Part shown: piece after piece, positions 1 to 64,000 of the stretch
How the letters are laid out: the number at the start of each line of letters is the position of its first letter
Position numbering within the stretch: position 1 is the stretch's first letter
Assembly (NCBI GenBank): GCA_963767005.1
Contig: CAVYCN010000019.1
Coordinates: 108,080-172,079 of the forward strand
Length of the DNA: 64,000 nt
Origin: an uncultured Actinomycetes bacterium
GTDB lineage: Bacteria > Actinomycetota > Thermoleophilia > UBA2241
Direction: 5' to 3'
Position numbers and translations under genes: made by a program
Notes under the pieces: model-generated
Told to the model about the DNA's origin: nothing
The model's input: the letters and a program-made list of their open reading frames with translations, nothing else
Database searches by the model: none

Positions 1-245
1 GCCGTGAACGAGCGGGCACCCGCCAGCGAGCCGCCGATGCAGACGCCCATGGCGCTGTGCTCGGACTCGACCGGCACGACGCTGCCCTTGGCGAAGGAGT
101 GCGCCATGAGGTACTCGATGATCTCGGTCTGCGGCGTGATGGGATAGACGCCCGAGCAGCAGCCGCGCGCGCCGCGGTTGGCCTCGCCCGCCGCCGCCAG
201 CGCATAGCCGGCGGCGTTATTGCCGGTGACGTAGGCGCGGCTCAT
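1..245 (-). CDS. 2-oxoacid:ferredoxin oxidoreductase alpha subunit (POR/VOR type), N-terminal 81 codons, runs off the left edge
   Basis: My reverse-strand translation from the ATG at 245 gives MSRAYVTGNNAAGYALAAAGEANRGARGCCSGVYPITPQTEIIEYLMAHSFAKGSVVPVESEHSAMGVCIGGSLAGARSFT. YPITPQTE and ESEHSA are classic alpha-subunit N-terminal motifs. The ORF is absent from the track because it has no stop inside the window. Its ATG overlaps the upstream TGA (ATGA at 242-245). Confidence 0.85.
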   Translation of the reverse strand, partial: MSRAYVTGNNAAGYALAAAGEANRGARGCCSGVYPITPQTEIIEYLMAHSFAKGSVVPVESEHSAMGVCIGGSLAGARSFT

Positions 246-2471
246 CCGGCCACCGCCGTGACGCCGTCCTCCATGACGATGGCCCCGCGAGGACACTGCG
301 CGACGCACAGACCCGCAGCCCTTGCAGTACTCGTAGTCGAACACGTAACCGCCCTCCCTGTCGAGGCAGACGACTCCCTCGGGGCAGTAGGCCACGCACG
401 TGTCGCACTCGTTGCAGGCGCCACAGCTCAGGCAGCGGTCGGCTTCGGCGACCGTCGCGTCCTCGCCGGCCCGTCGACCAGGCCGCGGCGGACCTCGAGG
501 AAGCTGTGCCGCCGCTCGTCGAGGGGCGCCAGGGCGCCTCTGTGCTGCGGGCTGCGGGGGAAGCGCGCGAAGTCGACCACGTCGGTTCCGGCGAGCTCGT
601 GCGGCTCCGCGGGGGCGAGCTCGCGGCCGGCCAGCAGCGCGTCGATGCACGCGGCCGCCAGCCGGCCGCTGCCCACGCCCGCCGCCACGGTGCCCTCGGC
701 GACGGCGAGGTCGCCGGCGACGAAGAGCGGCGCGTCCGTGCTCGCGTCGGCGACGCGGCCGTCCACGATCTCGGCGCCCTCGGGCAGGACGGACAGGTCC
801 GCCGCCTGCCCGAGCGCCAGCAGCACGCGATCGCAGGGCACCTCGGCGAGGCGTCGCCCTCGAGGGGGACGGCGCGACGCCGACCGGACTCATCGGGCTC
901 CCCGAGCCGCATGCGCCGGCAGACCAGGACGAGCCCGTCGTCGGCCTTGTCGAGCCGGACGGGCGCCTGGAGCTCGTCGAGCTCGATGCCTTCTTCGAGC
1001 GCCTCGTCGACCTCTTCGGCGATCGCCGGCATCTCCGCGCGGGTGCGGCGATAGACCACGCGCACCTGTCGCGCGCCGAGACGCGCCGCGCAGCGCGCGG
1101 CGTCCATCGCCGTGTTGCCGCCACCCAGCACGACGACGCTGGCGCCGCGCACCGACGCCCTGCCCTTGCGGGCGCCGTCGAGGAACTCGAGGCCCTGCAC
1201 GACCCTGCCGCCGGGCACGCTGCCCAGATCGAGCGCGGGCTGCTCTGCAGCCCGGTCGCCACGAGCACGGCGGCGTACTCACGGCGCAACCGGCCAAGAC
1301 CCTCGCGATCGACGGCACGACCGACCTCGACCTCGACCCCATGACGCACGATGAAGTCGATCTCGCGGTCGAGCACGTCGCGCGGCAGTCGATACGGCGG
1401 GATGCCGCGACGCAGCAGGCCGCCCGTCTCGTCGGCCGCCTCGAAGACCGTCACCCGGTAGCCGGCGCGCGCGAGGTGATAGGCGGCGCTCAGCCCGGCC
1501 GGGCCCGAGCCGACGACGGCGACGCGTTCGAGCCGCGACGGTCCGCACGTTCGCGGCCACGTGCCCCGTTGGGCGACCGCGCGCTCGATCTCGCGCACGT
1601 TCACCGCCTCGTCGAGCTGCGAGCGGTTGCAGGCGGCCATGCACGGCGCCGGGCAGACGCGGCCGCAGATGCCCGGGAACGGCGTCGTGTGCAGCAGGGT
1701 CGCCAGGGCGCCGTCGCAGTCCCCGCGGACCGCCGCCTGCACGAAGCCGCGCACGTCGTTGCCCGCGGGACAGGCCGCGTCGCAGCGCGCCGCCAGCCGG
1801 CGGCCGCGCGGCCGGCGCGAGGCCCACTCTCCCGTACGGGTCGTGGGAAGGCCGCCCACATCCTCGTCGAGAAACCCCACGGCGGCGGTGCGGCGAGCGC
1901 GACGGCCGGCGGACCGCAGCGGCCCGGCAGCTCCTGCGCTGCACCTCGTCGAACGCCGCCCGTGCGGCGGCGAGGTTTCCGCCGGCGAACCGCGCCTCGC
2001 GCAGGGCGGCCTCGACGTCCGCGAGCGCGAGGCCCAGCAGCTTGGCCACGGCGCCGAGGATCGTCGTGTTGACGATCGGCAGGGCGGTGGTCCCGAGATG
2101 GTTGGCGGCGGCGATGGCGTCGGCGTCGACCGTGGCCACGCGCCGGCCCGGGAAGAGCGTCGCGAAGGCGCCGGGCGGCCGCGGCGTGTTGAGCATCAGC
2201 CACCCCCCGGGCTTCAGCCCCGCGGCGACCGGCGGGGCGATCAGCGACGGTCGATGACGACGACGTGGTCGGGCTCCGCGATGGGCAGGTGCGCCGTGAT
2301 CTCGTTCGCGTCGACCCGGACGAAGGACTGCACCGGGGCCCCCGCGCGCTCGGCGCCGTAGACGCCGAACGCCTGCACGTAGTCGCCCCGCAGAAAGTAG
2401 GCGCCGGCGATCAGCTTCGCGAGCGTGACGCCGCCGCGACCGCCGCGACCCTGGATCACGATCTCGAGCAT
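242..2471 (-). pseudogene. Fusion of POR/VOR gamma-subunit domain + GltD-like NAD(P)H flavoprotein domain + delta-type 2x[4Fe-4S] ferredoxin; reading frame broken about 6 times (possibly assembly indels)
   Basis: Stitched reverse frames read as follows. Gamma domain from ATG 2471: MLEIVIQGRGGRGGVTLAKLIAGAYFLRGDYVQAFGVYGAERAGAPV, then NTPRPPGAFATLFPGRRVATVDADAIAAANHLG. GltD-type region: CPAGNDVRGF...PFPGICGRVCPAPCMAACN, VAVVGSGPAGLSAAYHLARAGYRVTVFE, VVVLGGGNTAMDAARCA, LFVAGDLA. Ferredoxin: CLSCGACNECDTCVAYCPEG...YCKGCG / LCVAQCPRGAI. Frame changes lie near 2250, 1900, 1240, 850, 470 and 308. One of the frames is missing from the ORF track because it stays open to the window edge. Confidence 0.75.
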
Positions 2472-2478
2472 GGCCCGA

Positions 2479-3396
2479 TCACCTCGCCGCGTAGACCGGG
2501 TAGCACCAGCGCCGGTAGGCGGTAGCTTGCCGCGCACCACGGCGGCGTAGAGGTCGCTCACCGCCGCCGTCACCGGCCCCGCTCGTCCGTCGCCCACGGT
2601 GCGGTGGTCGATCTCGTAGACGGGCGTGATCTCGGCCGCCGTCCCGCACAGGAAGACCTCGTCGGAGACGTAGAGCTCGCTGCGGTTCACCGACCGCTCG
2701 ACGACCTCGAGACCGAGCTCCGCCACGGCCAGCTCCATCACGCACTCCCGGGTGATGCCGGCCAGCAGGTCGTCGCCGGCAGCCGGCGTGACCAGGGGCC
2801 ATCCTGGACCAGGAAGATGTTCTCGCCCGTGCCCTCGGCCACGTGGCCGGACGCCGTCAGCGTCAGGGCTTCGTCGAAGCCGTTGGCCATGGCCTCGTAT
2901 CGCGCGAGGGCCATGGCGGAGTACATGCCGCCGATCTTGGCCCGCGCCGGCGCGACGTTGCCTTCGGGACGCCGCCAGGAGCTCACGCAGCAGCGGATGC
3001 CGCCGGCGGCGAGGTACCGGCCCATCGGCACGTAGAAGATGACCAGGCTGTCCTCGAGGTCGGCCCGCCACACGCCGATCGCTTCGTGCTCTTGAAGACG
3101 ATGGGACGCAGGTGCACGTCGACCCTGACGCCGTCCCGCGCCAGGAGCGCCACGCTGATCGCGCAGAGCTCGTCCTCGGAATGCGGCAGCGCCATGTCGT
3201 AGAATCCAGCGGAACGATGGAGGCGGGAGTAGTGGCGATCGGCGCGGAACAGATAGAGCTCCTCGGTGTCGGCGTCCCAGTAGGCGCGGATGCCCTCGAA
3301 CACGCTCGTGCCGTAGTTGAGAGCATGGCTTTCGATGCCGAACGTCAGCCCTCCGAGGGCGACGAACCGACCATCCAGAAACGCCGATACCTCCAT
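2479..3396 (-). pseudogene. ilvE: Branched-chain amino acid aminotransferase (class IV), about 3 frame breaks
   Basis: Starts MEVSAFLDGRFV...NYGTSVFEGIRAY, with ATG 3396 preceded by GAGGAGGG. Continues GGMYSAMALARYEAMANGFDEALTLTASGHVAEGTGENIF, then ELYVSDEVFLCGTAAEITPV, with a C-terminus ...YRRWCYPVY. The pieces lie in four frame segments, with breaks near 3090, 2800 and 2520. Confidence 0.85.
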
Positions 3397-3417
3397 GACC
3401 CTCCTCGCCGTGCGCAT

Positions 3418-3460
3418 GCCGATTGACGCAAAGAGTAACTGTATATATCAATGTGTCAAG
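3418..3460. promoter_or_regulatory. AT-rich divergent promoter/operator region between ilvE and the first gntR gene
   Basis: aTTGACGcaaagagtaactgTATATATCAAtgtGTCAAg. TTGACG (3422-3427) is -35-like, with TATCAA 17 nt downstream, and TTGAC/GTCAA arms form an inverted repeat. Confidence 0.35.
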
Positions 3461-3524
3461 CCGGGCCCTGGCGTGCGTTCGAACGCAGGTGGCGGGCATC
3501 CGTCGACGAGGGGAGCGAAGCGCG

Positions 3525-4275
3525 ATGAGATCTTCCAGAGATCCCTCGGCGTTCTCGTCGGCCGTGCCCCCGGCACCGGTGAGCGCGGTGAGTCCGAGCG
3601 ACCTCACCGCCGCCCTGATCCGCGGCATGATCTACTCGGGCGAGCTCACGCCCGGCGATTGGCTGCCGCCCGGTCGCGAGCTGGCCGACCACCTGGGCAT
3701 CTCTGTGCTCACGCTGAGAGTGGCGCTGAAGTCGCTCGAGGGCGCCGGCTTCATCGTGGCACGAGCAGAGGAGCGCACGGCGGATCGCGCGTGGTCGACA
3801 TCGAGACCCTCACCCGCTGCTGGACCGATTGGATGCGCGACAAGGTGCACGACATCGACGACCTCTGGGAGTTCCGCGAGATCGTCGAGGCGAACATCGC
3901 CTCGCTCGCGGCCGGGCATCGCAGCGCCGCAGAGCTGCATGCCATCGAGGCGGCCTGGGCGGCGGCGGCCACCGACAGCCACGCCGCGTTCCTGCGCTGG
4001 AACGCCGTGTTCCACGACGCGCTCGCGACGGCGTCGCACAGCTGGCGCCTGACCGAAGCCATGCTCGCCGTGCGCCGCGAACTCTTCCTGCCGGTAGCGC
4101 TCGCTACTGCGCAAGCATCGGGCCGAAGAGCTGCGCGATTCGCACACCCAGATCCTCGAAGCGATGCGTCTGCGCCGGCCGGCGCGGGCCGCCGACGCCA
4201 TGCGCAGTCACCTGGCCAACACCCGTCGATGGCGACGACGTGCTGGCCGAGACGCTCGGCGCACGGCGCCTGTAG
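3525..4275 (+). pseudogene. GntR-family transcriptional regulator with FCD (FadR-like) C-terminal domain, about 3 frame breaks
   Basis: The winged-helix region reads LTPGDWLPPGRELADHLGISVLTLRVALKSLEGAGFI, from ATG 3525 preceded by GAGGGGAG. FCD-like helices follow in other frames: FREIVEANIASLAAGHRSAAELHAIEAAW...FHDALATASHSWRL, then SHTQILEAMRLRRPARAADAMRSHL. Breaks lie near 3760, 4100 and 4215. Confidence 0.75.
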
Positions 4276-4311
4276 GCCGCGCGGTCGGCGCCGCCGTCAG
4301 ACGGCGGCGGG

Positions 4312-6413
4312 CTACCTGGTCGTCGCCGCTCCGCGCCCGCCCCGACCCCCTGCGAAGATGCGCGCATCGAGGGCGACACAGCCCCGGGCCAAAGCGATCC
4401 GGGGTTCAAGTCGATCTCGGCGATCTCGGTGTGACGACCAGAAGGTCGCCGATCCTGACGAGACGTCGGCGACCGCGTCGCGGTGAACCGGCGGCTGGCC
4501 GCGGAAGCCTCGAGCGGCCGCGCGGCGGCAGCTCGGTGGCGTCTCCAGGCCGTCTGGGCGTCGCAACGACGCGACGCGGAACACAACGTCGGCCAGCAGC
4601 TCGGCCAACACGCCGCCCAGCCCGCCATCACCGTCGGCCCGAAGGTGGCGTCGCGCACGGCGCCAACGATCGACTCGCGACCGCCGAAGACGTGGCCGGC
4701 CACGAGGACGCCGTCGATACGCGCACCCGGCAGCGCGTGCTCACGGCGCAGCCGAGCGTGGCCAGGCCCGCTCGCAGCCCCGTCTCGTCGCTCAGACCGA
4801 TGACCACGCCGCCGGCGACGGTCTTGTGGACCACGTCGCGGGAGATGACCTTCAGGACGACCGGGTAGCCGATGCGCGCGGCGATGCCGGCAACGGCCTC
4901 GGCGGCAGAGCCCATGCCGTGCTCGACGCAGGAGATGCCGCAGAGCAGAAGGAGCGCGGCGGCTTCCGGCTCCAGCAGCATGCTCGTCGAGCTGCTCCGC
5001 GGTGACGCTCACGATCCCACCTCCGCTCCCCGTCGTTTCTCCGCATACCAGCAGCCGGCGGCGATCGCCCGCATCGCCCGCTCCGGCGATGGGAAGACGC
5101 GGGCACGCCCAGCCGCTGCATCCTGCGCCGTTCGACCTGTTCGACGGCGCCGCCGCCGTAGTACGCGGCGCAGACGGCGGCCCGCGGACTTCGGCGGCCA
5201 GCTCGGCGGCCAGCTCCGCCGCCCCCGGGACCGGGTCGCCGAAGATCAGCAGGATCGTGTCGACGAACCCGGCGGCGTCGGCCAGCCGCGCCGCCGTGCG
5301 GAACTGGTCCACACCGATCGTCGCCAGGTCGAGCGGATTGGCGAACGAGCCCCACTCGGCGAGGTCCATGCCCCTGAGCCCCGCGACGAGGTCGGGCGGC
5401 AGGACGGGCAGGACGAGGCCGTGCGCGTCGCCCACGTCGGCGGCGAGCGCGCAGCTACCGCCGGACGAGGAGACGACGAGCACCCTGCGCGCCCGGTAAC
5501 GGGCGCACGCTCGCGAGGATCTTGGCGGCGTCGTAGAAGGATTCGGAATCGTCGGCCGCGCCACGCCGTACTCGCGGCGGGCCCGCTCGAACACCTGATC
5601 GGAGCCGGCGAGCGACCCGGTGTGCGAGGCGACGGCCTCGCGGCCGCGCTGCGAGCGCCCGCACTTGGACACAGCGAGCGGCTTCTTCAAGGCCACGCTC
5701 CTGGCGGCCGCCACGAAGCGCGGACCGTCGGACACGCCCTCGAGGTACAGGGCCACGGCCCGCGTGTCGTCGTCGTCGGCCAGCAGGTCCGCACCGCGTC
5801 CGCCTGCGCAGATGTCGGCCTGGTTGCCGAGACTGATCGAGGCACTGACGCCGAGGCCGTCGTCCTGGGCCCAGTCGGTGATCACGCCGCCACGACCGTG
5901 CCGCTCTGCCCGACCACCGCGAGGGGCCCGTGCTCGGTCGTCGCCCGGCCAGAACACGGCGCACAACCGGTTGGGCCCGTACGACACGCCCTGGATGTTG
6001 AGCCCGAACAGGCGCAGGCCGCGCTCGCGCGCGATGGCCACGAGCTCCCTGTCGAACTCGGGCTTGCCGGAGACTGACTCGCGCCCGCCGGCGCTGATCA
6101 CGATCGCTCCGGCCGCTCCCTTGTCGGCGGCCTCGTGCAGGACGCCCGGCACGAACCGGGCTCGCGCGGCGATCACCACGAGGTCGATCTCGCCGGGGAT
6201 GTCCGTGACCGCGGGGTAGCACGTGAGGCCCGACACCTTCTCGGCCCTGGGGTTGACCGGGAAAACCTCGCCGGTGAACCCCCCGGCCAGGATCGACGGC
6301 ACCAGCACGCCGCTGAACTTGCTCGGGTCCTGCGACGCACCGACCACGGCGACGCGTCGCGCCTTCAGCATCCGCCAGATGGCGTCCGTGTCACCCACCA
6401 CGCTCTCCTTCAC
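4312..6413 (-). pseudogene. ADP-forming acyl-CoA synthetase (acetate--CoA ligase [ADP-forming] family, fused alpha/beta), at least 8 frame breaks
   Basis: CoA-binding N-terminus: RRVAVVGASQDPSKFSGVLVPSILAGGFTGEVFPVNPRAEKVSGLTCYPAVTDIPGEIDLVVIA. Followed by LYLEGVSDGPRFVAAARSVALKKPLAVSKCGRS...ASHTGSLAGSD. The ATP-grasp part is in other frames (ORF 4628-4981: YPVVLKVISRDVVHKTVAGGVVIGL). The C-terminus is EIDLNP...VALDARI (ORF 4312-4611). The probable start is one of the GTGs at 6398-6413, after AAGGAGAG. Confidence 0.8.
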
Positions 6414-6458
6414 TCGTGCACAGTCCGAAACGGAAGAGGACGCCCCCGTTCATCACGA

Positions 6459-7833
6459 TCACCGCAGCAGCTCGAGCGCGACCTGCTCGACGAAGAACGC
6501 CTCGAACGCCAGGTCGGCCACCGCGATGCGCTCGTCGACGTTGTGGCAGCGCGGCCACACGTCCTTGTAGCTCTCCACGACGTGCGGATCGAAGTTGTGG
6601 GCGACGACGTCGGGGAAGGCGCGCGCAGCCAGCGCGAGTCGGTGAACCCGACGCAGTGCGTGTTGCCCAGGACGGCGCCCGGCACGTGGCGCTCGAGCAC
6701 CGCGCGCACGGCCTCCGAAAGCGGCGACGGGTACGGCGAGGCGTTGCCGCGCACGACGTTGATCCATTCGAGCTCCCACTCGGCCTCGACGCCCTGTAGC
6801 GCGGCATACACCATGGCCTGGACGCGGCCTCGTCGTCGCCGGCCAGCGTGCGGCAGTCCACGCCGAGCTCCACCCCCTGTGGTCGGAAAGACGTTCACTC
6901 CCCCGGGTTGTCGGACCGCACGGTGGTGACCGAGAACGCAAAGCCGTACAGCGGCTCGATCATGGCGGCCAGGCCGGGTTCGCGATCCGCCAGCTCGTCG
7001 AGGGCGGCGCGCGCCCGCGCGGGGTCGCGCAGGCGGGCGCGCAGGTCGGGATGCCGGCGACCAGGTACCCGACGAGGTCGCGCGACTGATCGACGACCTC
7101 GACCGGCAGCTCGCAGGCGGCGAGCGCCGCGGCCACGCGTGCGGCGGCGAGCACGGCGTTGCCCTGCCGCAGCGGCACCGAGCCGTGACCGGCGCGGCCG
7201 TGCACGACGATGCGGAACTGGGCCGCGCCCTTCTCGCCGCTCTGCAGCAGGAAGAGGCGGCGATCGCCGCACGGCACGTAGGCGCCGTCTCCCTCGTTCA
7301 GGACGTAGTCGCAGCGCAGGAGATCGGGGCGCTGCTCGAGCAGCCAGCGCACCCCGCCACCGGTGCGGCGCTTGCCCACCGTCGGCCGTGCAGGCATAGG
7401 TGACCGTGCCGGCGAAGGGCGCGCCAGTGGCGGCCAGGCGCCGCACGGCGACGGCGTTGGCCGCCACGAGGTTCTTGATATCCACGGCCCCGCGGCCCCA
7501 GACGTAGCCGTCCTTCACGAGGCCCGAGAACGGCGGGACCTGCCAGTCGGCCGGGTCAGCCGGCACGACGTCTTCGTGGGCCAGCAGCAGGAGGGTCGGC
7601 CCCGGCCTGCTGCCCTCGAGCCGGCAGACGAAGCTGGCTCGCCCAGGCTCGCCGACGACCTCGCCCTGCAGCCCGTGCCCACGAAACCACTCGGCCATGA
7701 ACGTCGCCACGGCCGTCTCGTTGCCCGGCGGGTTGCTCGTGTCGATCTGGATGAGCCGGCTGAGCAGGTGGGCCGACTCGCGCTCCAGGTCGGCCATCAG
7801 CGCCGGGTCGAGGCCGATGGTCGTGGTGGTCAT
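6459..7833 (-). pseudogene. M20-family metallopeptidase / amidohydrolase (ArgE/DapE/ACY1/CPG2-like), about 6 frame breaks
   Basis: Starts MTTTTIGLDPALMADLERESAHLLSRLIQIDTSNPPGNETAVATFMAEWFRGHGL...LLLLAHEDVVPADPADWQVPPFSGLVKDGYVWGRGAVDIKN. Continues GVRWLLEQRPDLLRCDYVLNEGDG...QFRIVVHGRAGHGSVP, and ends DERIAVADLAFEAFFVEQVALELLR. The ATG at 7833 overlaps the upstream stop (ATGA). Confidence 0.8.
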
Positions 7834-9339
7834 GTCACACCTCCGAAGCGTCGGCCGGCGGCTGCGAGCGACTCTCCGCGCGAGGCGTGGCTGGTTGCCC
7901 AGTCCGGCGCCGCGACGCGGGTGGCCGCGGCATGGTCGCGCACGTACTGCTTGATGCGCTGCACCACGTCGGACGGCGCGCCGTACGCGAAGGGCCCGCT
8001 CCAGGATCTCCTCAACCCTGGCGTGGGCGCGCGCCAGCATCGTGTACTCGTCGCCGGTGCGACCCCGTGTGGTTGAAGGAGCCGCCGTAGTAGTGCTCGC
8101 CCGCCTGCACGGCGCGCCTGGTGTGCGTCTCGCCGAGGAACGAGCCGCCCGGGCCGATCTTCTCGATGATCTCGTAGGCCAGGGTCGCATCGTCGACCAC
8201 GATCTCGGTGGAGAGGCGCTGCGCCATCTCCCAGATGTCGTGATCGATCACGACCTGCTCGTAGCTGTGGTGGGCGGCGTTGTCGAGCGGGCCGCCCATG
8301 GTCACGAAATCGGCCTCGCTCTGGGCCAGGATGAGGATCGCCATGGCCTTTTCGATGCCCGCCTGGACGTCGGGCCACTGCGAGTCGCTGTACCCGCCCA
8401 TGCGCGTCGTCGGTAGGCCGTAGTACCTGGCCAGCGCCATCTCGCCGCTGCTGATCAGGCAGGTCTCCGCCGCGCCCATCGACAGGTAGCCGGTGCGCAT
8501 GTTCATGAGGGAGCCGGTCGGAGCGTGCAGGACCTTCGCTCCCGGCCAGATCGTGTTGGCCAGCGTGCACAAAAAGAGCGTCTCGGCATCACCCAGCAGC
8601 AGGTTGGCAGCCACCACGTCGCCGGCGTGGCGACCCCGGCGATCGGCATGGGGCAGACGTCGACCGGACAGTGCCGCCCGACGACGTGCATGATGATGTC
8701 GCCCTCGCGCGCGCCCAGCACGAGCGGCGTGGTTGTGTTGATCTCGGCCCACGTGCCGGGAGCGCTGTCGAGGCTGTCGGTGCCGGCCGCCACCATCGCG
8801 AGATCGAGCGACGTGCGGGCGTCGCCGACGTTGCCTGGCGCGCAGAGACTGAGCTTGCCGGTGACGGCCAGCACGAGCCCGAGCGTGTCGGCCACGTCGA
8901 TCTCGGCCGGCACGTCGCTCGACGGGTACTGGATGGCGACCGTGAACTCGGCGCCGGGCAGCGCGTTGGTCACCCGGCAGAGATCGATCACGTCCTGGCG
9001 GCGGGGCGGGCGGAACTCGTGAGCGCCGTAGTCGAGCATCTTCGGCATCTTCACGCGCACGCCGGCGTGCTGCCTACCGTCGGGGACGGTGAACCGCGAC
9101 CCGCCCGGGCGCACGAGCTCGAAGGTCCGCGGGAGCTGAGCCATCGCCTCCTCGACCATGGCGGCGGGCAGACGCACCACGTCGGTCTGCCCCAGCGCCT
9201 TGGCGCCGGCGCGCTCGAGCACCTCTCGGCAGCGGTCGTTCTCGACGCGCACGCCGACGTTCTCGAGGACCCTCAGCGACTCGGCGTGGATCCGGTCGAG
9301 CGCCTTCTCGTCGAGCAGGGACACGGCCTTGGTCGCCAT
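7830..9339 (-). pseudogene. MttB-superfamily (trimethylamine methyltransferase-like) protein without pyrrolysine codon, about 3 frame breaks
   Basis: Starts MATKAVSLLDEKALDRIHAESLRVLENVGVRVENDRCREVLERAGA, from ATG 9339 preceded by AAGGGGAG. Continues VVAANLLLGDAETLFLCTLANTIWPGAKVLHAPTGSLMNMRTGYLSMGAAETCL...IEKIGPGGSFLGETHTRR. No in-frame TAG; the interruptions are frame changes near 8625, 8060 and 7990. Confidence 0.8.
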
Positions 9340-9359
9340 CTCGTCGCACGCTCCCCTTG

Positions 9360-10641
9360 TCAGCGGCCGCGAGCGCCGTCGCCCACCGCGGCGGTCGCGA
9401 GGGCGAGGCCCTGGGCCGCCATGCGGCCGAGCGCACGCTGCCAGGCGGCCACGACCTCGCCCAGCACGCCGTCGTCCATCGGCGTCGAGAGGTTCATGCT
9501 GCCGCGCGGCGCGATGTAGAGGCCTTCCTCGAGGCAGGCGCGATGGAAGGCCAGCGGCGCCGCCGAGTTCACCTGCAGCAGCGAGCCGTAGTTGTGCACG
9601 CGTACGTCGAGGCCGGCGGCGTCGGCCGCGTCGTTGAGCAGGCGCGACAGGCTGTCGCCGAAGCCGTTGATGCGGTCGCAGGCTGCCGTGTCGAGCATGT
9701 CGAGGCTGACGCAGCCCGCGGCCAGGCACAGGGGGCTGCCGTTCATGGTGCCGTGGGCCGACAGCGGCTCGGGGATGCGCGGGTCGAAGATCCGCATGAC
9801 CTCTTCCTTGCCCCCGTAGGCGCCCAGCGGCATGCCGCCGGCGATCGTCTTGCCGACCGTTGTGAGATCGGCCTCGATGCCGTGCTCCGCCTGCCAGCCG
9901 CCGGGGTGCAGGCGAACGGTGATCGTCTCGTCGAGGATGAGCAGAGCGCCGTGCTCGTGCGCGAGTCGCAGCGCGGCGCGGATGAACTCGGGGTCGCCGG
10001 GCTCGAGGATGTGGCCCAGGATCGGCTCGAGCAGGATGGCGACTGTTGGGGCCGTGCGCCTGCATCAGCTCCTCGAGATGGGCGACGTCGTTGAAGCGCA
10101 CGAAGTGGCACATGCCGGCGAGCGCCTGGGGGATGCCCATCGGGACAACGCCGGCGCCGTCAGGGTGAGCCTCGTCGGCGCCGCTCAGGGAGACCTGGTC
10201 CCAGCTACCGTGGTAGCCGTTGGCGGGCATGATGATGTCGTCGCGGCCGGTGAACGCGCGCGCCCCTCGCACGGCCATCATGACCGCCTCGGTGGCCGAG
10301 TTGGTGAAGCGCACGAGGTCGATCGAGGGCGTCCGCGAGCAGAGCCGCTCGGCGAGCTCACCCTGCAGGGCGATAGGCGCGGGCATGGCCGCGGCCAGAC
10401 CGTGGGGTGCCGTGCGCGTCATGGCCTCGACGATGCGCGGATGCGCGTGGCCGTGGACCAGGGCGGTGTAGTTGTTGATCAGGTCGATGTAGGCGTTGCC
10501 GTCGACGTCCCAGAGGCGGCAGCCCTCGCCCCGCTCGATGCCGATCGGGAACGGATCGTAATGGGTCACCGTCCTCGTGTTGGCGCCGGGCATCACCTTC
10601 GCCAGCCGCTCGAAGAGCTCGCGTGATCTGTCGTCTCTCAT
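9360..10641 (-). pseudogene. Class-III PLP aminotransferase, glutamate-1-semialdehyde 2,1-aminomutase-like, one frame break near 10050
   Basis: Starts MRDDRSRELFERLAKVMPGANTRTVTHYDPFPIGIERGEGCRLWDVDGNAYIDLINNYTALVHGHAHPRIVEAM...FTNSATEAVMMAVRGARAFTGRD. Continues VAILLEPILGH...LILDETITVRLHPGGWQAEHGIEADLTTVGKTIAGGMPLGAYGG. ATG 10641 is preceded by GGAGAGG. Confidence 0.8.
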
Positions 10642-10732
10642 CTGCCTCTCCTGCACGATCGGGGCTTGGCGTAGTGGGCAAGCGCAACGCGCCGGTCACC
10701 GACTTGCCCGCCCGCGGGGGCTGGATGCGTAT

Positions 10733-10751
10733 CGTATGCAATCAGCATACC
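10733..10751. promoter_or_regulatory. Palindromic operator candidate GTATGC-N5-GCATAC upstream of the aminotransferase/MttB/M20 genes
   Basis: cGTATGCaatcaGCATACc, about 90 nt upstream of ATG 10641, forms an AT-rich island in GC-rich DNA. The same hexamer recurs at 19727-19748 (GGTATGCGCAGAGTATGCGTAG) and 20776-20795 (GTGCATACACACCGTATACG). Confidence 0.3.
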
Positions 10752-10768
10752 GAGCGCGGTGATGGCGG

Positions 10769-11804
10769 TCAACGGAAGATGAACCCTTCCCCGACGGGGT
10801 CGTCGGGGTCGACGAAGAAGGTGGCCGTACCGGTAAGGAAGGCCGCGCCCGTGACCTCGGGCACGACGGCCCGGTGACGACCGACGCCTGAGCGCGCGAC
10901 GACGGACACGGCGAAGCACGTGCCGAGGATGCTCTCGATGACGATGGTCTCGCCGTCGCCGAGCTGGCCGGCATCATGCAGCAGGGCGGCCCGGGCGCTG
11001 ACCCCCGTGCCGGTCGGCGAGCGGTCGACCTCGCCCTCGGCAAAGACGCAGACGTGCCTGCTGTGGTGGCGCTCGTCGGCCGGCGGGCCGGTGAAGATGA
11101 CGCCGTAGAGGAAGCCCAGGTCGGGGGCGTTCGGGTCGTCGATCGTGAGCTGGGCCGCGACCGCCTGCTTGACCAGCTTTCCCACACAGACCAGGCGATC
11201 GTGCTGGCCTGGCACCAGCGACAGGCCGAGGTCGGCCGCGTCGCAGAAGGCGTAGTAGGCGCCGCCGAAGGCGACGTCGCAGACCGTCGTGCCGATGCCC
11301 TCGAGCCTCACGTCGACGCCGCGCCGGTAGACGAACGACGGCACGTTGGCGAAGCTCACCGTGTGCACGGTCCCGCCCGCCGCCGTCGCGCGGGCCACCA
11401 CGAGACCGGCCGGCGTGTCGGTTCTCACCGAGCGACTCGGCGCCCTCGCCGGCCGCGACCATGCCCGTCTCCAGGAGCACCTTCGTGAAGCCGATGATGC
11501 CGTGCCCGCACATGGTGCTGAAGCCCTCGTTGTGCAGGAACAGCACGCCGCAGTCGCTACCCTCCGTCACCGGGGCGGTCGGGATCGCGCCGTACATGTC
11601 GGCATGACCGCGCGGCTCCCACATCAGCGTCCGCCGCAGGCCGTCGAGATGCTCCTGGGCGTAGCGACGTTTGGCGAGCATCGTGTCGCCCGGGATCGGC
11701 GGCAGCCCCTCGACGATCACCCGCAGGGGCTCGCCGGCGGCGTGCACGTCGATGGTCCGCAGGACCGGTGAACCCCCGGGTACGTGCGGCGTGACCTGCG
11801 CCAT
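10769..11804 (-). pseudogene. Proline racemase / hydroxyproline epimerase / 3-hydroxyproline dehydratase superfamily protein (Cys/Thr catalytic pair), one frame break near 11430
   Basis: Reads [16 protein letters not shown]...[14 protein letters not shown]...[18 protein letters not shown] (first catalytic Cys), then [10 protein letters not shown]...[17 protein letters not shown] (Thr where racemases and epimerases have Cys). The ATG at 11804 overlaps the stop of the MtmB-like gene (ATGA). Confidence 0.8.
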
Positions 11805-13189
11805 CAGCCGTAGAAGGGCGGATCGCGGAACTGCAGCCCCATTGCTTCCAGACCTGCCCTTGCCTCTTCGTATGCCGCGCGGATCTCCGGGCCGGGGCGC
11901 CGCGTCGCTACCTCGTAGCAGTCCTGATAGCGCAGACCGAGCGGCGGGTCCTTGAGCTTGTCCTCGTAGGCGTCGAGCAGCCGCAGGACGATCGCGTTGA
12001 CCTCGGCCCGGGGCAGACCGACCACGGACCGCCCGACCTCGGCGGCAAGCAACGGCTCCGCCGGCGAGACGTGATCGGGGTGCGTGGCGCGCGCGGCGGG
12101 GCCGGCCTCGACGCTGCCGCCGCTCACCACGCAGGTTGCGGCCATCGCCGCCGCCTCGTACAGGCTCATCGTCGTCCCGGGCCCGGCCGCGTAGACACCC
12201 GACTCGAGACAGGGCACGTCGCTATGGGTGGTGACCGCCTGCATCGCCACCGACCGCACCCAGATGACGTCGCGGCCGGCGACGGACTGCGTCTCGAAGT
12301 GCGTCACGTACGGGTGCTGGACGGCGGCCTGAAGGACGAGCAGCGCGAAGAAGTGATAGGCGGCGAGCGTGATCGCACAGCCGGCCGGACCACCCGCGTA
12401 GCCGCCGATCACCTGCCCGGTGCCGCCCAGCACGTGGCGACCCTGCGAGCGTGCGAACGCGACCCGGCTCAGATTGTCGAAGTCGATCTTGAGCTCGGCG
12501 ATGTTGCCGATCTCGGTCACGTCGTGGCTGCCGGCGAGGGCGCCGCCGGCGATGTTCCCCTGCGCCTTGACGCCGGTCGGCACGAGGTTGGAGATGCCCA
12601 GACCGGGGCGCCCGGCGGCGTGGCGCGCCGCCTCCCGCGTCATGGCGACCGTGCGCAGGCACCCCTCGACCTCGAGAGGGCTGCCGGCGACGACCGGCAG
12701 GCCGTCGATCTGCGCCATCGCCGGCGAGGCGACGGCGTCGATGTGGGGCAGCTCGCAATAGGCTTGCGTGAGGCTCGCGAAGACGTCGTCGCTGGTGACC
12801 GCCGCGCCGCAGGCGCCGAGCGAGAAGAACGGCTCGATCGCGCTCTCGGGGCGGCGGGTCGGGATCGCCCTGGCCTGCTGCCCCTCGCCCAGGACGACGC
12901 CGCGCGGCGCTTCGGCCAGCGCCTGGTCGAGCTCGAGCTCGTCGAACGCGACCACTCGCTCGGTGTCGACGCAGTAGACCCCGACGCGCAGGAACAGCTC
13001 GCGGCCGGCCTGCCAGACGCGTTCGGCGAGGTCGTCGTCACTCGGGATCGGCGTCTCGGGCGTGTAGACGATCCCGTGCTTCTTGACGAGCTCGCGGACC
13101 GCCGGGATGAAGCGCTTGAGGTCGAAGTCGCCCTGGTTACAGATCTCGCCGCTCACGGCGCGGCGGTAGAAGTCGACGCTCGAGAGCAT
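11804..13189 (-). CDS. MtmB-family (monomethylamine methyltransferase-like) protein lacking pyrrolysine; intact 461 aa
   Basis: It aligns colinearly with Methanosarcina MtmB as I recall that sequence. Query [22 protein letters not shown]...[20 protein letters not shown] matches MtmB DFYDRAKVGEKCTQDDWDLMKI...GIYCTDTHRIV. Active-site loop [21 protein letters not shown] matches GRPGMGV-Pyl-GPETSLSAQGNI. C-terminus ...YQDCYEV...[13 protein letters not shown]. No in-frame stop. ATG 13189 is preceded by GAGGAG. Confidence 0.85.
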
Positions 13190-13195
13190 CCGCCA

Positions 13196-13843
13196 TCAGC
13201 TCCTCTGGCGCCGGGCCAGGGCGACGGCGTCGGCCGCCGTCTCTCCGTAGCCGTCGGCCCCGATCTCGCGCGCCCACTCCGCGGTGACGGCCGCACCGCC
13301 GACCATGACGAAGAAGTCGTCCCTCCTGCCCGCCGCGGCCAGATGCTCGAGGACCTCGCGCTGCTGCGGGATGGTCGTCGACATGAGGGCGCACACGGCG
13401 ATCACCTCGGCGCGCGCATCGCCGGCGGCCGAGACAAAGCGCGACGCGGGAACATCGACGCCGAGGTCGACCACCTCGAACCCCGAGGCCTTCAGCATAG
13501 TGGCGACGATGTTCTTGCCGAGCGAGTGGATGTCGCCCTTGACGGTGCCGATCACGACCTTGCCCCTGGCGTCGGCGCGCGTGGCGCCCTCGAGCAGCGG
13601 CTCGACCAGGTCCATGCCGGCCTGCCAGGCTTCGGCCGCGAGCATCATCTCGGGCAGGTAGACCTCTTCGCGACGGAACTGCTCGCCGACCTCGCGGATG
13701 CCGGCCACGAGCCCGTCGTCGAGCAGGGCGCGCGGCGCAAGACCGGCCTCGAGACCCTCCCGTACGAGCGCCGGCACCCGGTCGAAGTCGGCCTCGACGA
13801 AGGCCGCCACGATGCGGCAACCCCCGCTCGGCCTGCGCATCAC
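13196..13843 (-). CDS. Cobalamin-binding corrinoid protein (MtmC/MtbC/MttC-like methyltransferase partner)
   Basis: The B12-binding DxHxxG motif lies in VVIGTVKGDIHSLGKNIVATMLKASGFEVVDLGVDVP. There is an N-terminal helical cap domain and a C-terminal Rossmann part ...VMVGGAAVT. Intact at 215 aa. It stops 6 nt before the MtmB-like start. Confidence 0.85.
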   Translation of the reverse strand: MMRRPSGGCRIVAAFVEADFDRVPALVREGLEAGLAPRALLDDGLVAGIREVGEQFRREEVYLPEMMLAAEAWQAGMDLVEPLLEGATRADARGKVVIGTVKGDIHSLGKNIVATMLKASGFEVVDLGVDVPASRFVSAAGDARAEVIAVCALMSTTIPQQREVLEHLAAAGRRDDFFVMVGGAAVTAEWAREIGADGYGETAADAVALARRQRS

Positions 13844-14021
13844 TCATACCGTACCTTCCTGTCGTTCCGTCACGTCGAGGTCAGGGGTCCCGCCGGCCCA
13901 GTGCAGACACCGGCCAGCAGCGGTCGGCCGCAGTCGCGGCCGCCGGCCAGGGTCCACGAGGCGCCGCTCCACGAGCGTCGCCGGGGAGTCCGAGTACTTC
14001 CCGTGAGGCCTTCGTGTCGCT

Positions 14022-15939
<1,918 letters not shown>

Positions 15940-15943
<4 letters not shown>

Positions 15944-16830
15944 ATCACTGCCAACCGGCTCAGCTCGTCGCCGGCGAGGACCCGCGACAGGGCATCGGCG
16001 GTGAGGTTGAGTGACACGGCCAGGCACGTGATGCCGAGCGCCGGCAGCATGGTGCCCCACGGCGCCACGGTGATCAGGGCACGGTTCTCGGCCACCATCA
16101 GCCCCCAGTCCGGCGTCGGCGGCTGCACGCCGAGGCCGAGGAAGCTGAGCGTGGCGACGAACAGGATGCCGTAGGTGAGCCGCAGGCCGAACTCGGCGAG
16201 GGTCGGCCCCGAGACGTTGGGCAGCACCTCGCGGAAGATGATCGACAGGTCCCGTTCGCCGCGCGCCTGCGCGGACAGGACATAGGGGTTGACGATCACC
16301 GACTGGGCCGTGCCGCGCACCACCCGCCCCATGCCCGGCGCGTACACGAGCGCGACGACAGTGATCAGCACCGTATCGGAGGAGCCGACCGCGCCGATGA
16401 TCACGAGCACGATGAGCAGCGGCGGCAGGGTGAGCATCACGTCGAACACCTTGGAGATCACGACGTCGGGCCAGCGGCCCCAGTAGGCGGCGAACAGGCC
16501 GAGGCTGCCGCCGACGATGAGCGAGAGCGTCACGGCGACGAGCGGGATGAGCAGCACGGTCACGCCGCCGTGCAGGAAACGGCTCAGGACGTCGCGCCCG
16601 AGGGCGTCGGTACCGAACCAGTGCGCCGCCGACGAGGGCGAGCCCGGAGCGCCGGCGTCGTAGTTCGTGCCGGGCCCGAAGAAGCGGCCGAGCACGATGA
16701 GCCCGATCATGAAGGCGCCCAGGCCGATGCCGATCTTGCCTTCCGTGGTCTGCAGCACGCCGCGGAGCACGCTGCGCCGCGGTGCGACGCTCGCCACGGA
16801 AGCGGCGGCCGATGATTCTGCAATGCTCAT
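15940..16830 (-). CDS. ABC transporter permease (DppC/OppC-like)
   Basis: Intact 296-aa polytopic protein with HWFGTDALGRDVLSRFLHG and the EAA-type loop YVLSAQARGERDLSIIFREVLPN. Confidence 0.85.
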
Positions 16831-16833
16831 CTC

Positions 16834-17874
16834 TCAGCCGTTCCTGAGTCGGGGGTTGTAGAAGGTCACAAGGACGTCGGCGGCGACTCCGATGGCGATG
16901 AAGAGGACGCCACAGAGCATCGCGACCGCCTGGACCACGAGCAGATCGCCGTCGGCGATGGACTGGACGAGCAGCGTGCCCATGCCCGGGAAGCCGAACA
17001 CGTTCTCGACGATGATGACACCACCGACGAGCCAGATCAGGTCGAGGGCCACGGCGTTGATGATCGGGCCCGAGGCGTTCGGCATGAGGTGCTTGTAGAC
17101 GATGGTGCGACGCGACAGTCCGCGCAGGACCGCCGCGCGCGCGTAGGGTGTCGTCATCGTCTCGCGCACGGAGACCTGCGTGAGCCGCGAGATGTGCGGC
17201 AGCAGCGAGATCACCAGCGTGGTGGTCGGCAGGATGAAGGCCTGGATCTTGCCGGACACCCCCCCGAACGACATGCCGGTGCTGTCGACCGGTGTCAGGC
17301 CGAGCTTCACGGACAGCGCGTAGATCAACACGATGCCGATGACGAAGACCGGGATCGCGGCCACCGACACGTTCATGATGGAGAGGCTGAGCTCGCGCAC
17401 CCGCGAGCCGGGTCTGGCAAGGTAGACGCCGAAGGCGATCGCGATCGGCAGGGCGACGATGATCGAGGTCAGCGCCAGGATGAACGTATTGACGAACTTC
17501 GGCATGACGATGCCGCTCACGGGATCGTTCGTGACCGCCGACGTGCCCCAGTCGCCGTGCAGGAACCCGACGAGCCACTGCTCGTACTGCACGATCACCG
17601 GCCGGTCGAGCCCGTGCGCGCGGTTGAAGTCGGAGAGCTGCTGCGGCGTGGCCTGGCGACCGAGGACGCGGCGCGCCACGTTGATGCCCAGCACGTGCGT
17701 CGAGGCGAAGACGATCAGCGAGATCAGCAGCAGCGTGACCAGGGCGGGAATGAGGCGCGACCGCACGAGCAGCCACGCCACCGACGCCGCACCCCCCCTG
17801 CCGGGGGGTGCGGCGAACGCTTCGGTGGAAGCCAGCGCCGCCTCGGGTAGAGACGGTTCCGAACCTTCCGTCAT
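16834..17874 (-). CDS. ABC transporter permease (DppB/OppB-like)
   Basis: Intact polytopic ORF with RVLGRQATPQQLSDFNRAHGLDRP and YARAAVLRGLSRRTIVYKHLMPNA. I prefer the ATG at 17874 (ATGA overlap with the SBP stop) over the track start at 17889. Confidence 0.85.
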   Translation of the reverse strand: MTEGSEPSLPEAALASTEAFAAPPGRGGAASVAWLLVRSRLIPALVTLLLISLIVFASTHVLGINVARRVLGRQATPQQLSDFNRAHGLDRPVIVQYEQWLVGFLHGDWGTSAVTNDPVSGIVMPKFVNTFILALTSIIVALPIAIAFGVYLARPGSRVRELSLSIMNVSVAAIPVFVIGIVLIYALSVKLGLTPVDSTGMSFGGVSGKIQAFILPTTTLVISLLPHISRLTQVSVRETMTTPYARAAVLRGLSRRTIVYKHLMPNASGPIINAVALDLIWLVGGVIIVENVFGFPGMGTLLVQSIADGDLLVVQAVAMLCGVLFIAIGVAADVLVTFYNPRLRNG

Positions 17875-19493
17875 GCGTAGAACCCGCACTGCCGGAAGTC
17901 GAGCATGGAGAACGTCCAGGGTACGACCCTGGTGCCGACCCTCGAGGTCCAGAGGCGATTGAGGTAGGCGGGGATCATCTCGCCGCTGCCGCCGTCACCG
18001 GAGGCCATCCATTCGCAGCACTCGGTGGTCGCCGCCGTGAGCGCGTCGCCGGTCGACGCGTACGCCTTGGTGAGCAGCGCGTCCATCTTGGCGCTCTTCC
18101 ACTTGGACTCGTTCCACGGCGCGCTGCTCTGGCAGTTGAGCGCCATGGTCTCGACGGGATGACGCCGGTTCCAGTCGTCGACGCAGAACGGATCCTTCAT
18201 CCACACCGTGTCCCAATAGGTGTCGGCCGGGATCTGCTTGACGGTGATGCGGAAGGGCGAGCCCTTGGTCGCGGCCGCGAAGGCCAGGCTGAAGTTGGCG
18301 TGCAGCGCGTCGCCGGGGGCCTTCAGGTTCAGGTCGATGCCGCTGGCGTAGCCGGCCTCGGTCATGAGCTGGGTCGCCTTGGCGCGATCCATCTTCGTCG
18401 TCGCGATCAGCGTGTCGTTCATGAACGGGTCGTCCATCGCGACCCAGGCGTCGGGCGACGCGAACCCCTGCCCGCCGTAGGCGATGTTGATGACGTTGTC
18501 GCGGTCGATCGAGAGCTTGAGGGCCTGGCGCACCCGGGGGTCGCTGAACGGCTTGGTCGTACAGTCGCACACGACGCAGTACGTGATGCCCTTCTCGTAG
18601 GGGTTGACCTGCAGCTTGGAGTTGGCCTTGACCACGGCGAGCTGGTCGAACGAGACCTGGGTCACGCTCGCCGCGCCCGACGCGACCGACTGCAGCTTGG
18701 TCGACTCTTCGGGGTCCTGGATGCCGCGCACGGTGTCGACGATCGGATAGCCCGTCATCCAGTAGGCCGGGTTCTTGTCGACCTCGAAGGACTGACCTTC
18801 GTTGTAGAACTTGAGCTTGAACGGGCCGGTCCCGATCCCCTTGGCGTAGTCGGCTTCCTTGCTGTTCGCCTTGACGAGGTAGCACTGCTGGTTGGACAGC
18901 GCCAGCAGCAGGAGCGAGTCGGGGCGCTTGAGCTTGAGCTTGAGCGTCAGGTCGTCGACGACGACGACGCCGTTCTTGTCGATGCTCGAGTCGAGACGCT
19001 GCATCATGCCCGAGCCGCCCTCGGGCGACATGATCCGCTCGATCGACCAGGCGGCGTCCTTCGCCGTGAACGGCGTGCCGTCGTGCCAGGTGACGTTGGG
19101 GCGCAGATGGAAGGTGTACTCCGTGAGCTCGGGATTGACGTCCCAGGTCTGCGCCAGGCGCGGCACCGGCTGGAACTTGAAGTCGTAGGACACAAGACCT
19201 TCGCGCAGCATGCCCTCGAGCGCGTCCTGGCCGTCGTCGATGTTCTTGAGCGGATCGAGGCCGTCCTTGGGGAACAGCTGATCGGTCGCGAACGTGAAGA
19301 CCCCGCCGCGCTTGATGGCCCTCGACGAGGCCGTCGGCGCGGCGCCCGTCCCTGAACCGCTGCTCCCGCAAGCGGCCAGCAGGCCGGAGCTTGCGAGCCC
19401 CGCTCCCAGGCCGACGACAGCGCCGGCCTGCAGCAGTTGACGCCGCGTCAGGCGTACGCCCAGGGGGCCTTCTGCTTCACCTCGTGACTTCAC
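17871..19493 (-). CDS. ABC transporter substrate-binding lipoprotein, family 5 (peptide/opine/nickel type)
   Basis: The N-terminus RRQLLQAGAVVGLGAGLASSGLLAACGSS has a twin-arginine and a lipobox. Size is 540 aa, with typical family-5 segments (KNPAYWMTGYP, GIDLNLKAPGD). GTG 19493 is preceded by GGGAGG. Confidence 0.85.
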   Translation of the reverse strand: MKSRGEAEGPLGVRLTRRQLLQAGAVVGLGAGLASSGLLAACGSSGSGTGAAPTASSRAIKRGGVFTFATDQLFPKDGLDPLKNIDDGQDALEGMLREGLVSYDFKFQPVPRLAQTWDVNPELTEYTFHLRPNVTWHDGTPFTAKDAAWSIERIMSPEGGSGMMQRLDSSIDKNGVVVVDDLTLKLKLKRPDSLLLLALSNQQCYLVKANSKEADYAKGIGTGPFKLKFYNEGQSFEVDKNPAYWMTGYPIVDTVRGIQDPEESTKLQSVASGAASVTQVSFDQLAVVKANSKLQVNPYEKGITYCVVCDCTTKPFSDPRVRQALKLSIDRDNVINIAYGGQGFASPDAWVAMDDPFMNDTLIATTKMDRAKATQLMTEAGYASGIDLNLKAPGDALHANFSLAFAAATKGSPFRITVKQIPADTYWDTVWMKDPFCVDDWNRRHPVETMALNCQSSAPWNESKWKSAKMDALLTKAYASTGDALTAATTECCEWMASGDGGSGEMIPAYLNRLWTSRVGTRVVPWTFSMLDFRQCGFYA

Positions 19494-19835
19494 TGGTTAC
19501 CTCCCTGTCGTCGTCGTGCTCGGGGACGATGTGTGGGGAACGGGCCGGGACCCTGGAACGAACCTGTGCGCTCCCCCCGGATGCGCGGACCGCGCCGGAA
19601 GCTCGTCGCGCCACCTGCGGCGGCGCCTTCTGCTACCCGGCCGCGGGGTCGGCTCACGTCATGGACCCTCCTTTGCGGAATGTCTGAACGGCTGCGGCTT
19701 GCCGGGCCTGTGTGGCGTACACTTCTGGTATGCGCAGAGTATGCGTAGCCCTCCGTGGTCGTCAAGAACGTCGTGCAGCGAGGTTCGCGGGACCTCCTGA
19801 TCGGACCGGGGCGCGGCGTCGCGAAAGGAGAGACC

Positions 19836-20750
19836 GTGGGTGAGAAGGTCGGGTTCATCGGGCTCGGTATCATGGGCCGGCCGATGGCGAGGAACCTGCT
19901 GAAGGCCGGTCACGACCTCGTGGTGCTCGACGTCGACCCGCGCGCCGTGGCGGCGCTGGTCGCCGACGGGGCCCGGGGTGCCGCGTCGCCGGCCGAGGTG
20001 ACCGACCGCGCGCCGTGGGTCGTCACGATGCTGCCCGGCGGGCCGGCGGTCGAGGAGGTCGTCCTGGGGGCCGACGGGGTGCTCACCGCCGCCCGGGCGG
20101 ACACCGTGCTGGTCGACATGAGCAGCACGTCGCCCGGCACCGCCAGGACCGTCGCCGCGGCCCTCGAGGCGCGCGGCGCCTCGTCCCTCGACGCTCCGGT
20201 CAGCGGCGGCGAGCCGGGCGCGGTGTCCGGTGAGCTCGTGATCATGGCCGGAGGGCAGCCCGACGTGTTCGCGGCGGCCGCGCCGCTCTTCGCGGCGCTC
20301 GGAAAGCGCGCCGTGCTGGTCGGACCGAGCGGCGCCGGCCAGACCGCGAAGCTGGTCAACCAGCTCCTCGTCGCCGCCCACCTCGAAGCCATGGCGGAGG
20401 GCCTCGCGCTGGCCTCGAGCGCGCACGTCGACCCGCGCCTGGTCCTGGAAGCGATCAGCGGCGGGCTCGCCGATTCGGCCGTGCTCGCCGCCAAGGGTCC
20501 GCTGCTCCTCGCTCGCGACTTCGCGCCCGGCGCCAGGATCGAGATCCATCGCAAGGACATGAAGAACGTGCTCGCCGCGGCCCGCGACCTGGGGCTGACG
20601 CTGCCGGTCGCAGAGCTGCTCGAGGTCATGTTCGACACGCTGGTCGGACAGGGCAAGGGTGGGCTCGACCACGTCGCGCTGGCGCAGGTCGTCGAGGCCA
20701 TGAACGGCATCGAGATCGGCGGCGCCGGCAGGCTCGGCTACCTCCCTTGA
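19836..20750 (+). CDS. NAD(P)-dependent 3-hydroxyacid dehydrogenase (3-hydroxyisobutyrate / tartronate-semialdehyde reductase family)
   Basis: Rossmann motif KVGFIGLGIMGRPMARNLLKAGH, then DAPVSGGEPGA and GAGQTAKLVNQLL. GTG 19836 is preceded by AAAGGAGAG. Intact. Confidence 0.8.
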   Translation: MGEKVGFIGLGIMGRPMARNLLKAGHDLVVLDVDPRAVAALVADGARGAASPAEVTDRAPWVVTMLPGGPAVEEVVLGADGVLTAARADTVLVDMSSTSPGTARTVAAALEARGASSLDAPVSGGEPGAVSGELVIMAGGQPDVFAAAAPLFAALGKRAVLVGPSGAGQTAKLVNQLLVAAHLEAMAEGLALASSAHVDPRLVLEAISGGLADSAVLAAKGPLLLARDFAPGARIEIHRKDMKNVLAAARDLGLTLPVAELLEVMFDTLVGQGKGGLDHVALAQVVEAMNGIEIGGAGRLGYLP

Positions 20751-20876
20751 CAGCCTCCGGCTTGCCACCTACGATGTGCATACACACCGTATACGATTCC
20801 GCCAGCGAGGTGATTGTGTACGTCCCTGCCCATCATCGTCCCGTCAACGTCCCTCCGCCCGAAAGGTCTTGCTGAC

Positions 20877-21545
20877 ATGGCCAGGAGCATGGCTTCCGCA
20901 GGCAACGCCGGTCAGTACGAGCGCGCCAGCGACACGGCGCTGCGGGAGTTGCGCCGGATGATCATCACGCTGGAGCTCGCCCCCGGCGAGGCCATCACCG
21001 AGGAGAGCCTGGGCGCCCGCCTGAAGTGCTCGCGCACGCCGATCAGAGAGGCGCTGCAGCAGCTCGTGCGCGAGCACCTCGTGGTCGCCACGCCTCACCG
21101 CGGGGTGTCGGTGGCGACGCTCAACCTGACCGACTTCTTCGCCATGCTCGAAGCCACCGAGGCGGTCGACGCGACCCTCATGCGGCTGGCCGCCGAGCGG
21201 CTGACCGACGAGCAGATCGCCGAGCTCGACGAGCTCCTGCGACAGTCCGACGAGGCCGAGGCGGCCGGCGACTTCGAGCAGGTCGTGGAGCTCGACTTCC
21301 AGTTCCACAGCGTCATCGCGACCGGCTCGTCCAATCACTTCCTGATCGAGTTCCACGACACCCTCCACCGTCTCTCGACGCGCTTCGTGTTCCTCGGCTT
21401 CAGGCGCGCCGGCACGGCGGCCGGCGCGATCGAGGATCACCGCGTGATGCTCGAAGCGCTCCGCGCCCGCGACGCCGACCGCGCCGAGAGTGCCGCACGC
21501 GCGCACTGCCGTCACGCCCGCGAGCGCATGATGGCCGGGCTCTGA
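20877..21545 (+). CDS. GntR-family transcriptional regulator with FCD domain
   Basis: HTH region reads ITEESLGARLKCSRTPIREALQQLVREHLVVATPHRG. FCD helices read FQFHSVIATGSSNHFLIEFHDTL...HRVMLEALRARDADRAESAARAH. Intact. ATG 20877. Confidence 0.85.
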   Translation: MARSMASAGNAGQYERASDTALRELRRMIITLELAPGEAITEESLGARLKCSRTPIREALQQLVREHLVVATPHRGVSVATLNLTDFFAMLEATEAVDATLMRLAAERLTDEQIAELDELLRQSDEAEAAGDFEQVVELDFQFHSVIATGSSNHFLIEFHDTLHRLSTRFVFLGFRRAGTAAGAIEDHRVMLEALRARDADRAESAARAHCRHARERMMAGL

Positions 21546-21575
21546 GACCGTCCGCGGCCGGCCCCGTCAGGTCCT

Positions 21576-21601
21576 AGAAGCGGCGGGGCGTGCCCGCTTC
21601 T
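21576..21601 (+). terminator. Hairpin after the second gntR gene
   Basis: AGAAGCGG (21576-21583) pairs with CCGCTTCT (21594-21601), with a 10-nt loop. It lies 30 nt after the stop at 21545. Confidence 0.4.
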
Positions 21602-21687
21602 GTCCACCGTTGCCACAGGCCAACGCGACCGGGGAGATCAGACCGTGAAGAGACGCCATCTGGGACTTCGCAGACTCTCAGCAGTGG

Positions 21688-22602
21688 ATGGAGCGCACCA
21701 GCAAGTTCCCGCCCCTCGTGATCACGGTGGCGGTCAACGGCGGCATCCAGGGCAAGGAGAGCCACCCGGCGCTGCCCGAGCTGCCCGAGGAGATCGCCGA
21801 GCAGGCTCACGAGGCCTACCAGGCCGGCGCTTCGGTCGTCCACATCCACGGCCGCGACCTCGCCGACTTCACCAACTGCACCGAAGATCCCGAGGTCTAT
21901 CGCCAGATCAACGGCCTGGTGCGGGCGAAGTGCCCGCAGATCATCATCAACAACACGACCGGCGGCGGACCGACCACGACCATGGAGGCCCGCATCGCCT
22001 GTCTCGACGCACTGCCCGAGATGGCCTCGCTCAACCTCGGCCCCGACATGGAGCGCTTCGAGCTGGCGGCCCGCAAGCCCCCGCTGCCCCACCCGCGCGA
22101 GGCCGTGCTGGTCGACATGTGCATGCCGTTCACCTACGGCTTCATCGACCGGCTCGCCACGGTGATGCTCGACAAGGGGATCAAGCCCGAGCTCGAGATG
22201 TACCACCCGGGCGAGTACTGGGTCAGCCGCGGCCTCATCGCGCGCGGGCTGATCAAGCCGCCCTACGCCCACCAGTTCGTCATGGGCGTGCAGACGTGCA
22301 GCTATCCGACCCCCTGGAACGTGCTGGAGATGCTGCGCGAGCTGCCCGACGATTCGCTCTTCACGGTCGCCAGCATCGGCAAGTTCCAGTGGCCGCTGGC
22401 CGCGCTCGGCATCATCCTCGGCGGCAACGTGCGGGTCGGCCTCGAGGATAACCTCTACCTGTCCCGCGGCGTGAAGCTCAAGGGCAACGGCGAGGCCGTC
22501 GAGAAGGTCGTGCGTCTGGCCCGCGAGCTCGGCCGCGAGGTCGCCACGCCGGCGCAGGCCCGCGAGATCTACGGCCTGTCCCCCACGCCGAGCACCTACT
22601 GA
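21688..22602 (+). CDS. Beta-keto acid cleavage enzyme family protein (BKACE/DUF849; 3-keto-5-aminohexanoate cleavage enzyme-like)
   Basis: Reads PLVITVAVNGG...LPELPEEIAEQAHEAYQAGASVVHIHGRD...IIINNTTGGG...GNVRVGLEDNLYLSRG, the TIM-barrel BKACE pattern as I know it. Intact at 304 aa. Confidence 0.75.
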   Translation: MERTSKFPPLVITVAVNGGIQGKESHPALPELPEEIAEQAHEAYQAGASVVHIHGRDLADFTNCTEDPEVYRQINGLVRAKCPQIIINNTTGGGPTTTMEARIACLDALPEMASLNLGPDMERFELAARKPPLPHPREAVLVDMCMPFTYGFIDRLATVMLDKGIKPELEMYHPGEYWVSRGLIARGLIKPPYAHQFVMGVQTCSYPTPWNVLEMLRELPDDSLFTVASIGKFQWPLAALGIILGGNVRVGLEDNLYLSRGVKLKGNGEAVEKVVRLARELGREVATPAQAREIYGLSPTPSTY

Positions 22603-22657
22603 GAGGTCACACGCGCGCGCAGGGCGCTCGCTCGAGATCACGAGAGGGAGACGGGGC

Positions 22658-23692
22658 ATGAAGGCGCTGGTCAAGACGAAGCCCGGGCCTGGGCTCGAGC
22701 TCATCGACGTAGCCGTCCCCGAGGTCGGTCGCGACGACGTGCTCATCCGCATCCTGAAGACGGCCATCTGCGGCACCGACGTGCACATCTACGAGTGGGA
22801 CGAGTGGGCCCGGCGCACGGTGCCGGTGCCGCTGGTCGTCGGCCACGAGTTCGTCGGCGTGATCCACGAGCTGGGCAGCGACGTGCGCGGCCTGCAGCTC
22901 GGTGAGCTGGTCACCGGCGAGGGGCACATCGTGTGCGGTCACTGCCGCAACTGCCGGGCCGGCCGCCGCCACCTCTGCGTCAACACGATCAGCATCGGCG
23001 CGACCCGCGACGGCGCCTTCGCCGAGTACCTGGTGCTGCCGTCGTCGAACATCTGGGCCGCCGACCCCGCCATCCCGCTCGACGTGCTGGCGATCTGCGA
23101 CCCGCTCGGCAACGCGGCCCACACGGCCCTGTCGTTCGACCTCGTCGGCGAGGACGTGCTCATCACGGGCGCCGGCCCGGTCGGCTGCCTGGCCGCCGCG
23201 ATCGTGCGCCACGTCGGCGCGCGGCACGTCGTCGTCTCCGACATCAACCCCGACCGTCTCGACCTGGCGAAGACGATGGGCGCGTCCCTCGTGCTCGACG
23301 CCCGCCGTCAGCAGCCGACGCGACGCCTTTGCGATGCTCGGCATGACCGAGGGCTTCGACGTCGGCCTCGAGATGTCGGGCAGCCCCGACGCGCTGCGCG
23401 GCATGCTCGCCGTCGATGTGCCACGGCGGGCGCATCGCGCCTGCTCGGATTCCTCGAGGGCGAGAGCGCGATCGACTGGGAGCGCGTCATCTTCGGCGGC
23501 CTCACGCTCAAGGGCATCTACGGCCGCCAGATGTACGAGACCTGGTACAAGATGACGGCGATGCTGCAGAGCGGCCTCGACGTCTCCCCGGTCATCACCC
23601 ACCGCTTCGCCTTCACGGAGTACGAGACCGCTTTCGACATGATGCTGTCCGGTCGCTCCGGGAAGGTCATCCTCGACTGGGCGACCGCGTGA
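22658..23692 (+). pseudogene. tdh: L-threonine 3-dehydrogenase, three closely spaced frame changes (about 23305, 23415, 23440) that restore the frame
   Basis: Reads MKALVKTKPGPGLELIDV...ICGTDVHIYEWDEWA...GHEFVGV...GHCRNCRAGRRHLC and ...IDWERVIFGGLTLKGIYGRQMYETWYKMTAMLQSGLDVSPVITHRF...GKVILDW. These are near-colinear with E. coli Tdh. The expected middle (MLGMTEGFDVGLEMSGSPDALRGML, HGGRIA) sits in the other two frames. Confidence 0.85.
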
Positions 23693-23721
23693 ACGCCGCC
23701 CTCCGCGCCTAGGAGCACGCC

Positions 23722-24920
<1,199 letters not shown>

Positions 24921-24924
<4 letters not shown>

Positions 24925-26119
24925 GGCTCGCCGAACGAGTCTCCCGCCTGGGCACCGAGACCGCCTTTGCCGTCTCGGCCGAGGCGGCCGCCTACGCCGC
25001 CGCCGGCCACACGGTCTACCCGTTCCACATCGGCGACATGAACCTGGCGACGCCCGCCAACATCCAGGAGGCGGCCCTGCGCGCCATGCGCGACGGCAAG
25101 ACCGGTTACTGCCCGAACGGCGGCATCGCGCCGCTGCGCGAGGCGCTGGCCGCCGAGGTCTCGCGCACCCACGGCGTCACCTACGGCGCCGACAACGTGG
25201 CCGTGCAGCCGGGCGGCAAGCCGGTCATCGAGAAGTTCCTGCTGAACCTGGTCGACCCCGGCGAAGAGGTGCTGTACCCCAGCCCCGGCTTTCCCATCTA
25301 CGAGTCGCAGATCGAGTTTCTCGGCGCCCGGGCCGTGCCCTACGGCTTCCGGCCCGGCCCCGACAACTTCCTGCTCGACTTCGCCGCCATCGAGCGCGCC
25401 GTCACAGCGCGCACCCGCGCCATCATCGTCAACGACCTGCACAACCCGACCGGCGCGGTCAGCCCGCGCGGCGAGCTCGAGGCGCTCGCGGATCTCTGCC
25501 TGCGGCACGACCTCGCGGTCCTTGCCGACGAGGCCTACTGGGACATCCGCTACTCGGGCGAGCCGCTCTCGATCGCCGCCCTGCCGGGTATGGCGGAGCG
25601 CACGGTCATCCTCTACACCTTCTCCAAGAAGTTCGCCATGACCGGATGGCGTCTGGGCGCCGCCATCGGCCCGCAGCGACGTGATCGCGGCGATCGCCAC
25701 GCTCAACGTCAACCAGGAAAGCTGCACCAACCACTTCGTCCAGCACGCCGGGGTCGAGGCCCTGACCGGCGACCAGTCGGGCGCGGCCCACATTCTACAG
25801 ACGCTGCGCCGAGCGCCGCGACGTGGCGGTCGCCGCGCTCAACGCGATCCCCGGCGTGACCTGCTACTCGCCCGACGCCACGTTCTACCTGTTCCCCGAC
25901 GTCACCGAGCTGATGGAGCGGGTCGGCGCGGCGAGCTACGACGAGTTCCGTCTCGCTGCCCTGCGCAGCACGGGCTGCTCGTTCTGCACGCGCCTGCACT
26001 TCGGCCGCGCGCTCCCCGGCGAGACACGGCGCTACGTGCGCATCGCCTACTCGGGCATCGACGCCGACCAGATCGAGGAGGGGCTCGGCCGTCTCCGAGA
26101 CTGGGCGGCCAGAGGCTGA
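24921..26119 (+). pseudogene. Class I/II PLP aminotransferase (aspartate/aromatic aminotransferase-like), frame breaks near 25675 and 25815
   Basis: Starts at GTG 24921: [44 protein letters not shown]. Continues [12 protein letters not shown]...[13 protein letters not shown]...[11 protein letters not shown]...[19 protein letters not shown] (PLP lysine motif SKxFxMTGWR). C-terminus FGRALPGETRRYVRIAYSG is in ORF 25823-26119. Confidence 0.8.
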
Positions 26120-26230
26120 CCGACACGATCACTGAGCTGTCGCGCCGGCTCGTCTCGTCTGGCGCTGCCCCCAGCGCCCAGAGAGCCGGCGTGGCCCAAG
26201 GGAGGTCCCGGCGTCACGGCCTTCCTGGTG

Positions 26231-26272
26231 GGGGAAGCGGCCACGCCCGCCAAGGGCGAGGCCGCTTTCCCC
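26231..26272. terminator. Hairpin in the convergent gap between the aminotransferase gene and dhaM
   Basis: GGGGAAGCGGCC (26231-26242) pairs with GGCCGCTTTCCCC (26260-26272, one bulged T). There is an inner CGCCC/GGGCG stem. A second GC hairpin lies at about 26347-26380, next to the dhaM stop. Confidence 0.45.
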
Positions 26273-26385
26273 TCACTGCCACCCTTGTCCGCCTCGTCCC
26301 ACGAACGGGCGCCCCGACGAGCCGCCTCGTGTCGCAGGCGCCGGACCGCGCCGCGCGCGGCCCTTGCCGCGCGGCGCCCCGACCT

Positions 26386-29085
26386 CTAGCGCGAGACCAA
26401 ACGACGTACCTCGGCGGCCGTGGCAACCCTGAGGGCGCGCGCGGCCAGGCGGCGGGCGCCGGCGCGGCCGGCGCGGCGCACCGCCTGCTTGGCGAGCGCC
26501 ATGCGCGCCGGCGCCATCGACAGGGCGTCGACGCCCAGGCCGAGCAGCAGCGGGACGGCCTGCGGGTCGCCGGCGATCTCGCCGCAGACCGCGACCGGCC
26601 GGCCGGCGCCGGCCGCCGCCCGCGTCACCTCCGCGATCAGGCGCAGCACGGCCGGGTGCAGGGCGTCGCCGAGGCCGGCGACCGCGGCGTTGCCGCGCTC
26701 CGCGGCCAGGACGTACTGGGTGAGGTCGTTGGTGCCGATCGAGAAGAAGTCGACGTGCGGCGCGAAGGCCGCGGCGAGCAGGGCGGCGGCCGGTACCTCG
26801 ATCATCACGCCGACCTCGAGGCGGAGCGGCACGGCGACGGCGGCGGCCGCTAGATCGGCGCGCGCCTCCTCTACGAGCGCGCGCACGCGCAACACCTCGT
26901 CGACGCCGGTGACCATGGGCAGTAGCAGTCGTAGCGGATGGTCGGCGGCCACACGCAACGCGGCGCGCAGCTGACCGGTCAGCAGCTCGGGCCGGCGCAG
27001 GCCGAGACGGACGCCGCGCAACCCCAGGAACGGGTTGTCCTCGTGAGCGGCGGGCAGGTACGGCAGCGACTTGTCGGCGCCCGCGTCGAGCGTGCGCAGC
27101 ACGAGCGGGCGCCCGCCGAGGGCGGCGGCGATGGCCCGGTAGGCGCGCTCCTGCTCGTCCTCGGTCGGCAGGTGGTCGGCACGCAGGAAGAGGAACTCGG
27201 TCCGCAGCAGGCCGACGCCGTCGGCGCCGGCCGCCAGGGCCGCGGCGACCTCGCCGGGCTCACCCAGGTTGGCTTCGACCGGCACGGTCAGGCCGTCGCG
27301 CGTGACGGCCGGCTCGGCGGCGCGTGCGGTGGCGGCTGCCGCGGCGGCGGCGCGCCGCGAGCGGCGCGCCGCCGCCGCGCGCCAGACCGCCGCCGGCGGA
27401 TCGACCGTGAGCGTGCCCGCGTCGCCGTCGAGCACGACCGGCGTGCCGTTCGCCACCGCGAGCAGCGCCGGCCCGCAGCCCATCACGGCCGGCACGCCGA
27501 GCGCCCGGGCGAGGATCGCGCCGTGCGAGGTGGGCCCGCCGCCGGCGCAGGCCACGCCGAGCACGTCGTCGCCCAGCGCCGCCGCCTGCGCCGGCGAGAG
27601 GTCGGGCGCGAGCACGACGACGGCGCGCGACCGACCAGCCGGCTCGCTGCCGCGGCCGCTGGGCTCGCCGCCCGGCGTCTCGCCCAGGTGACGCAGGACC
27701 TGGCCGGCGACCTGCCGCAGGTCGGCGCCGCGGGCGCGCAGGTAGGGGTCGTCGAGCGCGTCCCACGCGGCGGCGGCCTGGGCGGCGGCCGCCGCCCAGG
27801 CCGCCGCCGCGCCCGTACCCTCGCCGAGCACGGCGGCCCGCGCCGGGCCGAGCAGCGCCTCGTCGTCGAGCAGCAGCAGGTGAGCGTCGAAGATCGCGCC
27901 GTGCGCCGCGCCGGCGCGCGCGGCGACCGACTCGCGGGCGCCGCGCAGCTCGGCGCGCGTCGCGGCCAGCGCCGCCTGCAGACGGTCCCACTCGGCGCGC
28001 GGGTCGCCCACGCTCGAGGCGCTGGCCGGTGCCTCGAGCGTGGGCGCGGCGAGCCACCGCGCCGGGCCGATGGCGACACCCGGGGCTGCGGGAAGACCCT
28101 GCAGCACCTTGCCGCGCTCCGGAGGCGACGCGGCGCCCGGCTCGAGCGGCGCCGCGGTCCCCAGGTCCGAAGCCGGCGCGACCCCCGGTTCAGACGACGC
28201 GGGCGCGTCCGGCCCCGGAGCCCCCGTGCTCGGGCCCACGGCCGGCCCCCGGGGCGGCCCTCCGGGCGCGCCGGCCACGCGATCGCCGAAGTCGTCGTCG
28301 GCCAGGGCGCGCAGGGCCGCCAGGGCGACGGCCGCCTCGACGCCGCGCGCCCGCAGCACGAGCTCGTGACCGCGCGAGGCGCCGAGTGTCGCCACCGCGC
28401 TCAGGCTGCGCGCGCTGACGGGCCCGCGGCCGGCGGTGACGTCCTCGACGGTCACGTCGGCGTCGAAGCCGGCCGCCGTGCGCACGAGGCGGGCGACCGG
28501 CCGCGCGTGCAGGCCGAGCGGACTGTGTACGACGATCCGCAGTGCCTGCTCCCCTTCAGGCTCCTTGTCGCCGGCCGGCGTGCCGGCTCCCGCAGCACCC
28601 GCGTCCCGTCCCCGAGGGCCGCCCGACGGAGCCGTCGGGCCCGCGGTCGGCGCGTCGCCGGCCGGCACGACGGGCGCGAGCTGGGCCGTCTTGCCGGCCA
28701 GACCGGCGGCGGCCTCGGCCGCGACGGCCACGAGCGAGCCGCCGGCCGCCGCCGCCACGGCGGCCGCCACGGCCCCCTCGACAAGCGGCGCAGCGCTGAG
28801 CAGCACCTTGGCGCGCCGGCGCTCGTCGAGCAGCTCGAGGGCGAGCTCGGCCGACAGCACGGCGCTGCCCAGGTCCATGAGCACGAGCACGCCGTCGTCG
28901 GACCAGGCCGCGTCGATCGCGCGGGCCACGAGCGCCGCGTCGGTGCCGAGCGGCCGTTCGGGCAGGTCGAGGCCGCCGGCCGCCGCGATGCGCAGGTCGG
29001 GGCCGGCCATCTGCGCGGCGAGCTCGGCGGCGCCCTCGGCGAGCCGGGCGCTGTGGCTCACCAGGACGAGGCCGATCACGGCGAC
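26386..29085 (-). CDS. dhaM: Multidomain PTS phosphotransfer protein: DhaM (EIIA-Man-like) + HPr + full-length Enzyme I (PEP-protein phosphotransferase)
   Basis: DhaM domain: VAVIGLVLVSHSARLAEGAAELAAQMAG...LVLMDLGSAVLSAE. HPr domain: IVVHSPLGLHARPVARLV. Enzyme I: GGPTSHGAILARALGVPAV, LLRTEFLF, FFSIGTNDLTQY. Intact. I prefer the GTG at 29085 to the track start at 29124, which would overlap dhaL by 49 nt. Confidence 0.85.
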   Translation of the reverse strand, partial: VAVIGLVLVSHSARLAEGAAELAAQMAGPDLRIAAAGGLDLPERPLGTDAALVARAIDAAWSDDGVLVLMDLGSAVLSAELALELLDERRRAKVLLSAAPLVEGAVAAAVAAAAGGSLVAVAAEAAAGLAGKTAQLAPVVPAGDAPTAGPTAPSGGPRGRDAGAAGAGTPAGDKEPEGEQALRIVVHSPLGLHARPVARLVRTAAGFDADVTVEDVTAGRGPVSARSLSAVATLGASRGHELVLRARGVEAAVALAALRALADDDFGDRVAGAPGGPPRGPAVGPSTGAPGPDAPASSEPGVAPASDLGTAAPLEPGAASPPERGKVLQGLPAAPGVAIGPARWLAAPTLEAPASASSVGDPRAEWDRLQAALAATRAELRGARESVAARAGAAHGAIFDAHLLLLDDEALLGPARAAVLGEGTGAAAAWAAAAAQAAAAWDALDDPYLRARGADLRQVAGQVLRHLGETPGGEPSGRGSEPAGRSRAVVVLAPDLSPAQAAALGDDVLGVACAGGGPTSHGAILARALGVPAVMGCGPALLAVANGTPVVLDGDAGTLTVDPPAAVWRAAAARRSRRAAAAAAATARAAEPAVTRDGLTVPVEANLGEPGEVAAALAAGADGVGLLRTEFLFLRADHLPTEDEQERAYRAIAAALGGRPLVLRTLDAGADKSLPYLPAAHEDNPFLGLRGVRLGLRRPELLTGQLRAALRVAADHPLRLLLPMVTGVDEVLRVRALVEEARADLAAAAVAVPLRLEVGVMIEVPAAALLAAAFAPHVDFFSIGTNDLTQYVLAAERGNAAVAGLGDALHPAVLRLIAEVTRAAAGAGRPVAVCGEIAGDPQAVPLLLGLGVDALSMAPARMALAKQAVRRAGRAGARRLAARALRVATAAEVRRLVSR

Positions 29086-29723
29086 TCGGGCAGCAGCGCC
29101 GCGGCCGCCCGCAGCAAGAGCCACGACGACGTCGCGCCGGGGTCCTGCGTGCCGGCGCTGCGCTCGCCCAGGTAGCTCGCCCTGCCCTTGCGGGCCACGA
29201 GCGGCACGGTCGCCAGCATGCCGCGCTCGGCGCCGGAGGCCGTCGCGCGCAGGGCCGCGCGCCCGGGCAGGCCGGCGGTGACAGCGTCCTGGAGCGCCTC
29301 GACCGCCGGCAGCAGGGCGTCGACCATGGTCTTGTCGCCGGCCTCGGCCTTGCCGCGCTCGCGCACGCCGGCCACACCGGCCGCGAGCGCAGTCGCAAGC
29401 CCGGCGACATCGAGCTCCTCGGCGGCGCCGGCGGCCGTCGCCATCCGCAGGAACAGCGTGCCGTAGAGCGGTCCCGCGGCACCGCCGACCGTCGACACGA
29501 GCGTCATGCCGACCGTCTTGAGCAACGCGCCGACGCCCCCCGCGGCGTCCGCCGCGGCGAGCTTGACCAGCACGGCCTGCATGCCGCGGTCCATGTTGAT
29601 GCCGTGGTCGGCGTCGCCGATCGCGGCGTCGAGCGCGGTGAGCTCGTCGCGGTGCTCGGCCACGGCGGCTGCGAAGGCCCGTATCCAGGCCGCGACGGCG
29701 GCCGCGTCGATCGTCTCGCTCAC
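29076..29723 (-). CDS. dhaL: Dihydroxyacetone kinase ADP-binding subunit DhaL
   Basis: Reads LTALDAAIGDADHGINMDRG...GGAAGPLYGTLF...GKAEAGDKTMVDALLPA...ARKGRASYLGERS. Intact at 215 aa. Confidence 0.9.
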   Translation of the reverse strand: MSETIDAAAVAAWIRAFAAAVAEHRDELTALDAAIGDADHGINMDRGMQAVLVKLAAADAAGGVGALLKTVGMTLVSTVGGAAGPLYGTLFLRMATAAGAAEELDVAGLATALAAGVAGVRERGKAEAGDKTMVDALLPAVEALQDAVTAGLPGRAALRATASGAERGMLATVPLVARKGRASYLGERSAGTQDPGATSSWLLLRAAAALLPESP

Positions 29724-29832
29724 GTGCCCGGCCCCCGACCTGTGAGCCGCCGCAGACCCGTCGTCCGACCGCGGATCACGCGTACCGCCGCCGCCCCGCG
29801 AACGGTCGCGAGCGGCCTTGCCCGACCGCCCA

Positions 29833-30834
29833 TCACGCGCCCCACCGCAGGCCGGGGGTCGCGACCGGCGCGTCCCAGAGCTCGGTGAGCTCGTCGTCGA
29901 GGCGCAGCAGGGTGACCGAGCAGCCCGCCATGTCGAGCGCCGTCATGTACGGGCCGACGAGGTTGCGCGCGATCACGAGGCCGCGCTCGGCGAGCAGCCG
30001 GTCGAGCTCGCGATAGACGACGTAGAGCTCCATGAGCGGGGTCGCGCCGAGGCCGTTGACGAAGGCCAGCACGCGGTCGCCGGAGCGAAACGGCAGATCG
30101 TCGAGGACGGCCGCGGCGAGCTCGGCGACGACGGCGGCGGCCGGCTGCGCCGGCCGCCGCTCCCGCCCCGGCTCGCCGTGGATGCCCACGCCGAGCTCGA
30201 TCTCGCCGGGCCCCAGGTCGAACGTCGGCGCGCCGACCATCGGCACCGTGCACGAGGTGAGCGCGACGCCCATGCTGCGCGCCGCGGCGTTGACGCGCCG
30301 GCAGAGGGCGGCGACCTCGCTCAGGCTGCGCCCGCGCTCGGCCGCCGCCCCGCAGATCTTCTCGGCCAGCACCGTGGCGCCCACGCCGCGGCGGCCGGCG
30401 GTGTGCAGGCTGTCCCGCACGGCCACGTCGTCGTCGATCACCACCGACTCGACCTGCCGGCCCGCGTCGCGGGCGAGCTCGGCGGCCATCTCGAAGTTCA
30501 TCACGTCGCCCGTGTAGTTCTTGACGATGAGCAGCGCGCCGGCGCCGCCGTCGACCGCCTCGACGGCGGCCAGCACCTGGTCGGGCGTGGGCGAGGTGAA
30601 GACCTGGCCCGGGCAGGCGGCGTCGAGCATGCCCGGGCCGACGAAGCCGGCGTGCATCGGCTCGTGGCCCGAGCCGCCGCCCGAGACGAGCGCCACCTTG
30701 CCGGCCACCGGCGCGTCGGAGCGCACGACGAAGTCGGGTGCGTACTGCACGCGCAGCCTGTCGCGATGGGCGGCGGCGAGGCCCTCGAGCGCCTCGCGCA
30801 CGACATCCTCGGGCCGGTTGATGAGCTTCTTCAT
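29833..30834 (-). CDS. dhaK: Dihydroxyacetone kinase dihydroxyacetone-binding subunit DhaK
   Basis: Reads [19 protein letters not shown]...[20 protein letters not shown]...[14 protein letters not shown]...GVGIHGEPG. Intact at 333 aa. ATG is preceded by CAGGAGAG. Confidence 0.9.
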
Positions 30835-30867
30835 CGCGACTCTCCTGTCGACGGCCGCGCGCGCGGC

Positions 30868-30896
30868 GGCGGGCGCATGCGCAGCACGCGCCCGCC
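30868..30896 (-). terminator. Hairpin downstream of the surface-protein gene / upstream of dhaK
   Basis: GGCGGGCGC (30868-30876) pairs with GCGCCCGCC (30888-30896), with an 11-nt loop. Confidence 0.35.
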
Positions 30897-30950
30897 TGTC
30901 GGTTTACTTGGAAGCGCGGTCCGCCGTCAAGAAGGGACGCGGCCGCGGAG

Positions 30951-33093
30951 TCAGCCGCGGATGAAGACTCCGGGTGGGCGCCTGAACCGGGAGCTCGGCA
31001 TGTCCGTCGTGCGCTCGGCCGGGAACGGGCGCGGCATGTCGGGATCCCACTTCGTGAAGAGCCGCAGCCGGCGCCGCTCGGCCCAGGGGCCGACGAACAG
31101 CAGCAGGGCGACGCCGACCGCGCCGCCCGACGCCGGCAGGAGCGGCAGGCCCAGGCCGTGCGGCGTGCTCCCGCCGCCCTCGCCGCCGCCCGCTCGTCCG
31201 GAGGCCTTGAACGCGTAGCCCGACACGGTCTGTGCCGAGTTCCCGGCGGCGCCGGAGCCCGCGACCGCGGCCGGCGAGCTGCGCCGCCGGTGCCGCCGGC
31301 GCCGGTGACGGAGCCGTTGGTGTCGGTCGAGCCGCTGCCACGCCGCTGCCCGTGCCTTGGCCGGACCCGCTGCCGGTGCCGCCCCCCACGCCGCCGCCCG
31401 TGCCCGAGCCGCCGCCGGCGCCTGGGTCGTTGCCGCTCGCCGTGCCGTTGCTGTTCTTGCGGTCGCCGCTCGCGCCACCGCCGCCCGAGCCGCTCGACTT
31501 GCTCGGCGTAGGGCTCATACGCCGTGGTGAGCGATCGCAGCTCGGGAGCGAAGGCGCCACCGGCCGAGAATGAGATGATGTAGGCGATGCTCTTGCCGAC
31601 CGTGAGGGGTGGGAACTCGATGGTCTCGACCACGGACCCGGCCACCGTGCCCGGCCCGACGCGAAACGACGTCTTCAGCGTTCAGGAAGCTCCCACCGTC
31701 GATGGTGTACGACACGCTGACGTTGCTGGTCGGGACGGGCCCGAGCACGCACCGTACGCTCAGCAACTGCTTGCGGCCGGCGCGACCCAGATCGGAGCCC
31801 GGCCAGCCGCACCGATCCGCGCTACCTACCGTCCCGATCGTGACTACCCTCTGCTCGCCGGGATCTGCGACCACAAGGCTCCCGGCATTCGTGTCGCTCG
31901 ATGGGCGCGACCTGCGACAGCGACGCCGGCGACGAGAGCGAGGCCGTGAACCCCGTGGACAGCGCCGAGCCGGTGACGAAGTCGGCGAACACGCGATGCC
32001 CGGCAGGCGGGTCGTTCGCGCCGGTCGCCACGCCGAGCACGCGAGGGTATCGCAAGCCGGCGTCGGCGATCCAGATCACGCCGTCGCCGCCGAAGCTGCC
32101 GAGCGCACAGGTCGGAGCTTGCAGCGTGTAGCCACCCGAGCTCGAGAACCGCCACGCGACGCTCGCCGCGCTGAAGCCACCGTTCTGCGCCGAGGCGTCG
32201 TAGTCGGCCGCGCGCACGACGATCACCCGCGCCGCCTGCCGGTCACAGATCAGCATGTCGCCGTGTGCCGCGTCGAGCCGCTGGACCGACGTCGGGGTCT
32301 CGAGCTGATCGGCTCCGCAATGCCCGACGCGCCGCTGCCGTACTGCCACACGATGCTCAGCGCGCTGAAGCCGGCGTCGGAGCCGGCACCCGTGTAATCG
32401 GCCGCGCGCACCACGATCACGCGGTGATTGGCGGTGTCGCAGATCGCGACGTTGCCGTAGCGCGTGAAGTCGCTCCCGGTCGCACCCGCTATGGGCAGCC
32501 ACTCCGCCGACGTCGGCGAGTCGAGGTGGTCCACGCCACTGCCGGGCAGATCGGTGGAGCCGTACTGCCACACCACCTGGTCGCTTGCGCTCGCATCGAT
32601 GATGAAGATCCGGTCTGCGCCCTCATCGCAGATCAGGACGAGCCCGTCGCGGACATCGCCGCCCGAGGCCGTCACGCTGCCCCCGGTGAGCGAGCGCGCC
32701 GACACCGGCGCGCTCGCACTGCCGGGGACCCTGTACGACCAGACGAGCGAACCGCTGGGGGAGAACTCCGCGACCAGATGGTTCGCCGGATCGGCGACCA
32801 GCATGTCGCCGCCGCTCAGCGCCTGAGCGCTGACGGGGTCGGGCTGCGCAACGCCGAGCTGCTCGATAGCCGGGGGAGGTGGCACCGATCGCCGCGAGCT
32901 CGCCGATCGTGGCGGCGAGGCCGCCGCCGCTCAGCTTGACGACGCCGTTGTCCTTGACGACCTGGAACGGCTTGCCGCCCGCGCCCTGCTTGAAGGCCAC
33001 CGGGGCTGCCGCCGAGGCGACGGTGGGCACCGTCGCGACGACCACGGCCCCGATGGCCAGGCAGAGCGCGGCGGCGCCGATCGTGTGACGCAT
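30951..33093 (-). pseudogene. Secreted beta-propeller-repeat surface protein with Gly/Ser-rich spacer and LPXTG-like (LPASG) C-terminal sorting signal; at least 7 frame breaks
   Basis: Signal peptide: MRHTIGAAALCLAIGAVVVATVPTVASAAAP. Five or six repeats of a type such as DMLVADPANHLVAEFSPSGSLVWSY, LVLICDEGADRIFIIDAS..VVWQYGS, VAICDTANHRVIVVRAADY...IVWQYGSG, MLICDRQAARVIVVRAADY. Then GSGGGGASG...GSGTGGGVGGGTGSGSG. C-terminus: LPLLPASGGAVGVALLLFVGPWAERRRLR. The pieces are spread over ORFs 32623-33117, 32250-32885, 31822-32571, 31515-31874, 29720-31645, 30904-31560 and 30951-31478. Confidence 0.6.
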
Positions 33094-33155
33094 CACGGGT
33101 CCGAAGTACCCCCCCATTCTCAGGCGCAGCGGGATTTCGCGCCGACGTGACAGTG

Positions 33156-33179
33156 CGCTGTATTTCTAATAGTATAACG
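33156..33179 (+). promoter_or_regulatory. ModE-type operator-like element in the AT-rich promoter region of modA (copy 1)
   Basis: CGCTGTATTTCTAATAGTATAACG. It resembles the E. coli ModE site as I recall it (CGxTATAT-N-TAYATAACG). It shares CGCTnTA...GTAnAACG (15/24 identical) with the site upstream of the second modA. Confidence 0.45.
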
Positions 33180-33333
33180 CCCTGCCGACTCCCAAAGCCG
33201 AGGCCGGCACGGCCGGTCGCACGGGTCGTGTCCGCTCAGTGGACAGAGCGACGAGCCACGCCGCGAGGGAAGCGAGCAGGGGCCGCTCCACGAGGAGCGA
33301 CCTGGACAGTGGTCACGCAAGGAGGGGACTCAC

Positions 33334-34434
33334 ATGAAGCGCAGGTCATGGGTGCTGCTGGCCGTCGCCGCGACGGCCATGATGGTGCTCGGCGCGGGCG
33401 CAAGCCCGGCGTCGGCCGCCACGCAGCCCAAGTTCACCGTCTTCGCCGCCGCCTCACTCTACAAGGCGTTCCCGGCGATGGTGGCACCGTTCAAGGCCAG
33501 GTTCCCGCAGTACAAGCACGTGAAGTTCGTCTTCAACTTCGCGGGGACCAATGACTTGGCGACCCAGATCCAGAACGGCGCCTACGCCGACATCTTCGCG
33601 GGCGCCAGCACCAAGTACAGCGACCAGCTGCTGTCGCCCACCGTCTACCTCAACACACCGCGCCTGTTCTGTCAGAACACGCTGTGCGTCATCGTGCCCA
33701 ACGTGAAGGGTCACAAGGTCAAGAGCCTGGCCGACCTCGCCACGCCGAAGATGGAGATCGCGGTCGGCACCTGGGGTACGAACGGCGTCCCGATCGGTAC
33801 CTATACGCAGACGGTCCTGACCAACCTCAACGCCGATCCCGCCCTCAACGACGCGACCTTCGCGACCGACGTCGACAACAACGCCACGGAGTACGGCGCC
33901 GTCGTCGCCAACGTGAACATGGTCACCGCCCTCGTCGTGCTCAACGAGGTCGACGCCGGCTTCGTCTACTACAGCGACAAGGTGGCCGCGGCCAACAAGG
34001 CCATCCAGATCTCGATCCCCTTCGCCTACCAGTCGAACCCCCTGCCGACCTACCCCATCGCCACGGTCAAGGGCAGCACCAAGGTCACCATGGGCAACCG
34101 CTTCATCAAGTTCGTGCTCGGCGCCAGGGGCCACGCCATCCTCAAGCGCTGGGGGTTCCTCGCCCGGCCGGTGCCGATCGTCTCCTCACTCTCGGCGACG
34201 TCCGGCGCAGCAGGGTCGACCGTGACCATCACCGGCACCAACTTCGGCAGTAACAAGACGGGCTACGTGCCGGGCGTGGTGAAGTTCGGGACCACCGTGG
34301 CGACCACCACGGCGTGGACTACGACCTCGATCACGGCCACGGTGCCGGCCAGCCTCACGGCAGCCACGTACAAGGTCACGGTCACCGCCGATGGCCAGGT
34401 CTCGAAGGCGACGACCTTCACGGTGACCCCGTAG
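33334..34434 (+). CDS. modA: Molybdate ABC transporter substrate-binding protein ModA with C-terminal IPT/TIG (Ig-like) domain
   Basis: Sec signal MKRRSWVLLAVAATAMMVLGAGASPASA. ModA core: TVFAAASLYKAFPAMV...FNFAGTNDLATQIQNGAYADIFAGAS...DAGFVYYSD...YPIATVKGS. The last ~90 aa read SSLSATSGAAGSTVTITGTNFG...VKFGTTVATTTAWTTTSITATVPASLTAATYKVTVTADGQVS, which is IPT/TIG-like. Confidence 0.8.
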   Translation: MKRRSWVLLAVAATAMMVLGAGASPASAATQPKFTVFAAASLYKAFPAMVAPFKARFPQYKHVKFVFNFAGTNDLATQIQNGAYADIFAGASTKYSDQLLSPTVYLNTPRLFCQNTLCVIVPNVKGHKVKSLADLATPKMEIAVGTWGTNGVPIGTYTQTVLTNLNADPALNDATFATDVDNNATEYGAVVANVNMVTALVVLNEVDAGFVYYSDKVAAANKAIQISIPFAYQSNPLPTYPIATVKGSTKVTMGNRFIKFVLGARGHAILKRWGFLARPVPIVSSLSATSGAAGSTVTITGTNFGSNKTGYVPGVVKFGTTVATTTAWTTTSITATVPASLTAATYKVTVTADGQVSKATTFTVTP

Positions 34435-34591
34435 GGATCTCCGCACGGCGGCATCGTCTGCGACAGCACACGGTCCAGCCCCTCAGTCCGCACCTGAGGG
34501 GCGGCGGCAGGCAGTCACGCGCGGCCTGCTGAAAGGCGCGGCGGCGGCGATCACGGGGATCGCCGCCGCCGCGCTGCTTCTGTTCATCGGC

Positions 34592-35317
34592 ATGCCCGTG
34601 CTCGCCATCTTCCTGCGGGTGCCGCTGTCGACCCTGCTCTCCCAGTTCCACTCGCAAGTGGCCCTCGACGCGCTGCGCGTCAGCATGAAGACAAGCCTCA
34701 TCTCGCTGGCCTTCATGGTGCTGGCCGGCACGCCGGTGGCCCACCTGCTGGCCCGGCGGCGGTTCGCCGGACGGGCCGTGGTCATCACCCTGATCGAGGT
34801 CCCGCTCGTCCTGCCGCCGGCGGTGGCCGGCATCGCGCTCTTCGCGGCGTTCGGGCGCACGGGCCTGGTCGGGACCTACATCGCCGCGCACGGCATCCGC
34901 ATACCGTTCACCTGGATCGCCGTGGTCATGTCGCAGTCGTTCGTGGCGATGCCGTTCTACGTGCGCCAGGTGATCGCGTCGTTCGGCGCCGTCGACCAGC
35001 AGCTCGTGGGCGCCTCGCGGACACTCGGCGCGGGCGCGTTCCGCTCGTTCTTCCGCATCGAGGTGCCGCTGGCGCGGCAGGGCCTCGCCGCCGGCGCGGC
35101 TCTGGCCTGGGCCCGGGCGCTCGGCGAGTTCGGGGCGACCGCCCTGTTCGCCGGCGGCTTCGTCCAGGGTGTCACCCAGACGCTGCCCCTGGCGATCTAC
35201 GCGCAGTTCCAGGGTGCGAACATCACATCCTGCCTGGCCATGTCGGCGTTCCTCGTCGCCGTCAGCTTCGCCGTGCTGGTCACCACCAAGATCCTCCTGA
35301 GCTGGCGGGAGATGTGA
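34592..35317 (+). CDS. modB: Molybdate ABC transporter permease ModB (true N-terminus probably upstream of the first ATG)
   Basis: Reads LARRRFAGRAVVITLIEVPLVLPPAVAGIALF...SRTLGAGAFRSFFRIEVPLA...ALGEFGATALFAGG. The in-frame upstream codons (about 34526-34591: LLKGAAAAITGIAAAALLLFIG) look like the missing first TM helix, but contain no ATG or GTG. Confidence 0.8.
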   Translation: MPVLAIFLRVPLSTLLSQFHSQVALDALRVSMKTSLISLAFMVLAGTPVAHLLARRRFAGRAVVITLIEVPLVLPPAVAGIALFAAFGRTGLVGTYIAAHGIRIPFTWIAVVMSQSFVAMPFYVRQVIASFGAVDQQLVGASRTLGAGAFRSFFRIEVPLARQGLAAGAALAWARALGEFGATALFAGGFVQGVTQTLPLAIYAQFQGANITSCLAMSAFLVAVSFAVLVTTKILLSWREM

Positions 35318-36507
35318 GCCTCGTGACCGCCCCCGACGACCTGCTTCACATCGAGATCAGGCACCGCCTGCGGCGCTTCGAGCTCGATGTGAGCTTCGCC
35401 GCGGGGCATGAGACCCTGGCGCTCGTCGGGCCCTCCGGCGCCGGCAAGACGTCGGTGCTGCGCGCTGTCGCCGGGCTGTACAAGCCCGACCACGCGCGCA
35501 TCGAGCTCAGCGGTCGCACGCTCATCGACACCGAACGGCACGTGAACCTGCCACCGGAGAGCCGCCGGGTCGGCATGATGTTCCAGGATGGCGCGCTGTT
35601 CCCGCACCTCTCGATCGCCCGCAACGTCGCCTACGGCCTGCGGCCGCGGCCGCGCCGACGTCGCGAGCGTCGCGCCCGCATCGACGAGCTGCTCGCCCGC
35701 TACGGCATCGCCGAGCTGCGCGACGCGCGCCCGGGCCGGGTGTCGGGCGGCGAGCGTCAGCGAGCCGCCCTCGCGCGCGCCGTCGCCACCACCCCCGACA
35801 TCCTGCTGCTCGACGAGCCGCTGTCGGCGCTCGACTCGGTGACCAAGGCGCGGGTGTCGCGCGAGCTCGCTCAGTGGCTCGCCGAGCTGGGCCTGCCGAC
35901 CATCCTCGTGTCGCACGACTACGCCGACGTGGCCGGCCTCGCCGATCGCATCGCCGTGATCGACGCCGGCCGCATCGTGCAGACCGGCACGGCGGCCGAC
36001 CTGCAGCGCGCGCCGGCCTCGCCGTTCGTCGCCGCCTTCGTCGCCACCAACTACTTCAGGGGCACGGCGCGCAGGGACGGCGACCTGACCGTGGTCGACC
36101 TTGCCCAGGGCAGGCGTTTCGTCTGCACCGCACCGGCCGGCGGCGACGTCGCGCTCGTCGTCGACCCGTGGGCCGTGCGCCTGGCGCGCGCCGGGGGCGA
36201 ACCGGCCGCGGCCGACACGGTCGTGGACCCGACGGGAACGGTCGGTCCGACCCGTGTGGCGACAGCGGTGGCGGCTACGGCGGCGTCGCTCAACGTCGTG
36301 CAGGGGACCGTCGCCCAGCTCGTCCGGATGGGCGGCGTAGTCCGCGTCACCCTGAGCTCCGACCCGCCGGTCGTCGCCGAGCTGCCGGCGGAACGGGCGG
36401 ACGCTCTGGGCCTCACGCGCGGTGCGCTCGTCGTCGCGACCTGGTCGCCCGAGGCCGCCCGACTGGTCGCAGCGGACGGCCCTGCCGCGGTGTCGGGCGA
36501 CCGATAG
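35314..36507 (+). CDS. modC: Molybdate ABC transporter ATP-binding protein ModC with C-terminal TOBE-like domain
   Basis: Walker A GPSGAGKTS, signature VSGGERQRAALARA, Walker B LLLDEPLSALD. GTG 35314 overlaps the modB stop (ATGTGA). Intact at 397 aa. Confidence 0.85.
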   Translation: MSLVTAPDDLLHIEIRHRLRRFELDVSFAAGHETLALVGPSGAGKTSVLRAVAGLYKPDHARIELSGRTLIDTERHVNLPPESRRVGMMFQDGALFPHLSIARNVAYGLRPRPRRRRERRARIDELLARYGIAELRDARPGRVSGGERQRAALARAVATTPDILLLDEPLSALDSVTKARVSRELAQWLAELGLPTILVSHDYADVAGLADRIAVIDAGRIVQTGTAADLQRAPASPFVAAFVATNYFRGTARRDGDLTVVDLAQGRRFVCTAPAGGDVALVVDPWAVRLARAGGEPAAADTVVDPTGTVGPTRVATAVAATAASLNVVQGTVAQLVRMGGVVRVTLSSDPPVVAELPAERADALGLTRGALVVATWSPEAARLVAADGPAAVSGDR

Positions 36508-36510
36508 GCG

Positions 36511-36535
36511 GCGCGGCCCGCGTCGCCGGCCGCGC
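36511..36535. terminator. Hairpin between the two convergent modC genes
   Basis: GCGCGGCC (36511-36518) pairs with GGCCGCGC (36528-36535), with a 9-nt loop. It lies in the 48-nt gap between the stops at 36507 and 36556. Confidence 0.45.
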
Positions 36536-36555
36536 GCGGCGCAGCCGCGGGCACC

Positions 36556-37605
<1,050 letters not shown>

Positions 37606-37652
37606 CAGGCTCACCGCCGCACCCCCGCGCGTGTCGATGCGACCCGCACGGC

Positions 37653-38513
37653 TCAGCGACCGCCGAACCAGTGGCCGCGCAGGGCGACGAGCACGGCCAG
37701 CGACACCGCGAGCAAGACGAGGCTGAGGGCGATCGCCGCGCCCTGGTCGTTCTGCAGGGCGACGTAGACAGCGAGCGGCATGGTCTGCGTGCTCCCCGGC
37801 AGGTTGCCGGCGAAGGTGATGGTCGCGCCGAACTCGCCGAGCGCACGCGCCCAGCACAGCGCGACGCCCGCGCCGAGCGTCGGCGCCACGAGCGGCACCG
37901 TCACGCGCCGGAAGGTCGTCCAGCGGCCGGCCCCGAGGGTCGAGGCCGCGTCCTCGTAGCGCTGGCCCAGCGACCGCAGGCCGGCCTCGACCGTCACGAC
38001 CAGGAAGGGCATGGCGACGAAGGTCTCGGCGAGGATGGCGGCGGTCGTCGAGAAAGGGATCGTGATCCCGAACCAGCGGTACAGCCACTCGCCGACCAGG
38101 CCGAAGCGGCCGAAGGCAAGCAGCAGGGCGACGCCGCCGACCACCGGCGGCATCACCATCGGCAGCGTCACCACGGCGCGCGCCACGGTGCGACCGGGGA
38201 ACGGCACGCGGGCGAACACCCAGGCGAGCGGCACGCCCAGCACACACGACAGCGCGACGGCCGCCACCGAGCAGACGAGCGAGAGCCGGAGCGCCGTCAG
38301 CACGCCGGGCTGGACGAGATCGCCGGGGATCTCGCGCCACGGGGCGCGCACGACGAGGCCGATCACCGGCAGCGTGAGGAACGCGAGCGCCGCCACCGCG
38401 AGTGGCGTGAAGCCGAAGGGTGCGCGCCGCAGCGACCGGTGCCGGACGGCGGCGGGCCGGCCGGCGGCGACCGGCGCTCCCGACCCGGGCGCCTGCCCCC
38501 CGGAGAGCTCCAC
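37653..38513 (-). CDS. modB: Molybdate ABC transporter permease (second copy)
   Basis: Reads FARVPFPGRTVARAVVTLPMVMPPVVGGVALL...ASTLGAGRWTTFRRVTVPLV...ALGEFGATITFAGN. Intact at 286 aa. Confidence 0.85.
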   Translation of the reverse strand: MELSGGQAPGSGAPVAAGRPAAVRHRSLRRAPFGFTPLAVAALAFLTLPVIGLVVRAPWREIPGDLVQPGVLTALRLSLVCSVAAVALSCVLGVPLAWVFARVPFPGRTVARAVVTLPMVMPPVVGGVALLLAFGRFGLVGEWLYRWFGITIPFSTTAAILAETFVAMPFLVVTVEAGLRSLGQRYEDAASTLGAGRWTTFRRVTVPLVAPTLGAGVALCWARALGEFGATITFAGNLPGSTQTMPLAVYVALQNDQGAAIALSLVLLAVSLAVLVALRGHWFGGR

Positions 38514-38534
38514 GGTCAGCTCCCTCCACTCAGT

Positions 38535-39359
38535 TCACTGCGCCGACGGTGGCCCGAAGCCGGCGCCGGCCAGCAGCGCCTGGGCCTGCGATCCAAGCAC
38601 GAACGCCATGAACTGCTGCGCGGCCGTCGCGTTCTTGGTCGCCTTGACGACCGCGATCGGGTAGCTCGCCACCGCCTGCGCGGCGGCAGGCAGGCCGATC
38701 GTCGTCACCTGGCTCCCGGCGCTCCTGGCGTCGGTCACGTACACGAAGCCCGCGTCGGCGTTCCCCGTCGACACCGACGTCAGGATCGAGGTCACATCGA
38801 GCGCCTCGGAGGCGACGTTCTTGAGGACCTTGCCCGAGTAGCCCACGCCGTACAGCGCGTCGAGGTTGCCCAGCACCGTGCGCGTGTACGTGCCGATCGG
38901 CACCGTCGCGTCGCCGATGACGAGCTTGATGCCGGGCGTGGTCAGGTCGCGCAGCGAATGGATGTGCGCCGGGTCGCACGCCGGCACGACCACGACGAGC
39001 TTGTTGGTGGCGAAGGTCCGCGGCGTGTCGATCAGGCCCTTGCCGGCGAGCTTGGTCCCGTACTTGGTGCTGGCGCCGGCGAAGACGTCGGCCGGCGCGC
39101 CCTGCTCTATCTGGGTGGTCAGGGTGTCGGTGCCGGCAAAGTTGAAGGCGAACGCCACGCCCGGGTGAGTCTTCTGGAAGTCCGCCGCGATCTGAGGGAA
39201 GACCTTGTTCAGCGAGGCCGCAGCGAACACGGTGAGCTTGACGGGGCTCGCGCTCGCACCCGAGCCCGACCCGGATGAGCCGCAGCCAGCCGCGATCAGG
39301 CCGACGGCGAGCACGAGCAACGCGATGAGAGCGTGCAGGACTGGATGCTTGACTGGCAT
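38535..39359 (-). CDS. modA: Molybdate ABC transporter substrate-binding lipoprotein (second copy)
   Basis: Lipobox: MPVKHPVLHALIALLVLAVGLIAAGCGSS. Core: TVFAAASLNKVFPQIAADF...FNFAGTDTLTTQIEQGAPADVFAGAS...DAGFVYVTD...YPIAVVKAT. ATG 39359 is preceded by GGAGGG. Confidence 0.85.
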   Translation of the reverse strand: MPVKHPVLHALIALLVLAVGLIAAGCGSSGSGSGASASPVKLTVFAAASLNKVFPQIAADFQKTHPGVAFAFNFAGTDTLTTQIEQGAPADVFAGASTKYGTKLAGKGLIDTPRTFATNKLVVVVPACDPAHIHSLRDLTTPGIKLVIGDATVPIGTYTRTVLGNLDALYGVGYSGKVLKNVASEALDVTSILTSVSTGNADAGFVYVTDARSAGSQVTTIGLPAAAQAVASYPIAVVKATKNATAAQQFMAFVLGSQAQALLAGAGFGPPSAQ

Positions 39360-39446
39360 GAAGACGGTCCCTCCTAGCGCGCAGTCCGCGTCGCCCCCAA
39401 AGGGGCCGGCCGGCGCCCGATCTGACGTCGGCGCCACGGCCGCGCG

Positions 39447-39470
39447 CGTTGTACGGAAGGCAGTATAGCG
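39447..39470 (-). promoter_or_regulatory. ModE-type operator-like element upstream of modA (copy 2)
   Basis: The minus strand reads CGCTATACTGCCTTCCGTACAACG, about 90 nt upstream of ATG 39359. This is the same end motifs and the same 24-nt length as 33156-33179. Confidence 0.45.
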
Positions 39471-39504
39471 CGGACGTCAAACGCCGGGCCGCCCCGCCGC
39501 GGCG

Positions 39505-40390
39505 TCACCGACCCACGAGGCCAGAGAGGGCCGCGGGGAGCTCGGCGCGCGGCACGACGACGTCGGCGGCGTCGCGCGCGGCGGCATCGCCCTCGACCAC
39601 GGCGATCCCGAGGCCGGCCCAGCGCAGCATGCCGGCGTCGGGGGCGCCGTCGCCGCAGGCGACGGCGCCCGCCGGCGACACGCCGAGCCGGGCGCACAGC
39701 CGCGCCAGGGCCCCGGCCTTGTCGGCGGCGGGGTGGTGCACCTCGTAGCGGCCGCCGGGCGCGGGGCTCACGGCCACGTCCGGACGTCCGAGAACCAGCT
39801 CGTCGAGCAGGCCGACGAGCTTCGACGGCACCCCGCCGACGACCAGCCGCGTCACCGCGACCCCTTCGAGCGCCGCTGCCAGGTCGGGCTGCACACGTGT
39901 GGTTGCGCGCGGAGCCGAGCGTCGCGCCCGCGAGCGCCGCGACCGACCGCGTGCTCACGAACGAATCACGGCGCGCTCGCCTCGCCGGCATCCCGTCCGC
40001 GTTGATCTCCTGCTCCCAGCGCGCGTCGTCGACGTAGGCCGTGACCGAGGCGCCGGCACGAAGCAGCGCCGCGGTGAGCGCGGCCGCGACGCCGGGCGGC
40101 AGGTCGAGCCGCTCGAGCCAGCGGCCGTCGTCGAGGTCGGCCAGGACGGCGCCATGGTAGGCGATGGCGTAGCCGCCGGCCAGCCCGAGGCGCTGCGCCC
40201 CCGCGCGAGTGGCCCCGACCGTCCGTCCTGTGCACAGGACGATCCGCAGGCCCGCCGCGCTCAGGGCGGCGAGCGCCGCGACGATCCCCGGATACGGCTC
40301 GCCGGCCTCGTCGACCAGCGTGCCGTCGAGGTCGCAGGCGGCCAGCGCGTGCGCGCCGGTCGGCCCCTCGGCTCCGCCGCCCGCGCTCAC
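39505..40390 (-). pseudogene. HAD-superfamily hydrolase, Cof-type (subfamily IIB) phosphatase, one frame break near 39900
   Basis: Reads LAACDLDGTLVDEAGEPYPGIVAALAALSAAGLRIVLCTGRT and, in a second frame, HPAADKAGALARLCARLGVSPAGAVACGDGAPDAGMLRWAGLGIAV. GTG 40390 overlaps the upstream stop (GTGA). Confidence 0.75.
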
Positions 40391-41562
40391 GGCGCGGTCT
40401 CGAGTACCCGCCGCGCGACGAGCACGGCCGGCTCCCCGATAAGGCGCTCGACCGTGGCGGCCAGCGCCCGGGCCGCTCCCAGCCGGGCGCGAGCCGCGGC
40501 CTGGCCGTCGGGCTGCCCGTCGAGGTCGCGCAGCTTCGCCGCGAGGCGCTCGTCGAGGTCGATCACGACCGTGCCCCGGAGCAGCTTGTCGGCGAGGTAG
40601 AGCACCTCTGCCTCGCCGGGCAGCGGGTCGGGCGACGGCGTCAGCGACCGCCCCTCCCTCTCATTCTCAGCCTCTACCTGAGCGTGAAGGTCGATGTGAC
40701 GGGCGACCAGGGGCGCGAGCCGGCGATAGCCGAGCTCGCGCAGCCGCGCGGCGCCGGCGGCGGCGTGATCAGGCTGCAAACGGGCGATATCGTGGAGCAG
40801 CGCTGCGGCCAGCAGGAGCTCCGTCTGCAGGCAGAGTCCGTGCTCGTTCAGTCGCCGCGCGAGCGTCATTGCCACGGCCGCGACCGCCCGCGAGTGGTCC
40901 ACGACCGCCGGCGGCAGGCTCGCGTCGGCGAGGAGGTCCAGGCAGCGCTGCTCGTCGGGCAGCACCTCGAAGGCGACCTCGTCGCGGGCACGGCTGTAGT
41001 CGGCCGGCCGGTCGAGGTCGATCAGCGTGCCGGGATCGCCTGTCTCGACCTCGAGGGCGGCGGCGTCATGGGAGCCGAGCAGGTCGCGCAGCCCGCCGCG
41101 CGGCTCGTCGCCCAGGTCGGCAGGCAGACTGGCGCGGGCGATCAGCGGCGGGTGGCCGCGGCGGCCGGCGAAGACCGGATAGACCACCGGCGCCGGTCGC
41201 GCGAGCGCGGCCCGGGCGAGCCGCCCGACCGTCTCTGAGCGCACGAGAGCGCAGTCGACCGGCAGCAGGAAGACGCGCTCGACGCCGGCGTCGAGGCTCG
41301 CGAGGCCGGTGGCGACCGACGAGAACATGCCGCGCCGCCAGTCGGGGTTGAGGGCGGTCGGCACGCCGAGCGCCTGCGCGGCGGCGGCCACCTCGTCGGC
41401 GCGCCAGCCCACGACGACGCGCACGTCGTCGATGCCGACTCCGGCAAAGACGGCGACGGCGCGGGCGAGCACGCTGCTCTCGCCGAGGGGCAGCAGCGGC
41501 TTGAGCTCGCCCATGCGCGACGAGCGGCCGGCGGCCAGCACGACGGCGGCGAGCCGGCTCAC
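40387..41562 (-). CDS. MobA/MocA-like molybdenum-cofactor nucleotidyltransferase fused to an HD-domain
   Basis: From GTG 41562: SRLAAVVLAAGRSSRMGELKPLLPLGESSVLARAV...LLPVDCALV (MobA-like NTP transferase), then HSRAVAAVAMTLARRL...LLAAALLHDIARL (HD). It forms the intact C-terminal part of track ORF 40387-42909. Confidence 0.8.
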   Translation of the reverse strand: MSRLAAVVLAAGRSSRMGELKPLLPLGESSVLARAVAVFAGVGIDDVRVVVGWRADEVAAAAQALGVPTALNPDWRRGMFSSVATGLASLDAGVERVFLLPVDCALVRSETVGRLARAALARPAPVVYPVFAGRRGHPPLIARASLPADLGDEPRGGLRDLLGSHDAAALEVETGDPGTLIDLDRPADYSRARDEVAFEVLPDEQRCLDLLADASLPPAVVDHSRAVAAVAMTLARRLNEHGLCLQTELLLAAALLHDIARLQPDHAAAGAARLRELGYRRLAPLVARHIDLHAQVEAENEREGRSLTPSPDPLPGEAEVLYLADKLLRGTVVIDLDERLAAKLRDLDGQPDGQAAARARLGAARALAATVERLIGEPAVLVARRVLETAP

Positions 41563-41603
41563 CGAAGGACGACTCCCGCGGCACTGGTCGCCGTCCCCAC
41601 GGC

Positions 41604-42650
41604 CTAGCTGCCCGCGCCGGCCCGCACCTGGATCATCTCGGCCACGATGCTGACGGCGAGCTCGGCCGGCGTCTCGGCGCCGATCGGCAGGCCGATCGGC
41701 GCGTGCAGGCGAGCGAGGTCGTCGTCGCTGAAGCCCTTCGCGCGCAGAGCCTCGGCGATGCGCCGCACCTTCGTGCGGCTGGACATGAGGCCCACGTAGC
41801 GCGCCGGCGTACGCAGCGCCTGCTCGAGCACGGTCACGTCGTGCGTGTGGCCGCGGGTCACGATGACGATGTAGCTCTGCTCGTCGACCGGCCGGCGCGA
41901 GAGGACAGCCGTCGAACGACGCGATCAGCTCGACCTGGGCGCCGGGGAACCGGTCGGGCGCGGCGAACTCCTCGCGGTCGTCGAGCACGAGGACCCGCCA
42001 GCCGGCGTTCGCCGCCACCGGGGCGAGCGGCGCGACCGACGTGCCCGGCGCCGCAGATGATCGCCGTGAGCCGGCGGATCGAACGCCTCGACCACGACCT
42101 CGCGAGCCGTCGGGCAGACGCGGCCGTGCCGTGGCATGGCGATCTTGCCGACGGTCTTGCGCAGCGTGCCGGCGTCGCACGGGGCGGCGCCGACGACCGT
42201 GCCGTCTTCGTGCAGCAGGCAGTGCTCGACGGCGCCGCCGTCGGCCGCCGGCAGGACGGTGAACAGCCAGGCGCGCCGGCGCGCGGCCTCGGCCGCGCGC
42301 ATCGCCTCGCAGACCTCGGCCAGCGTCGGATCGCCGGGCGCCATGTAGGCGATCAGCACCTCGGCGCTGCCGCCGCAGACCATCTCGTCGGCGCTGTCGA
42401 CGTCCCTGCCGCGCAGGCGAAAGGCCGACGTCTCGGAGCGACCGCGGTCGAGCACCTCGGCCGCCTGGCGCATCATGGTGGCCTCGAGCAGGCCGCCGCC
42501 GATCGTGCCGGCGATCGAGCCGTCGCGGCGCACCAGCATCTCGGCGCCGGCGGCGCGCGGCGTCGAGCCCTGGTCGCTCACCAGGCGCACCAGCGCCAGG
42601 TCGTGGCCGGCCCGCAGCTCCGCCAGCACCTCGTCGACGATCTCCCTCAT
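41604..42650 (-). pseudogene. XdhC/CoxI-family molybdoenzyme maturation factor, at least 3 frame breaks
   Basis: Starts MREIVDEVLAELRAGHDLALVRLVSDQGSTPRAAGAEMLVRRDGSIAGTIGGGLLE. Continues TAIICGAGHV, VAANAGWRVLVLDDREEFA, and VTRGHTHDVTVLEQALRTPARYVGLMSSRTKVRRI...PIGLPIGAETPAELAVSIVAEMI. Breaks lie near 42075, 42035 and 41885. ATG 42650 overlaps the upstream stop. Confidence 0.8.
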
Positions 42651-44038
42651 CTGACCTCTCTCGTGTCGTTTCCGTCTGCGGCCCGTTGTGACGGGCCGCG
42701 TCGCTCGTCGAGCAGGCGCCGCTTGGCGGTGCCGTCGCCGCCGCTCCAGGGTGGCTCGGCCACCGTGACCGCGACGTGCAGCCGCCCGCTCGCACGGGCG
42801 GCGGCGAGCGCGGGCGCGCGCTCGAGGGCGGCGGCGGCGCGGCGGCAGACCGCCGCGCCGCCGCCGCCCTCGAGCGCGATCTCGACCGCAAGCCGCTCGC
42901 CGTCCTCATCGTCGCCCAAGCGCGCCCGAAAGTCGAGCACGCCGGGAAGCGCGAACAGCGCCTCGTCGAGGTCGGCCAGGGCGAGGCGTCCGCCGCCGGG
43001 CAGCGGCGCGACGTCGGCCAGGCGCGCCCGCACCGGCCCGAGACGGCGCAGCGCCGAGCCGCACGGGCAGGTCCCGGGCAGGAGCCGCCCCAGGTCGCCG
43101 GTGCGGTAGCGGATCAGCGGCATGGCCTCGCGCGTGAGCGTGGTGAAGACGACCTCACCCTCCTCGCCGTCCGGCAGCGGCCGTCCGCTCGCGGGTTCGA
43201 CCACCTCGAACAGCAGGTCGGCCGCGCGCAGGTGCAGGCCCTCATGCGCCTCGCACTCGACGCCGCCGCCGAGCCCCGTCTCGGTCGTGCCGTAGTGGTC
43301 GAACACGCGGCAGCCCCACGCCTGCTCGATCGCGGCCACGAGCGCACGCGGCGCCTGGTCGGTGCTCAGCAGCACGGTGCGCGGCGCGACCGCCCGGCCC
43401 GCGGCCGCGGCGCGCCGCGCCAGGGCGAGCACCTGCACGGGGATGCCGACGACGACGGTGACCCGCTCGCGCTCCAGATGGTCGAGCGCGTCGCCTGCGT
43501 CGTGCACCGGTCCGTGCAGGACGGGCGTCGCGCCGAGGCGTTCCAGCCCGAGCCGCAACAGGTCGCCCACCCCGCCGGGCCGCTCGTAGGGCAGCAGCAC
43601 ACCGACGCGGTCGCCGGGCCGGGCGAGCACCGACATCCCGTGACAGAAGAAGTCGACGGTGAGCTCCAGGTCGGCGACGCTGAAGCGCAGCCGCTTGGGC
43701 GGGCCGCTCGTGCCCGACGTCGGCAGGCTCACGATGCGCTCGACCGCGGTCGCCGGCACGCAGAGCATCCGGTCGCCGTGCTCGCGGATGTCGGCGGCCG
43801 TCGTAAACGGCAGCGCGGCGAGGTCGTCGAGCTCGAGGCTCGCCGCCTCGACCCCGGCGAGTCGCGTGGCGTAGAAGGGACTGCCGGCCTGCGCCAGGGC
43901 GACCGTCACGCGCAGGGCCATGCGCTGATGGCGGCGCATGGCCACGGGGTCCAGGAGGCCGTCCGCGATGCGCTCGAGGGCGCCGCCGGCAGCGGCCGTC
44001 CCGGCCGCACGCCGCCGGCGGCGCGAGCCGCAGCCCAC
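42647..44038 (-). CDS. Adenylate-forming ligase of the phenylacetate-CoA ligase / coenzyme F390 synthetase (PaaK-like) family
   Basis: Reads PTSGTSGPPKRLRFS (AMP-binding P-loop), DHYGTTETG, IRYRTGDLGRL. Intact at 463 aa. The start is uncertain within the first ~35 codons. Confidence 0.75.
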   Translation of the reverse strand: MGCGSRRRRRAAGTAAAGGALERIADGLLDPVAMRRHQRMALRVTVALAQAGSPFYATRLAGVEAASLELDDLAALPFTTAADIREHGDRMLCVPATAVERIVSLPTSGTSGPPKRLRFSVADLELTVDFFCHGMSVLARPGDRVGVLLPYERPGGVGDLLRLGLERLGATPVLHGPVHDAGDALDHLERERVTVVVGIPVQVLALARRAAAAGRAVAPRTVLLSTDQAPRALVAAIEQAWGCRVFDHYGTTETGLGGGVECEAHEGLHLRAADLLFEVVEPASGRPLPDGEEGEVVFTTLTREAMPLIRYRTGDLGRLLPGTCPCGSALRRLGPVRARLADVAPLPGGGRLALADLDEALFALPGVLDFRARLGDDEDGERLAVEIALEGGGGAAVCRRAAAALERAPALAAARASGRLHVAVTVAEPPWSGGDGTAKRRLLDERRGPSQRAADGNDTREVR

Positions 44039-44063
44039 GCGTCGAGCGGCGTGAGCCGGACGC

Positions 44064-45593
44064 TCACGTCCGCCCGCCGGCCAGCCCGCGCCCGCGCGTG
44101 TCGGTCAGGTTGAAGGCGCAGAACGGCAGCAGCACGCCGTCGGTACGCATGACGTGCAGGTAGCAGTGCGAGAGCCGGTCGAGATCGAGCGTCCAGGCGT
44201 CCTGGAAGGCCATGCCGCTCAGGCTGAACGTGTTGCCGCGCACCTGGCGCAGGATCTCGTCCCACTCCTCTGACCGGGCGGGGCCTTCGACGCCCGGCTG
44301 GTCGGCGGCAACGCCCGAGCGGTCGGCCGCGACGCGCGGCGGCGTCGACCAGCGGCCGGCGACGAGCGCCGCCTTGCGCTCGGGCGCAAGCGCGTCGCCG
44401 GAGCCGCAACACGACGACGAGGGCGTCGTCTCGGCCGGCGCCGGCGTGCAACAGGATGACGCGGGCGCGGCGTCGACCTCGGCCGGCGCGGGGCCGCAAC
44501 ACGAAGATGAGGGTTGCGCTTCGACCGCAGCCGGCGCGGGGCCGCAGCACGAGGCGGGCTCGTGGCGGCGCAGCCGCACGAGGCGGCCGTCGGGCCGGCG
44601 CAGGTACTCGGCCTGGAACGAGCAGAGCGCGTGCTCGCAGTCGCCCGGCCTGAAGTCGTCGAGCGCGATCGCGCCGCGCGACTGCTCGACCAGGGCACGC
44701 ATGACGTCGGGCAGGGTGACGCGGCGCTCGTCGTCGGGCCGGAAGCGACCGTCGTAGCGGCCCAGGTGGGCGAGCGGCTGCACATGGACGCCGCGCACCA
44801 CGGGCAGGTTCGCGAGGGCGAAGTCGAGGATCGCCCCGAGGGCGTCGAGGTTGACCCCGGCGGCCACCGTCGGCACCAGGACGACGCCGAGGCCGGCCGC
44901 GCCGCAGGCCTCGATCGCGCGACGCTTGTCGGCGGCGAGCGGGGCGCCGCGCAGCGCCAGGTACGGCGCGTCGTCGAGCCCGTCGAACTGCAGGAAGACC
45001 GTCGAGAGGCCGGCGGCGGCGAGGGTCGCGGCGTAGCCGGGCGCGCGCGCCAGGCGCAGGCCGTTGGTGTTCAACTGGATGAACGAGAAGCCGTGGTCGC
45101 GACCCCGGGCGACGATCGCCGGCAGGTCGTCGCGCACGGTCGGCTCGCCGCCCGAGAGCTGCACGTTGCAGCCGGGCGCCGTCTCGACCAGGCGGCGATA
45201 CCAGTCGTCGACCGTGGCGAGGCTCGGATCGCCGTCGGCGACGCCGGCGGCCGCATAGCAGACCGGGCACGACAGGTCGCAGCGCGCCGTGACCTCGAGC
45301 AGGACGCAGCACACCCCCTGGGCGTGCTCGGTGCAGGTGCCGCAGCTCGCCGGGCAGGCGGCCGGCGCCGGGTCGACGGGGGCGCCGGCCGCAAGGCCAC
45401 GCCACGCGTCGTAGTCGGGAGGTCCACGCCAGATCAGCGCCCGCGTGACGCCGTGCTCGGGACAGCGGCGCTCGAGGTACACCTCGTCGCCGGCGCGGTC
45501 GAGCCGCCCCGGCACGCGCGCGAGGCACACCGGGCACACAGTCGCCGTCGAGCCGGCGAGGACGCCGGTCGCGGAGGCACCGCGGCAGGTCAT
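44064..45593 (-). CDS. Radical SAM protein (COG1964-like: N-terminal zinc ribbon, C-terminal FxGMxFxDxW...PFCxxN region) carrying an internal 4x SCC Cys-pair repeat
   Basis: From ATG 45593: VCPVCLARVPG...RCPEHG. Radical SAM cluster motif: TARCDLSCPVCY. Then NVQLSGGEPT, FIQLNTNG, FSLSGMAFQDAWTLDLDRLSHCYLHVMRTDGVLLPFCAFN. Insert: EPASCCGPAPAAVEAQPSSSCCGPAPAEVDAAPASSCCTPAPAETTPSSSCCGSG. Intact at 509 aa. Confidence 0.8.
   Translation of the reverse strand: MTCRGASATGVLAGSTATVCPVCLARVPGRLDRAGDEVYLERRCPEHGVTRALIWRGPPDYDAWRGLAAGAPVDPAPAACPASCGTCTEHAQGVCCVLLEVTARCDLSCPVCYAAAGVADGDPSLATVDDWYRRLVETAPGCNVQLSGGEPTVRDDLPAIVARGRDHGFSFIQLNTNGLRLARAPGYAATLAAAGLSTVFLQFDGLDDAPYLALRGAPLAADKRRAIEACGAAGLGVVLVPTVAAGVNLDALGAILDFALANLPVVRGVHVQPLAHLGRYDGRFRPDDERRVTLPDVMRALVEQSRGAIALDDFRPGDCEHALCSFQAEYLRRPDGRLVRLRRHEPASCCGPAPAAVEAQPSSSCCGPAPAEVDAAPASSCCTPAPAETTPSSSCCGSGDALAPERKAALVAGRWSTPPRVAADRSGVAADQPGVEGPARSEEWDEILRQVRGNTFSLSGMAFQDAWTLDLDRLSHCYLHVMRTDGVLLPFCAFNLTDTRGRGLAGGRT
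44400..44560 (-). repeat. In-frame tandem coding repeat (four copies, period 42-48 nt) encoding S-C-C-(G/T)-P-A-P-A units
   Basis: The reverse complement of TCxTGyTGC (Ser-Cys-Cys) occurs at 44406-44414, 44448-44456, 44496-44504 and 44544-44552. The 23-nt string gccggcgcggggccgca(a/g)cacga is repeated at 44482-44504 and 44530-44552. Confidence 0.8.
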
Positions 45594-46015
45594 GGAGCGA
45601 GCAGGCCGCGCGCCGCGAGCAGCTGGGCGGCCTCCTCGTAGGTACGGCTCACGATCGCCGGGCAGGTCGTGAAGCGCGCCATGGGGTCGCCTTTCAGGAT
45701 GTCGTCGCACTCGAGCGTGCCGTACTCGTCCTCGAACCACTCGACGAGCTGCCTGGTGAGCTCGCCGTCGACCGGCGCCGAGCTGCGCAGCGCCATGGCG
45801 AGCAGGCCACCGGTGAGCGCGCCGCAGGTGCGACCCGCGAACAGGCCGAGGCAGAGCGCACCCACGGCGTCGACCATCTGGGCGTTCTCGGCGCCGGTCT
45901 CGTCGAGCGCCATCTGCACCATGATCTGCGTGCAGCAGCGCCCGGACAGGCCGAGCTCGTTCACGCGGCGAGCCACGTCGTCGCTGGCCGGCCGACCGAG
46001 ACTGCCGTCGCTCAT
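45590..46015 (-). CDS. C_GCAxxG_C_C family small redox-active protein
   Basis: Reads LSGRCCTQIMVQMAL...LGLFAGRTCGALTGGLLAM...YGTLECDDIL...FTTCPAIV. This matches the C-GCAxxG-C-C cysteine pattern. 141 aa, with ATGA overlaps at both ends. Confidence 0.75.
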   Translation of the reverse strand: MSDGSLGRPASDDVARRVNELGLSGRCCTQIMVQMALDETGAENAQMVDAVGALCLGLFAGRTCGALTGGLLAMALRSSAPVDGELTRQLVEWFEDEYGTLECDDILKGDPMARFTTCPAIVSRTYEEAAQLLAARGLLAP

Positions 46016-46749
46016 GTCGCGTCCTCTCCTCTTCGCACCGTGCGTCCGTCGCAGCGGGCGACACACAGATAGTAGCCGAGACCACCCCCGCCGCGCAGCA
46101 CTGCCGGCACGGTCGTACGGGCGCTCGCCGTAGCCGCATGGGCGCTCGGCGCGCGCGTGCCGAGCGCGCCGCTGCCGGCCAGGTCCCACACCAGCCGGGC
46201 GAGCACGCTCGAATGGTCCTCCCACGCCTCGACCACGAACCCCCGCTCCGTCAGCAGGCGCCGCGCGGCGTCGGGGTCGCGGCGCCGGAACAGGTCGTTC
46301 ACGAGCAGCCGGCCGCCGGGGCGCAGCACGCGGACCCACTCGGCGACGGCCGCGCCGGGGTCGTCGAGGAGCGACAGCACGCACTCGGCAAGGACGGCGT
46401 CGACGCTCGCGTCGGCGAGCGGCAGGCGCGCGGCGGAGCCCTCGCGCAGGTCGAGGCCGGGACAGCGCTCGCGTCCCTGCCGCAGGAGCGCCGCCGACAC
46501 GTCGACGCCGACGACGCGCAGGCCGAGGCGGTGAGCGAGGTGCTCGGCGGTGACGCCATCGCCGCAGCCGACATCGAGCACGACCGCGCCGCGCGGCAGG
46601 CGGGCCAGAGCGAGGCCCCGCTCGGTCAGCTCGAGGCCGCCGGGGTGGCGACAGCCGCCGGTCAGACCGGGCAGCCCGTCGCCCACACAGACCAGGGGCG
46701 CCGTGAGCCCGCAGCCGACCCCGGCGGACGTCGCCCCCGCACCGCTCAC
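46012..46749 (-). CDS. Class I SAM-dependent methyltransferase with Cys-rich N-terminal extension
   Basis: From GTG 46749 (GTGA overlap): ...GVGCGLTAPLVCVGDGLPGLTGGCRHPGG. Then motif I VVLDVGCGDGVTAEHLA, VVGVDVS, and LRPGGRLLVND. It forms the intact C-terminal part of track ORF 46012-47064. Confidence 0.75.
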   Translation of the reverse strand: MSGAGATSAGVGCGLTAPLVCVGDGLPGLTGGCRHPGGLELTERGLALARLPRGAVVLDVGCGDGVTAEHLAHRLGLRVVGVDVSAALLRQGRERCPGLDLREGSAARLPLADASVDAVLAECVLSLLDDPGAAVAEWVRVLRPGGRLLVNDLFRRRDPDAARRLLTERGFVVEAWEDHSSVLARLVWDLAGSGALGTRAPSAHAATASARTTVPAVLRGGGGLGYYLCVARCDGRTVRRGEDAT

Positions 46750-47552
46750 CGCTGGCGCGCTCCCGCGCTGCGCCGCTCGGTCTCCGCCGCGCCCGTCCGC
46801 GGGCAGCGGCAGTAGACCTTGCGCACGTAGGGCTTCATGCCCGGCGTCGCGGCGCCGTGGCGCACGACCCGCTCGATCATGGTCGCGTCGATCGGCACGA
46901 TGCCGGCGAGCACGTCGACCGGCAGGTGCGAGAAGGCCTCGGGCACGAGCGGCGTGCTCGGCCCCAGCACCAGGGTGCGGACCCGCGGAGCGGTCGCCGC
47001 GAGAAGGTCTTCGATGCTGTCGTTCAGGATCGCGGTCGCCGTCACGATCAGCGCGTCGGCCCACGAGCCGAGCAGCCCGCGGAAGCGTGCGGGGTCGCCC
47101 ATGCCGAGCGACGAGTCGATCACCTCGAGCTCGGCGCCGAGCCCCGGCAGCGTGCCGGCGAGCGGCGGGAAGTAGCCCACCATGCAGACGCGCGTGCCGG
47201 GCCCGATCTCGAGCAGCCGCAGCGAGCGCGACAGCGGCATGCCGCCGTCGTCGTCGAAGCCGCTCGCGCGCTCGCGGTTCAGGGCGTTCACCGTCGCGAG
47301 GCCGATGCTGCGCTGGAACGGATCGTCGCTCAGCAGGCGCTCGAGCAGCTCGGCGGCGGGCTCGCCTTCGACGTCGTGGTAGTGATTGGCGAAGGAGCGG
47401 GTCTCGCGGCCCTCGAGCCAGGTGAACGACAGGCCCAGGCCACCGTCGCCGGTCGTCACCACGGTGTAGCCGAGGCCCACGGTGAGCGCCGTCACCGTGG
47501 TCGCCTGAGCCAGCGGCAGCGCGGTCTCGTAGAGCCGTTGCGTCAGCAGCAT
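46746..47552 (-). CDS. DUF4213/DUF364 (putative heavy-metal chelation, Rossmann-like) domain protein
   Basis: Reads MLLTQRLYETALPLA...VGLGYTVVTTGDGGLGLSFT...GLATVNAL...RVCMVGYFPPL...DALIVTATAILNDSIEDLL...VLGPSTPL. That pattern and the ~270-aa size fit the DUF364 family as I remember it. Intact. Confidence 0.6.
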   Translation of the reverse strand: MLLTQRLYETALPLAQATTVTALTVGLGYTVVTTGDGGLGLSFTWLEGRETRSFANHYHDVEGEPAAELLERLLSDDPFQRSIGLATVNALNRERASGFDDDGGMPLSRSLRLLEIGPGTRVCMVGYFPPLAGTLPGLGAELEVIDSSLGMGDPARFRGLLGSWADALIVTATAILNDSIEDLLAATAPRVRTLVLGPSTPLVPEAFSHLPVDVLAGIVPIDATMIERVVRHGAATPGMKPYVRKVYCRCPRTGAAETERRSAGARQR

Positions 47553-47559
47553 CGGCCGC

Positions 47560-50131
47560 TCACTTGTCCTCGAGCGCAAGTTCGACCTCGCGCATCTGGC
47601 CGGTGGCGAGCTCCTCGGAGACGAGGGCGAGGCCGTGCTCGAGGCAGGTCGGCAGCGTCACCGGAAAGCCGGCCACCAGGTACGAGAGGCTCACCGTGCG
47701 CGGCTCGAGCTCGTGGTCGCCGGCCGCGCAGCGAAAGCGCGGCCGCTCGTCCGGCTCGAAGGCGGCCAGCTCGGGCCAGGGCGGCGGCACGACCTCCATG
47801 CGATGGCTGTAGGCGCTCACGACCTCGAAGCGCTCGCCGGCCGCGGCGTACTCCACCCAGTAGGTCACGCGACCGATCGTGCGAAAGCCGAGCAGCCGGC
47901 CGGTCGCCGGGTCGGCGAAGCGCCGTCCCGTGGCCTCGGAGTGGGCGATCACCTGATGGACCTCTTCGGGGCGGATGAAGCGCTGTTCGAGCAGGTCCTC
48001 GACTCTCGGCCGAGATGCACGAGCCGCTCGCGCCAGGCGCCATCGCTCGCGCCTGCTCGCCCCAGAGGTCGGCCAGCAGGCGGCGCTTGAGGAGCGCGCG
48101 CGCCTCGGCCCGCTGCGTGAGCAGCGGGCCGCGGCGCCGCGCGCGCTCGTCGTAGTCGTCGCCGAAGAGCAGGTCGAGCAGGTGGACGGTCGGCTTGCCG
48201 CGCTCGACGAAGCGGTCGCGGCACATCGCGCAGTAGGCGAGAAAGTCGGTCTCCGACGTGCCCACGCGACGGTCGGCGATGAGGTCGGCCATCTCGCGGT
48301 TCGCGTAGAGCTGCAGGCCGCCGAAGCCGCAGCACTCGGTGCGCTCGCGCGACAGGCCGAGCTCCTCGATCTCCGCACCGCAGGCCGCGAGCAGCTCGCG
48401 CACGGCGGCCTGCACGCCGGTCTGGTAGCGCGCCGTGCAGGAGTCGTGCACGGCCAAGCGGCGCCCCGCCGCCGCGCCGGCCGCGCCGGCCGGCAGCCCG
48501 ACGTCGCGCAGGACCTCCCACAGGGACACCGTCTCGATGCCGGGCAGGTGGGCCGCGAAGACCGTCTCGCAGGTCGGGCAGGCGAGGATCACGCGCGGCG
48601 TGCCGAGGCTCTCGAGCTGCGCGCGCAGGCCGGCCAGGGCGGCGTCGAAGACGCCGCCCTGGCCGGCCCAGTCGGCCGGCGCGCCGCAGCAGTTCAGCAC
48701 CAGGCCGGTGGCCGGCGAGAAGCGCTCACGCAGGTGGGCGTAGACCCGTTCCACGCTGCGCGAATCGGAGGCCGCGAGCTGGCAGCCGGGAAAGAACACG
48801 GCCGCGCTCGCCTGCGTGCCCGGTGCGTGCCGCGCCAAGGCGAACTGGTCGCTGCGGGCGAGCTCGAGGTCGCGCAGCGCGCCGTCGAAGTGCGACGCCG
48901 GCATGCGCCCCTGGCGCACCATCTCGCGGCGCGCGTCGTGGGTCACCTCGGCCATGTCCAGGTCGGTCGGGCAGACTTCGTAGCACAGACGGCACATGCT
49001 GCACGAGTCGATCATCTTGTTGAGCGAGCGCGTGCCGCGGCCCATCGTGACCGTGAGGTTGTTGTAGATGCGGCGCGCGTACAGCCCGGGGTGCGCGCCG
49101 AAGGCCTCGAGGTAGGGGCAGACCTTGACGCACTGCAGGCACTCGCACTGCAGGCAGCGCGCGGCCTCGGCGACGGCCTCGGGACGCGAGTAGCCGGCGG
49201 CCGGGTCGGCCGGCTCGGCCGGCGCCCGCGGCTCGACGCCGTCGAGCTTCACGACCATGCGCGTGCCGTACGAACCGAAGTCGCCGCGCGAGCCGCCCAG
49301 CGACACCCGCTGGAGCTGCCGCTCGATCGACAGGGCGGCGCGACGGCCGTCGGCGATCGAACCGATCGGCGACCACGGCCCGTCGGGCCGTAGCATGCTG
49401 CCGCCGCAGTAGATGTCCGGTTTGCTGGTCGCCAGGGTGACGGGGTCGACGGCGATCCGTCCCTGCTCGTCGAGCTCATAACCCAGGGCGGCGCCGGCGT
49501 CGGCCTCGGCCGTGCCCATGGCCACGAAGATAGCGTCGACGCCGGGCGCGAGCTCAGCGAGGGCGTTGGGCTTCGTAGGGTACTCGAGGGCCACCCGCGT
49601 GAACGGCACGAACTCGGCGCCCGCCGCCATGACCACGGCGCAGTCGGCTTCGAGCTCGGCCGCCGGCAGGGCCTCGCCGGCAAGCTCGCGAGCGCGGCCG
49701 CCGGGACCGTCGCGCTCCTCGAAGATCACGACCGAGTAACCCTTACGGGCGAGCTCGTAGGCGCAGGACAGGCCGGCCAGACCGGCGCCGATCACGGCGA
49801 TGCGGCCGGGCTTCTGGCGACGGAACGTCGTGGCGGGCTTGGGCGGCTCACCGTAGGCCACGGCGGCGCGCTCGATGTCGCGCACGCGGATCGCGCCGCC
49901 CCGCTCGCCCCGCACGCAGGCCGCCTCACAGGGCGCGTCGCAGCAGCGCGCGATGACGTGCGGGAAGGGCACGGCCTGCGTGAACAGCCGGCGAGCCTCG
50001 GCGAAGCCGTCCCGTGCCGCCGCCGCCAGCAACTCCCTGGCGTCGACGTGCACCGGGCAGGCCGTCACGCAGGCGGCCGGCTGGTTCTGGATGCACTGCT
50101 CCTCGAGTTGCAGCAGCCTCTTCTGGTCCAT
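47560..50131 (-). pseudogene. Large multidomain redox protein: GltD-like FeS/FAD-NAD(P) module + 2x[4Fe-4S] + two CCG (HdrB/GlpC-like) domains + unknown C-terminal domain; one frame break near 48000-48050
   Basis: Reads CVTACPVHVD...FPHVIARCCDAPCEAAC, RIAVIGAGLAGLSCAYELARKGYSVVIFE, CLQCECLQCVKVCP...CSMCRLCYEVCP, FFPGCQ...VLNCCGAP, VHDSCT...TECCGFGG. The C-terminal ~150 aa (RVEDLLEQRFIRPEEVHQVIAHSEATG...ELALEDK) lie in the frame of ORF 47560-48378. Confidence 0.7.
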
Positions 50132-50154
50132 GACACATCCACTGTTACAGACAT

Positions 50155-50195
50155 GGCCGGCCGGCGCACCTCCCGCGGGGGCACGCCGGCCGGCC
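50155..50195 (-). terminator. GC-rich hairpin between mop and the downstream redox gene
   Basis: GGCCGGCCGGCG (50155-50166) pairs perfectly with CGCCGGCCGGCC (50184-50195). The 17-nt loop itself contains CCCGCGGG. Confidence 0.4.
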
Positions 50196-50297
50196 GGAGC
50201 GCCGGCCGCCTGGCGGCGGCCGGCGCGGACTTACCGTGCCGCCGATCGACTTCGTCGTCGGCGCTCAGGCATGCGCGGCTTCGCTGCGTGCCTCGCC

Positions 50298-53039
50298 CTA
50301 GAAGGCCTGGATGTCGCGGTCCTTCATCGCCGCGAGGACCTTCTCGGGCAGGGCCGGCAGGTGCCGTACACGAGCCCCACAGGCGTCGTCGATCGCGTTG
50401 ATGATCGCCACGTGCGGAGCGGTGAGCGGCGCCTCGCCGCAGCCCGATGCGCCGTAGGGGCCGAGCGGCCGCGGCGTCTCGAGATACAGCACCGTCAGGT
50501 CGTCGGTGACGTCCTTCGGGTAGGGGATGCCGCAGGCCCGCATGTTGGTGTGCTTCTTCAGGTCCTCGAAGTCCTCGGTCAGCGCGAGACCGATGCCCTG
50601 CGAGAGGCTGCCCCACATCTGGCCGTCGACGTTCAGCCGGCTGTTGATGACGCCCACGTCGGTGCAGATCAGCAGGTGGTCGACGTAGGTCTTGCCGGTC
50701 GCCTCTTCGACCGAGACCTGCGACATGAAGACGCTGTACATCCAGTTGGGGATCGGATGGCCCTGACCGGTCTTCGGGTCGATGAGCACGCCCATCGTCT
50801 GGGTCCAGTTGCCCTCGTAGCGCAGGTCGAGGCCCTCGGCCACCATCTCGTCGTGGGTGCGGTAGGTGCCGTCGCCCTTGGCCATGGCGGCGATGAGCTT
50901 CTCGCAGGCGTCCTTGATGGCGTTGCCGACCAGGACCTGCGAACGGCTGCCGCCGGCGCCGCCGCTGTCGGGGCAGTAGGCGGTGTCGTTCAGGTCGACG
51001 CTGATCTGGTCCATGGCGAGGCCGAGCGGACGCAGCGCTTCGTGCGCCGTGCCGAGCGTGCCGCCGTCGGAGCCCTGGCCGTGGTCCTCCCAGGTGTTGT
51101 AGATGCGCACCGTGTTGTCTGCCCGCAGCTCGGCCGCGGCGTTGGCCACGTCCTCGCCGTCGCCGCCGGCGCCGAAGATGCCGAGCGAGATGCCAATGCC
51201 GCGCTTGATGCCGGCGGGCGCGGGCTCGTCTTTCCAGGCCTTGGCCTTGTCCCAGTAGGGCTTGACCATGTCGAAGAGCTTCTTGAACGAGTAGACCTCG
51301 TACTCCTGGCCCCACGAGTAGGTCGCGCCGGGCTCGGCGAGGTTCCTGTAGCGCAGCTCGAACGGGTCCATGCCCATCTTGCGGGCGAGCTCGTCGACGA
51401 TGCTCTCGCCGGCGAAGAAGGCCTGCGGCGAGCCCCAGGCGCGGAAGGGGGCGCCCCAGCCATGGTTCGTGCGCACCAGGTGGCCGTCGCCACGCATGTT
51501 GGGGATGTTGTAGCCGCCGCCGCAGAGCATGCCCTTCTGCACCAGGTTGTCGCCGAACTCCATGTACGGACCGTGGTCGCACCACCAGTGGTTCTCCATG
51601 GCGAGGAACTTGCCGTTCTCGTCGGCGGCGAGCTTGCAGTGGTACCAGTGCGGCGAGCGCTTGCCGGTGTAGGCGATGCTCATCCAGTAGTCGTACTTGA
51701 GGTAGACCGGCCGACCGGTCGCCATGTGGGCGGCGCCGAGCAGGGCCTCCATCGTCGGGCAGAACTTGTAACCGAAGGTGCCGCCCGTGTTGTTCTGCAC
51801 CATGCGCAGGTTCTCGAGCTCGACACCGAGGCCCTCGTTGATCATCGCCGCGTGGAAGTTCAAGGCCACGCTCTTGGAGTGGATCGTGAGGCGGCCTTCC
51901 TCGTCGGTGTAGGCGAAGCCGCAGTCGGGCTCGAAGTACAGGTGCGGCTGGCGCTGCAGGTAGTACTTGCCTTCGACGACGTGCGCCGCCTTCTCGAAGA
52001 TCGGGTCGGTCTCCTCACCCTTGATCAGGTTCTGGGTGAAGAACATGTTGGGCGTGCCGGGGTAGATGTCGATCGCGTCGTCGGCCATGGCGTCGAGCGC
52101 GTTCATGTACGCGGGCAGCTCCTCGAGCTCAACCTTGACCTTGGGCACCGCGGCCAGCGCCTGCTCGATCGTGGTAGCGCAAACGATCGCCAGGGCGTCG
52201 CCGTACTGGAAGACCTTGGTGTCGCACAGGATCGGGCGCTCCCAGCCGTCGGCCATGACGTCGTCGGGGTACATGACGAGGCCGTTGATACGGTTCTTGC
52301 CCTTGACGTCCTTGTGCGTGACGACCTTGAAGACGCCCGGCATCTTCTCGGCCTCGGACACGTCGATCGAGATGACGTTGGCGTGCGAGACCTGAGCGTG
52401 GACCACGGCGCAGTGCAGCGTCTCGGGGGGCATGCGCAGGTCGTAGTCGGCGCCGTAGAGCATGGTGCCGGTGACCTTGGCGAGGGCCGACGGCTTCGGG
52501 AAACGGGTGTTCCAGATGTGGCCGTCCTCGGGTACCTTGAACGTGAGCTCGTCCTCGCTCATCTCGCCGCGCAGCACCTTGGCGGCGTCGAGCACGGCGT
52601 CGACGAGCGGCTTGTAGCCGGTGCAGCGGCAGACGTTGGCGTGCTTCTGCCACCAGTCGCGGACCTCTTCGCGAGTCGGGTCCGGGTTCTCGTCGAGGAG
52701 CGCCTTGGACGAGACGATGAAGCCCGGCGAGCAGTAGCCGCACTGGGCGCCGCCGTGCAGGATCCAGGCGAGCTGCAGGGCGTGCAGCTTGTCGGGCGTG
52801 CCGATGCCCTCGATCGTCGTGATCTGCGACTCGGCCGGCACGCGCTTCATGGTCGTCGTGCAGGAGCGCACGACCTTGCCGTTCAGGATCACCGAGCAGC
52901 AGCCGCACTGGCCCTGGCCGCAGGCGACCTTGGTACCCAGCAAGCCGACCTGACGACGCAGCACGTCGCTCAGCTTCTGCCTGGGATCGACGATCACGAT
53001 CGTCGGGATCCCGTTGACGTTGATCAGCTTCTTGTCCAT
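50298..53039 (-). CDS. mop: Aldehyde oxidoreductase, Desulfovibrio Mop type (2x[2Fe-2S] + molybdopterin-cytosine-dinucleotide domains, no FAD domain)
   Basis: Intact at 913 aa. Near-colinear with D. gigas MOP as I recall it: VNGIP...GTKVACGQGQCGCCSVILNGKVVRSC...EGIG...LHGGAQCGYCSPGFIVS...CRCTGYKPLVDAV...KDVKGKNRI...PILCD.KVFQYGD...ELPAY...GGTFGYKF...TGKRSP...WEDHGQG...GGSRSQ...GASGCGE...PEKVL. ATG 53039 is preceded by GAGGAG. Confidence 0.92.
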   Translation of the reverse strand: MDKKLINVNGIPTIVIVDPRQKLSDVLRRQVGLLGTKVACGQGQCGCCSVILNGKVVRSCTTTMKRVPAESQITTIEGIGTPDKLHALQLAWILHGGAQCGYCSPGFIVSSKALLDENPDPTREEVRDWWQKHANVCRCTGYKPLVDAVLDAAKVLRGEMSEDELTFKVPEDGHIWNTRFPKPSALAKVTGTMLYGADYDLRMPPETLHCAVVHAQVSHANVISIDVSEAEKMPGVFKVVTHKDVKGKNRINGLVMYPDDVMADGWERPILCDTKVFQYGDALAIVCATTIEQALAAVPKVKVELEELPAYMNALDAMADDAIDIYPGTPNMFFTQNLIKGEETDPIFEKAAHVVEGKYYLQRQPHLYFEPDCGFAYTDEEGRLTIHSKSVALNFHAAMINEGLGVELENLRMVQNNTGGTFGYKFCPTMEALLGAAHMATGRPVYLKYDYWMSIAYTGKRSPHWYHCKLAADENGKFLAMENHWWCDHGPYMEFGDNLVQKGMLCGGGYNIPNMRGDGHLVRTNHGWGAPFRAWGSPQAFFAGESIVDELARKMGMDPFELRYRNLAEPGATYSWGQEYEVYSFKKLFDMVKPYWDKAKAWKDEPAPAGIKRGIGISLGIFGAGGDGEDVANAAAELRADNTVRIYNTWEDHGQGSDGGTLGTAHEALRPLGLAMDQISVDLNDTAYCPDSGGAGGSRSQVLVGNAIKDACEKLIAAMAKGDGTYRTHDEMVAEGLDLRYEGNWTQTMGVLIDPKTGQGHPIPNWMYSVFMSQVSVEEATGKTYVDHLLICTDVGVINSRLNVDGQMWGSLSQGIGLALTEDFEDLKKHTNMRACGIPYPKDVTDDLTVLYLETPRPLGPYGASGCGEAPLTAPHVAIINAIDDACGARVRHLPALPEKVLAAMKDRDIQAF

Positions 53040-53184
53040 AGACCGGCTCCTCTAGAGTCGACAGCAGGCCGCACATTTGCGAAGCGACGAGGCGCGCCAC
53101 AGAGTCACGCCCGCCTGAGCGACGACGACGGAGTCGCGCGACGGCACAGGAACCGAACGCACTGGACGCCGCCTCACCCCACGG

Positions 53185-53215
53185 TGCCCGGATTGTAGCC
53201 GTTGTGCGTTCGCGA
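53185..53215 (-). promoter_or_regulatory. Candidate promoter of mop: -10-like GCTACAATC with upstream palindrome TGTGTTCGCGAACGCACA
   Basis: The plus-strand 9-mer gattgtagc at 53191-53199 is identical to that upstream of fdhA (56212-56220). On the minus strand it reads GCTACAATC (TACAAT). The palindrome, with core TTCGCGAA, is at 53203-53220. Confidence 0.35.
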
Positions 53216-53280
53216 ACACAACGGAGCACGAGTTGGACCGGCAGGCGACGTCACGCTCCCCGCCGGGACATCTTGGCAGA

Positions 53281-53327
53281 CAGACGGGGCGGGCGGCATC
53301 CCGTCGGGATGCCGCCCGCCCCGTCTG
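53281..53327. terminator. 22-bp perfect hairpin between fdhA and mop
   Basis: CAGACGGGGCGGGCGGCATCCC (53281-53302), loop GTC, then GGGATGCCGCCCGCCCCGTCTG (53306-53327). It lies 50 nt downstream of the fdhA stop. There is no clear U-tract. Confidence 0.55.
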
Positions 53328-53377
53328 TCTCGTCGCGCCCACCCGCGGGCGAGCCCGCGCAGCCGCGATCCGGCCGG

Positions 53378-56092
53378 TCAGCCGACCGGCACGGCCGCCG
53401 GCTCGTCGGCGGGCGCGGGCGCCTTTTCGATGCGCACCGCGCAGACCTTGAACTCGGCCGTCTTGGTGACCGGGTCGAAGGCCGAGTTGGTGAGCTCGTT
53501 GACCGGCGATTCCTTGTAGTGGAACGTCATGAAGCAGACGCCCGGCGGCACGATGTCGGTCACCGTCACGTGCGTCGTGATCGAGCCGCGCCGCGAGCTC
53601 ACGCGGGCCACGTCGCCCTCGGCCAGGTCGAGCCGTTCGGCGTCGACCGGGTTGATCTGGGCGAGCTCGTGGGGCCGCAGGTTCTCGAGGTTGGCCGAGT
53701 GCCGGGTCATGATGTTGTAGTGGTAGAGCATGCGCCCGGTCGTGAGCAGGATCGGGTACTCGTCGCTGCAGAGCTCGGCCGGCGCCTCGTACTCGATCCC
53801 CTGCAGCAGGCCCTTGCCACGTGTGAACCTGCCGACGTGCAGGAACCTGGTGCCCGGATGCGACTCGTCGGGGCAGGGCCACTGCAGGCCGACCTGATCG
53901 ATGCGCTCGTAGGTGATGCCGGCGTACTGCGGCACCAGGGCGCGCATCTCGTCGAAGATCTCCTGGGGCGAGTCGTAGTGCACCTCGTGGCCAAGGCGGC
54001 ACGAGAGGTCGGCGATGATCTGCCAGTCGGGGCGGCACTGCCCCGGCGGCTCGACCGCCTTGCGCACGCGCTGCACGCGGCGCTCGGTGTTGGTGAAGGT
54101 GCCGTCCTTCTCGGCGTAGCAGGCCGCCGGCAGGAACACGTCGGCGTACTTGGCCGTCTCGGTGATGAACAGGTTCTGGACCACGAGGAACTCGAGGCTG
54201 TCGAGAGCCTTGCGCACGTGGTTGGCGTCGGCGTCGGTGAGCGCCGGGTCCTCGCCCATGATGTACATCGCCTTGAGCTTGCCGTAGACGGCCATGTCGA
54301 GCATCTCGGGGATGCGCAGGCCCATCTTCTCGGGCAGCGGCACGCCGTAGGCGGCCGCGAACTTCGCCCTGGCGGCCTCGTCGTTCACGCTCGGGTAGCC
54401 CGGGTACGAGTTGGGCAGAGCGCCCATGTCGCAGGAGCCCTGCACGTTGTTCTGGCCGCGCAGCGGATTGACGCCGGCGTTCTCGACGCCGATGTGGCCG
54501 GTGACCATGGCGAGGTTGGCCAGGTTCATGACGTTGGCCGTGCCGGTGGTGTGCTCGGTGATGCCGAGCGTGTAGAAGATGCCGGCCTTGGGCGTGTTGG
54601 CGTACAGCTCGGCGGCCGCGCGGAGCTGCTCGACCGCCACGCCGGTGATCTCGGCGACGCGCTCGGGCGGGTAGTCCTTGACAACCTCCCAGAGGCCGTC
54701 GAACCCCTCGCAGCGCTCGGCGATGTAGGCCTTGTCGTGCCAGTCGTTGCTGATGATCAGGTAGAGCAGTCCGTTGACGAGCGCGTTGTCGGTGCCGGGC
54801 TTCAAGCGCAACCAGATGTGGGCGAGCTCGGCGAGCTCGGTGCGCCGCGGGTCGGCGACGATCAGCTTGGCGCCGTTCATGGTCGCGGCGCGCTTCATCT
54901 TGTTGCCGATGATCGGGTGCGCCTCGGGGGCGTTGGACCCGATGATGAACAGCACGTCGTCGAACTCGATCTCGCCGATCGAGTTGGTCATCGCGCCTGA
55001 ACCGAGCGTGGCGGCCAGACCGGCCACCGTCGGAGCGTGTCAGGTACGTGCGCAGTGATCGATGCTGTTGGTGTTCAGCCCCGCCCTCGTCAGGCGCTGC
55101 AGCAGGTAGTTCTCTTCGTTGGTGCAGCGCGCGGAGCTGAGCACGGCGAGGGCGTCGGGCCCGTCGCTGTGCTTGATCTCGAGCAGGCGCTTGGCGGTGT
55201 AGTCGAGCGCCTCGTCCCAGGTCGCCTCGACGAACACGCCGTCGCGCTTGATGAGCGGCGTCGTCACGCGGTCGGGGCTCGAGATGAGGTCGGTGTGGAA
55301 GCGGCCCTTGACGCACAGCGCGCCGGCGTTGACCGGCGCCTCGTAGTTGGCCGTGACGCCCACGACCTCGCCGTGGGCGACGTTCAGGTCGAAGTTGCAG
55401 CCGACGCCGCAGAAGGGGCAGGTGGTGCGCACCTTGGTGCGGTCCCAGCTCCGCGTGCCCTTGAGCTGCTTGTTGACGAGGGCGCCGGTCGGGCAGACGT
55501 CGACGCATTGGCCGCAGAAGCGGCAGAAATCCTGGTCGAGGGCGTGATCGAACGACGAGGTCACGGTCGACTCGAAGCCGCGGCCGGCGAAGTCGACCGC
55601 GCTCGTCACCTGCACCTCGGCGCAGACCCGCACGCACTTGCCGCAGAGGATGCACTTGTTCTGGTCGCGCTCGATCAGGTGGTTGACCGAGTCGATCTCG
55701 AGCTGCTTGGTGGCGCCCTTCACGAAGCTCGTGTGGTCGACGCCGTAGCGATAGCAGTACTCCTGCAGCAGGCAGTCGCCGGCCTGCTCGCAGATGAGGC
55801 AGTCCTGGGGGTGGTCGGAGAGCAGCAGGTCGAGCACCGTGCGGCGCGCGTCGACCACGCCCTCGGACTCGGTGAGCACGACCATGCCCTCGGTCACCGG
55901 CGTGGCGCAGGCGGCCGCCAGGTTGGGCCGGCCCTCGATCTCGACGCTGCACAGACGGCAGGCACCGAAGAGCGAGAGGTTCTTGTCGTAGCAGAGGGCG
56001 GGGATGTCGATGCCGACGCTCGCCGCCGCGTCGAGGATGGACGTGCCCGGCGGGACGCTGACCGCCCGACCGTCGATCACCAGGTCGACCAT
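53378..56092 (-). CDS. fdhA: Formate dehydrogenase alpha subunit (NuoG-like 2Fe-2S/4Fe-4S N-terminus + Mo/W-bis-PGD domain), selenocysteine encoded by in-frame TGA at 55040-55042
   Basis: Track ORFs 55040-56122 and 53378-55027 are in the same frame, separated only by a TGA. The junction reads NSIDHCART-[TGA]-HAPTVAGLAATLGSGAMTNSI, matching the FdhF-type ...CAR-x-U-H-x-P-(S/T)-V motif. N-terminus: VDLVIDGRAVSVPPGTSILDAA...CYDKNLSLFGACRLCSVEI. Likely start is ATG 56092 (or 56098), after GGAGGG. Confidence 0.88.
55010..55039 (-). promoter_or_regulatory. SECIS-like hairpin immediately 3' of the in-frame UGA
   Basis: The RNA reads UGA CACGCUCCGAC GGUGGCC GGUCU GGCCGCC. This is a 7-bp stem (one G-U) starting 12 nt after the UGA. 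The GGUCU apical loop resembles the E. coli fdhF SECIS loop. Confidence 0.65.
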
Positions 56093-56204
56093 ACTCATCC
56101 CTCCACGTCCACGGGGAATCACTGCCGCGCGCCTGCGAGCCGCGCGCCTGCGCCGGCGTTCCGGATGAGACCGGGCCGGCGGGCTTGTGGCCCGCTTCGC
56201 AATC

Positions 56205-56222
56205 TGTCAGAGATTGTAGCGG
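56205..56222 (-). promoter_or_regulatory. Candidate promoter/operator of fdhA: GCTACAATC overlapping inverted repeat CAATCT-N5-AGATTG
   Basis: Plus strand caatctgtcagagattgtagc (56200-56220). It has the same 9-mer gattgtagc as upstream of mop and is an AT-rich island in GC-rich DNA. A 15-nt tandem duplication (gccgcgcgcctgcga / gccgcgcgcctgcgc) lies in the leader at about 56124-56153. Confidence 0.35.
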
Positions 56223-56407
56223 TTCCGCGCGGGCGCGGCCAACGGGCGCGCGACTGCGGCCCGCGGACGTCGACCACCGCACCGTCCGCATCCGGCCCGA
56301 CGTGCTCGGACGCGACGTGGCCACATGTCCAAGAGAAGACGTCGCGGTTCTGCCACACCGGCGCGGACTCGCCTTGCCTGGGCTCCGCCCCGGACATAGA
56401 ATCCGCC

Positions 56408-56512
56408 CTGTCTCCGAGCCCGGGAACCCTAAGGACCTGATTGGTCTAAGGACCTTGGGCCGGTAGGGTACAGCGCGAAAGCGCCGTGTCTCCCAGTGCG
56501 GAAAGGAGATGG
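56408..56512 (+). promoter_or_regulatory. Moco (molybdenum cofactor) riboswitch-like aptamer
   Basis: The 5' end reads CCUGUCUCCGAGCC and the 3' end GCGGAAAGGAGAUGG. These can pair as P1 (56408-56415 with 56505-56512). A GAAA-tetraloop hairpin GCGC-GAAA-GCGC lies at 56473-56484. Tetraloop-receptor-like CCUAAG (56428-56433) and UCUAAG (56445-56450) are present. These are the features I recall for the Moco RNA motif (Rfam RF01055). It sits 170 nt upstream of a Mo/W-related operon. Confidence 0.7.
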
Positions 56513-56565
56513 CGCCGTCACGGCACCGTCCGCCCGACGCGGGGGTCGTGACAGCCCGCGCTTGC

Positions 56566-56657
56566 GGCCGGCCTCGAAGACGGCAGGCCGGGGGAGCGCC
56601 GGCCATCCTCTTCTCTTTCTCTTCTGGGCGCAGCGGAAGAGGCCGCGTGGCCTCTTC
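56566..56657 (+). terminator. Possible riboswitch expression platform: stem-loops followed by a pyrimidine/U-rich tract, with mutually exclusive pairings near the RBS
   Basis: CCGGCCU (56568-56574) pairs with AGGCCGG (56585-56591), and GGCCGG (56566-56571) with CCGGCC (56599-56604). AUCCUCUUCUCUUUCUCUUCU follows at 56605-56625. GAAGAGGCC (56636-56644) can pair either with GGCCUCUUC (56649-56657) or, via GAAGAGG, with CCUCUUC (56607-56613). RBS GAGAGGAG is at 56667-56674. Confidence 0.35.
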
Positions 56658-56683
56658 AGGTCGAGTGAGAGGAGTCATCGAAC

Positions 56684-57607
56684 ATGAGCAACCGCAGGCA
56701 GGGCATCGTACTTCTCGTCGTCGCCGTCCTGGTGGCAGCGGGCGTCATGCTGGCAATCGGCGCCGCTCCTGGCGCGACCGGCAAAGCGAGCGCCGCCCCC
56801 ACGACGTCGCCGTCGCCCTCGGCCAGCCCCGTGCTGCAGGTCGACCGCAACGGCCACAAGGTGGCGAGCTACACCCTCGACCAGATCAAGGCCTTCACCG
56901 CCGTTGCCACCTACGCCGGCTGGCGGGGCGGCTCGGCGCACGGTCCCGACGCCGTGACAGGCGCGGCCATTACCGACATCCTGAGCGCCGCCCTGGGCAC
57001 GCCGCTGACGACGGTCGAAAGCCTCCAGATCGCCGAGGTCCCGATCCAGCCGTCGGGTTACTCGCAGACCTTCAGCGGCCCGCAGATCATCGATCCCAAG
57101 GACAACTACGGGATGGTCGACTCGACCGGCACGCCTATCCCGCCGGCGAGCCTGACAGGCACGATCGCCGCCGTGCTCGTGTATTCGGATCCCGACGGAA
57201 ACGTCATGTCCGCCTCGAGCGGTCCGCTGCGCTCCTTCATGACCGATTCCGTGCTCGCCGACGGCGCATTCACGGTCGGTCAGAACAGCGTCTCGTCGGC
57301 CAACCTCCTGAACGTCATCGACGCCATCAAGATCACCTGCAAGCCCAGGCCGCGCGTCGTCACGCTCGGCAAGTCGTGCGCGTTCCGCGGCGTCGTGACC
57401 AACGCCATCGCGACCAACAAGTGGGTGGCCGTGCGCATGGTCAAGAACGGCAAGTTCGTCCTCAAGGGGACCGGCAAGGTCTCGGCGACCGGCGCCTACC
57501 GCATCGTGATCAAGCCGGGGAGGGTCGGCAAGCTCCACTTCGTCGTCACGTACCGGGCCGGCGCGATGTTCTTCAGCAAGGCGGTGACGATCACCGTCCA
57601 TAAGTAG
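56684..57607 (+). CDS. Exported protein P1: one sulfite-oxidase-fold-like (molybdopterin-oxidoreductase-like) module plus C-terminal Ig-like domain
   Basis: Signal/anchor MSNRRQGIVLLVVAVLVAAGVMLAIGAAPGA, then a PS-rich linker. Module: VASYTLDQIKAF...HGPDAVTGAAITDILSAALG...SGPLRSF, paralogous to the N-modules of P3 and P4. C-terminal beta-rich ~90 aa. Intact at 307 aa. Confidence 0.6.
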   Translation: MSNRRQGIVLLVVAVLVAAGVMLAIGAAPGATGKASAAPTTSPSPSASPVLQVDRNGHKVASYTLDQIKAFTAVATYAGWRGGSAHGPDAVTGAAITDILSAALGTPLTTVESLQIAEVPIQPSGYSQTFSGPQIIDPKDNYGMVDSTGTPIPPASLTGTIAAVLVYSDPDGNVMSASSGPLRSFMTDSVLADGAFTVGQNSVSSANLLNVIDAIKITCKPRPRVVTLGKSCAFRGVVTNAIATNKWVAVRMVKNGKFVLKGTGKVSATGAYRIVIKPGRVGKLHFVVTYRAGAMFFSKAVTITVHK

Positions 57608-57664
57608 CGATCGGACGCGGCGCCCTCGGGGTCGAACGACCCGCGGGCGGCCGCGCAGGCGGCG

Positions 57665-57706
57665 GACCGGTGGCGTCGGCTCCGCGCGGAGCCGACGCCA
57701 CCGGTC
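57665..57706 (+). terminator. 19-bp perfect GC-rich hairpin (GCGC loop) between P1 and P2
   Basis: GACCGGTGGCGTCGGCTCC (57665-57683), loop GCGC, then GGAGCCGACGCCACCGGTC (57688-57706). No U-tract. Confidence 0.45.
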
Positions 57707-57762
57707 GTCCCCGCGTCGCGGCAGCGGTCGCGCGCGGCAGGTGAAGGAGGCCTGACACGGTC

Positions 57763-59355
57763 ATGAGCGCATCCATCGCGCGTCACAGGGCGGCTCGGCG
57801 GGGCCGCGGCGCCGCTGTCTGTGCGTCAGCGGCGCTCGCCGCGGCGTGGCTCCTGCTCGGCGTCGTGTCCGTCGCCGGCGCGGCGCCGGCGACCCCGGCC
57901 GCTGGGACGGGCGCGACGGCCCAGGCCTCGCCGGCGACGACGGACGCGCAAGCCGCGTCCTCCACACCGTACGGCTGGGTCGTGCAGCTGCGCGGCGTGC
58001 TCAGCAGAGATCTCACCTCCGGTCAATTCGCCGCGCTCGCGGCCAAGTACTCGATCTGGAACGACGGCACCGACACCTGGACCGGCGTACCGCTGTGGCG
58101 TCTGGTCGCGCTGGTCGACGACAAGAACGCGGCCACGTTCGACGCGAGCCTGGCCAAGAAGGGCTACTCGATCCAGGTCGTCGGCCTTGGCGGCGTGGTG
58201 ACGCTGACGAGCGCCGACGGGCTGTGGGTCGGCAAGAACGGCGTGCTGGTCGCCGACCTCGAGGATTCGCTGCCCCTGGCATTCGGCACGCTGGCCGGCG
58301 CGACGTGGACGCCGACGTGGCCGGCCGAGCTCGTCGGCGCGGGCTTGACCGCCGATCGGCAGCTCGGCGGTGTCGTGCGGGTCATCGTATACAAGCCGGG
58401 CGTCAAACCGCCGGCAAGCCCCACGGTCCAGCCGAGCTGGGTCGTGCAGGTGCGCGGTGGCCTGAAGAGCGTCGACGACTCGGCCTCGCAGTTCCGCGCG
58501 CTCGCCAAGGCTCACCCGGTGAGCTGGACCGACACGGCCACCTCAGCCAAGTACACGGGCACGCCACTGTGGCGCCTGGTCGCCCAGGCCGACGGCGGCA
58601 GCCCGACCGCGCTGAACCTCGACCTCCTCGGCCTTGGCAACCTCGCCGCCCCCGGCGTGGGGTACAGCGTCGACGTGGTCGGCATGGGTGCGTCGGGCGC
58701 CACCACGACCACGGTCACGGCCTCGCAGTTCGCCGCCTCCAACAGCGTGGTCCTGGCCGACCGCCAGGGCTCTCCGCTCGCCCAGCTCACGCCGCTCGCC
58801 GGCACCGTCACAGGGTTGGACCCGGACTACGCCTGGACGCCGACCTGGCCACTGCGACTCTGCGGCACCGGCGTGACCACCGGCCAGGGCGGCGTGCTGC
58901 GCGTCGTGATCCACCGGCCACCGGTGCCGTCGTACGTGGTGCCGCTCACGCTGGTCGGGAGGCGCACGGTGAAGATCCCGTATCTCGCCTTCCCGACGTC
59001 GGTCACCTGGGACGGCCGCAAAGCCGGCAACATCAACCCCCAGCTCCGGGCGCTGTACCGCGGCCAGGCGCTGGACAAGCTGATCGGCCTGGTCGACGAC
59101 AAGGACCCCAAGACGTTCAACGCGACGCTCGCGCGCAAGGGCTACAAGATCGAGTTCATCGCAAGCGACGGCTACAAGTGGACGATCAGCAGCAAGACGG
59201 TCGTCGGCCGGACGCACTGGATCGTCGCGTCGCTCAAAGACGGCGCGACCATGGCGTCGGGCGAGGGCCCGTACCGCTATGTCGGATCGTTCATCAAGCC
59301 GTTCTACGGCAAACCGTCGGTGTACAAGCTCATCAAGATCAAGCTGATCTTCTAG
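57763..59355 (+). CDS. Exported protein P2: three tandem sulfite-oxidase-fold-like modules
   Basis: Signal with an RR pair: MSASIARHRAARRGRGAAVCASAALAAAWLLLGVVSVAGA. Three repeats carry W-T-G-(V/T)-PLWRLV...D, KKGY.I, P(L/A)RL/ELVG and VVRVIV / VLRVVI / LIKIKL endings. Intact at 530 aa. ATG is preceded by GAAGGAGG. Confidence 0.6.
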   Translation: MSASIARHRAARRGRGAAVCASAALAAAWLLLGVVSVAGAAPATPAAGTGATAQASPATTDAQAASSTPYGWVVQLRGVLSRDLTSGQFAALAAKYSIWNDGTDTWTGVPLWRLVALVDDKNAATFDASLAKKGYSIQVVGLGGVVTLTSADGLWVGKNGVLVADLEDSLPLAFGTLAGATWTPTWPAELVGAGLTADRQLGGVVRVIVYKPGVKPPASPTVQPSWVVQVRGGLKSVDDSASQFRALAKAHPVSWTDTATSAKYTGTPLWRLVAQADGGSPTALNLDLLGLGNLAAPGVGYSVDVVGMGASGATTTTVTASQFAASNSVVLADRQGSPLAQLTPLAGTVTGLDPDYAWTPTWPLRLCGTGVTTGQGGVLRVVIHRPPVPSYVVPLTLVGRRTVKIPYLAFPTSVTWDGRKAGNINPQLRALYRGQALDKLIGLVDDKDPKTFNATLARKGYKIEFIASDGYKWTISSKTVVGRTHWIVASLKDGATMASGEGPYRYVGSFIKPFYGKPSVYKLIKIKLIF

Positions 59356-59440
59356 GAGACCGAAGGTCCGGCGACGAACTCGTCGGGCGGGGCCCGCGGA
59401 GGGCAACGGCCGCGAGGCCATGCACGAAGAGAGGGGAGCC

Positions 59441-60583
59441 ATGAAGAGGCGCAGAGACCTGATGACCCTGGTGGTCGTCGCCGCGATCCTCGCCGCCAGC
59501 GTCGTGCTGGCCGGCAGCGTCGCACGCGGGGCGACAGGCGGCGGGACCGCTCTCGGCGTCTCGCCCTCACCGTGGCCGTCGCCGTCGCCGAGCGTCGTGC
59601 TGCAGGTCGGCCACGACGGCACGTTCGTGAAGGAGTACACGCTGGCCGACCTCGAGGCGCTGCCGGCGTCGGACCCGGGCACCGCCGTGTTCAACGGCTA
59701 CGCCGGCTTCATGAACACCGGGAACATCGTCTACGGCCCCGATGCCGTGTCGGGAATCACCCTGTCCGACGTCCTGCAGGATGCGCTGGGGGCGCCGCTC
59801 GGCGCGAACCAGTCGGTGCAGTTCATCGGGTCCGACGGCTACGTGCAGACGTACTCCGACGCCCAGCTGACCAACGTCGACCAGATGACCCAGCTGTACA
59901 ACGCGACCACCAAGGCACCGGTGTCGTCGACGAGCTACACGGGACCGTTCGCCACGGTCCTCCTGTACGCCGACAACACGCCTGGCGGCCAGGTGTTCAA
60001 CCCTGATCCGCCGCCCGCCGGCGACGGGCCCCTGCGCCTGGCGGTCGCCGACGCCACGAACGAGAACGTCGTCATGACCGGCAGCGACAGCGTCAAGTGG
60101 CTCGTCAAGCTGAACGTGCTCGACTCCGTGCCCAAGGACTGGAGCCTCAAGCTGACCGGGCTCAAGATCAAGGGCGTGCGGCAGACGCGCACGATCAGGC
60201 GCAACGACTACTCGAGCTGCCTAAGCTGCCACGAGTACTCGCACAAGGGCCAGTACACGACCCTCGGCCACAAGTGGAGCGGCGTGCCGCTCTACATGCT
60301 GATCGGCGAGGTCGACGGCGGCAACACGATGACCTTCAACGCCGCGCTCGCGAAGAAGGGCTACCGCATCGAGGTCATCACCTCGAAGGGCCAGAAGCGC
60401 TACGTGAGCTCGCGCCTGATCGTCTACAAGGGCGAGGGTCGGCGCAAGGTCGTGCTCGCCTGGACCCGCGACGGCCTGACGCTCCCCAGCAGCTCGTTCC
60501 CGCTGCGCCTGGTCGGTCCGACCCTGCTGTCGTCGCAGGAGATCGGCCGCATCACGCGGGTCGTGCTGCTGCCCGCGAAGTAA
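59441..60583 (+). CDS. Exported protein P3: two sulfite-oxidase-fold-like modules, second one with CLSCH (CxxCH) motif
   Basis: Signal: MKRRRDLMTLVVVAAILAASVVLAGSVARGA. N-module: YTLADLEALP...YGPDAVSGITLSDVL...GSDGYVQTY...GDGPLRLAV...SVKWLVKLNV. C-module: DYSSCLSCHEY...KWSGVPLYMLIGEVDGG...LAKKGYRIEVI...FPLRLVGPTLLSSQEIGRITRVVL. I prefer ATG 59441 (after GAGAGGGGAG) to the track start at 59420. Confidence 0.6.
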   Translation: MKRRRDLMTLVVVAAILAASVVLAGSVARGATGGGTALGVSPSPWPSPSPSVVLQVGHDGTFVKEYTLADLEALPASDPGTAVFNGYAGFMNTGNIVYGPDAVSGITLSDVLQDALGAPLGANQSVQFIGSDGYVQTYSDAQLTNVDQMTQLYNATTKAPVSSTSYTGPFATVLLYADNTPGGQVFNPDPPPAGDGPLRLAVADATNENVVMTGSDSVKWLVKLNVLDSVPKDWSLKLTGLKIKGVRQTRTIRRNDYSSCLSCHEYSHKGQYTTLGHKWSGVPLYMLIGEVDGGNTMTFNAALAKKGYRIEVITSKGQKRYVSSRLIVYKGEGRRKVVLAWTRDGLTLPSSSFPLRLVGPTLLSSQEIGRITRVVLLPAK

Positions 60584-60594
60584 CAAGAAGACGG

Positions 60595-60631
60595 GGGTGG
60601 GGGCGGGCTCTGAAAGAGCCCGCCCCCACCC
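60595..60631 (+). terminator. 16-bp perfect GC-rich hairpin between P3 and P4
   Basis: GGGTGGGGGCGGGCTC (60595-60610), loop TGAAA, then GAGCCCGCCCCCACCC (60616-60631). It starts 12 nt after the P3 stop. Confidence 0.5.
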
Positions 60632-60665
60632 GCCACAGGAGCGCGAGGGCGCCGAAAGGACGGCC

Positions 60666-61712
60666 ATGAGCCATCGCAGCATCGTCACGAGGCCGGCCGG
60701 TCTGATCGTCCTCGTGCTCCTCCTCCCCGCGCTCTTACTGGGCGCGGCGCTGGCCATCGGCGGCCTGGGCGGCTGCGGTGCGGCGGGATCGACCGCCACC
60801 TCGCCGAGCTCGGGCGGTCCCGTCGTGGTCACCGTCGCCGGCGCCAAGGGCAGCAAGTCGTTCACGCTGGCGCAACTCGAGGCGCTGCCCTCCTACACCG
60901 GTTACGCCGGCATCAAGGACAGCGTCGGGGTGATCACGCCGCCCACGCAGTACACGGGCGTGCCGCTCTCCGAGCTCACCGCGCAGGTCGGTGGCGTCGA
61001 CCCGTCGTACGGCGTCACGGTGCTCGCCAAGGACGGCTACGGCATGACTTTCTCGGCCGGGCAGGCGGCCGGCGGTGACTTCACGACCTACGACCCGGTG
61101 ACCGGCGCCGAGCGCTCGCCGGCCTACAAGCTCACGCTCGTGCTCGCCTACCGGCACCAGGGCAAGCCGCTCGACCCCTCCGAGGACGGCCCGTTGCATC
61201 TGGTCTTCGCCGAGCCCAAGGCCGACGTTGTGGTCGACGGCCACTGGTCGGTGCGCTGGGTCGACCGGCTCGAGGTCAAGAAGTCGCTCGGCCAGTGGCA
61301 GGTGGCGGTGCAGGGCTACACGAGCTCGACGCTCACCCAGGCGTCGTACGTTTCGTGCGCCTCGCCCGGCTGTCACGGCAGCGAGTACTCAGACACCTCG
61401 GGGCAGCGCTGGACCGGCATCCCGCTGTGGCTCGTGGTCGGATCGGTCGACGACGGCCGCACCCACGGTGCCGGGGCCTTCGACGTGAAGCTGGCCCGGA
61501 AGGGCTACCGGATCGAGCTGATCGCCGCGAACGGCGTCACGACCTTCTTGAGCTCGCGCGACCTGCTCAGGCACAAGAACTGGATCCTGGCCGGACAGAT
61601 GGACGGTGAGACGCTGACACCCGACTACTTCCCGCTGCGCCTGGTCGGACCGGGCCTCACCGACGACCAGTCGATCGGGCGCATCACCGAGGTGCGACTG
61701 CGCTCCGGCTGA
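60666..61712 (+). CDS. Lipoprotein P4: two sulfite-oxidase-fold-like modules, second one with CASPGCH (Cx4CH) motif
   Basis: Lipobox in MSHRSIVTRPAGLIVLVLLLPALLLGAALAIGGLGGCG. N-module: FTLAQLEALP...QYTGVPLSELTAQVG...AKDGYGMTF...EDGPLHLVF...SVRWVDRLEV. C-module: YVSCASPGCHGSEY...RWTGIPLWLVVGSVDDG...LARKGYRIELI...FPLRLVGPGLTDDQSIGRITEVRL. ATG 60666. Confidence 0.6.
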   Translation: MSHRSIVTRPAGLIVLVLLLPALLLGAALAIGGLGGCGAAGSTATSPSSGGPVVVTVAGAKGSKSFTLAQLEALPSYTGYAGIKDSVGVITPPTQYTGVPLSELTAQVGGVDPSYGVTVLAKDGYGMTFSAGQAAGGDFTTYDPVTGAERSPAYKLTLVLAYRHQGKPLDPSEDGPLHLVFAEPKADVVVDGHWSVRWVDRLEVKKSLGQWQVAVQGYTSSTLTQASYVSCASPGCHGSEYSDTSGQRWTGIPLWLVVGSVDDGRTHGAGAFDVKLARKGYRIELIAANGVTTFLSSRDLLRHKNWILAGQMDGETLTPDYFPLRLVGPGLTDDQSIGRITEVRLRSG

Positions 61713-61720
61713 GGGTGATC

Positions 61721-62860
61721 ATGGCAGGTTGCAGGCGGGTGGGAGCGACGACAGCGGTGCGGCGCGTTTGCGCGATCGCTGCGCGCGCGCTGCTCGCCGC
61801 GGCGCTCCTCGCCGCAGCGCTGCTCGGCGTGGCGACGCTCGCCGGCTGCACGCACGGCACACACGACAAGACGCTCTCGCTGGTCGACGCCGACAGCCTC
61901 ATCATCCCGTTCGCGCACCTGGCGCAGGCCTATCATCGGGCCCATCCGGGCGTGCAGGTCGAGACCGAGACGCACGGCAGCATCCAGACCATCCGTCAGG
62001 TCACCGACCTGGGTCGCAGCTTCGACGTGCTCACCTCGGCCGACCCGTACCTGGTCACGCTCATGATGGAGGACGCCCGGCATCCGACCGCCGGCTGGTA
62101 CGCCGTCTTTGCCACGAACCGCATGGTCCTCGCCTGGTCGCCGCACAGCCGCTTCGCGGCGCTGTTCCGTTCGGGGGACTGGGTCAAGGCGATCACCACG
62201 CCGGGTGTGCAGCTCGGCCTGGCCGACCCACGCTTCGACGCGACGGGCTACCGGGCCCTCATGGTGCTCGCGCTGGCGCAGCGCTATTACAACGACGACC
62301 ACCTGTTCGCCGACGTCACGGTCGGCCGGTTCTCGCCGCCGATCACGCTGACGAGCGAGCGCGACGGCCGCGAGGTGATCGACGTGCCCGAACTCCTCGA
62401 GGCCGCGTCGGGCACGGGACTCGTGCTGCGCGACACCGCCATCGAGCTCGAGACGCTGCTCGAGGCGGGCGACATCGACTGTACGTTCGAATACGAGAGC
62501 GTCGCTCGTCAGCACCACATGCCGTTCGTGTCACTGCCGGCCGCCGTCGACCTGGGCTCGCAACGCTACGCCACCGAATATGCGAAGGTCGCGGTCGCGA
62601 CGCCGTTCCAGCGCTTCGCGAGCGTCAAGCCGCTGTTCGTGGGCGCACCGATCGCCTACGCGGTGACGATCCCGAGCACGGCCCGGAACACCGCCGAGTC
62701 GGAGCGGTTCATCGCCTTCCTGCTCGGCCCCCAGGGCCGCGCCATCCTCGCGGCCGACGACCAGCCGAGCGTGACGCCGGCGCTCGTCGACCACTACGCG
62801 GCGCTGCCGGCGTCGCTGCGGGCGCTCTGCCGGCCGCTGCAGCCTGGGCAGGCGCCGTGA
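61721..62860 (+). CDS. wtpA: Tungstate/molybdate ABC transporter substrate-binding lipoprotein, WtpA-like
   Basis: Lipobox LLGVATLAGC. Reads ETHGSIQTIRQVTDLGRSFDVLTSADPYL...WYAVFATNRMVLAW...LGLADPRFDATGYRALMVLALAQRYYND...LEAGDIDCTFEYESVARQHHMPFVSLP...PIAYAVTIPSTARN. This follows the WtpA pattern as I recall it from archaeal WtpA and is distinct from the two ModA copies here. Confidence 0.7.
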   Translation: MAGCRRVGATTAVRRVCAIAARALLAAALLAAALLGVATLAGCTHGTHDKTLSLVDADSLIIPFAHLAQAYHRAHPGVQVETETHGSIQTIRQVTDLGRSFDVLTSADPYLVTLMMEDARHPTAGWYAVFATNRMVLAWSPHSRFAALFRSGDWVKAITTPGVQLGLADPRFDATGYRALMVLALAQRYYNDDHLFADVTVGRFSPPITLTSERDGREVIDVPELLEAASGTGLVLRDTAIELETLLEAGDIDCTFEYESVARQHHMPFVSLPAAVDLGSQRYATEYAKVAVATPFQRFASVKPLFVGAPIAYAVTIPSTARNTAESERFIAFLLGPQGRAILAADDQPSVTPALVDHYAALPASLRALCRPLQPGQAP

Positions 62861-62892
62861 GCGCACGGGTCGAACGGTCGAGGAGCGCGAGG

Positions 62893-62936
62893 GGCGGGGC
62901 GGCGGCGAGGCCGCGCGGCCTCGCCGCCGCCCCGCC
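62893..62936 (+). repeat. 20-bp perfect inverted repeat (GCGC loop) followed by TTTT, located between wtpA stop and the first supported codons of wtpB
   Basis: GGCGGGGCGGCGGCGAGGCC (62893-62912), loop GCGC, GGCCTCGCCGCCGCCCCGCC (62917-62936), then GCCTTTTCGG. Confidence 0.7.
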
Positions 62937-62984
62937 GCCTTTTCGGTCCTTTCCGGGGCGCTCGGCTTCGTCCTGCTGCTGTTC

Positions 62985-63722
62985 GTGGCGGCGCCGCTCG
63001 TCGCCCTGGTCACCGGAACGAGCCTGCACGAGCTGCTGAGCACGCTCGGCGAGTCCGACATCCGCGCCGCTCTGGCGACTTCGGTCGAGGCCGCTGTCCT
63101 GGCTACGGTCCTCGCCGCGATCTTCGGCGTGCCGCTCGCCTACCTGCTCGCGCGCCGCAGCTTCGCCGGGAAGCGCCTGATCGAGGGCCTGATCGACCTG
63201 CCCATCGTCTTTCCGCACACCGCCGCCGGCATCGCGTTGCTGCTCGTGTTCGGTCGCAGCGGCGCCTTCGGCCGCGGCTTCGCGCATCTCGGCCTGGCCT
63301 TCACCGACACCCTGGCCGGCGTCGTCGTGGCGATGCTCTTCGTGAGCCTGCCGTTCCTGGTCGACACGGCGCGCGAGTCGTTCGCGCTGGTCGACCCCGG
63401 CTACGAACGGGTGGCCCGCACCCTGGGCGCCTCGCCGGGCGTCGCCTTCGTTCGGATCGCGCTGCCACTCGCCTGGCGCGGCGTCCTGGCCGGCGCGTTG
63501 CTCATGTGGGCGCGCGGCATGAGCGAGTTCGGCGCCATCGTGATCCTCGCCTACAACCCCAAGACGATGTCGGTGCTCGTCTATGAGCGGTTCGAGGGCC
63601 TCGGTCTGGGCGCCGCCAAGCCGGCCGCGCTGCTCATCGTGCTGCTCGCGCTGGTCGTGTTCGTCGTGGTGCGCTCGATCGGCGGGCGGGAGCGATCCGA
63701 CGGACGAGGGCGGTCCGCATGA
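62985..63722 (+). CDS. wtpB: Tungstate/molybdate ABC transporter permease, WtpB-like (N-terminus unresolved)
   Basis: Reads [36 protein letters not shown]...[20 protein letters not shown]...[14 protein letters not shown]. In-frame upstream codons (62940-62984: FSVLSGALGFVLLLF) look like the first TM helix but lack a start codon. A GTG at 62857 overlapping the wtpA stop is in another frame, implying one indel near 62935-62945. Confidence 0.75.
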
Positions 63723-64000
63723 TCGGCGCCCGCGGGCTTCAGGTGCGCGCCGGCTCGTTCACGCTCGGGCCGATCGACCTCGCCGTGGCCGACGGCGAGT
63801 ATCTCGCCGTGGTCGGTCCGAGTGGGGCCGGCAAGAGCGTGCTGCTCGAGACCCTCGCCGGCCTGCGGCCGGCCGCGGGCGGCCACGTCGTGGCCGGCGA
63901 CGGCGAAGCCGCGAACGGCCCGCCGAGCGGCCTGCGGTCGGGAGCTGGCGGAGGCGACGGCGCCGACGTGACCGGACTGCCGCCCGAGCGCCGCGGCATC
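63719..64000 (+). CDS. wtpC: ABC transporter ATP-binding protein, WtpC-like, N-terminal 94 codons, runs off the right edge
   Basis: My translation from ATG 63719 (ATGA overlap with the wtpB stop) gives [55 protein letters not shown]..., containing a Walker A motif. It is not in the ORF track because it has no stop in the window. Confidence 0.8.

Follow-up and report, generated by a model that had tools for sequence, protein, structure and literature searches.

The closest described relatives of the enzyme considered here are MtmB of Methanosarcina barkeri (1L2Q/1NTH), which acts in methanogenesis with the corrinoid protein MtmC and carries a UAG-encoded pyrrolysine, and MtqB of Methanococcoides methylutens Q3c, a pyrrolysine-free MtmB homolog that works with MtqC and demethylates tetramethylammonium and choline (PMC13044021, 2026). 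MtqB methylates its own corrinoid protein from either substrate, the methyl groups going to coenzyme M in this methanogen, and is the only such family member with a demonstrated function (PMC13044021); a first-pass annotation of the present locus, according to which no non-pyrrolysine MtmB relative had an assigned substrate, is thus outdated on this point. The MttB superfamily (PF06253) includes the non-pyrrolysine quaternary-amine methyltransferases MtgB, MtpB, MtcB, MtyB and MthB (PMC13080624, PMC12155760, PMC12478193), and its pyrrolysine-free members demethylate glycine betaine, carnitine, proline betaine, gamma-butyrobetaine and phosphocholine (PMC13080624, PMC12155760). These systems combine a substrate-specific methyltransferase (MT1) and a corrinoid protein, with the acceptor methyltransferase and RamA encoded separately. 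They also work in aerobes, as illustrated by MtgBCD of Ruegeria pomeroyi, whose corrinoid protein, pterin-binding methyltransferase and RamA are scattered over the genome (PMC12478193).

In the literature searched, we found no description of an MttB-superfamily and an MtmB-family enzyme paired in one operon. Catabolism of proline betaine and hydroxyproline betaine, as in the Paracoccus Hpb pathway, proceeds through oxygenase-type demethylases, and trans-3-hydroxy-L-proline dehydratase pathways are also known. The locus described below would share with Hpb-type catabolism a scheme in which a proline-type betaine is first N-demethylated and proline-racemase-superfamily enzymes then act, but its putative demethylases are cobalamin-dependent methyltransferases rather than Rieske or flavin enzymes, and no HpbD-type betaine epimerase was found in the cluster within the window (the whole 64,000-nt stretch of DNA analysed).

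Gene content and intactness of the cluster

The cluster belongs to an uncultured soil bacterium of high GC content, probably a Thermoleophilia-like actinobacterium. The genes are given below; coordinates of the importer, the acyl-CoA synthetase and the distal island genes are those of genes on a public contig (L003) mapped onto the window.

2479-3396 (-), branched-chain amino acid transaminase, distal island end (NF005146, 333.6 bits, above the cutoff of 279)
3525-4275 (+), GntR/FCD regulator, distal island end (L003 annotation)
4297-6398 (-), ADP-forming acyl-CoA synthetase (subunits alpha, 5009-6398, and beta, 4297-5012), frames interrupted in the window
6459-7833 (-), M20-family metallohydrolase, ArgE/DapE-like deacylase or peptidase (PF01546)
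7888-9339 (-), non-pyrrolysine MttB-superfamily methyltransferase, presumed second MT1 (PF06253 pieces, 78 and 117 bits)
9360-10641 (-), class-III aminotransferase, beta-transaminase / GSA-aminomutase-like subgroup (PF00202)
10769-11804 (-), proline-racemase-superfamily enzyme, trans-3-hydroxy-L-proline dehydratase type (PF05544 split over two frames)
11804-13189 (-), non-pyrrolysine MtmB-family methyltransferase, 461 aa, presumed substrate:corrinoid methyltransferase (MT1)
13196-13847 (-), cognate corrinoid (B12-binding) protein, DxHxxG motif GDIHSLGKN (PF02310, 98 bits; PF02607, 54 bits)
14022-19493 (-), peptide/opine-type ABC importer (Pfam families on L003 genes)
14022-15943 (-), fused double ATPase of the importer, frame-broken in the window
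16834-17874 and 15940-16830 (-), two importer permeases
17871-19493 (-), SBP_bac_5 binding protein of the importer
19755-25859 (+), divergent operon (this and its five genes by Pfam)
19755-20750 (+), 3-hydroxyisobutyrate-dehydrogenase-like gene
20814-21545 (+), GntR/FCD regulator
21649-22602 (+), BKACE beta-keto acid cleavage enzyme
22475-23692 (+), Zn-alcohol dehydrogenase
23643-25859 (+), class I/II aminotransferase

The first-pass annotation had cautioned that the MttB, aminotransferase and M20 genes are frame-broken. Frames are interrupted in the window not only in these three but also in the ATPase, the racemase-family gene, the acyl-CoA synthetase and the corrinoid N-terminus, and the cluster could accordingly be taken for a decaying pseudogene island. 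We regard such decay as highly improbable, because every cluster gene is intact in L003, which is 98.1% identical to the window over 18.9 kb. There, the MttB homolog (broken in the window at ~8615, 8063, 8001 and 7895) is an uninterrupted 481 aa, the class-III aminotransferase (broken at ~10041-10043) 427 aa, the M20 protein 454 aa with M20_dimer, and the racemase-family protein 344 aa, the window copy being split at ~11428 into an N-terminal (10974-11804) and a C-terminal part (10769-11428); the acyl-CoA synthetase comprises 457 aa (CoA_binding/Succ_CoA_lig) and 234 aa (ATP-grasp_5). The two sequences differ in length at 70 sites, mostly by indels of 1-2 nt, which cluster at 1.8-8.6 kb and 13.8-14.8 kb of the window and are absent from 15-20.6 kb, a pattern that fits consensus errors of long-read metagenome assembly. 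The 'contig_N'-style contig names and the nearest genome, a Microflora Danica MAG, are in line with such an assembly, and orthologs at other loci are intact and under purifying selection. The frame breaks are therefore assembly artefacts, and the earlier caveat falls away.

The same annotation had considered the MtmB-like and corrinoid genes intact in the window. The former is indeed an open frame, albeit with an in-frame 3-nt insertion relative to L003 at ~12618-12621, probably an assembly error, which turns the family-conserved RRAGRPG into RHAAGRPG. The corrinoid gene, read in the window as 13196-13843 (minus strand), is not: one nucleotide is missing at each of positions 13813 and 13820, which shifts the frame of its first ~10 codons, and the gene really begins with the ATG at 13847; the intact L003 copy encodes 217 aa. 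This break and the one in the racemase-family gene had been overlooked in the first reading.

An MtmB-family enzyme without pyrrolysine

The uninterrupted 461-aa frame had been proposed to be an MtmB homolog in which a sense codon replaces UAG, and both points were borne out. Its product matched PF05369 (MtmB) over profile positions 4-450 of 450 (E 1e-77; 262 bits against a score cutoff of 25), and the M. barkeri structures 1L2Q/1NTH/1TV2 matched residues 5-454 (E 7e-63). The AlphaFold model (pLDDT 87.9) superimposed on 1L2Q with a TM score of 0.93 and an rmsd of 1.7 A at 30% identity. Thus, by both family and fold, the protein is a true non-pyrrolysine member of the MtmB family, sharing with MtmB the TIM barrel, the near-identical GRPGxGx...AQGNI flanks of the active-site loop, which agrees with the first reading, and an adjacent gene for a cognate DxHxxG corrinoid protein. 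In the MtmB PDB sequence this loop reads AGRPGMGV-K(Pyl)-GPETSLSAQGNI. In contrast, the window gene has no in-frame UAG and its loop has one extra residue; in the alignment, Ser occupies the position of Pyl202, and clade members (55-75% identity; host group probably Thermoleophilia) carry Ala or Ser there, followed by an invariant Asn. The alignment also places Gly at the position of MtmB Glu259, a residue that, going by the MtmB structure paper, presumably contacts the pyrrolysine ring. Among clade members the gene has a dN/dS of 0.13-0.29 and is under purifying selection. The setting likewise differs from that of MtmB, with a bacterial, high-GC and probably aerobic host and a context of amino-acid and peptide catabolism instead of methanogenesis.

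The corrinoid gene lies immediately upstream, as first reported, its TGA stop 6 nt ahead of the MtmB-like ATG; its product scored 206.1 bits with TIGR02370 ('methyltransferase cognate corrinoid protein'), under the cutoff of 215.3. A corrinoid gene directly precedes the MtmB-like gene at all 20 clade loci (20/20) and at most of the 89 loci surveyed, so that homologs elsewhere are regularly found beside corrinoid proteins. The window protein resembles MtqB in being pyrrolysine-free and paired with its own corrinoid protein, whereas the peptide/opine importer, the hydroxyproline-dehydratase-type gene and the MttB homolog point to a substrate different from those of MtqB, which was compared through its published description.

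Catabolic neighbours and conserved synteny

Downstream, the MtmB-like stop and the racemase-family start form the junction TGATG with a 1-nt overlap, and not the ATGA previously given. The racemase-family protein best matched 6R76 (E 2e-113), and 7QPO, deposited as 'trans-3-hydroxy-L-proline dehydratase', at E 3e-84; its top NCBIfam model, NF045511, scored 360.7 bits, under the cutoff of 540. It contains the motifs MCGHG and DRSPTGTG and carries the Cys/Thr pair of trans-3-hydroxy-L-proline dehydratases, which are also its best matches, indicating that the enzyme is not a racemase. Hence, of the 'proline-type isomerase/dehydratase' originally suggested, the isomerase part does not hold. The link to proline itself gains support, as in 10 clade loci the MtmB-like gene is followed, directly or at a short distance, by a racemase-family gene; such a gene is absent from clade loci L002, L008, L012, L017 and L019.

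The class-III aminotransferase, MttB and M20 genes noted earlier on the same strand were recovered as Aminotran_3, MTTB and M20 Pfam pieces, those of the MttB homolog by a search with PF06253. The top PDB match of the MttB homolog is the glycine betaine methyltransferase MtgB (9YCE/2QNE, E 1e-42). The glycine-betaine-binding residues of MtgB are Y97, R312, H348 and F356 (PMC13080624); the alignment has Met for Y97, Thr for R312 (Arg being the next residue), a gap for H348 and Ala for F356, so the protein is not a betaine enzyme of the MtgB type. An MttB homolog is present at 6 of the 8 clade loci having long flanks. The aminotransferase best matched 6K8H, ForI, the beta-phenylalanine aminotransferase 4AO9 and the beta-transaminase 2YKU, and fell by NCBIfam into the GSA-aminomutase-like subfamily, under cutoff; the M20 protein had only subfamily-level NCBIfam matches, all under cutoff, and the acyl-CoA synthetase scored 380 bits, under cutoff, with TIGR02717 (acetate--CoA ligase alpha). 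The importer reported upstream proved to be an SBP_bac_5 system, and the best solved relative of its binding protein is the agropinic-acid-binding AgaA (6HLX, E 4e-33). Three relatives, L001, L007 and L012, have the BKACE gene next to those for the class-III aminotransferase and the MttB homolog. The synteny of the cluster is thus conserved.

Candidate substrate and proposed methyl transfer

We consider it fairly probable that the cluster encodes a substrate:corrinoid methyltransferase system acting on an imported N-methylated compound, which may derive from hydroxyproline. From gene content and order we infer methyl-transfer activity, its direction, the sharing of one corrinoid protein, the methyl acceptor and the kind of substrate. 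An N-methylated compound resembling an amino acid, a peptide or an opine would enter through the ABC importer. The TIM barrel of the MtmB-family enzyme would bind a methylammonium substrate, and one methyl group of this substrate would be transferred to the neighbouring corrinoid protein in its Co(I) state. The MttB-family enzyme of the same operon may act in the same way on another methylammonium compound, a related substrate or intermediate, so that stepwise demethylation by both enzymes through one corrinoid protein is conceivable; two corrinoid genes at L008 weaken the need for one protein to serve both. The methyl-Co(III) protein would be unloaded to tetrahydrofolate or homocysteine by a methyltransferase encoded elsewhere, as would be the RamA-type reductase that keeps it active. 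Counting against the scheme, the window ORFs that were scanned and the 89 neighbourhoods yielded neither a methylcorrinoid:THF methyltransferase nor RamA, nor a cobalamin riboswitch. The demethylated skeleton could then be degraded by the trans-3-hydroxy-L-proline-dehydratase-type enzyme, its gene translationally coupled to the MtmB-like gene, together with the beta-type class-III transaminase, BKACE, the M20 hydrolase and the ADP-forming acyl-CoA synthetase. The favoured but most tentative candidate for the substrate is a derivative of (3-hydroxy)proline that carries N-methylation, for example a hydroxyproline betaine or its N-methyl intermediate. All characterised non-pyrrolysine members of the two families act on quaternary amines; a non-pyrrolysine MtmB that demethylates a tertiary or secondary N-methyl imino acid would be without precedent.

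That same precedent raises the possibility of an MtqB-type enzyme acting on tetramethylammonium, choline or similar quaternary amines, with amino-acid neighbours unrelated to its substrate: MtqB uses quaternary amines and is somewhat promiscuous (PMC13044021), and all characterised non-pyrrolysine MttB members use them too (PMC13080624). This appears unlikely, as neither the window cluster nor the clade neighbourhoods contain genes for handling choline, ethanolamine or methylamine, the importer is of the peptide/opine and not the betaine/choline BCCT or ProU type, the coupling to a hydroxyproline-dehydratase-type gene is kept in 10 loci, and a 2026 tree sets the MtqB clade apart from other non-pyrrolysine MtmBs, labelled 'of unknown function'. 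Even less likely is a true monomethylamine methyltransferase working without pyrrolysine, as the JGI and NCBI name of homologs, 'methylamine--corrinoid protein Co-methyltransferase', would have it. Although the flanks of the pyrrolysine position are unusually close to those of MtmB and MtqB has a trace of monomethylamine activity (PMC13044021), the names reflect homology transfer only, characterised monomethylamine methyltransferases need pyrrolysine to activate the amine (PMC13080624), Glu259 is replaced by Gly, and the peptide and amino-acid catabolic context lacks genes for methylamine uptake or assimilation.

Given two methyltransferase genes but a single corrinoid gene in the operon, and no acceptor methyltransferase seen in the scanned window ORFs or any neighbourhood, the MttB-like enzyme might instead load the corrinoid protein and the MtmB-like enzyme unload it onto an acceptor, making a separate THF methyltransferase unnecessary. 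We give this arrangement very little credence. Most related loci combine MtmB-like genes (often 2-3 tandem paralogs) and a corrinoid gene without an MttB homolog, so the MtmB-like enzyme needs no MttB partner; to our knowledge, no member of either family unloads methyl-cobalamin. Moreover, acceptor methyltransferases are often encoded elsewhere in characterised systems (PMC12478193).

With the demethylation of an imported N-methylated compound as the preferred reading, the cluster offers a useful entry point for finding the substrate. The set of accessory genes differs from locus to locus (opine dehydrogenase, M19 dipeptidase, TPP enzyme, PTE, amidohydrolases), so the island may combine several pathways. 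More distant MtmB-like clades adjoin sugar-acid-type genes (PTE, MR_MLE, DHDPS), which suggests heterogeneous substrates across the family; the MR_MLE genes beside them are closer to sugar-acid dehydratases than to HpbD.

The MtmB-like protein and its corrinoid partner

The MtmB-like protein is an MtmB-family member without pyrrolysine (Pyl) whose gene adjoins a corrinoid gene, and so is of the same kind as MtqB, a non-Pyl MtmB homolog of a methanogen. The genes at the centre of the analysis lie in the window as follows.

Central genes of the cluster
13196-13843, - strand: corrinoid protein
11804-13189, - strand: MtmB-like protein, 461 aa, frame unbroken
10974-11804 and 10769-11428, - strand: racemase-family gene, in two pieces
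21649-22602: BKACE (beta-keto acid cleavage enzyme), in a divergent operon beside the importer, together with genes for a GntR regulator, two dehydrogenases and a further aminotransferase

The family membership proposed in the first-pass annotation was borne out by the PF05369 (MtmB) profile, which gave a full-length match well above cutoff (262.3 bits, cutoff 25; E 1e-77; positions 4-450 of 450), and HMMER aligned M. barkeri MtmB chains to residues 5-454 (E 7e-63); no NCBIfam model matched the protein. An AlphaFold model computed with 24 relatives as input (pLDDT 87.9) is a TIM barrel that Foldseek matched to 1L2Q with E 6e-42, TM 0.93, rmsd 1.7 Å and 30% identity, the next structural matches, MttB and the glycine betaine methyltransferase MtgB (non-Pyl MttB family), being much weaker. 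In the HMMER alignment to the solved enzyme, MtmB AGRPGMGV-K(Pyl)-GPETSLSAQGNI faces the active-site loop with Ser opposite Pyl202, just as the annotation had given the loop and the serine replacement, and the ORF, read end to end in this ~72% G+C window, contains no in-frame UAG for Pyl at that loop. Judging from this serine and the unbroken frame, the protein would not qualify as MtmB sensu stricto, which is defined by Pyl. In the close clade (relatives 55-75% identical to it), the Pyl-aligned residue is Ala or Ser, with an invariant Asn next after it. In other MtmB-like clades that residue is Val, Met, Cys, His or Gly, and the Asn directly behind it is kept in most non-Pyl clades as well. 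The modelled loop that replaces the Pyl region (residues 190-230; window 12589-12588 region) has pLDDT 54-72, dropping below 50 at residues 204-206, against >80-90 for the remaining barrel.

The corrinoid ORF carries the DxHxxG motif as GDIHSLGKN and comprises a B12-binding Rossmann domain and an N-terminal helical cap domain (PF02310, 98.2 bits, cutoff 32.1; PF02607, 54.3 bits, cutoff 23), with TIGR02370 (methyltransferase cognate corrinoid protein) scoring 206.1 bits (cutoff 215.3). Its stop codon indeed lies 6 nt ahead of the MtmB-like ATG. The following junction, described earlier as an ATGA overlap, is TGATG, a 1-nt overlap of the MtmB-like and racemase-family genes. Pfam matches to Pro_racemase, Aminotran_3, MTTB and M20 agree with the same-strand neighbours named downstream, as does an ABC importer with SBP_bac_5 upstream of the corrinoid/MtmB-like pair. 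The cluster is real, conserved and rightly identified.

Frame breaks and an intact copy of the cluster

A 30-kb public metagenome contig, L003 (ENA ERZ25039519 contig_90763), aligned to window 20674-1766 at 98.1% identity with 252 mismatches and 70 gap openings. The indels are mostly of 1-2 nt and clustered in some stretches, with none at 15-20.6 kb, and they break at least nine window genes. We took L003 as the clean copy and projected its genes back onto window coordinates.

Genes intact in L003
Binding protein, 540 aa
Two permeases
Fused ATPase, 640 aa
Corrinoid protein, 217 aa
MtmB-like protein, 460 aa
Racemase-family protein, 344 aa
Class-III aminotransferase, 427 aa
MttB-like protein, 481 aa
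M20 protein, 454 aa
ADP-forming acyl-CoA synthetase, 457 + 234 aa
GntR regulator
Branched-chain aminotransferase

The small size and patchy distribution of the indels point to long-read consensus errors. Broken frames in the window would fit a decaying pseudogene island, a reading that we rejected and regard as highly improbable, since every gene is intact in a 98%-identical copy and the breaks are scattered 1-2-nt indels. The caveat attached earlier to the MttB, aminotransferase and M20 genes thus falls away as an assembly artefact. These three are correctly described as frame-broken in the window, but the list omitted the racemase-family gene, which is also split. The corrinoid gene had been called intact, and its first ~10 codons are in fact out of frame, with the true ATG at 13847; the MtmB-like frame is open, as reported, but contains an in-frame 3-nt insertion that turns the family-conserved RRAGRPG into RHAAGRPG. 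The entire window should best be treated as error-prone long-read consensus in which other apparent frameshifts are suspect too, and its many frameshifts are not to be taken as biology. One example of a suspect frameshift is the split at 55039/55040 in a formate-dehydrogenase-like gene.

Conserved neighbourhoods across the family

A word-indexed search returned 117 relatives of the MtmB-like protein, ~55 of them at 55-75% identity, and all full-length relatives are uninterrupted and hence without Pyl. The exhaustive HMMER search of 1.84 billion representatives gave ~890 clusters (50% identity) with E <= 1e-3 and 179 with E <= 1e-30. The close clade forms a single such cluster, followed by a relative at 41% identity, so the family is small and the clade distinct within it. 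Pairwise dN/dS inside the close clade is 0.13-0.29. The nearest named genome is an uncultured Thermoleophilia bacterium's MAG from Microflora Danica (MFD00032.bin.1.63), with the same gene order at 69% protein identity.

Across 89 loci with relatives, ORFs were called and clustered and the result was checked by tblastn. The corrinoid gene lies immediately upstream of the MtmB-like gene in 20/20 close-clade loci and a racemase-family gene downstream in half of them (10/20), sometimes with a TPP enzyme interposed, while six of the eight close-clade loci with long flanks have an MttB homolog. In three loci (L001, L007, L012) the genes for BKACE, the class-III aminotransferase and the MttB homolog lie side by side as a triad, and many relatives have an opine-dehydrogenase homolog (best PDB match CENDH, 1BG6) and an M19 dipeptidase between importer and corrinoid gene. 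The locus L008 (7462-9998), unlike the window with its single corrinoid gene, has two of them, separated by an M20 gene; the first follows the permeases and the second immediately precedes the MtmB-like gene. Ldh_2-family and acetoacetate-decarboxylase-family genes follow the MtmB-like gene in two other loci (L058, 8382-9437; L076); pyrroline-2-carboxylate reductases and N-methyl-amino-acid dehydrogenases count among the Ldh_2 enzymes.

Within the proline racemase superfamily, a Cys/Thr pair marks dehydratases and a Cys/Cys pair racemases and epimerases. The racemase-family protein matched 6R76 (E 2e-113) and 7QPO, deposited as trans-3-hydroxy-L-proline dehydratase (E 3e-84), and its motifs MCGHG and DRSPTGTG match the Cys/Thr pair of 6R76. 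Its best NCBIfam model, NF045511 (trans-3-hydroxy-L-proline dehydratase), scored 360.7 bits, below the equivalog cutoff of 540. The class-III aminotransferase is nearest to beta-transaminases (6K8H, ForI, 4AO9 and 2YKU in the PDB), which would fit BKACE as a partner working on a beta-keto acid, and the best solved relative of the importer's binding protein is AgaA, an agropinic-acid binder. PF06253 matched the MttB-like window pieces with 78.1 and 116.6 bits (cutoff 25); the L003 ortholog, 481 aa without interruption, belongs to the non-Pyl branch of the MttB superfamily and matched MtgB with E 1e-42. The betaine-binding residues Y97, R312, H348 and F356 of MtgB are replaced in it by Met, Thr (with Arg one position on), a gap and Ala (9YCE alignment; PMC13080624). 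As none of the four is kept, we ruled out a glycine betaine enzyme of the MtgB type.

More distant clades (~45% identity, Chloroflexota-type names) usually have MtmB-like paralogs in tandem, two or three of them behind one corrinoid gene; there are 136 MtmB-like copies in 88 loci. This suggests that a corrinoid protein serves more than one substrate or a succession of steps.

Distant-clade features
L009 6483-11386: tandem MtmB-like paralogs (also in L040, L023, L052, L067 and one JGI contig)
L009 11403-18448: PTE-family hydrolase, MR_MLE, DHDPS-family, alpha/beta hydrolase, aldo-keto reductase, Iso_dh and SBP_bac_5 genes

One context of these clades combines PTE, MR_MLE, DHDPS, alpha/beta hydrolase, aldo-keto reductase and an isocitrate/isopropylmalate-type dehydrogenase; the alternative one has TRAP transporters, class-III aminotransferases and LarA-like genes. 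The PTE/MR_MLE/DHDPS block, also found in ~10 loci (L028, L039, L044-L046, L049, L054, L059, L060), looks like a lactone or sugar-acid pathway and hints that some MtmB-like enzymes may use methylated compounds beyond simple amines. Had its MR_MLE and DHDPS members been a hydroxyproline-betaine epimerase/deaminase pair, they would have supported a family-wide proline-betaine theme; we rejected this assignment, as the MR_MLE proteins look like sugar-acid dehydratases (best match 3SJN, followed by galactonate and rhamnonate dehydratases) rather than an obvious HpbD. An enolase and a glycerate-kinase-like gene (DUF4147/MOFRL) adjoin corrinoid and MtmB-like pairs in L024, L026, L027 and one JGI contig.

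Proposed function, alternatives and other window features

Pyl-free MtmB homologs have been recognised for years, with a function demonstrated for just one of them, in 2026. The earlier statement that no substrate is assigned to any of them is outdated: Kashyap et al. 2026 describe MtqB of Methanococcoides methylutens as a tetramethylammonium/choline methyltransferase, presented as the first non-Pyl MtmB to be given a function, with other non-Pyl MtmBs in the tree labelled 'of unknown function' (PMC13044021). Non-Pyl MttB enzymes act on glycine betaine, carnitine, proline betaine, gamma-butyrobetaine and phosphocholine (PMC13080624, PMC12155760). Our literature search found no paper on an operon pairing MtmB-like and MttB-like genes, on the close clade or on the hydroxyproline-dehydratase link. 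The cluster thus represents a clade, uncharacterised so far, within a known kind of system, and is not categorically new.

The general mechanism is probably substrate:corrinoid methyl transfer with an acceptor encoded elsewhere. The ABC importer would bring in a methylammonium compound, from which the MtmB-like enzyme would transfer a methyl group, substrate-specifically, to the neighbouring corrinoid protein in its Co(I) state; the MttB-like enzyme would do likewise with a compound or intermediate related to it. The methyl group would then exit through the acceptor methyltransferase, and adjacent enzymes would consume the demethylated skeleton. Because the dehydratase is conserved and translationally coupled, our tentative choice of substrate class is an N-methylated (3-hydroxy)proline derivative. 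A more specific and rather doubtful version places in an aerobic soil actinobacterium a cobalamin-dependent relay of the two methyltransferases that removes all N-methyl groups from a proline-type betaine: a betaine such as 3-hydroxyproline betaine or stachydrine would yield the N-methyl imino acid, this the free imino acid, and the latter would pass to the coupled trans-3-hydroxyproline dehydratase. If true, the relay would for the first time assign a substrate to a bacterial non-Pyl MtmB, and it would be the first tertiary- rather than quaternary-amine demethylation by a Pyl-free enzyme of these families.

An MtqB-type enzyme for a simple quaternary amine would suit a protein of the same kind as MtqB, the MtqB clade being marked by a conserved pocket of Met/Cys plus aromatic residues (PMC13044021); with a putative hydroxyproline dehydratase coupled to the gene, we consider it unlikely. 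Pyl-independent monomethylamine demethylation would agree with the family's database label, yet the Pyl residue of MtmB is replaced, and this reading is very improbable. That the two methyltransferases make up a two-enzyme transmethylase would explain their pairing at a single corrinoid protein and the lack of an acceptor gene nearby; set beside the dispersed components of aerobic Ruegeria (see below), it seems a remote prospect.

The gene context of this clade is unusually informative and conserved, and it makes candidate substrates few enough for direct enzyme assays. The value of the cluster is that it offers a lead, with good genomic context, for finding substrates in an enzyme family that is small and poorly understood. 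A substrate, if found, would give soil Actinomycetota cobalamin-dependent demethylation, allow correction of the label 'monomethylamine methyltransferase', which inflates methylamine-cycling inferences in metagenomes, and test whether non-Pyl enzymes accept quaternary amines alone.

Neither a methylcorrinoid:THF (pterin-binding) methyltransferase nor RamA was found by Pfam in 38 scanned window ORFs, a search of called ORFs rather than of six-frame translations of the frame-broken stretches, and neither an acceptor methyltransferase nor RamA is among the recurrent neighbour families of the 89 loci. Rfam found no cobalamin riboswitch in the window, its sole match being a Moco riboswitch distant from the cluster. 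These absences are weak evidence, since in aerobic Ruegeria the equivalent components are dispersed over the genome (PMC12478193). Downstream of the Moco riboswitch lie several ORFs, and a run of redox genes on the opposite strand could have a role in C1 or formate oxidation.

Moco riboswitch and redox genes
46746-56206, - strand: redox gene run, comprising the next four entries
46746-47657, - strand: DUF364/DUF4213
47543-50230, - strand: GltD-like Fer4_20/Pyr_redox_2 protein fused to a CCG-domain protein
50298-53051, - strand: xanthine-dehydrogenase/CoxL-type molybdoenzyme with 2Fe-2S domains
53378-56206, - strand: formate-dehydrogenase-like molybdopterin enzyme, two pieces
56400-56524, + strand: Moco riboswitch RF01055, 58.5 bits (gathering score 36)
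56669-57607 and 57745-59355: two ORFs without Pfam match
59348-61712: two Oxidored_molyb ORFs
61610-63719: ModA-like SBP_bac_11 gene and permease

Follow-up and report, generated by a model that had tools for sequence, protein, structure and literature searches.

Mop-type aldehyde oxidoreductases are described from Desulfovibrio gigas (MOP, PDB 1VLB) and D. desulfuricans (MOD, 1DGJ), and XdhC/PaoD and MocA are the factors described for MCD synthesis and insertion. A longer gene set, DVU_1551–DVU_1559 of D. vulgaris Hildenborough, corresponds to nine NCBIfam families (NF045645, NF045646, NF045663–NF045669) and runs in the order mop, Hdr-like redox protein, DVU_1557 domain, methyltransferase, C_GCAxxG_C_C protein, TrsS, ligase, XdhC and NTP transferase-HD. 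PMC13188914 credits TrsS to Haft & Tolstoy (2025, mSystems).

The window analyzed here is a 64,000-nt stretch of contig CAVYCN010000019.1 (assembly GCA_963767005.1, positions 108,080–172,079, forward strand) from an uncultured Actinomycetes bacterium (GTDB Actinomycetota; Thermoleophilia; UBA2241). It carries an actinobacterial, all-cysteine version of this conserved "TrsS" operon, which accompanies Mop-type aldehyde oxidoreductases. The gene set is real, occurs in many phyla and is already catalogued, yet it is functionally uncharacterized, with no experimental function found in the searchable literature. Comparison of its copies provides specific, testable clues.

Gene content and organization of the locus

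GC3 frame plots and translations place ten minus-strand genes, mop and nine accessory genes, at the positions given in Table 1, in the order and at the coordinates proposed by the first-pass annotation. The five 4-nt overlaps that it listed are likewise present (GTGA at 46746–46749 and 40387–40390; ATGA at 46012–46015, 45590–45593 and 42647–42650), and a sixth, GTGA at 44064–44067, joins TrsS to the true GTG start of the ligase at 44067; the intact ligase gene of a close relative (L001) has the same 4-nt overlap. Pfam and NCBIfam profile searches bear out each domain assignment, and the NCBI family names that the first-pass annotation cited prove to be real and to match these proteins. All nine NCBIfam families are matched, seven above their cut-offs. 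The C_GCAxxG_C_C protein falls 0.5 bit below that of NF045669 (102.5 bits vs 103; 67.8 vs 27 for PF09719), and XdhC scores 341.6 bits against a cut-off of 350 when stitched from the window, with the intact homologue from L001 passing at 351.

Mop scores 1488.9 bits against NF045668 (cut-off 1100) and aligns over its full length with 1DGJ and 1VLB (1175 and 1156 bits). The NTP transferase (Pfam NTP_transf_3 and HD) reaches 364 bits against NF045665 (cut-off 315). In the formate-dehydrogenase-like α subunit, an in-frame TGA at 55037–55039 is read as Sec (translation ...IDHCART*HAPTVAGL...) within a Fer2_4, NADH-G_4Fe-4S_3, Molybdop_Fe4S4, Molybdopterin and Molydop_binding architecture. The transporter genes show SBP_bac_11, BPD_transp_1 and ABC_tran plus TOBE domains in the called genes of a near-identical contig, and a ModA-like translation is present in the window itself.

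Table 1. Features of the TrsS operon and its immediate neighbors, listed in the direction of transcription.
Feature	Coordinates	Strand	Family or evidence	Remarks
Formate-dehydrogenase-like α subunit	53378..56122	-		directly upstream of mop
mop, molybdopterin (MCD)-dependent aldehyde oxidoreductase	50298..53039	-	NF045668	913 aa, intact
Hdr-like redox protein	47560..50131	-	NF045663, Pfam	855 aa in intact relatives
~84-aa domain (VEDLLEQRFIRPEEV...AYSHRMEV)	47752..48003	-	NF045663 positions 675-758	
DUF7479/DVU_1557-type domain	47563..47736	-	PF24292	fused to redox protein; ends ...ELALEDK-stop
DUF4213/DUF364 protein	46746..47552	-	PF04016, PF13938	268 aa, lineage-specific insertion
DVU_1556-family SAM methyltransferase	46012..46749	-	NF045667, 183 bits vs 155	245 aa
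DVU_1555-type C_GCAxxG_C_C protein	45590..46015	-	NF045669, PF09719	141 aa
TrsS radical SAM protein, Cys form	44064..45593	-	NF045646, 536 bits vs 490	509 aa
DVU_1553-family PaaK-like adenylating ligase	42647..44067	-	NF045666, 431.8 bits vs 300	472 aa in relatives
XdhC-family maturation factor	41604..42650	-	NF045664	346 aa in relatives
DVU_1551-family MobA/MocA-like NTP transferase + HD domain	40387..41562	-	NF045665	391 aa, intact
Cof/HAD-IIB phosphatase	39505..40390	-	TIGR01484, 63 bits vs 41.8	295 aa in relatives
modABC-type molybdate/tungstate ABC transporter	36556..39437	-		directly downstream of accessory genes

Conservation of the operon across phyla

Eighty loci were picked by similarity to the window's TrsS, such that mop is counted here at TrsS loci. 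Among the 55 with full flanks, which span at least eight phyla, the proposed co-occurrence of the set with mop-type genes is found at 54. The ligase is equally frequent (54), followed by the redox protein (53), methyltransferase (50), C_GCAxxG_C_C protein (49), XdhC (36) and MocA-HD (31), and gene order is colinear in 44 of 53 complete loci. The suspected synteny with the D. vulgaris genes holds, with the same families in the same order, and so does the idea of a conserved system, although the conserved unit is not the nine genes originally grouped: DUF364 (9/55) and the Cof-HAD phosphatase (4/55) are lineage-specific. The phosphatase slot is filled by a histidine phosphatase in 32–34 other loci, one scored example of which (L022) matches CobC, and the formate-dehydrogenase-like gene precedes mop in 9 of the 55. 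A core member is, instead, the small DVU_1557/DUF7479 protein, which in the window is hidden within the redox protein, forming its C-terminal domain.

The module is not confined to Mop: the trio of TrsS, ligase and DVU_1557 also adjoins molybdopterin enzymes of the tungsten-type AOR (AFOR) family and of the Fdh-like type. The XdhC and NTP transferase-HD pair also accompanies TrsS and the ligase at a locus with no mop within 10 kb (L022).

Frameshifts in the window copy

In the window, four of the nine accessory genes are disrupted relative to contigs L001/L085 and L084, which are ~99.2–99.4% identical to it, have every gene intact and, in L084 and L085, encode an identical Mop. The redox gene contains four inserted bases (48005–48051, net +1), with a frame switch visible in the GC3 plot; the last ~150 codons of the 862-aa ORF at 50131–47543 are out of frame, and the real C-terminus lies in the frame ending at 47560. 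The ligase has two inserted bases near its 5′ end (43971–43973), XdhC has six 1-nt insertions (41904–42136) that bring a premature stop at 41925, and the HAD gene has five deletions and three insertions (39900–39986, net −2). Since no gene is broken in either of the ~99% identical contigs, these clustered 1-nt indels are probably assembly or sequencing errors. Real mutations in a decaying array of pseudogenes would account for the location of all 22 indels of a 21.5-kb comparison within accessory genes, with none in mop, fdhA or modABC, and for substitutions in the indel patches that are real polymorphisms common to an 80% relative. That explanation is nonetheless unlikely. The two intact contigs are independent, and at 99% overall identity mutation is an implausible source of six single-base insertions that lie within 232 nt and add up to a multiple of three. 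The indels also sit exactly in strain-variable patches, and further genes are fragmented elsewhere in the window. The relatives come from long-read metagenome assemblies. Given four frameshifted genes, the window's copy might still be non-working.

The redox protein and its C-terminal DUF7479 domain

The Hdr-like protein (901 bits against NF045663, cut-off 530) comprises Fer4_20, a GltD-type FAD domain, a 4Fe-4S dicluster, CCG domains, an 84-aa domain and DUF7479. At the N-terminus, it matches NfnB/GltD-type modules, some fused to molybdopterin enzymes (9N5U, 9BOV, 8OH5), and YgfK and AegA are matched as well. The 84-aa domain always precedes DUF7479 or ends CCG proteins; it is C-terminal in all 1150 proteins retrieved by a profile search, and its fold has no match in the PDB. 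At AOR-type and Fdh-type loci, the redox protein is replaced by AorA, by Fer4_22 with NAD_binding_1 or by HdrABC/FlpD, yet the 84-aa domain and DUF7479 are kept.

Residues 801–858 score 60.9 bits against NF045645 (cut-off 60) and 58.5 bits against PF24292. In most phyla, DUF7479 is a separate protein of ~60 aa; of the 69 TrsS loci with both DUF7479 and the redox gene, 64 have it immediately behind that gene. Ten architectures in which DUF7479 is fused or is a C-terminal domain were scanned with Pfam: eight have a recognizable partner, each of CCG/Hdr type, two (P0160, P0276) have uncharacterized N-termini, and none joins DUF7479 to the ligase, TrsS, the methyltransferase or Mop. The paired ribbon cysteines are not invariant; most phyla have a CxxC...CxxC ribbon, and Actinomycetota forms lack two of the four. 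The sequence ends in [LM]E[DEGN]K at 79 of 79 loci, Lys always being the last residue, and all 51 library representatives end in EDK. DUF7479, TrsS and the ligase form the minimal recurring set (L088, L069).

TrsS and its partner enzymes

Residues 15–318 of TrsS match the tetraether lipid synthase GDGT-MAS (7TOL, E=1e-67). The window's protein additionally carries a lineage-specific, fourfold SSCCGPAPA-like repeat at about 44388–44561. NCBI names the family "(seleno)protein", and some databases label TrsS-type proteins "tetraether lipid synthase" or "pterin dimethyltransferase". No in-frame TGA readable as Sec occurs in the TrsS region at the 80 loci; two TGA occurrences fall in a frameshifted copy (L017) and at an invariant Gly (L073).

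The ligase, whose closest structure is PaaK 4R1L (E=2e-33), retains the PaaK-type fold in full; direct reading of its sequence shows that the lysine of the C-terminal GxAKR motif is there as well. It is kept with TrsS at 78 of 80 loci and in the sole full-flank locus without mop (L022); therefore, it tracks TrsS and not the oxidoreductase. In the methyltransferase, E122, C123, G37 and G38 are invariant among 68 homologues and P36 is 98% conserved, defining an E122-C123 pair and an RPGG motif, the first position of which is Arg in 82% and His in the window's lineage. The Cys-rich N-terminus highlighted by the initial reading is present, but its cysteines are not conserved among these homologues. 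The C_GCAxxG_C_C protein has four invariant cysteines (C28, C64, C103 and C118; 57 homologues). The DUF364 protein matches PF04016 and PF13938 (111.7 and 71.3 bits), with no match in the NCBIfam search, and its family is linked in the literature to molybdate/tungstate transport.

A working model and its alternatives

That the cofactor or the enzyme undergoes further chemistry, as first suggested for this gene set, is a conjecture and only one of several readings. Our tentative working model, to which we assign a probability of roughly 0.35, is that Mop passes electrons to the Hdr-like protein and that the ligase, TrsS and methyltransferase tailor or service the DUF7479 tail. Mop would receive its cytosine-dinucleotide molybdenum cofactor from MocA-HD, XdhC and the phosphatase, which would both supply and insert it, with DUF364 and modABC as likely local additions for molybdenum handling. 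The steps after insertion are proposed by inference. Electrons from aldehyde oxidation would exit Mop, which has no FAD domain, via the neighboring protein with its Fe-S clusters, FAD, HdrB-type CCG thiol/disulfide domains and C-terminal DUF7479 zinc ribbon ending in the invariant Glu-Asp-Lys. On this tail, the inseparable pair of PaaK-like ligase and Tes-like TrsS may act, aided by the methyltransferase and the four-Cys C_GCAxxG_C_C protein: the ligase would acylate the terminal Lys and the remaining enzymes would tailor the acyl group, giving a protein-bound redox arm that could be reduced and oxidized by the CCG domains. Several points count against the model. The methyltransferase and C_GCAxxG_C_C protein are not specifically required, both being absent from one AOR-type locus (L088), and an AF2 prediction (pLDDT 89) places EDK at the end of a helix rather than on a floppy tail. 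Moreover, ANL ligases are not known to acylate the C-terminal Lys of a protein.

Possible, though we think it improbable, is that the whole module tailors or activates the Mo/W center before XdhC inserts the cofactor, either by using a Cys/Sec relay, which the Hdr-like reductase would keep reduced, to deliver its terminal sulfido (or selenido) ligand or by modifying the pterin. XO-family enzymes, like formate dehydrogenases, depend on a terminal Mo/W=S, and Mo=Se occurs in nicotinate dehydrogenase (PDB 3HRD). Three unrelated families of pyranopterin enzymes (Mop, AFOR and Fdh-like MopB) have the module beside them, translational coupling ties XdhC and MocA-HD to it, and MocA-HD lies between GCAxxG and TrsS in Proteobacteria. 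Invariant cysteines in several components and the NCBI name of TrsS point the same way, and maturation alone fits equally well those loci that have XdhC, MoeA and a W-cofactor radical SAM maturase in among the genes of the module (the latter two in L090 and L086). Against it, high-resolution structures of Mop from D. gigas and D. desulfuricans show normal MCD and an unmodified protein, and the D. gigas enzyme is reported to be active when the sulfido ligand is absent. The cluster has no cysteine desulfurase or SelD, and across all of the top 80 loci, the association is with Mop-type genes, not with xanthine dehydrogenases that share the same cofactor needs. Maturation alone also leaves the ligase, radical SAM enzyme, methyltransferase and invariant EDK tail without a role.

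It seems unlikely that the purpose is to pass electrons from Mop, W-AOR or Fdh-like enzymes with very low-potential donors (aldehyde, formate) through the Hdr-like protein and a rubredoxin-like DUF7479 to the radical SAM cluster of TrsS, which would make an unrelated small molecule with the ligase and methyltransferase. Such a route would suit a module found with two unrelated aldehyde-oxidizing families and Fdh-like enzymes and not with Mo enzymes at large, the CxxC...CxxC ribbon of most phyla and the rubredoxin-like domain (Pfam Zn_ribbon_HMPTM) of GDGT-MAS itself. However, Actinomycetota forms have lost half of the ribbon cysteines while the EDK tail is invariant, an abundant catabolic enzyme would be an unusual dedicated reductant, and genes for a substrate or product are not evident. 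Most doubtful is a catabolic or product-processing route in which Mop or W-AOR oxidizes a particular aldehyde, the ligase makes the CoA thioester of the acid, and TrsS and the methyltransferase modify the carbon skeleton: both oxidoreductase families make carboxylic acids, the ligase is a complete PaaK-type enzyme, and some loci contain aldehyde dehydrogenase and Fe-alcohol dehydrogenase genes, but the ligase follows TrsS and lies far under the PaaK cut-offs (121–148 bits vs 646–700), there are no thiolase, hydratase or transporter genes, and small Cys-rich proteins with an Hdr-like enzyme misfit a simple degradative pathway.

Comparison with known systems

The window's Mop is a full-length homologue of MOP and MOD that shares their two [2Fe-2S] domains and MCD-binding domains, likewise lacks an FAD domain, and belongs to a different, actinobacterial host of 72% GC. 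Relative to the D. vulgaris set, the window has DVU_1557 as part of the redox protein, an inserted DUF364 gene and a Cof-HAD in place of the usual histidine phosphatase; its TrsS is the Cys form with a repeated CC motif, and four genes carry indels in the assembly. The XdhC_CoxI, XdhC_C and MobA-like NTP transferase domains of XdhC/PaoD and MocA are present, but in separate NCBIfam families (NF045664, NF045665), and the NTP transferase, with its fused HD domain, scores only 103.7 bits against the MocA equivalog TIGR03310 (cut-off 186). TrsS is homologous to Tes over its N-terminal ~320 residues (ribbon, radical SAM barrel and auxiliary cluster region), whereas its C-terminal third, with an SCC motif and MAFQDAW...C..H...PFC, is unlike Tes; it scores 298 bits against a Tes cut-off of 450 and belongs to a Mo/W enzyme operon rather than to lipid synthesis.

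Like Hdr-type modules (HdrB/HdrD, DsrK with DsrC, FlxABCD-HdrABC), the redox protein sets a 4Fe-4S dicluster and CCG domains beside a flavin/Fe-S module and has a small dedicated partner. Here, the parts are fused into one protein of ~760–860 aa, with separate HdrABC/FlpD-like genes in its place at one AOR-type locus, and DUF7479 is unrelated to DsrC, its invariant feature being a terminal Lys, not a Cys. The logic of the working model is that of ligase and radical SAM pairing in the synthesis of lipoyl-Lys (LplA/LipA, serviced by E3), EF-P β-lysyl-Lys (EpmA/EpmB) and diphthamide (Dph2/Dph5/Dph6), with the LysW zinc-ribbon carrier as a further possible analogue. As in such systems, the operon combines an adenylating ligase with a radical SAM enzyme and a methyltransferase, together with a small domain that has a single invariant residue and to which a disulfide oxidoreductase is physically attached. 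The resemblance is an analogy: the operon has no sequence relationship to these systems, its ligase is of the ANL type, and the modification of DUF7479 is putative.

Operon structure and gene identities

The minus-strand accessory genes beside mop form an operon in which successive reading frames are tightly joined (see the table below). All five ATGA/GTGA start/stop overlaps claimed in the first-pass annotation are found in the sequence, and a sixth (GTGA, 44064-44067) links TrsS, the radical SAM protein of the set, to the true start of the ligase. Because raw ORF lists are unreliable at the G+C content of the window (~72%), the coding frame was located by third-position GC. A promoter and terminator scan within the cluster returned no consensus element of either kind. 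The base composition itself steps from ~68% G+C across fdhA and mop (50000-56000) to 74-77% across the accessory genes and modABC (36000-50000).

Features of the window. Scores are in bits, with NCBIfam cut-offs in parentheses; the last column counts the full-flank TrsS loci, of 55, that carry the gene.
Feature	Position	Strand	Model and score	Loci
mop	53039-50298	-	NF045668, 1488.9 (1100)	54
Large redox protein	50131-47560	-	NF045663 'diclust_near_Sec', 901 (530)	53
Redox protein, last 58 residues, as fused domain			NF045645 DVU_1557 family, 60.9 (60)	
DUF364	47552-46746	-		9
Methyltransferase	46749-46012	-	NF045667, 183 (155)	50
C_GCAxxG_C_C protein	46015-45590	-	NF045669, 102.5 (103)	49
Radical SAM (TrsS)	45593-44064	-	NF045646 TrsS, 536.1 (490)	
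TrsS low-complexity insert	~44388-44561	-		
Ligase	44067-42647	-	NF045666, 431.8 (300)	54
XdhC	42650-41604	-	NF045664, 341.6 frame-corrected, 351 in intact homologue of 99% identical contig (350)	36
NTP-transferase-HD	41562-40387	-	NF045665, 364.3 (315)	31
HAD phosphatase	40390-39505	-		4
fdhA-like alpha subunit	53378-56122	-		
In-frame TGA of fdhA	55037-55039	-		
Hairpin between fdhA and mop	53280-53330	-		
Moco riboswitch	56400-56524	+	RF01055, 58.5	
Riboswitch operon	56684-62860	+		
MtmB-like homologue	11804-13843	-		
Pro_racemase	10769-11428	-		
MttB-like methyltransferase	8012-9339	-		
Aminotran_4	2241-3073	-		
Indel patch, four insertions	48005-48051			
Indel patch, two insertions	43971-43973			
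Indel patch, one insertion and one deletion (balanced)	42846-42849			
Indel patch, six insertions	41904-42136			
Indel patch, five deletions and three insertions	39900-39986			

Comparison with NCBIfam models establishes the identities of the genes. The family names given in the first-pass annotation for the DVU_155x set of Desulfovibrio vulgaris proved correct, and Pfam confirmed every domain call. Both matches of the redox protein hold for the frame-corrected window sequence and for the intact protein of a near-identical contig (L001) alike. The C_GCAxxG_C_C protein, 0.5 bit under its NCBIfam cut-off, scores 67.8 bits against PF09719 (cut-off 27) and retains all four family Cys residues; a PDB sequence search gave no match for it. 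The same type of search identifies Mop as a full-length homologue of 1DGJ and 1VLB, the ligase as PaaK-like, and the N-terminus of the redox protein as similar to NfnB/GltD modules, some of which are fused to molybdopterin enzymes. The redox protein also has the architecture of an HdrB/HdrD-type module, a putative thiol:disulfide unit in which a 4Fe-4S dicluster is followed by CCG (Fer4_17, 46 bits; CCG, 43.3 bits against 20.6).

Several better-known assignments were rejected. The ligase shares the fold of PaaK and falls outside the equivalog (121.5 bits against 646 for TIGR02155, 148.4 against 700 for NF041878). The NTP transferase, to which an HD domain is fused, is likewise short of the MocA equivalog (TIGR03310, 103.7 bits against 186.45), and the HAD protein belongs to the broader HAD-IIB group (TIGR01484, 63 bits against 41.8) rather than to the Cof subfamily (TIGR00099, 85.8 against 137). 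The Cys-rich N-terminus singled out in the methyltransferase is not conserved in its family. A Glu-Cys pair is invariant there, presumably at the position of the 'NC' cysteine of ArsM-type enzymes.

Frameshifts and sequence quality

The coding frame switches with no intervening stop at ~48050 in the redox gene, three times in XdhC (42140-41900), and at ~39950 in the HAD gene. Every gene is intact in two ENA metagenome contigs that are 99.2-99.4% identical to the window (ERZ25039473:contig_27498 and ERZ25039480:contig_42566), where the redox protein has 855 aa, the ligase 472 aa, XdhC 346 aa, and the HAD protein 295 aa. Over a 21.5-kb comparison, all 22 indels are confined to five short patches. 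In the one patch aligned, within XdhC (41880-42160), many window substitutions are shared with an 80%-identical relative (L004) and, because they so often match it, are taken as real polymorphisms; the six insertions are found in the window only. Further genes of the window are also fragmented (MttB-like, Aminotran_4, and Pro_racemase), supporting a general sequence-quality problem. The MttB-like gene is divided between two overlapping frames, which cover profile positions 30-264 and 265-435, the Aminotran_4 gene is split in two pieces, and the proline racemase is missing its first 110 profile positions. Relatives of the window bear 'MFD...bin' names and are presumably Nanopore MAGs of the Microflora Danica project.

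The frameshifts are probably consensus errors of long-read metagenome assembly at strain-variable patches, making the apparent pseudogenes of the window artefacts; that this copy is a real, genuinely decaying pseudogene array is unlikely. The window is identical to one of the two contigs (L084) across 48250-62000, with differences concentrated in 41750-48250. Similarity to the two contigs is mosaic, at 100% over ~14 kb (fdhA, mop, and upstream) with up to 8% divergence in patches of XdhC, the ligase, and TrsS, a pattern that hints at recombination among the accessory genes or at strain heterogeneity there.

Conservation across phyla

Scanning genomes with a TrsS alignment gave 582 relatives, of which the best 80, picked by similarity to the window TrsS, were used as loci. 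These best 80 span Actinomycetota, Chloroflexota, Bacillota, Desulfobacterota, Acidobacteriota, Nitrospirota, Spirochaetota, and Pseudomonadota. Genes were counted by tblastn with intact proteins in the 55 full-flank loci, with correction for contig ends. The expected co-occurrence with mop-type genes is borne out in all but one of them, and the six core genes are colinear on one strand in 44 of the 53 loci that have them all. The window follows the majority order, on the same strand and beside mop. A set of six to nine genes accompanies Mop, an enzyme with thirty years of structural studies behind it, across at least eight phyla.

A histidine phosphatase is encoded 3' of the ligase or of MocA-HD in 32-34 loci, and one of these proteins (from L022) exceeds the CobC cut-off of 162.9 bits, at 169.7. 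The HAD gene of the window sits in this slot and looks like a non-orthologous replacement for a phosphatase on which the system genuinely depends. DUF364 has been added locally; modABC lies directly downstream of the cluster in the window, and the DUF364 family has been tied in the literature to molybdate/tungstate transport operons.

The module is not specific to Mop. At two loci (L048 and L069), TrsS, the ligase, and either the C_GCAxxG_C_C protein or the methyltransferase adjoin an Fdh-like MopB enzyme, together with a 160-aa protein in which the 84 C-terminal residues of NF045663 are joined to DUF7479, the DVU_1557-type domain. A search from the 160-aa proteins uncovered three more contexts (L086/L087, L088/L089, and L090), in which the module lies beside AFOR-family aldehyde:ferredoxin oxidoreductases and an AorA-like subunit. 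Its proteins there exceed the NCBIfam cut-offs (TrsS 631 bits, ligase 484, methyltransferase 209, GCAxxG 159.5, DVU_1557 90). The AFOR contexts lack the N-terminal flavin/Fe-S/CCG part of NF045663, and L086 has separate HdrABC/FlpD-like genes in its place. The smallest recurring set consists of DUF7479, TrsS, and the ligase (L088). The AOR-type and Fdh-type contexts amount to five or six distinct loci. The same core is found beside tungsten-type AORs and Fdh-like enzymes, its Lys-ending domain always attached to, or encoded beside, an Hdr-like module.

The DUF7479 domain and its C-terminal lysine

DUF7479 follows the redox gene directly almost everywhere, encoded by its own small ORF in most phyla and fused in eight loci, six of them from Actinomycetota. 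Stop-codon readthrough at the junction was rejected: in-frame stops are a mixture of TGA, TAA, and TAG, and the frame changes in most loci, indicating separate genes rather than recoding. The domain ends in [L/M]-E-[D/E/G/N]-K, followed by a stop, in 79 of 79 loci (exactly LEDK in 75), leaving the terminal Lys invariant. A profile search of 1.84 billion representatives yielded 1150 proteins, and among the matches listed all 51 that bear DUF7479 end in EDK. The cysteine pairs of the ribbon are degenerate in Actinomycetota.

The domain is also physically linked to CCG. Ten architectures were scanned with Pfam, and the eight with a recognizable partner are all of CCG/Hdr type, seven containing CCG itself and the eighth (the homologue P0198) having Fer4_20, FAD, and dicluster domains with no CCG match. 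Fusion to Mop, TrsS, the ligase, or the methyltransferase occurs in none of the ten. An AF2 model of DUF7479 with the preceding 84-aa domain (pLDDT 89) predicts a helix-sheet domain and a beta ribbon, with the Lys as the last residue of a terminal helix; a fold search with this model gave no PDB match at E<0.4.

TrsS

Residues 15-318 of TrsS match the tetraether synthase GDGT-MAS (7TOL, E=1e-67), and the C-terminal third differs. Assignment as the tetraether lipid synthase Tes was rejected at 298 bits against 450 for NF045702, with only residues 16-335 aligned; the N-terminal part is homologous to Tes, whereas the C-terminal third is distinct. Some databases nonetheless label TrsS 'tetraether lipid synthase' or 'pterin dimethyltransferase', which could mislead surveys of lipid biomarker producers.

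Selenocysteine is an optional feature of the family ('(seleno)protein'), and the window TrsS is a Cys form. In none of the 80 loci did the 140 translated residues before MAFQDAW include an in-frame TGA readable as Sec. Two candidates were dismissed, one in a frameshifted MAG (L017) and one at an invariant Gly (G307, L073), and a truncated homologue (P0113) that might have reflected a Sec stop is explained by a frameshift. The low-complexity insert of the window protein is lineage-specific and contains four copies of a vicinal-cysteine motif (SCCGPAPA / SSSCCGPAPA / SSCCTPAPA / SSSCCGSG). In most homologues SCC(C) occurs just once at this site, and one unrelated homologue (P0111) has a similar expansion. 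Some TrsS proteins (P0005, P0019, and others; 735-792 aa) end in a DUF5714 domain that has a zinc ribbon and a GxCGxxxG motif; a relationship of DUF5714 to C_GCAxxG_C_C is unsupported (hhalign probability 4.6%).

Neighbouring genes

The fdhA-like gene directly upstream of mop contains an in-frame TGA (motif HCART*HAP) at the canonical selenocysteine position, from which it follows that the organism uses Sec; yet it has Cys forms of TrsS and of the C_GCAxxG_C_C protein. Gene prediction programs break fdhA into 350-aa and 549-aa pieces. Between fdhA and mop lie a perfect 21-bp GC-rich hairpin without a T-tract and then a ~240-nt untranslated spacer; the hairpin may be a U-tail-less terminator dividing two transcription units. 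Control of mop by a Moco riboswitch was rejected, the only riboswitch being on the opposite strand, with a promoter-like site just upstream, and serving a divergent operon. That operon encodes four proteins without an NCBIfam match, two of them with faint Oxidored_molyb signals, followed by an SBP/ABC transporter. The region upstream of fdhA contains the riboswitch operon in the window and L084 and has different content in L085 (ERZ25039473), where positions 2300-6614 encode a second xanthine-oxidase-family protein (764 aa), a DsrC-family protein, and cysteine desulfurase fragments. Elsewhere in the window, the MtmB-like monomethylamine methyltransferase homologue (461 aa) is one unbroken ORF with no amber codon and adjoins a B12-binding corrinoid protein, an unusual pairing for a high-GC actinobacterial MAG.

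Proposed function and significance

NCBI has already catalogued the neighbourhood, and TrsS at least has been published, its name being credited to Haft & Tolstoy 2025 in a review table (PMC13188914). The TrsS publication may already cover the link to AFOR and Fdh-like enzymes, the displaced phosphatase, the fusion exclusively to CCG modules, and the invariant EDK terminus. An experimental function for the neighbourhood was not found in the searchable literature; DVU1559 is named in two papers, DVU1551, 1553, and 1555-1557 received no mention in the literature searched, and these genes go unreported in the D. vulgaris RB-TnSeq paper. The window contributes an actinobacterial member in Cys-only form, with a DUF7479 fusion and with DUF364 and HAD as extra genes, and adds little otherwise.

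In the scheme proposed here, electrons from Mop would exit via the Hdr-like protein, while the DUF7479 terminus would be the target of the ligase, TrsS, and the methyltransferase, with the C_GCAxxG_C_C protein as thiol partner. MocA-HD, XdhC, and the phosphatase would supply the cofactor. The outcome would be a protein-bound redox arm built or serviced by the three enzymes. The probability of this scheme as a whole is put at about 35%. A more specific version, in which the three enzymes would make a novel prosthetic group on the C-terminal Lys and the resulting swinging arm would be cycled by the attached HdrB-like CCG domains, is unlikely.

In AFOR contexts, genes for MoeA or a W-cofactor radical SAM maturase are interspersed with those of the module, and a system devoted purely to maturation of the Mo/W centre is a conceivable, if somewhat doubtful, reading of the whole. 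It is improbable that the redox proteins provide a low-potential electron feed to TrsS, which would then act on a separate substrate. A product-processing pathway is more improbable still.

The wider occurrence of the core and its Lys-ending domain turn a question about 'exotic Moco chemistry' into a concrete one, open to testing in D. vulgaris. If the more specific version, with a prosthetic group on the Lys, is correct, the arm would link thiol/disulfide chemistry to the oxidation of aldehyde (or formate) by Mo/W enzymes, and it would represent a new protein-borne cofactor, widespread in anaerobes and analogous to lipoyl-lysine.

Follow-up and report, generated by a model that had tools for sequence, protein, structure and literature searches.

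A Moco/Tuco-class riboswitch in front of exported, multi-module proteins of sulfite-oxidase-like fold and a WtpABC importer: a candidate operon for tungsten or molybdenum acquisition

What are four exported proteins, built from repeated modules resembling the Moco-binding domain of sulfite oxidases (the SUOX fold), doing between a Moco-type riboswitch and the genes of an oxyanion importer? The question is raised by the last part of the window, i.e. the whole stretch of 64,000 nt from an uncultured Actinomycetes bacterium that was analysed here. The initial annotation offered two answers, namely exported Mo/W enzymes or proteins made for capture or scavenging when the cofactor is scarce. The second fits the data best, and the reading we favour, with a probability of roughly 0.55, is that of a W/Mo acquisition operon, in which WtpABC is assisted by the four proteins (P1–P4) as extracytoplasmic accessories for capture or hand-over; the ligand and the hand-over step are what we infer.

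The element at 56400..56524 of the forward strand matches the Moco/Tuco riboswitch family RF01055 with 58.5 bits (E 1.9e-11; gathering score 36), and the Moco leader suspected earlier is, as judged from this match, a riboswitch of the Moco/Tuco class. In the alignment the P3 hairpin of the RF01055 model is deleted, as in the P3-lacking class, and because the aptamer is devoid of P3 the cofactor sensed is probably the tungsten form. Immediately 5′ of the aptamer lies a promoter-like −35/−10 pair, TTGCCT-17-TAGAAT (56374..56402, forward strand), recognized by consensus match only, the scan returning 2 sites in the region versus 0.0 expected from shuffles. The leader between the aptamer and P1 (56525..56683, forward strand) is a candidate expression platform; its minimum free energy fold, with a z-score of only −0.74, contains a GC hairpin lacking a U tract and pairs the polypyrimidine run CCUCUUCUCUUUCUCUUCU with the Shine-Dalgarno sequence GAGAGGAG. 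Unlike it, the leaders of related loci show an antiterminator/terminator arrangement, with GGAAAGG paired to CCUUUCC and then a GC hairpin plus a U-rich tract. An RNA of the RF01055 type precedes the operon in all eight loci tested with Rfam, and a purpose-built model, derived from 9 copies, places the riboswitch 5′ of the operon in about 35 loci and in essentially every related locus with upstream DNA. P3-less RNAs have been linked to tungsten cofactor use and to wtpA/tupA, and in Syntrophomonas wolfei they precede ‘putative sulphite oxidase’ genes (Regulski et al. 2008, PMC2408646).

Downstream of the leader follow, on the same forward strand, four intact open reading frames, whose coordinates had been given correctly and whose lengths (307, 530, 380 and 348 aa) are equal to those of the gene calls on a contig 99.8% identical to the window. 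P1 (56684..57607; 307 aa) consists of an N-terminal signal or anchor, a Pro/Ser linker, one type-A module (aa 48-215, nt 56825-57328; A-module HMM match) and a C-terminal Ig-like domain (aa 216-307; weak Big_6 match, 17.4 bits). P2 (57763..59355; 530 aa) has a signal or anchor and three type-B modules (aa 66-212, 213-390 and 391-530), while P3 (59441..60583; 380 aa) combines a signal or anchor with a type-A (aa 50-232) and a type-B module (aa 233-380). P4 (60666..61712; 348 aa) is a lipoprotein with the same succession of a type-A (aa 50-206) and a type-B module (aa 207-348); its lipobox (LGGC, with Cys37; AACGG in the P4 family) and the Pro/Ser-rich linkers, both reported before, are visible in the sequence. 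HMMs of the P4 family recover eight modules, arranged as A, BBB, AB and AB in P1 to P4. BLASTP relates P3 to P4 (E 2e-50), P1 to the N-terminal module of P3 (38% identity, E 7e-34) and a P2 module to the C-terminal one of P4 (E 2e-20), and the profiles of the P2 and P4 families are aligned by hhalign with a probability of 99.6% (E 8e-24). The three approaches agree with the eight homologous A and B modules of the initial annotation and place the paralogy of P1–P4 far beyond chance. Homologues number 289 for P4, from a word-filtered search, and only 27 for P2, every one labelled ‘hypothetical’.

The run continues unbroken, as had been claimed, into the importer genes, all on the forward strand. 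The wtpA gene (61715..62860; likely ATG at 61721) starts 2-8 nt 3′ of the P4 stop codon and encodes a tungstate/molybdate-binding lipoprotein with an LAGC lipobox (TIGR03730, 244.3 bits against a cut-off of 242.75; SBP_bac_11, 5e-31). The permease gene wtpB (62856..63722) has as its best match the WtpB model NF040839, at 263 bits, below the cut-off of 340; it is in frame within the window only over 62985-63722, and its GTG start (about 62857) is out of frame because of a 1-nt deletion with respect to the near-identical contig, probably an assembly indel. The start of wtpC (63719..64000) overlaps the wtpB stop; the 5′ part of this ABC ATPase gene, whose translation includes the Walker A motif GPSGAGKS, continues beyond the window end; related loci have a complete wtpC.

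The prediction that this gene order would recur together with RF01055 proved right, the succession of riboswitch, module proteins, wtpA and wtpB being present in about 40 Actinomycetota/Thermoleophilia species represented by metagenome-assembled genomes (MAGs). In all of the approximately 35 of these loci that are long enough, wtpA and wtpB follow the module proteins, with an identity between P4 proteins of only 47-55%. In Anaerolineales, A and B modules are found upstream of wtpA, and one lipoprotein, the only such case seen, joins a PF00174-type module (25.6 bits) to TupA (NF041772, 240 bits). A Bathyarchaeum MAG (Bathyarchaeia) encodes an AB protein directly 5′ of a wtpA-permease-ATPase-ModE-like cluster, and further module loci include TOBE, moaA and moaC genes. 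All the genomes with module loci are uncultured MAGs, some of them from frameshift-prone assemblies. Single-module versions precede an ECF-type transporter and have a P3-containing RF01055 in front; therefore, the modules track a substrate or pathway rather than one transporter protein. Overall, riboswitches of the Moco class recur before module arrangements of three kinds. The wider family comprises 1527 cluster representatives at E<=1e-3, including giant surface proteins of methanogens with six to about ten modules per chain.

As to the fold, PF00174 (threshold 24 bits) scores 28.2 bits on P3 and 46.5 bits on P4, in two stretches (25.5 and 26.3 bits for the modules taken singly), but P1 by itself gives no match to it and P2 no Pfam match at all; the profile expected for every module is thus found in P3 and P4, and P1 and P2 are tied to the SUOX fold through homology and a structure model. 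The comparison of models with sulfite oxidase and YedY turned out as anticipated: Foldseek finds sulfite oxidases for the AF2 model of P4 (pLDDT 86), at E 2e-7, and sulfite oxidase, YedY and PruR for that of P2 (pLDDT 74.6), PruR being for both the best structural match per domain (target-normalized TM 0.65-0.74 for P4 and 0.60-0.70 for P2). A-module profiles searched against the PDB find PruR 7KOM first (E 1.2e-4), with plant sulfite oxidase also matched. On these profiles and models, the modules have the SUOX Moco-binding fold, in line with the original claim.

With the SUOX enzymes (chicken and plant sulfite oxidases, SorA/SorT, YedY/MsrP; PF00174) the modules share the core fold and the motifs WxGxPL, DGY, GPLRLV and SVKW, and annotation pipelines call the homologues ‘molybdopterin-dependent oxidoreductase’ or, in some sources, ‘YedY’. 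That P1–P4 are genuine exported Mo/W enzymes of this family, as the database names, the above-threshold scores of P3 and P4, a Cys near the Mo-ligand loop position in the B modules of these two proteins and the P3-less riboswitches known before putative sulfite oxidases (Regulski 2008) would suggest, is nevertheless very unlikely. In SUOX enzymes the Moco domain is complete, the Mo-ligand Cys is invariant, a dimerization domain is usual and periplasmic members are exported by Tat; most modules here show none of these features. Indeed, the PF00174 matches span about HMM positions 63-160 of 169 (starts ranging from 36 to 68), i.e. the N-terminal third of the model is missing and the domains are cut to PruR size; a candidate Mo-ligand Cys is found in neither the A modules nor the three modules of P2, and is thus missing from six of the eight. 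Known periplasmic Moco enzymes require Tat, but the signal peptides here are of Sec or lipoprotein type, no conserved RR motif is present in the N-termini of the P4 and P2 families, and the P4 family carries a Sec lipoprotein signal. The archaeal chains of up to ten modules and the fusion of one module to a substrate-binding protein also speak against such enzymes, and the proposal of exported enzymes is not supported.

PruR, of Agrobacterium, Vibrio and Klebsiella, is a periplasmic pterin-binding protein of about 130-150 aa that has lost the Mo-ligand Cys (PDB 7KOS, 7KOM, 7RKB, 7KP2; PMC11194511), and the modules are likewise small, exported, non-catalytic SUOX-fold domains. It differs in having a single domain and in its partner, the c-di-GMP enzyme DcpA of Proteobacteria, on which it acts and with which it is encoded, whereas P1–P4 consist of several modules, stand under riboswitch control and are linked to W/Mo transporters. 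The DGY of the A modules is aligned with an NDY stretch in the Vibrio vulnificus protein, and the pterin contacts described for PruR include a Tyr and an Asn. Together with the structural matches and the cofactor-sensing riboswitch, this would agree with modules by which a pterin from outside the cell, either molybdopterin, a precursor or a product of Moco/Tuco breakdown, is captured for sensing or salvage under cofactor scarcity, and the ECF-type transporters preceded by single-module versions belong to a class usually importing vitamins. We regard such a role as unlikely, since the window operon contains an oxyanion importer only and no pterin transporter, one module is fused to the tungstate-binding TupA, DcpA is not at the locus, and Moco and molybdopterin, once free of protein, are chemically very unstable. 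Against the acquisition reading that we prefer stand the closest solved relatives, which bind pterins rather than oxyanions, and the variant with an ECF-type transporter, for which a vitamin-like pterin would be a fitting substrate.

The B modules of P3 and P4 also contain a Cys/His site that is absent from PruR and from all three P2 modules. In P3 the motif is CLSCH (C260-H264; 60218..60232, forward strand), partnered by a Met in the next loop (GGNTM), and orthologues have CVNCH, or CSAQGCH with Met; in P4 it is CASPGCH (C231-H237; 61356..61376, forward strand), partnered by His267 of the next loop, with C231, C236 and H237 invariant and H267 nearly so among 115 sequences. Across 406 modules the site covaries with the loop residue, a loop His or Met being found in 282 of the 289 B modules with the hairpin Cys and His, versus 11 of the 61 without both. 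By this covariation the Cys/His pair and the His/Met are gained and lost together, i.e. as one unit, and, located at or near the place of Mo ligation in SUOX enzymes, they are the most likely binding or reactive site of the P3 and P4 B modules. If haem were attached at CLSCH and CASPGCH and the Met or His of the next loop served as its distal ligand, these modules would be c-type cytochromes in a SUOX-like fold, serving extracellular redox chemistry such as the oxidation of reduced or thiolated W/Mo to the transportable oxyanion. Both CX2CH and CX4CH are known motifs for the attachment of haem c, all AB proteins (about 40 loci) keep the ‘CH’ pair without exception, the next loop offers a His, or a Met with the CX2CH and CSAQGCH forms, c-type cytochromes use Sec export, and there is a weak match to the NCBIfam ‘GEGP motif-containing diheme protein’. 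However, haem is not a general explanation of the site because in the wider family 184 of the 289 sites have a single Cys, or a Cys 1-6 residues from the His, no CXnCH motif is present in those giant proteins that were assigned to Methanocorpusculum and Methanoregulaceae clusters (Methanomicrobiales are generally regarded as devoid of c-type cytochromes), and 70% of modules without the two-Cys motif still have the loop His; for P3 and P4 themselves, haem attachment appears decidedly unlikely.

Sites of Cys and His that come and go as one are also typical of structural zinc, and the site could be a structural zinc or disulfide site in generic cell-surface proteins, co-transcribed with wtpABC without direct functional meaning. 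The annotation of the methanogen homologues as ‘cell surface glycoprotein’, their PKD repeats and the lack of the site in P2 are in keeping with this. Only a small chance is left to it by the synteny with W/Mo importers across Actinomycetota, Chloroflexota and Archaea, the riboswitches before three module arrangements and the TupA fusion, an association too extensive to be easily ascribed to chance.

For the acquisition operon we thus propose the following scheme. When the pterin cofactor is plentiful, the riboswitch would turn the operon off; its products would be an oxyanion importer, WtpABC, and four accessory proteins, exported by Sec and tethered to the membrane, whose eight modules are seen as non-catalytic, PruR-like relics of the Moco-binding fold of sulfite oxidase. 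Outside the membrane these would capture a ligand or hand it over, and so provide WtpA with more tungstate/molybdate, or with more of a W/Mo complex; tungstate/molybdate, a pterin and haem c are possible ligands. The arrangement probably helps cells to capture tungsten or molybdenum outside the membrane, although characterized WtpA-type binding proteins need no helpers.

The arrangement is conserved and unstudied. The statement that no comparable system had been described stands in so far as no functional description of these module proteins was found in the literature, but not entirely, as P3-less RNAs before ‘putative sulphite oxidase’ genes had been noted. The transporter operons of that survey have the same aptamer family, in its P3-lacking class, but the ‘sulphite oxidase’ genes were treated as presumed Moco enzymes, and no conserved set of exported, multi-module proteins of SUOX fold within a transport operon was described there (PMC2408646). 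Other proteins of W/Mo homeostasis, often encoded beside the same transporters, are ModA/TupA/WtpA, the TOBE proteins (Mop, Tub; PMC11980592) and MoSto, none of which has the SUOX fold, the TOBE proteins and MoSto being moreover cytoplasmic; no extracytoplasmic helper for W/Mo binding proteins is described in the literature found. The closest functional analogy would be with the multi-module NEAT-domain proteins (IsdA/B/C/H) that pass haem on to the ABC importer of the Isd system (IsdE lipoprotein, IsdF permease) in Gram-positive bacteria. There, too, paralogous surface proteins with one to three module copies are encoded with a lipoprotein substrate-binding protein and an ABC importer, and are induced under nutrient scarcity. 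The likeness is functional only, as the two systems share neither fold nor ligand, a sortase anchors the Isd proteins, and a relay by P1–P4 would be a matter of analogy.

The initial annotation had placed four ORFs 3′ of a riboswitch-like leader, and they are found at those coordinates, on the same strand: P1 at 56684-57607, P2 at 57763-59355, P3 at 59441-60583 and P4 at 60666-61712. Independent gene calls on a contig 99.8% identical to the window (L051; L001-L054 denote related genomic loci) give equal lengths, namely 307, 530, 380 and 348 aa. The genes that follow encode a WtpABC-type importer: wtpA is recognized by TIGR03730 (244.3 bits versus a cut-off of 242.75) and matches PRK04168 below its cut-off (250.9 versus 355 bits); the best match of wtpB is the WtpB model NF040839 (263 bits, under the cut-off of 340); and wtpC, which starts at 63719 and carries a Walker A motif, is incomplete because it runs past the window end. 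Relative to L051, where wtpB begins with a GTG corresponding to about 62857, the window has a 1-nt deletion (GGGTCGA-ACGG) that breaks the reading frame from this start, and the first in-frame start, at 62985, would shorten the first transmembrane helix. Since sister contigs show many such breaks, the deletion is most likely an indel of long-read assembly.

The Moco/Tuco riboswitch RF01055 is the sole Rfam family in the 64-kb window, where it is matched over model positions 1-135 at 56400-56524 (+), with 58.5 bits (gathering score 36) and an E value of 1.9e-11; a putative promoter, the sigma-70-like pair TTGCCT-17-TAGAAT, lies at 56374-56402. The positions of the P3 hairpin of the RNA model (not to be confused with protein P3) are deleted from the window copy in the covariance-model alignment, which places the aptamer in the P3-lacking (‘Tuco’) subclass; the P3-containing copies of L043 and L049 carry an insert of 37-39 nt at this place. 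The P3-less class of Moco RNAs has been associated with tungsten cofactor use, and its occurrence 5′ of ‘putative sulphite oxidases’ is already on record (Regulski 2008, PMC2408646).

Folding of the window leader yields a GC hairpin devoid of a U tract, pairing between a polypyrimidine run and the Shine-Dalgarno sequence (z-score -0.74), and no expression platform with statistical support. Within the first ~60 nt 3′ of the aptamer of L011, L012, L020, L021 and L033, CCUUUCC can pair with GGAAAGG, the conserved 3′ strand of the aptamer, and is also part of a GC-rich hairpin followed by a U-rich tract (UUUUC/UUCUUC), so that an antiterminator/terminator arrangement acting as an OFF-switch is plausible in these related loci; the window leader lacks it. 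RF01055 is found upstream in 8/8 loci tested with Rfam and, when a covariance model derived from the related copies is used, ahead of the operon in practically every locus that includes upstream DNA. Extra copies are present in L016 (12019-12136), L023 (12059-12180), L038 (9743-9864), L039 (11909-12026), L041 (12524-12643), L025 (5866-5987), L007 (7914-8037) and L005 (5256-5379), and on the minus strand in L011, L017 and L036. They are located just 3′ of wtpABC, divergent from the module operon or, in one locus, between P1-like and P2-like genes; those 3′ of wtpABC presumably head the next operon.

P1-P4 are assembled from two related module types, A and B. In an all-against-all BLASTP comparison P3 matches P4 over its full length (2e-50), P1 matches the N-terminal half of P3 (7e-34) and the P2 modules match the C-terminal half of P4 (2e-20), while profile-profile comparison joins the P2 and P4 families with a probability of 99.6% (E 8e-24). 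HMMs built from the halves of the P4 family recover A in P1, BBB in P2 and AB in both P3 and P4, i.e. the eight modules initially counted; at the C-terminus of P1, an Ig-like domain is suggested by a single weak match, to Big_6. PF00174 (Oxidored_molyb; gathering threshold 24 bits) recognizes the whole P4 (46.5 bits, in two stretches) and P3 (28.2 bits) above threshold. When single modules are submitted, the N- and C-terminal modules of P4 (P4A and P4B) score 25.5 and 26.3 bits, those of P3 (P3A and P3B) 12.6 and 20.4 bits, and there is no match for P1A or P2 modules 1-3. The AlphaFold2 model of P4 (115-sequence alignment, pLDDT 86) retrieves chicken sulfite oxidase with Foldseek (E 2e-7), and also SorA/SorT, nitrate reductase and YedY, with the best per-domain overlap (target-normalised TM 0.65-0.74) found for 134-149-aa proteins of the PruR type, which are non-catalytic, pterin-binding and of the sulfite oxidase (SUOX) fold. 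For P2, a protein with no Pfam match, the model (pLDDT 74.6) gives the same list (chicken sulfite oxidase E 3e-4), and both models superpose on PruR structures 7KOM, 7KOS, 7RKB and 7KP2 with target-normalised TM of 0.60-0.74. Sequence-only searches of the PDB with whole-protein, A and B profiles are marginal (E 1e-4 to 1e-2) and place no Cys reliably: the A profile finds Vibrio PruR 7KOM (E 1.2e-4) and plant sulfite oxidase (E 2.2e-4), and the B profile the ‘...LAYEMNG..L..DHGFPLRVVVPG...SVKW’ region of sulfite oxidases. Because Pfam (P3/P4), structure-model (P4 and P2) and PDB-profile matches agree, together with the paralogy, the SUOX fold proposed by the initial annotation is right for all eight modules.

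That P1-P4 are themselves Moco enzymes is very unlikely, and this reading is rejected on their signal peptides, the truncation of the domain and missing Cys residues. Periplasmic Moco enzymes receive the cofactor in the cytoplasm and, therefore, need Tat export. The N-termini of the P4 family carry a Sec-type lipoprotein signal, with a lipobox that reads LGGC in the window protein and AACGG across the family, and twin arginines, as judged by eye, are not conserved in the P4 or P2 families, being found in some members and absent in many; the export route predicted from these N-termini is Sec, not Tat. The modules span 140-180 aa, with PF00174 matches beginning at HMM position 36-68 of 169, and by this measure are PruR-sized truncations of the Moco domain (for PruR, PMC11194511). 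No cysteine is present at the Mo-ligand position of the A modules and of the three P2 modules; P3B and P4B have Cys residues near the Mo-ligand loop, whose spacing, like a sub-threshold alignment with plant sulfite oxidase, hints at equivalence. Relatives that include archaeal surface proteins with six to ten modules in one chain and the fusion of a module with a solute-binding protein (SBP) also count against an enzyme. The likeness is, instead, to PruR, a small exported SUOX-fold domain without the Mo-ligand Cys; however, PruR is encoded with its partner c-di-GMP enzyme DcpA in a pruR-dcpA operon, whereas no DcpA-like gene is found at this locus and wtpABC lies downstream instead. The tungsten storage protein Tub, a cytoplasmic TOBE protein, is unrelated.

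Homologues of P4 number in the hundreds, at ~50% identity, and are named ‘molybdopterin-dependent oxidoreductase’ or ‘YedY catalytic subunit’ in the source; those of P2 are only 27, all named ‘hypothetical’. A survey with a single genome for each species recovered 43 loci, of which all but one (labelled Deltaproteobacteria) belong to uncultured Thermoleophilia/Actinomycetota MAGs. The order P2-like, P3-like AB protein, P4, wtpA and wtpB is kept in each of the ~35 loci long enough to show it, with a P1-like gene in some of them, and other actinobacterial loci add TOBE, moaA and moaC genes. In a 91%-identical relative the whole cassette is found beside MarR/MFS genes rather than formate dehydrogenase; the cassette, therefore, behaves as a unit.

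The module family extends well beyond these loci. An HMMER search of 1.84 billion cluster representatives (clusters at 50% identity) gave 1527 relatives at E<=1e-3, 360 of them at E<=1e-30, and a profile of diverse B modules retrieves mostly unnamed single-module proteins of 180-200 aa. Giant relatives of 1000-3139 aa, with 5-10 A/B modules and about nine or ten in the longest (family representatives P0268, P0284, P0343, P0348 and P0424-P0437), go under names such as ‘cell surface glycoprotein’, ‘PKD repeat protein’, ‘DUF4430 domain-containing’ and ‘molybdopterin-dependent oxidoreductase’, and the entries with a named source belong to Methanocorpusculum, Methanoregulaceae and other Euryarchaeota. 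AB proteins often end in one or two copies of a third, shorter module type (~115 aa; ‘HPKKG...Y.GV.L...DGY...C.DC...MP...W.K’), which occurs in many representatives (e.g. P0295, P0300) and, in the Anaerolineales MAG GCA_016717045.1 (L047), at 4520-4969 and at the C-terminus of 7001-7870. In this MAG, wtpA and a permease come after one A and one B module (the latter with CGAPQCH), and the following gene (9897-11204) encodes a lipoprotein in which a module of the third type (PF00174 25.6 bits, residues 55-144) is fused to TupA (NF041772, 240 bits); the locus has two permeases in total and an upstream HTH plus PBP_like regulator. Among the 150 best representatives, queried with WtpA and TupA, there are no further SBP fusions, so that the Anaerolineales fusion is a single case. 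In a Bathyarchaeum MAG an AB protein stands directly 5′ of a cluster that comprises wtpA, a permease, a TOBE-containing ATPase and a ModE-like protein. In a separate arrangement (L043 7532-12243, L044, L045 and L054 5389-9958), a P3-containing RF01055 leads into two tandem genes for exported proteins with one B module each, then an NTPase_1 gene and an ECF-type transporter. The latter combines a fused double ABC ATPase with a 203-aa S-like membrane protein (weak PF09819 match) and a T component of the CbiQ type, and is a candidate for an ECF-type transporter governed by a Moco riboswitch.

A Cys/His site recurs in the B modules. Every AB protein in actinobacterial loci contains C-x4-C-H (CA[S/T/A]PGCH) or C-x2-C-H (CLSCH in P3 of the window, CVNCH in orthologues), 12-18 residues before WxGxPL, and the loop that follows supplies either His (KKHDAGAY) or Met (GGNTM). 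The CXnCH motif and the loop His/Met are both missing from P2-type and single-module proteins. In a wider sample of 406 B modules, sorted by hairpin class, 289 have a hairpin Cys and His in some form and 282 of these the loop His/Met: 102 out of 105 for the two-Cys CXnCH, all 71 for a single CH and 109 out of 113 for C-x(1-6)-H. When the hairpin has neither Cys nor His (61 modules), the loop residue is found in 11. Thus, the presence and absence counts identify the site as a Cys/His...His(Met) composite that is acquired and lost in one piece. Two leads would put it at the place of the Mo ligand, namely its spacing from WxGxPL, which we take to resemble that of the Mo-ligand Cys in YedY, and the sub-threshold alignment with plant sulfite oxidase, in which the Cys/His loop falls on the motif TLQCAGN. 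It is read as the candidate functional site of B modules, for binding or reaction, which may coordinate W/Mo directly or bind another metal; for two-Cys members like P3 and P4, haem c is a further candidate. The perfect covariation of CXnCH with the loop His/Met across ~40 actinobacterial loci, with both present in P3B and P4B, at first suggested a haem c site, but across the family one Cys or a non-adjacent Cys/His pair prevails and the giant proteins traced to Methanocorpusculum and Methanoregulaceae clusters are without any CXnCH; to our knowledge, Methanomicrobiales are generally held to have no c-type cytochromes. As a general explanation haem c is rejected, most sites having one Cys or a spaced Cys...His and the loop His being common without the two-Cys motif, and in view of these site forms and of the CXnCH-free giant proteins it is, therefore, kept as a minority alternative for the two-Cys subset.

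Because the modules accompany three transporter families (WtpA, TupA and ECF), one of them is fused to TupA, they are repeated along the chain and long Pro/Ser-rich linkers separate them from their membrane anchors, they would act on the transported substrate rather than being enzymes of another pathway. We infer that P1-P4 are accessories to WtpA in the capture and hand-over of W/Mo. When the cofactor is scarce, the cell would make WtpABC along with four tethered surface proteins, whose modules would bind either the W/Mo substrate or a complex containing it before handing or presenting it to the WtpA lipoprotein; the closest functional analogy to such a hand-over is the Isd/NEAT haem relay. 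The main alternative is that the modules bind a pterin, as PruR does, which agrees with their structural similarity to PruR and with the alignment of the module DGY on the NDY stretch of PruR (PDB-profile alignment with 7KOM), but is weakened because the window operon has no pterin transporter. More broadly, the SUOX Moco fold may have been reused in Actinomycetota, Chloroflexota, Bathyarchaeia and methanogens as a widespread group of pterin-free, extracytoplasmic modules for W/Mo capture, in which Cys/His...His(Met) at the ancestral Mo position binds the metal and arrays relay it to a WtpA, TupA or ECF-type importer; to this reading as a whole we assign a chance of roughly one in four.

If true, it would reveal a previously unrecognized tier in the acquisition of tungsten and molybdenum, which are scarce trace metals essential for formate, aldehyde, nitrate and CO2 metabolism. 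In the current view, a binding protein and an ABC permease suffice for W/Mo uptake; a conserved set of riboswitch-controlled surface modules attached to importers would add a new step, correct the widespread mis-annotation as ‘molybdopterin-dependent oxidoreductase / YedY’ and bring nutrient uptake within the range of the non-catalytic SUOX-fold branch recently recognized with PruR, in a form that makes a new hypothesis of trace-metal acquisition directly testable. The riboswitch, WtpABC and the SUOX/PruR fold are each already known. Literature searches turned up no publication that connects SUOX-like modules with W/Mo uptake. Nor did they return any description of cofactor-less, Sec-exported SUOX-fold proteins with several modules that form a conserved block within W/Mo uptake operons, of the cross-phylum reach of this block (bacterial and archaeal), of the TupA fusion, of the ECF-linked variant or of the covarying Cys/His site.

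Two neighbourhoods of the operon deserve mention. Beyond the window end, wtpC is followed in the window's own clade by a gene for an exported protein of 663-675 aa with faint NHL-repeat similarity (L051 8833-10824, L050 17214-19241, L001 14273-16282), 42-49% identical in L001-L007 and 33% in L008, and not detected in loci more distant than this clade. On the other side, divergent from the riboswitch promoter, lies the gene of a formate dehydrogenase alpha subunit (53378-56122, minus strand), with a NuoG-like Fe-S N-terminus and Molybdopterin/Molydop_binding domains. It is split into two ORFs by an in-frame TGA at 55040-55042 (...IDHCART-TGA-HAPTVAGL), which we take to be the classic CAR(V/T)UH selenocysteine site. 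A 913-aa molybdoenzyme of the xanthine-dehydrogenase/aldehyde-oxidase family (Fer2, Ald_Xan_dh_C, MoCoBD_1/2), mapped from the L050 gene calls to about 50298-53039 on the minus strand, adjoins the formate dehydrogenase, and the riboswitch operon therefore neighbours two Mo/W-dependent enzymes.
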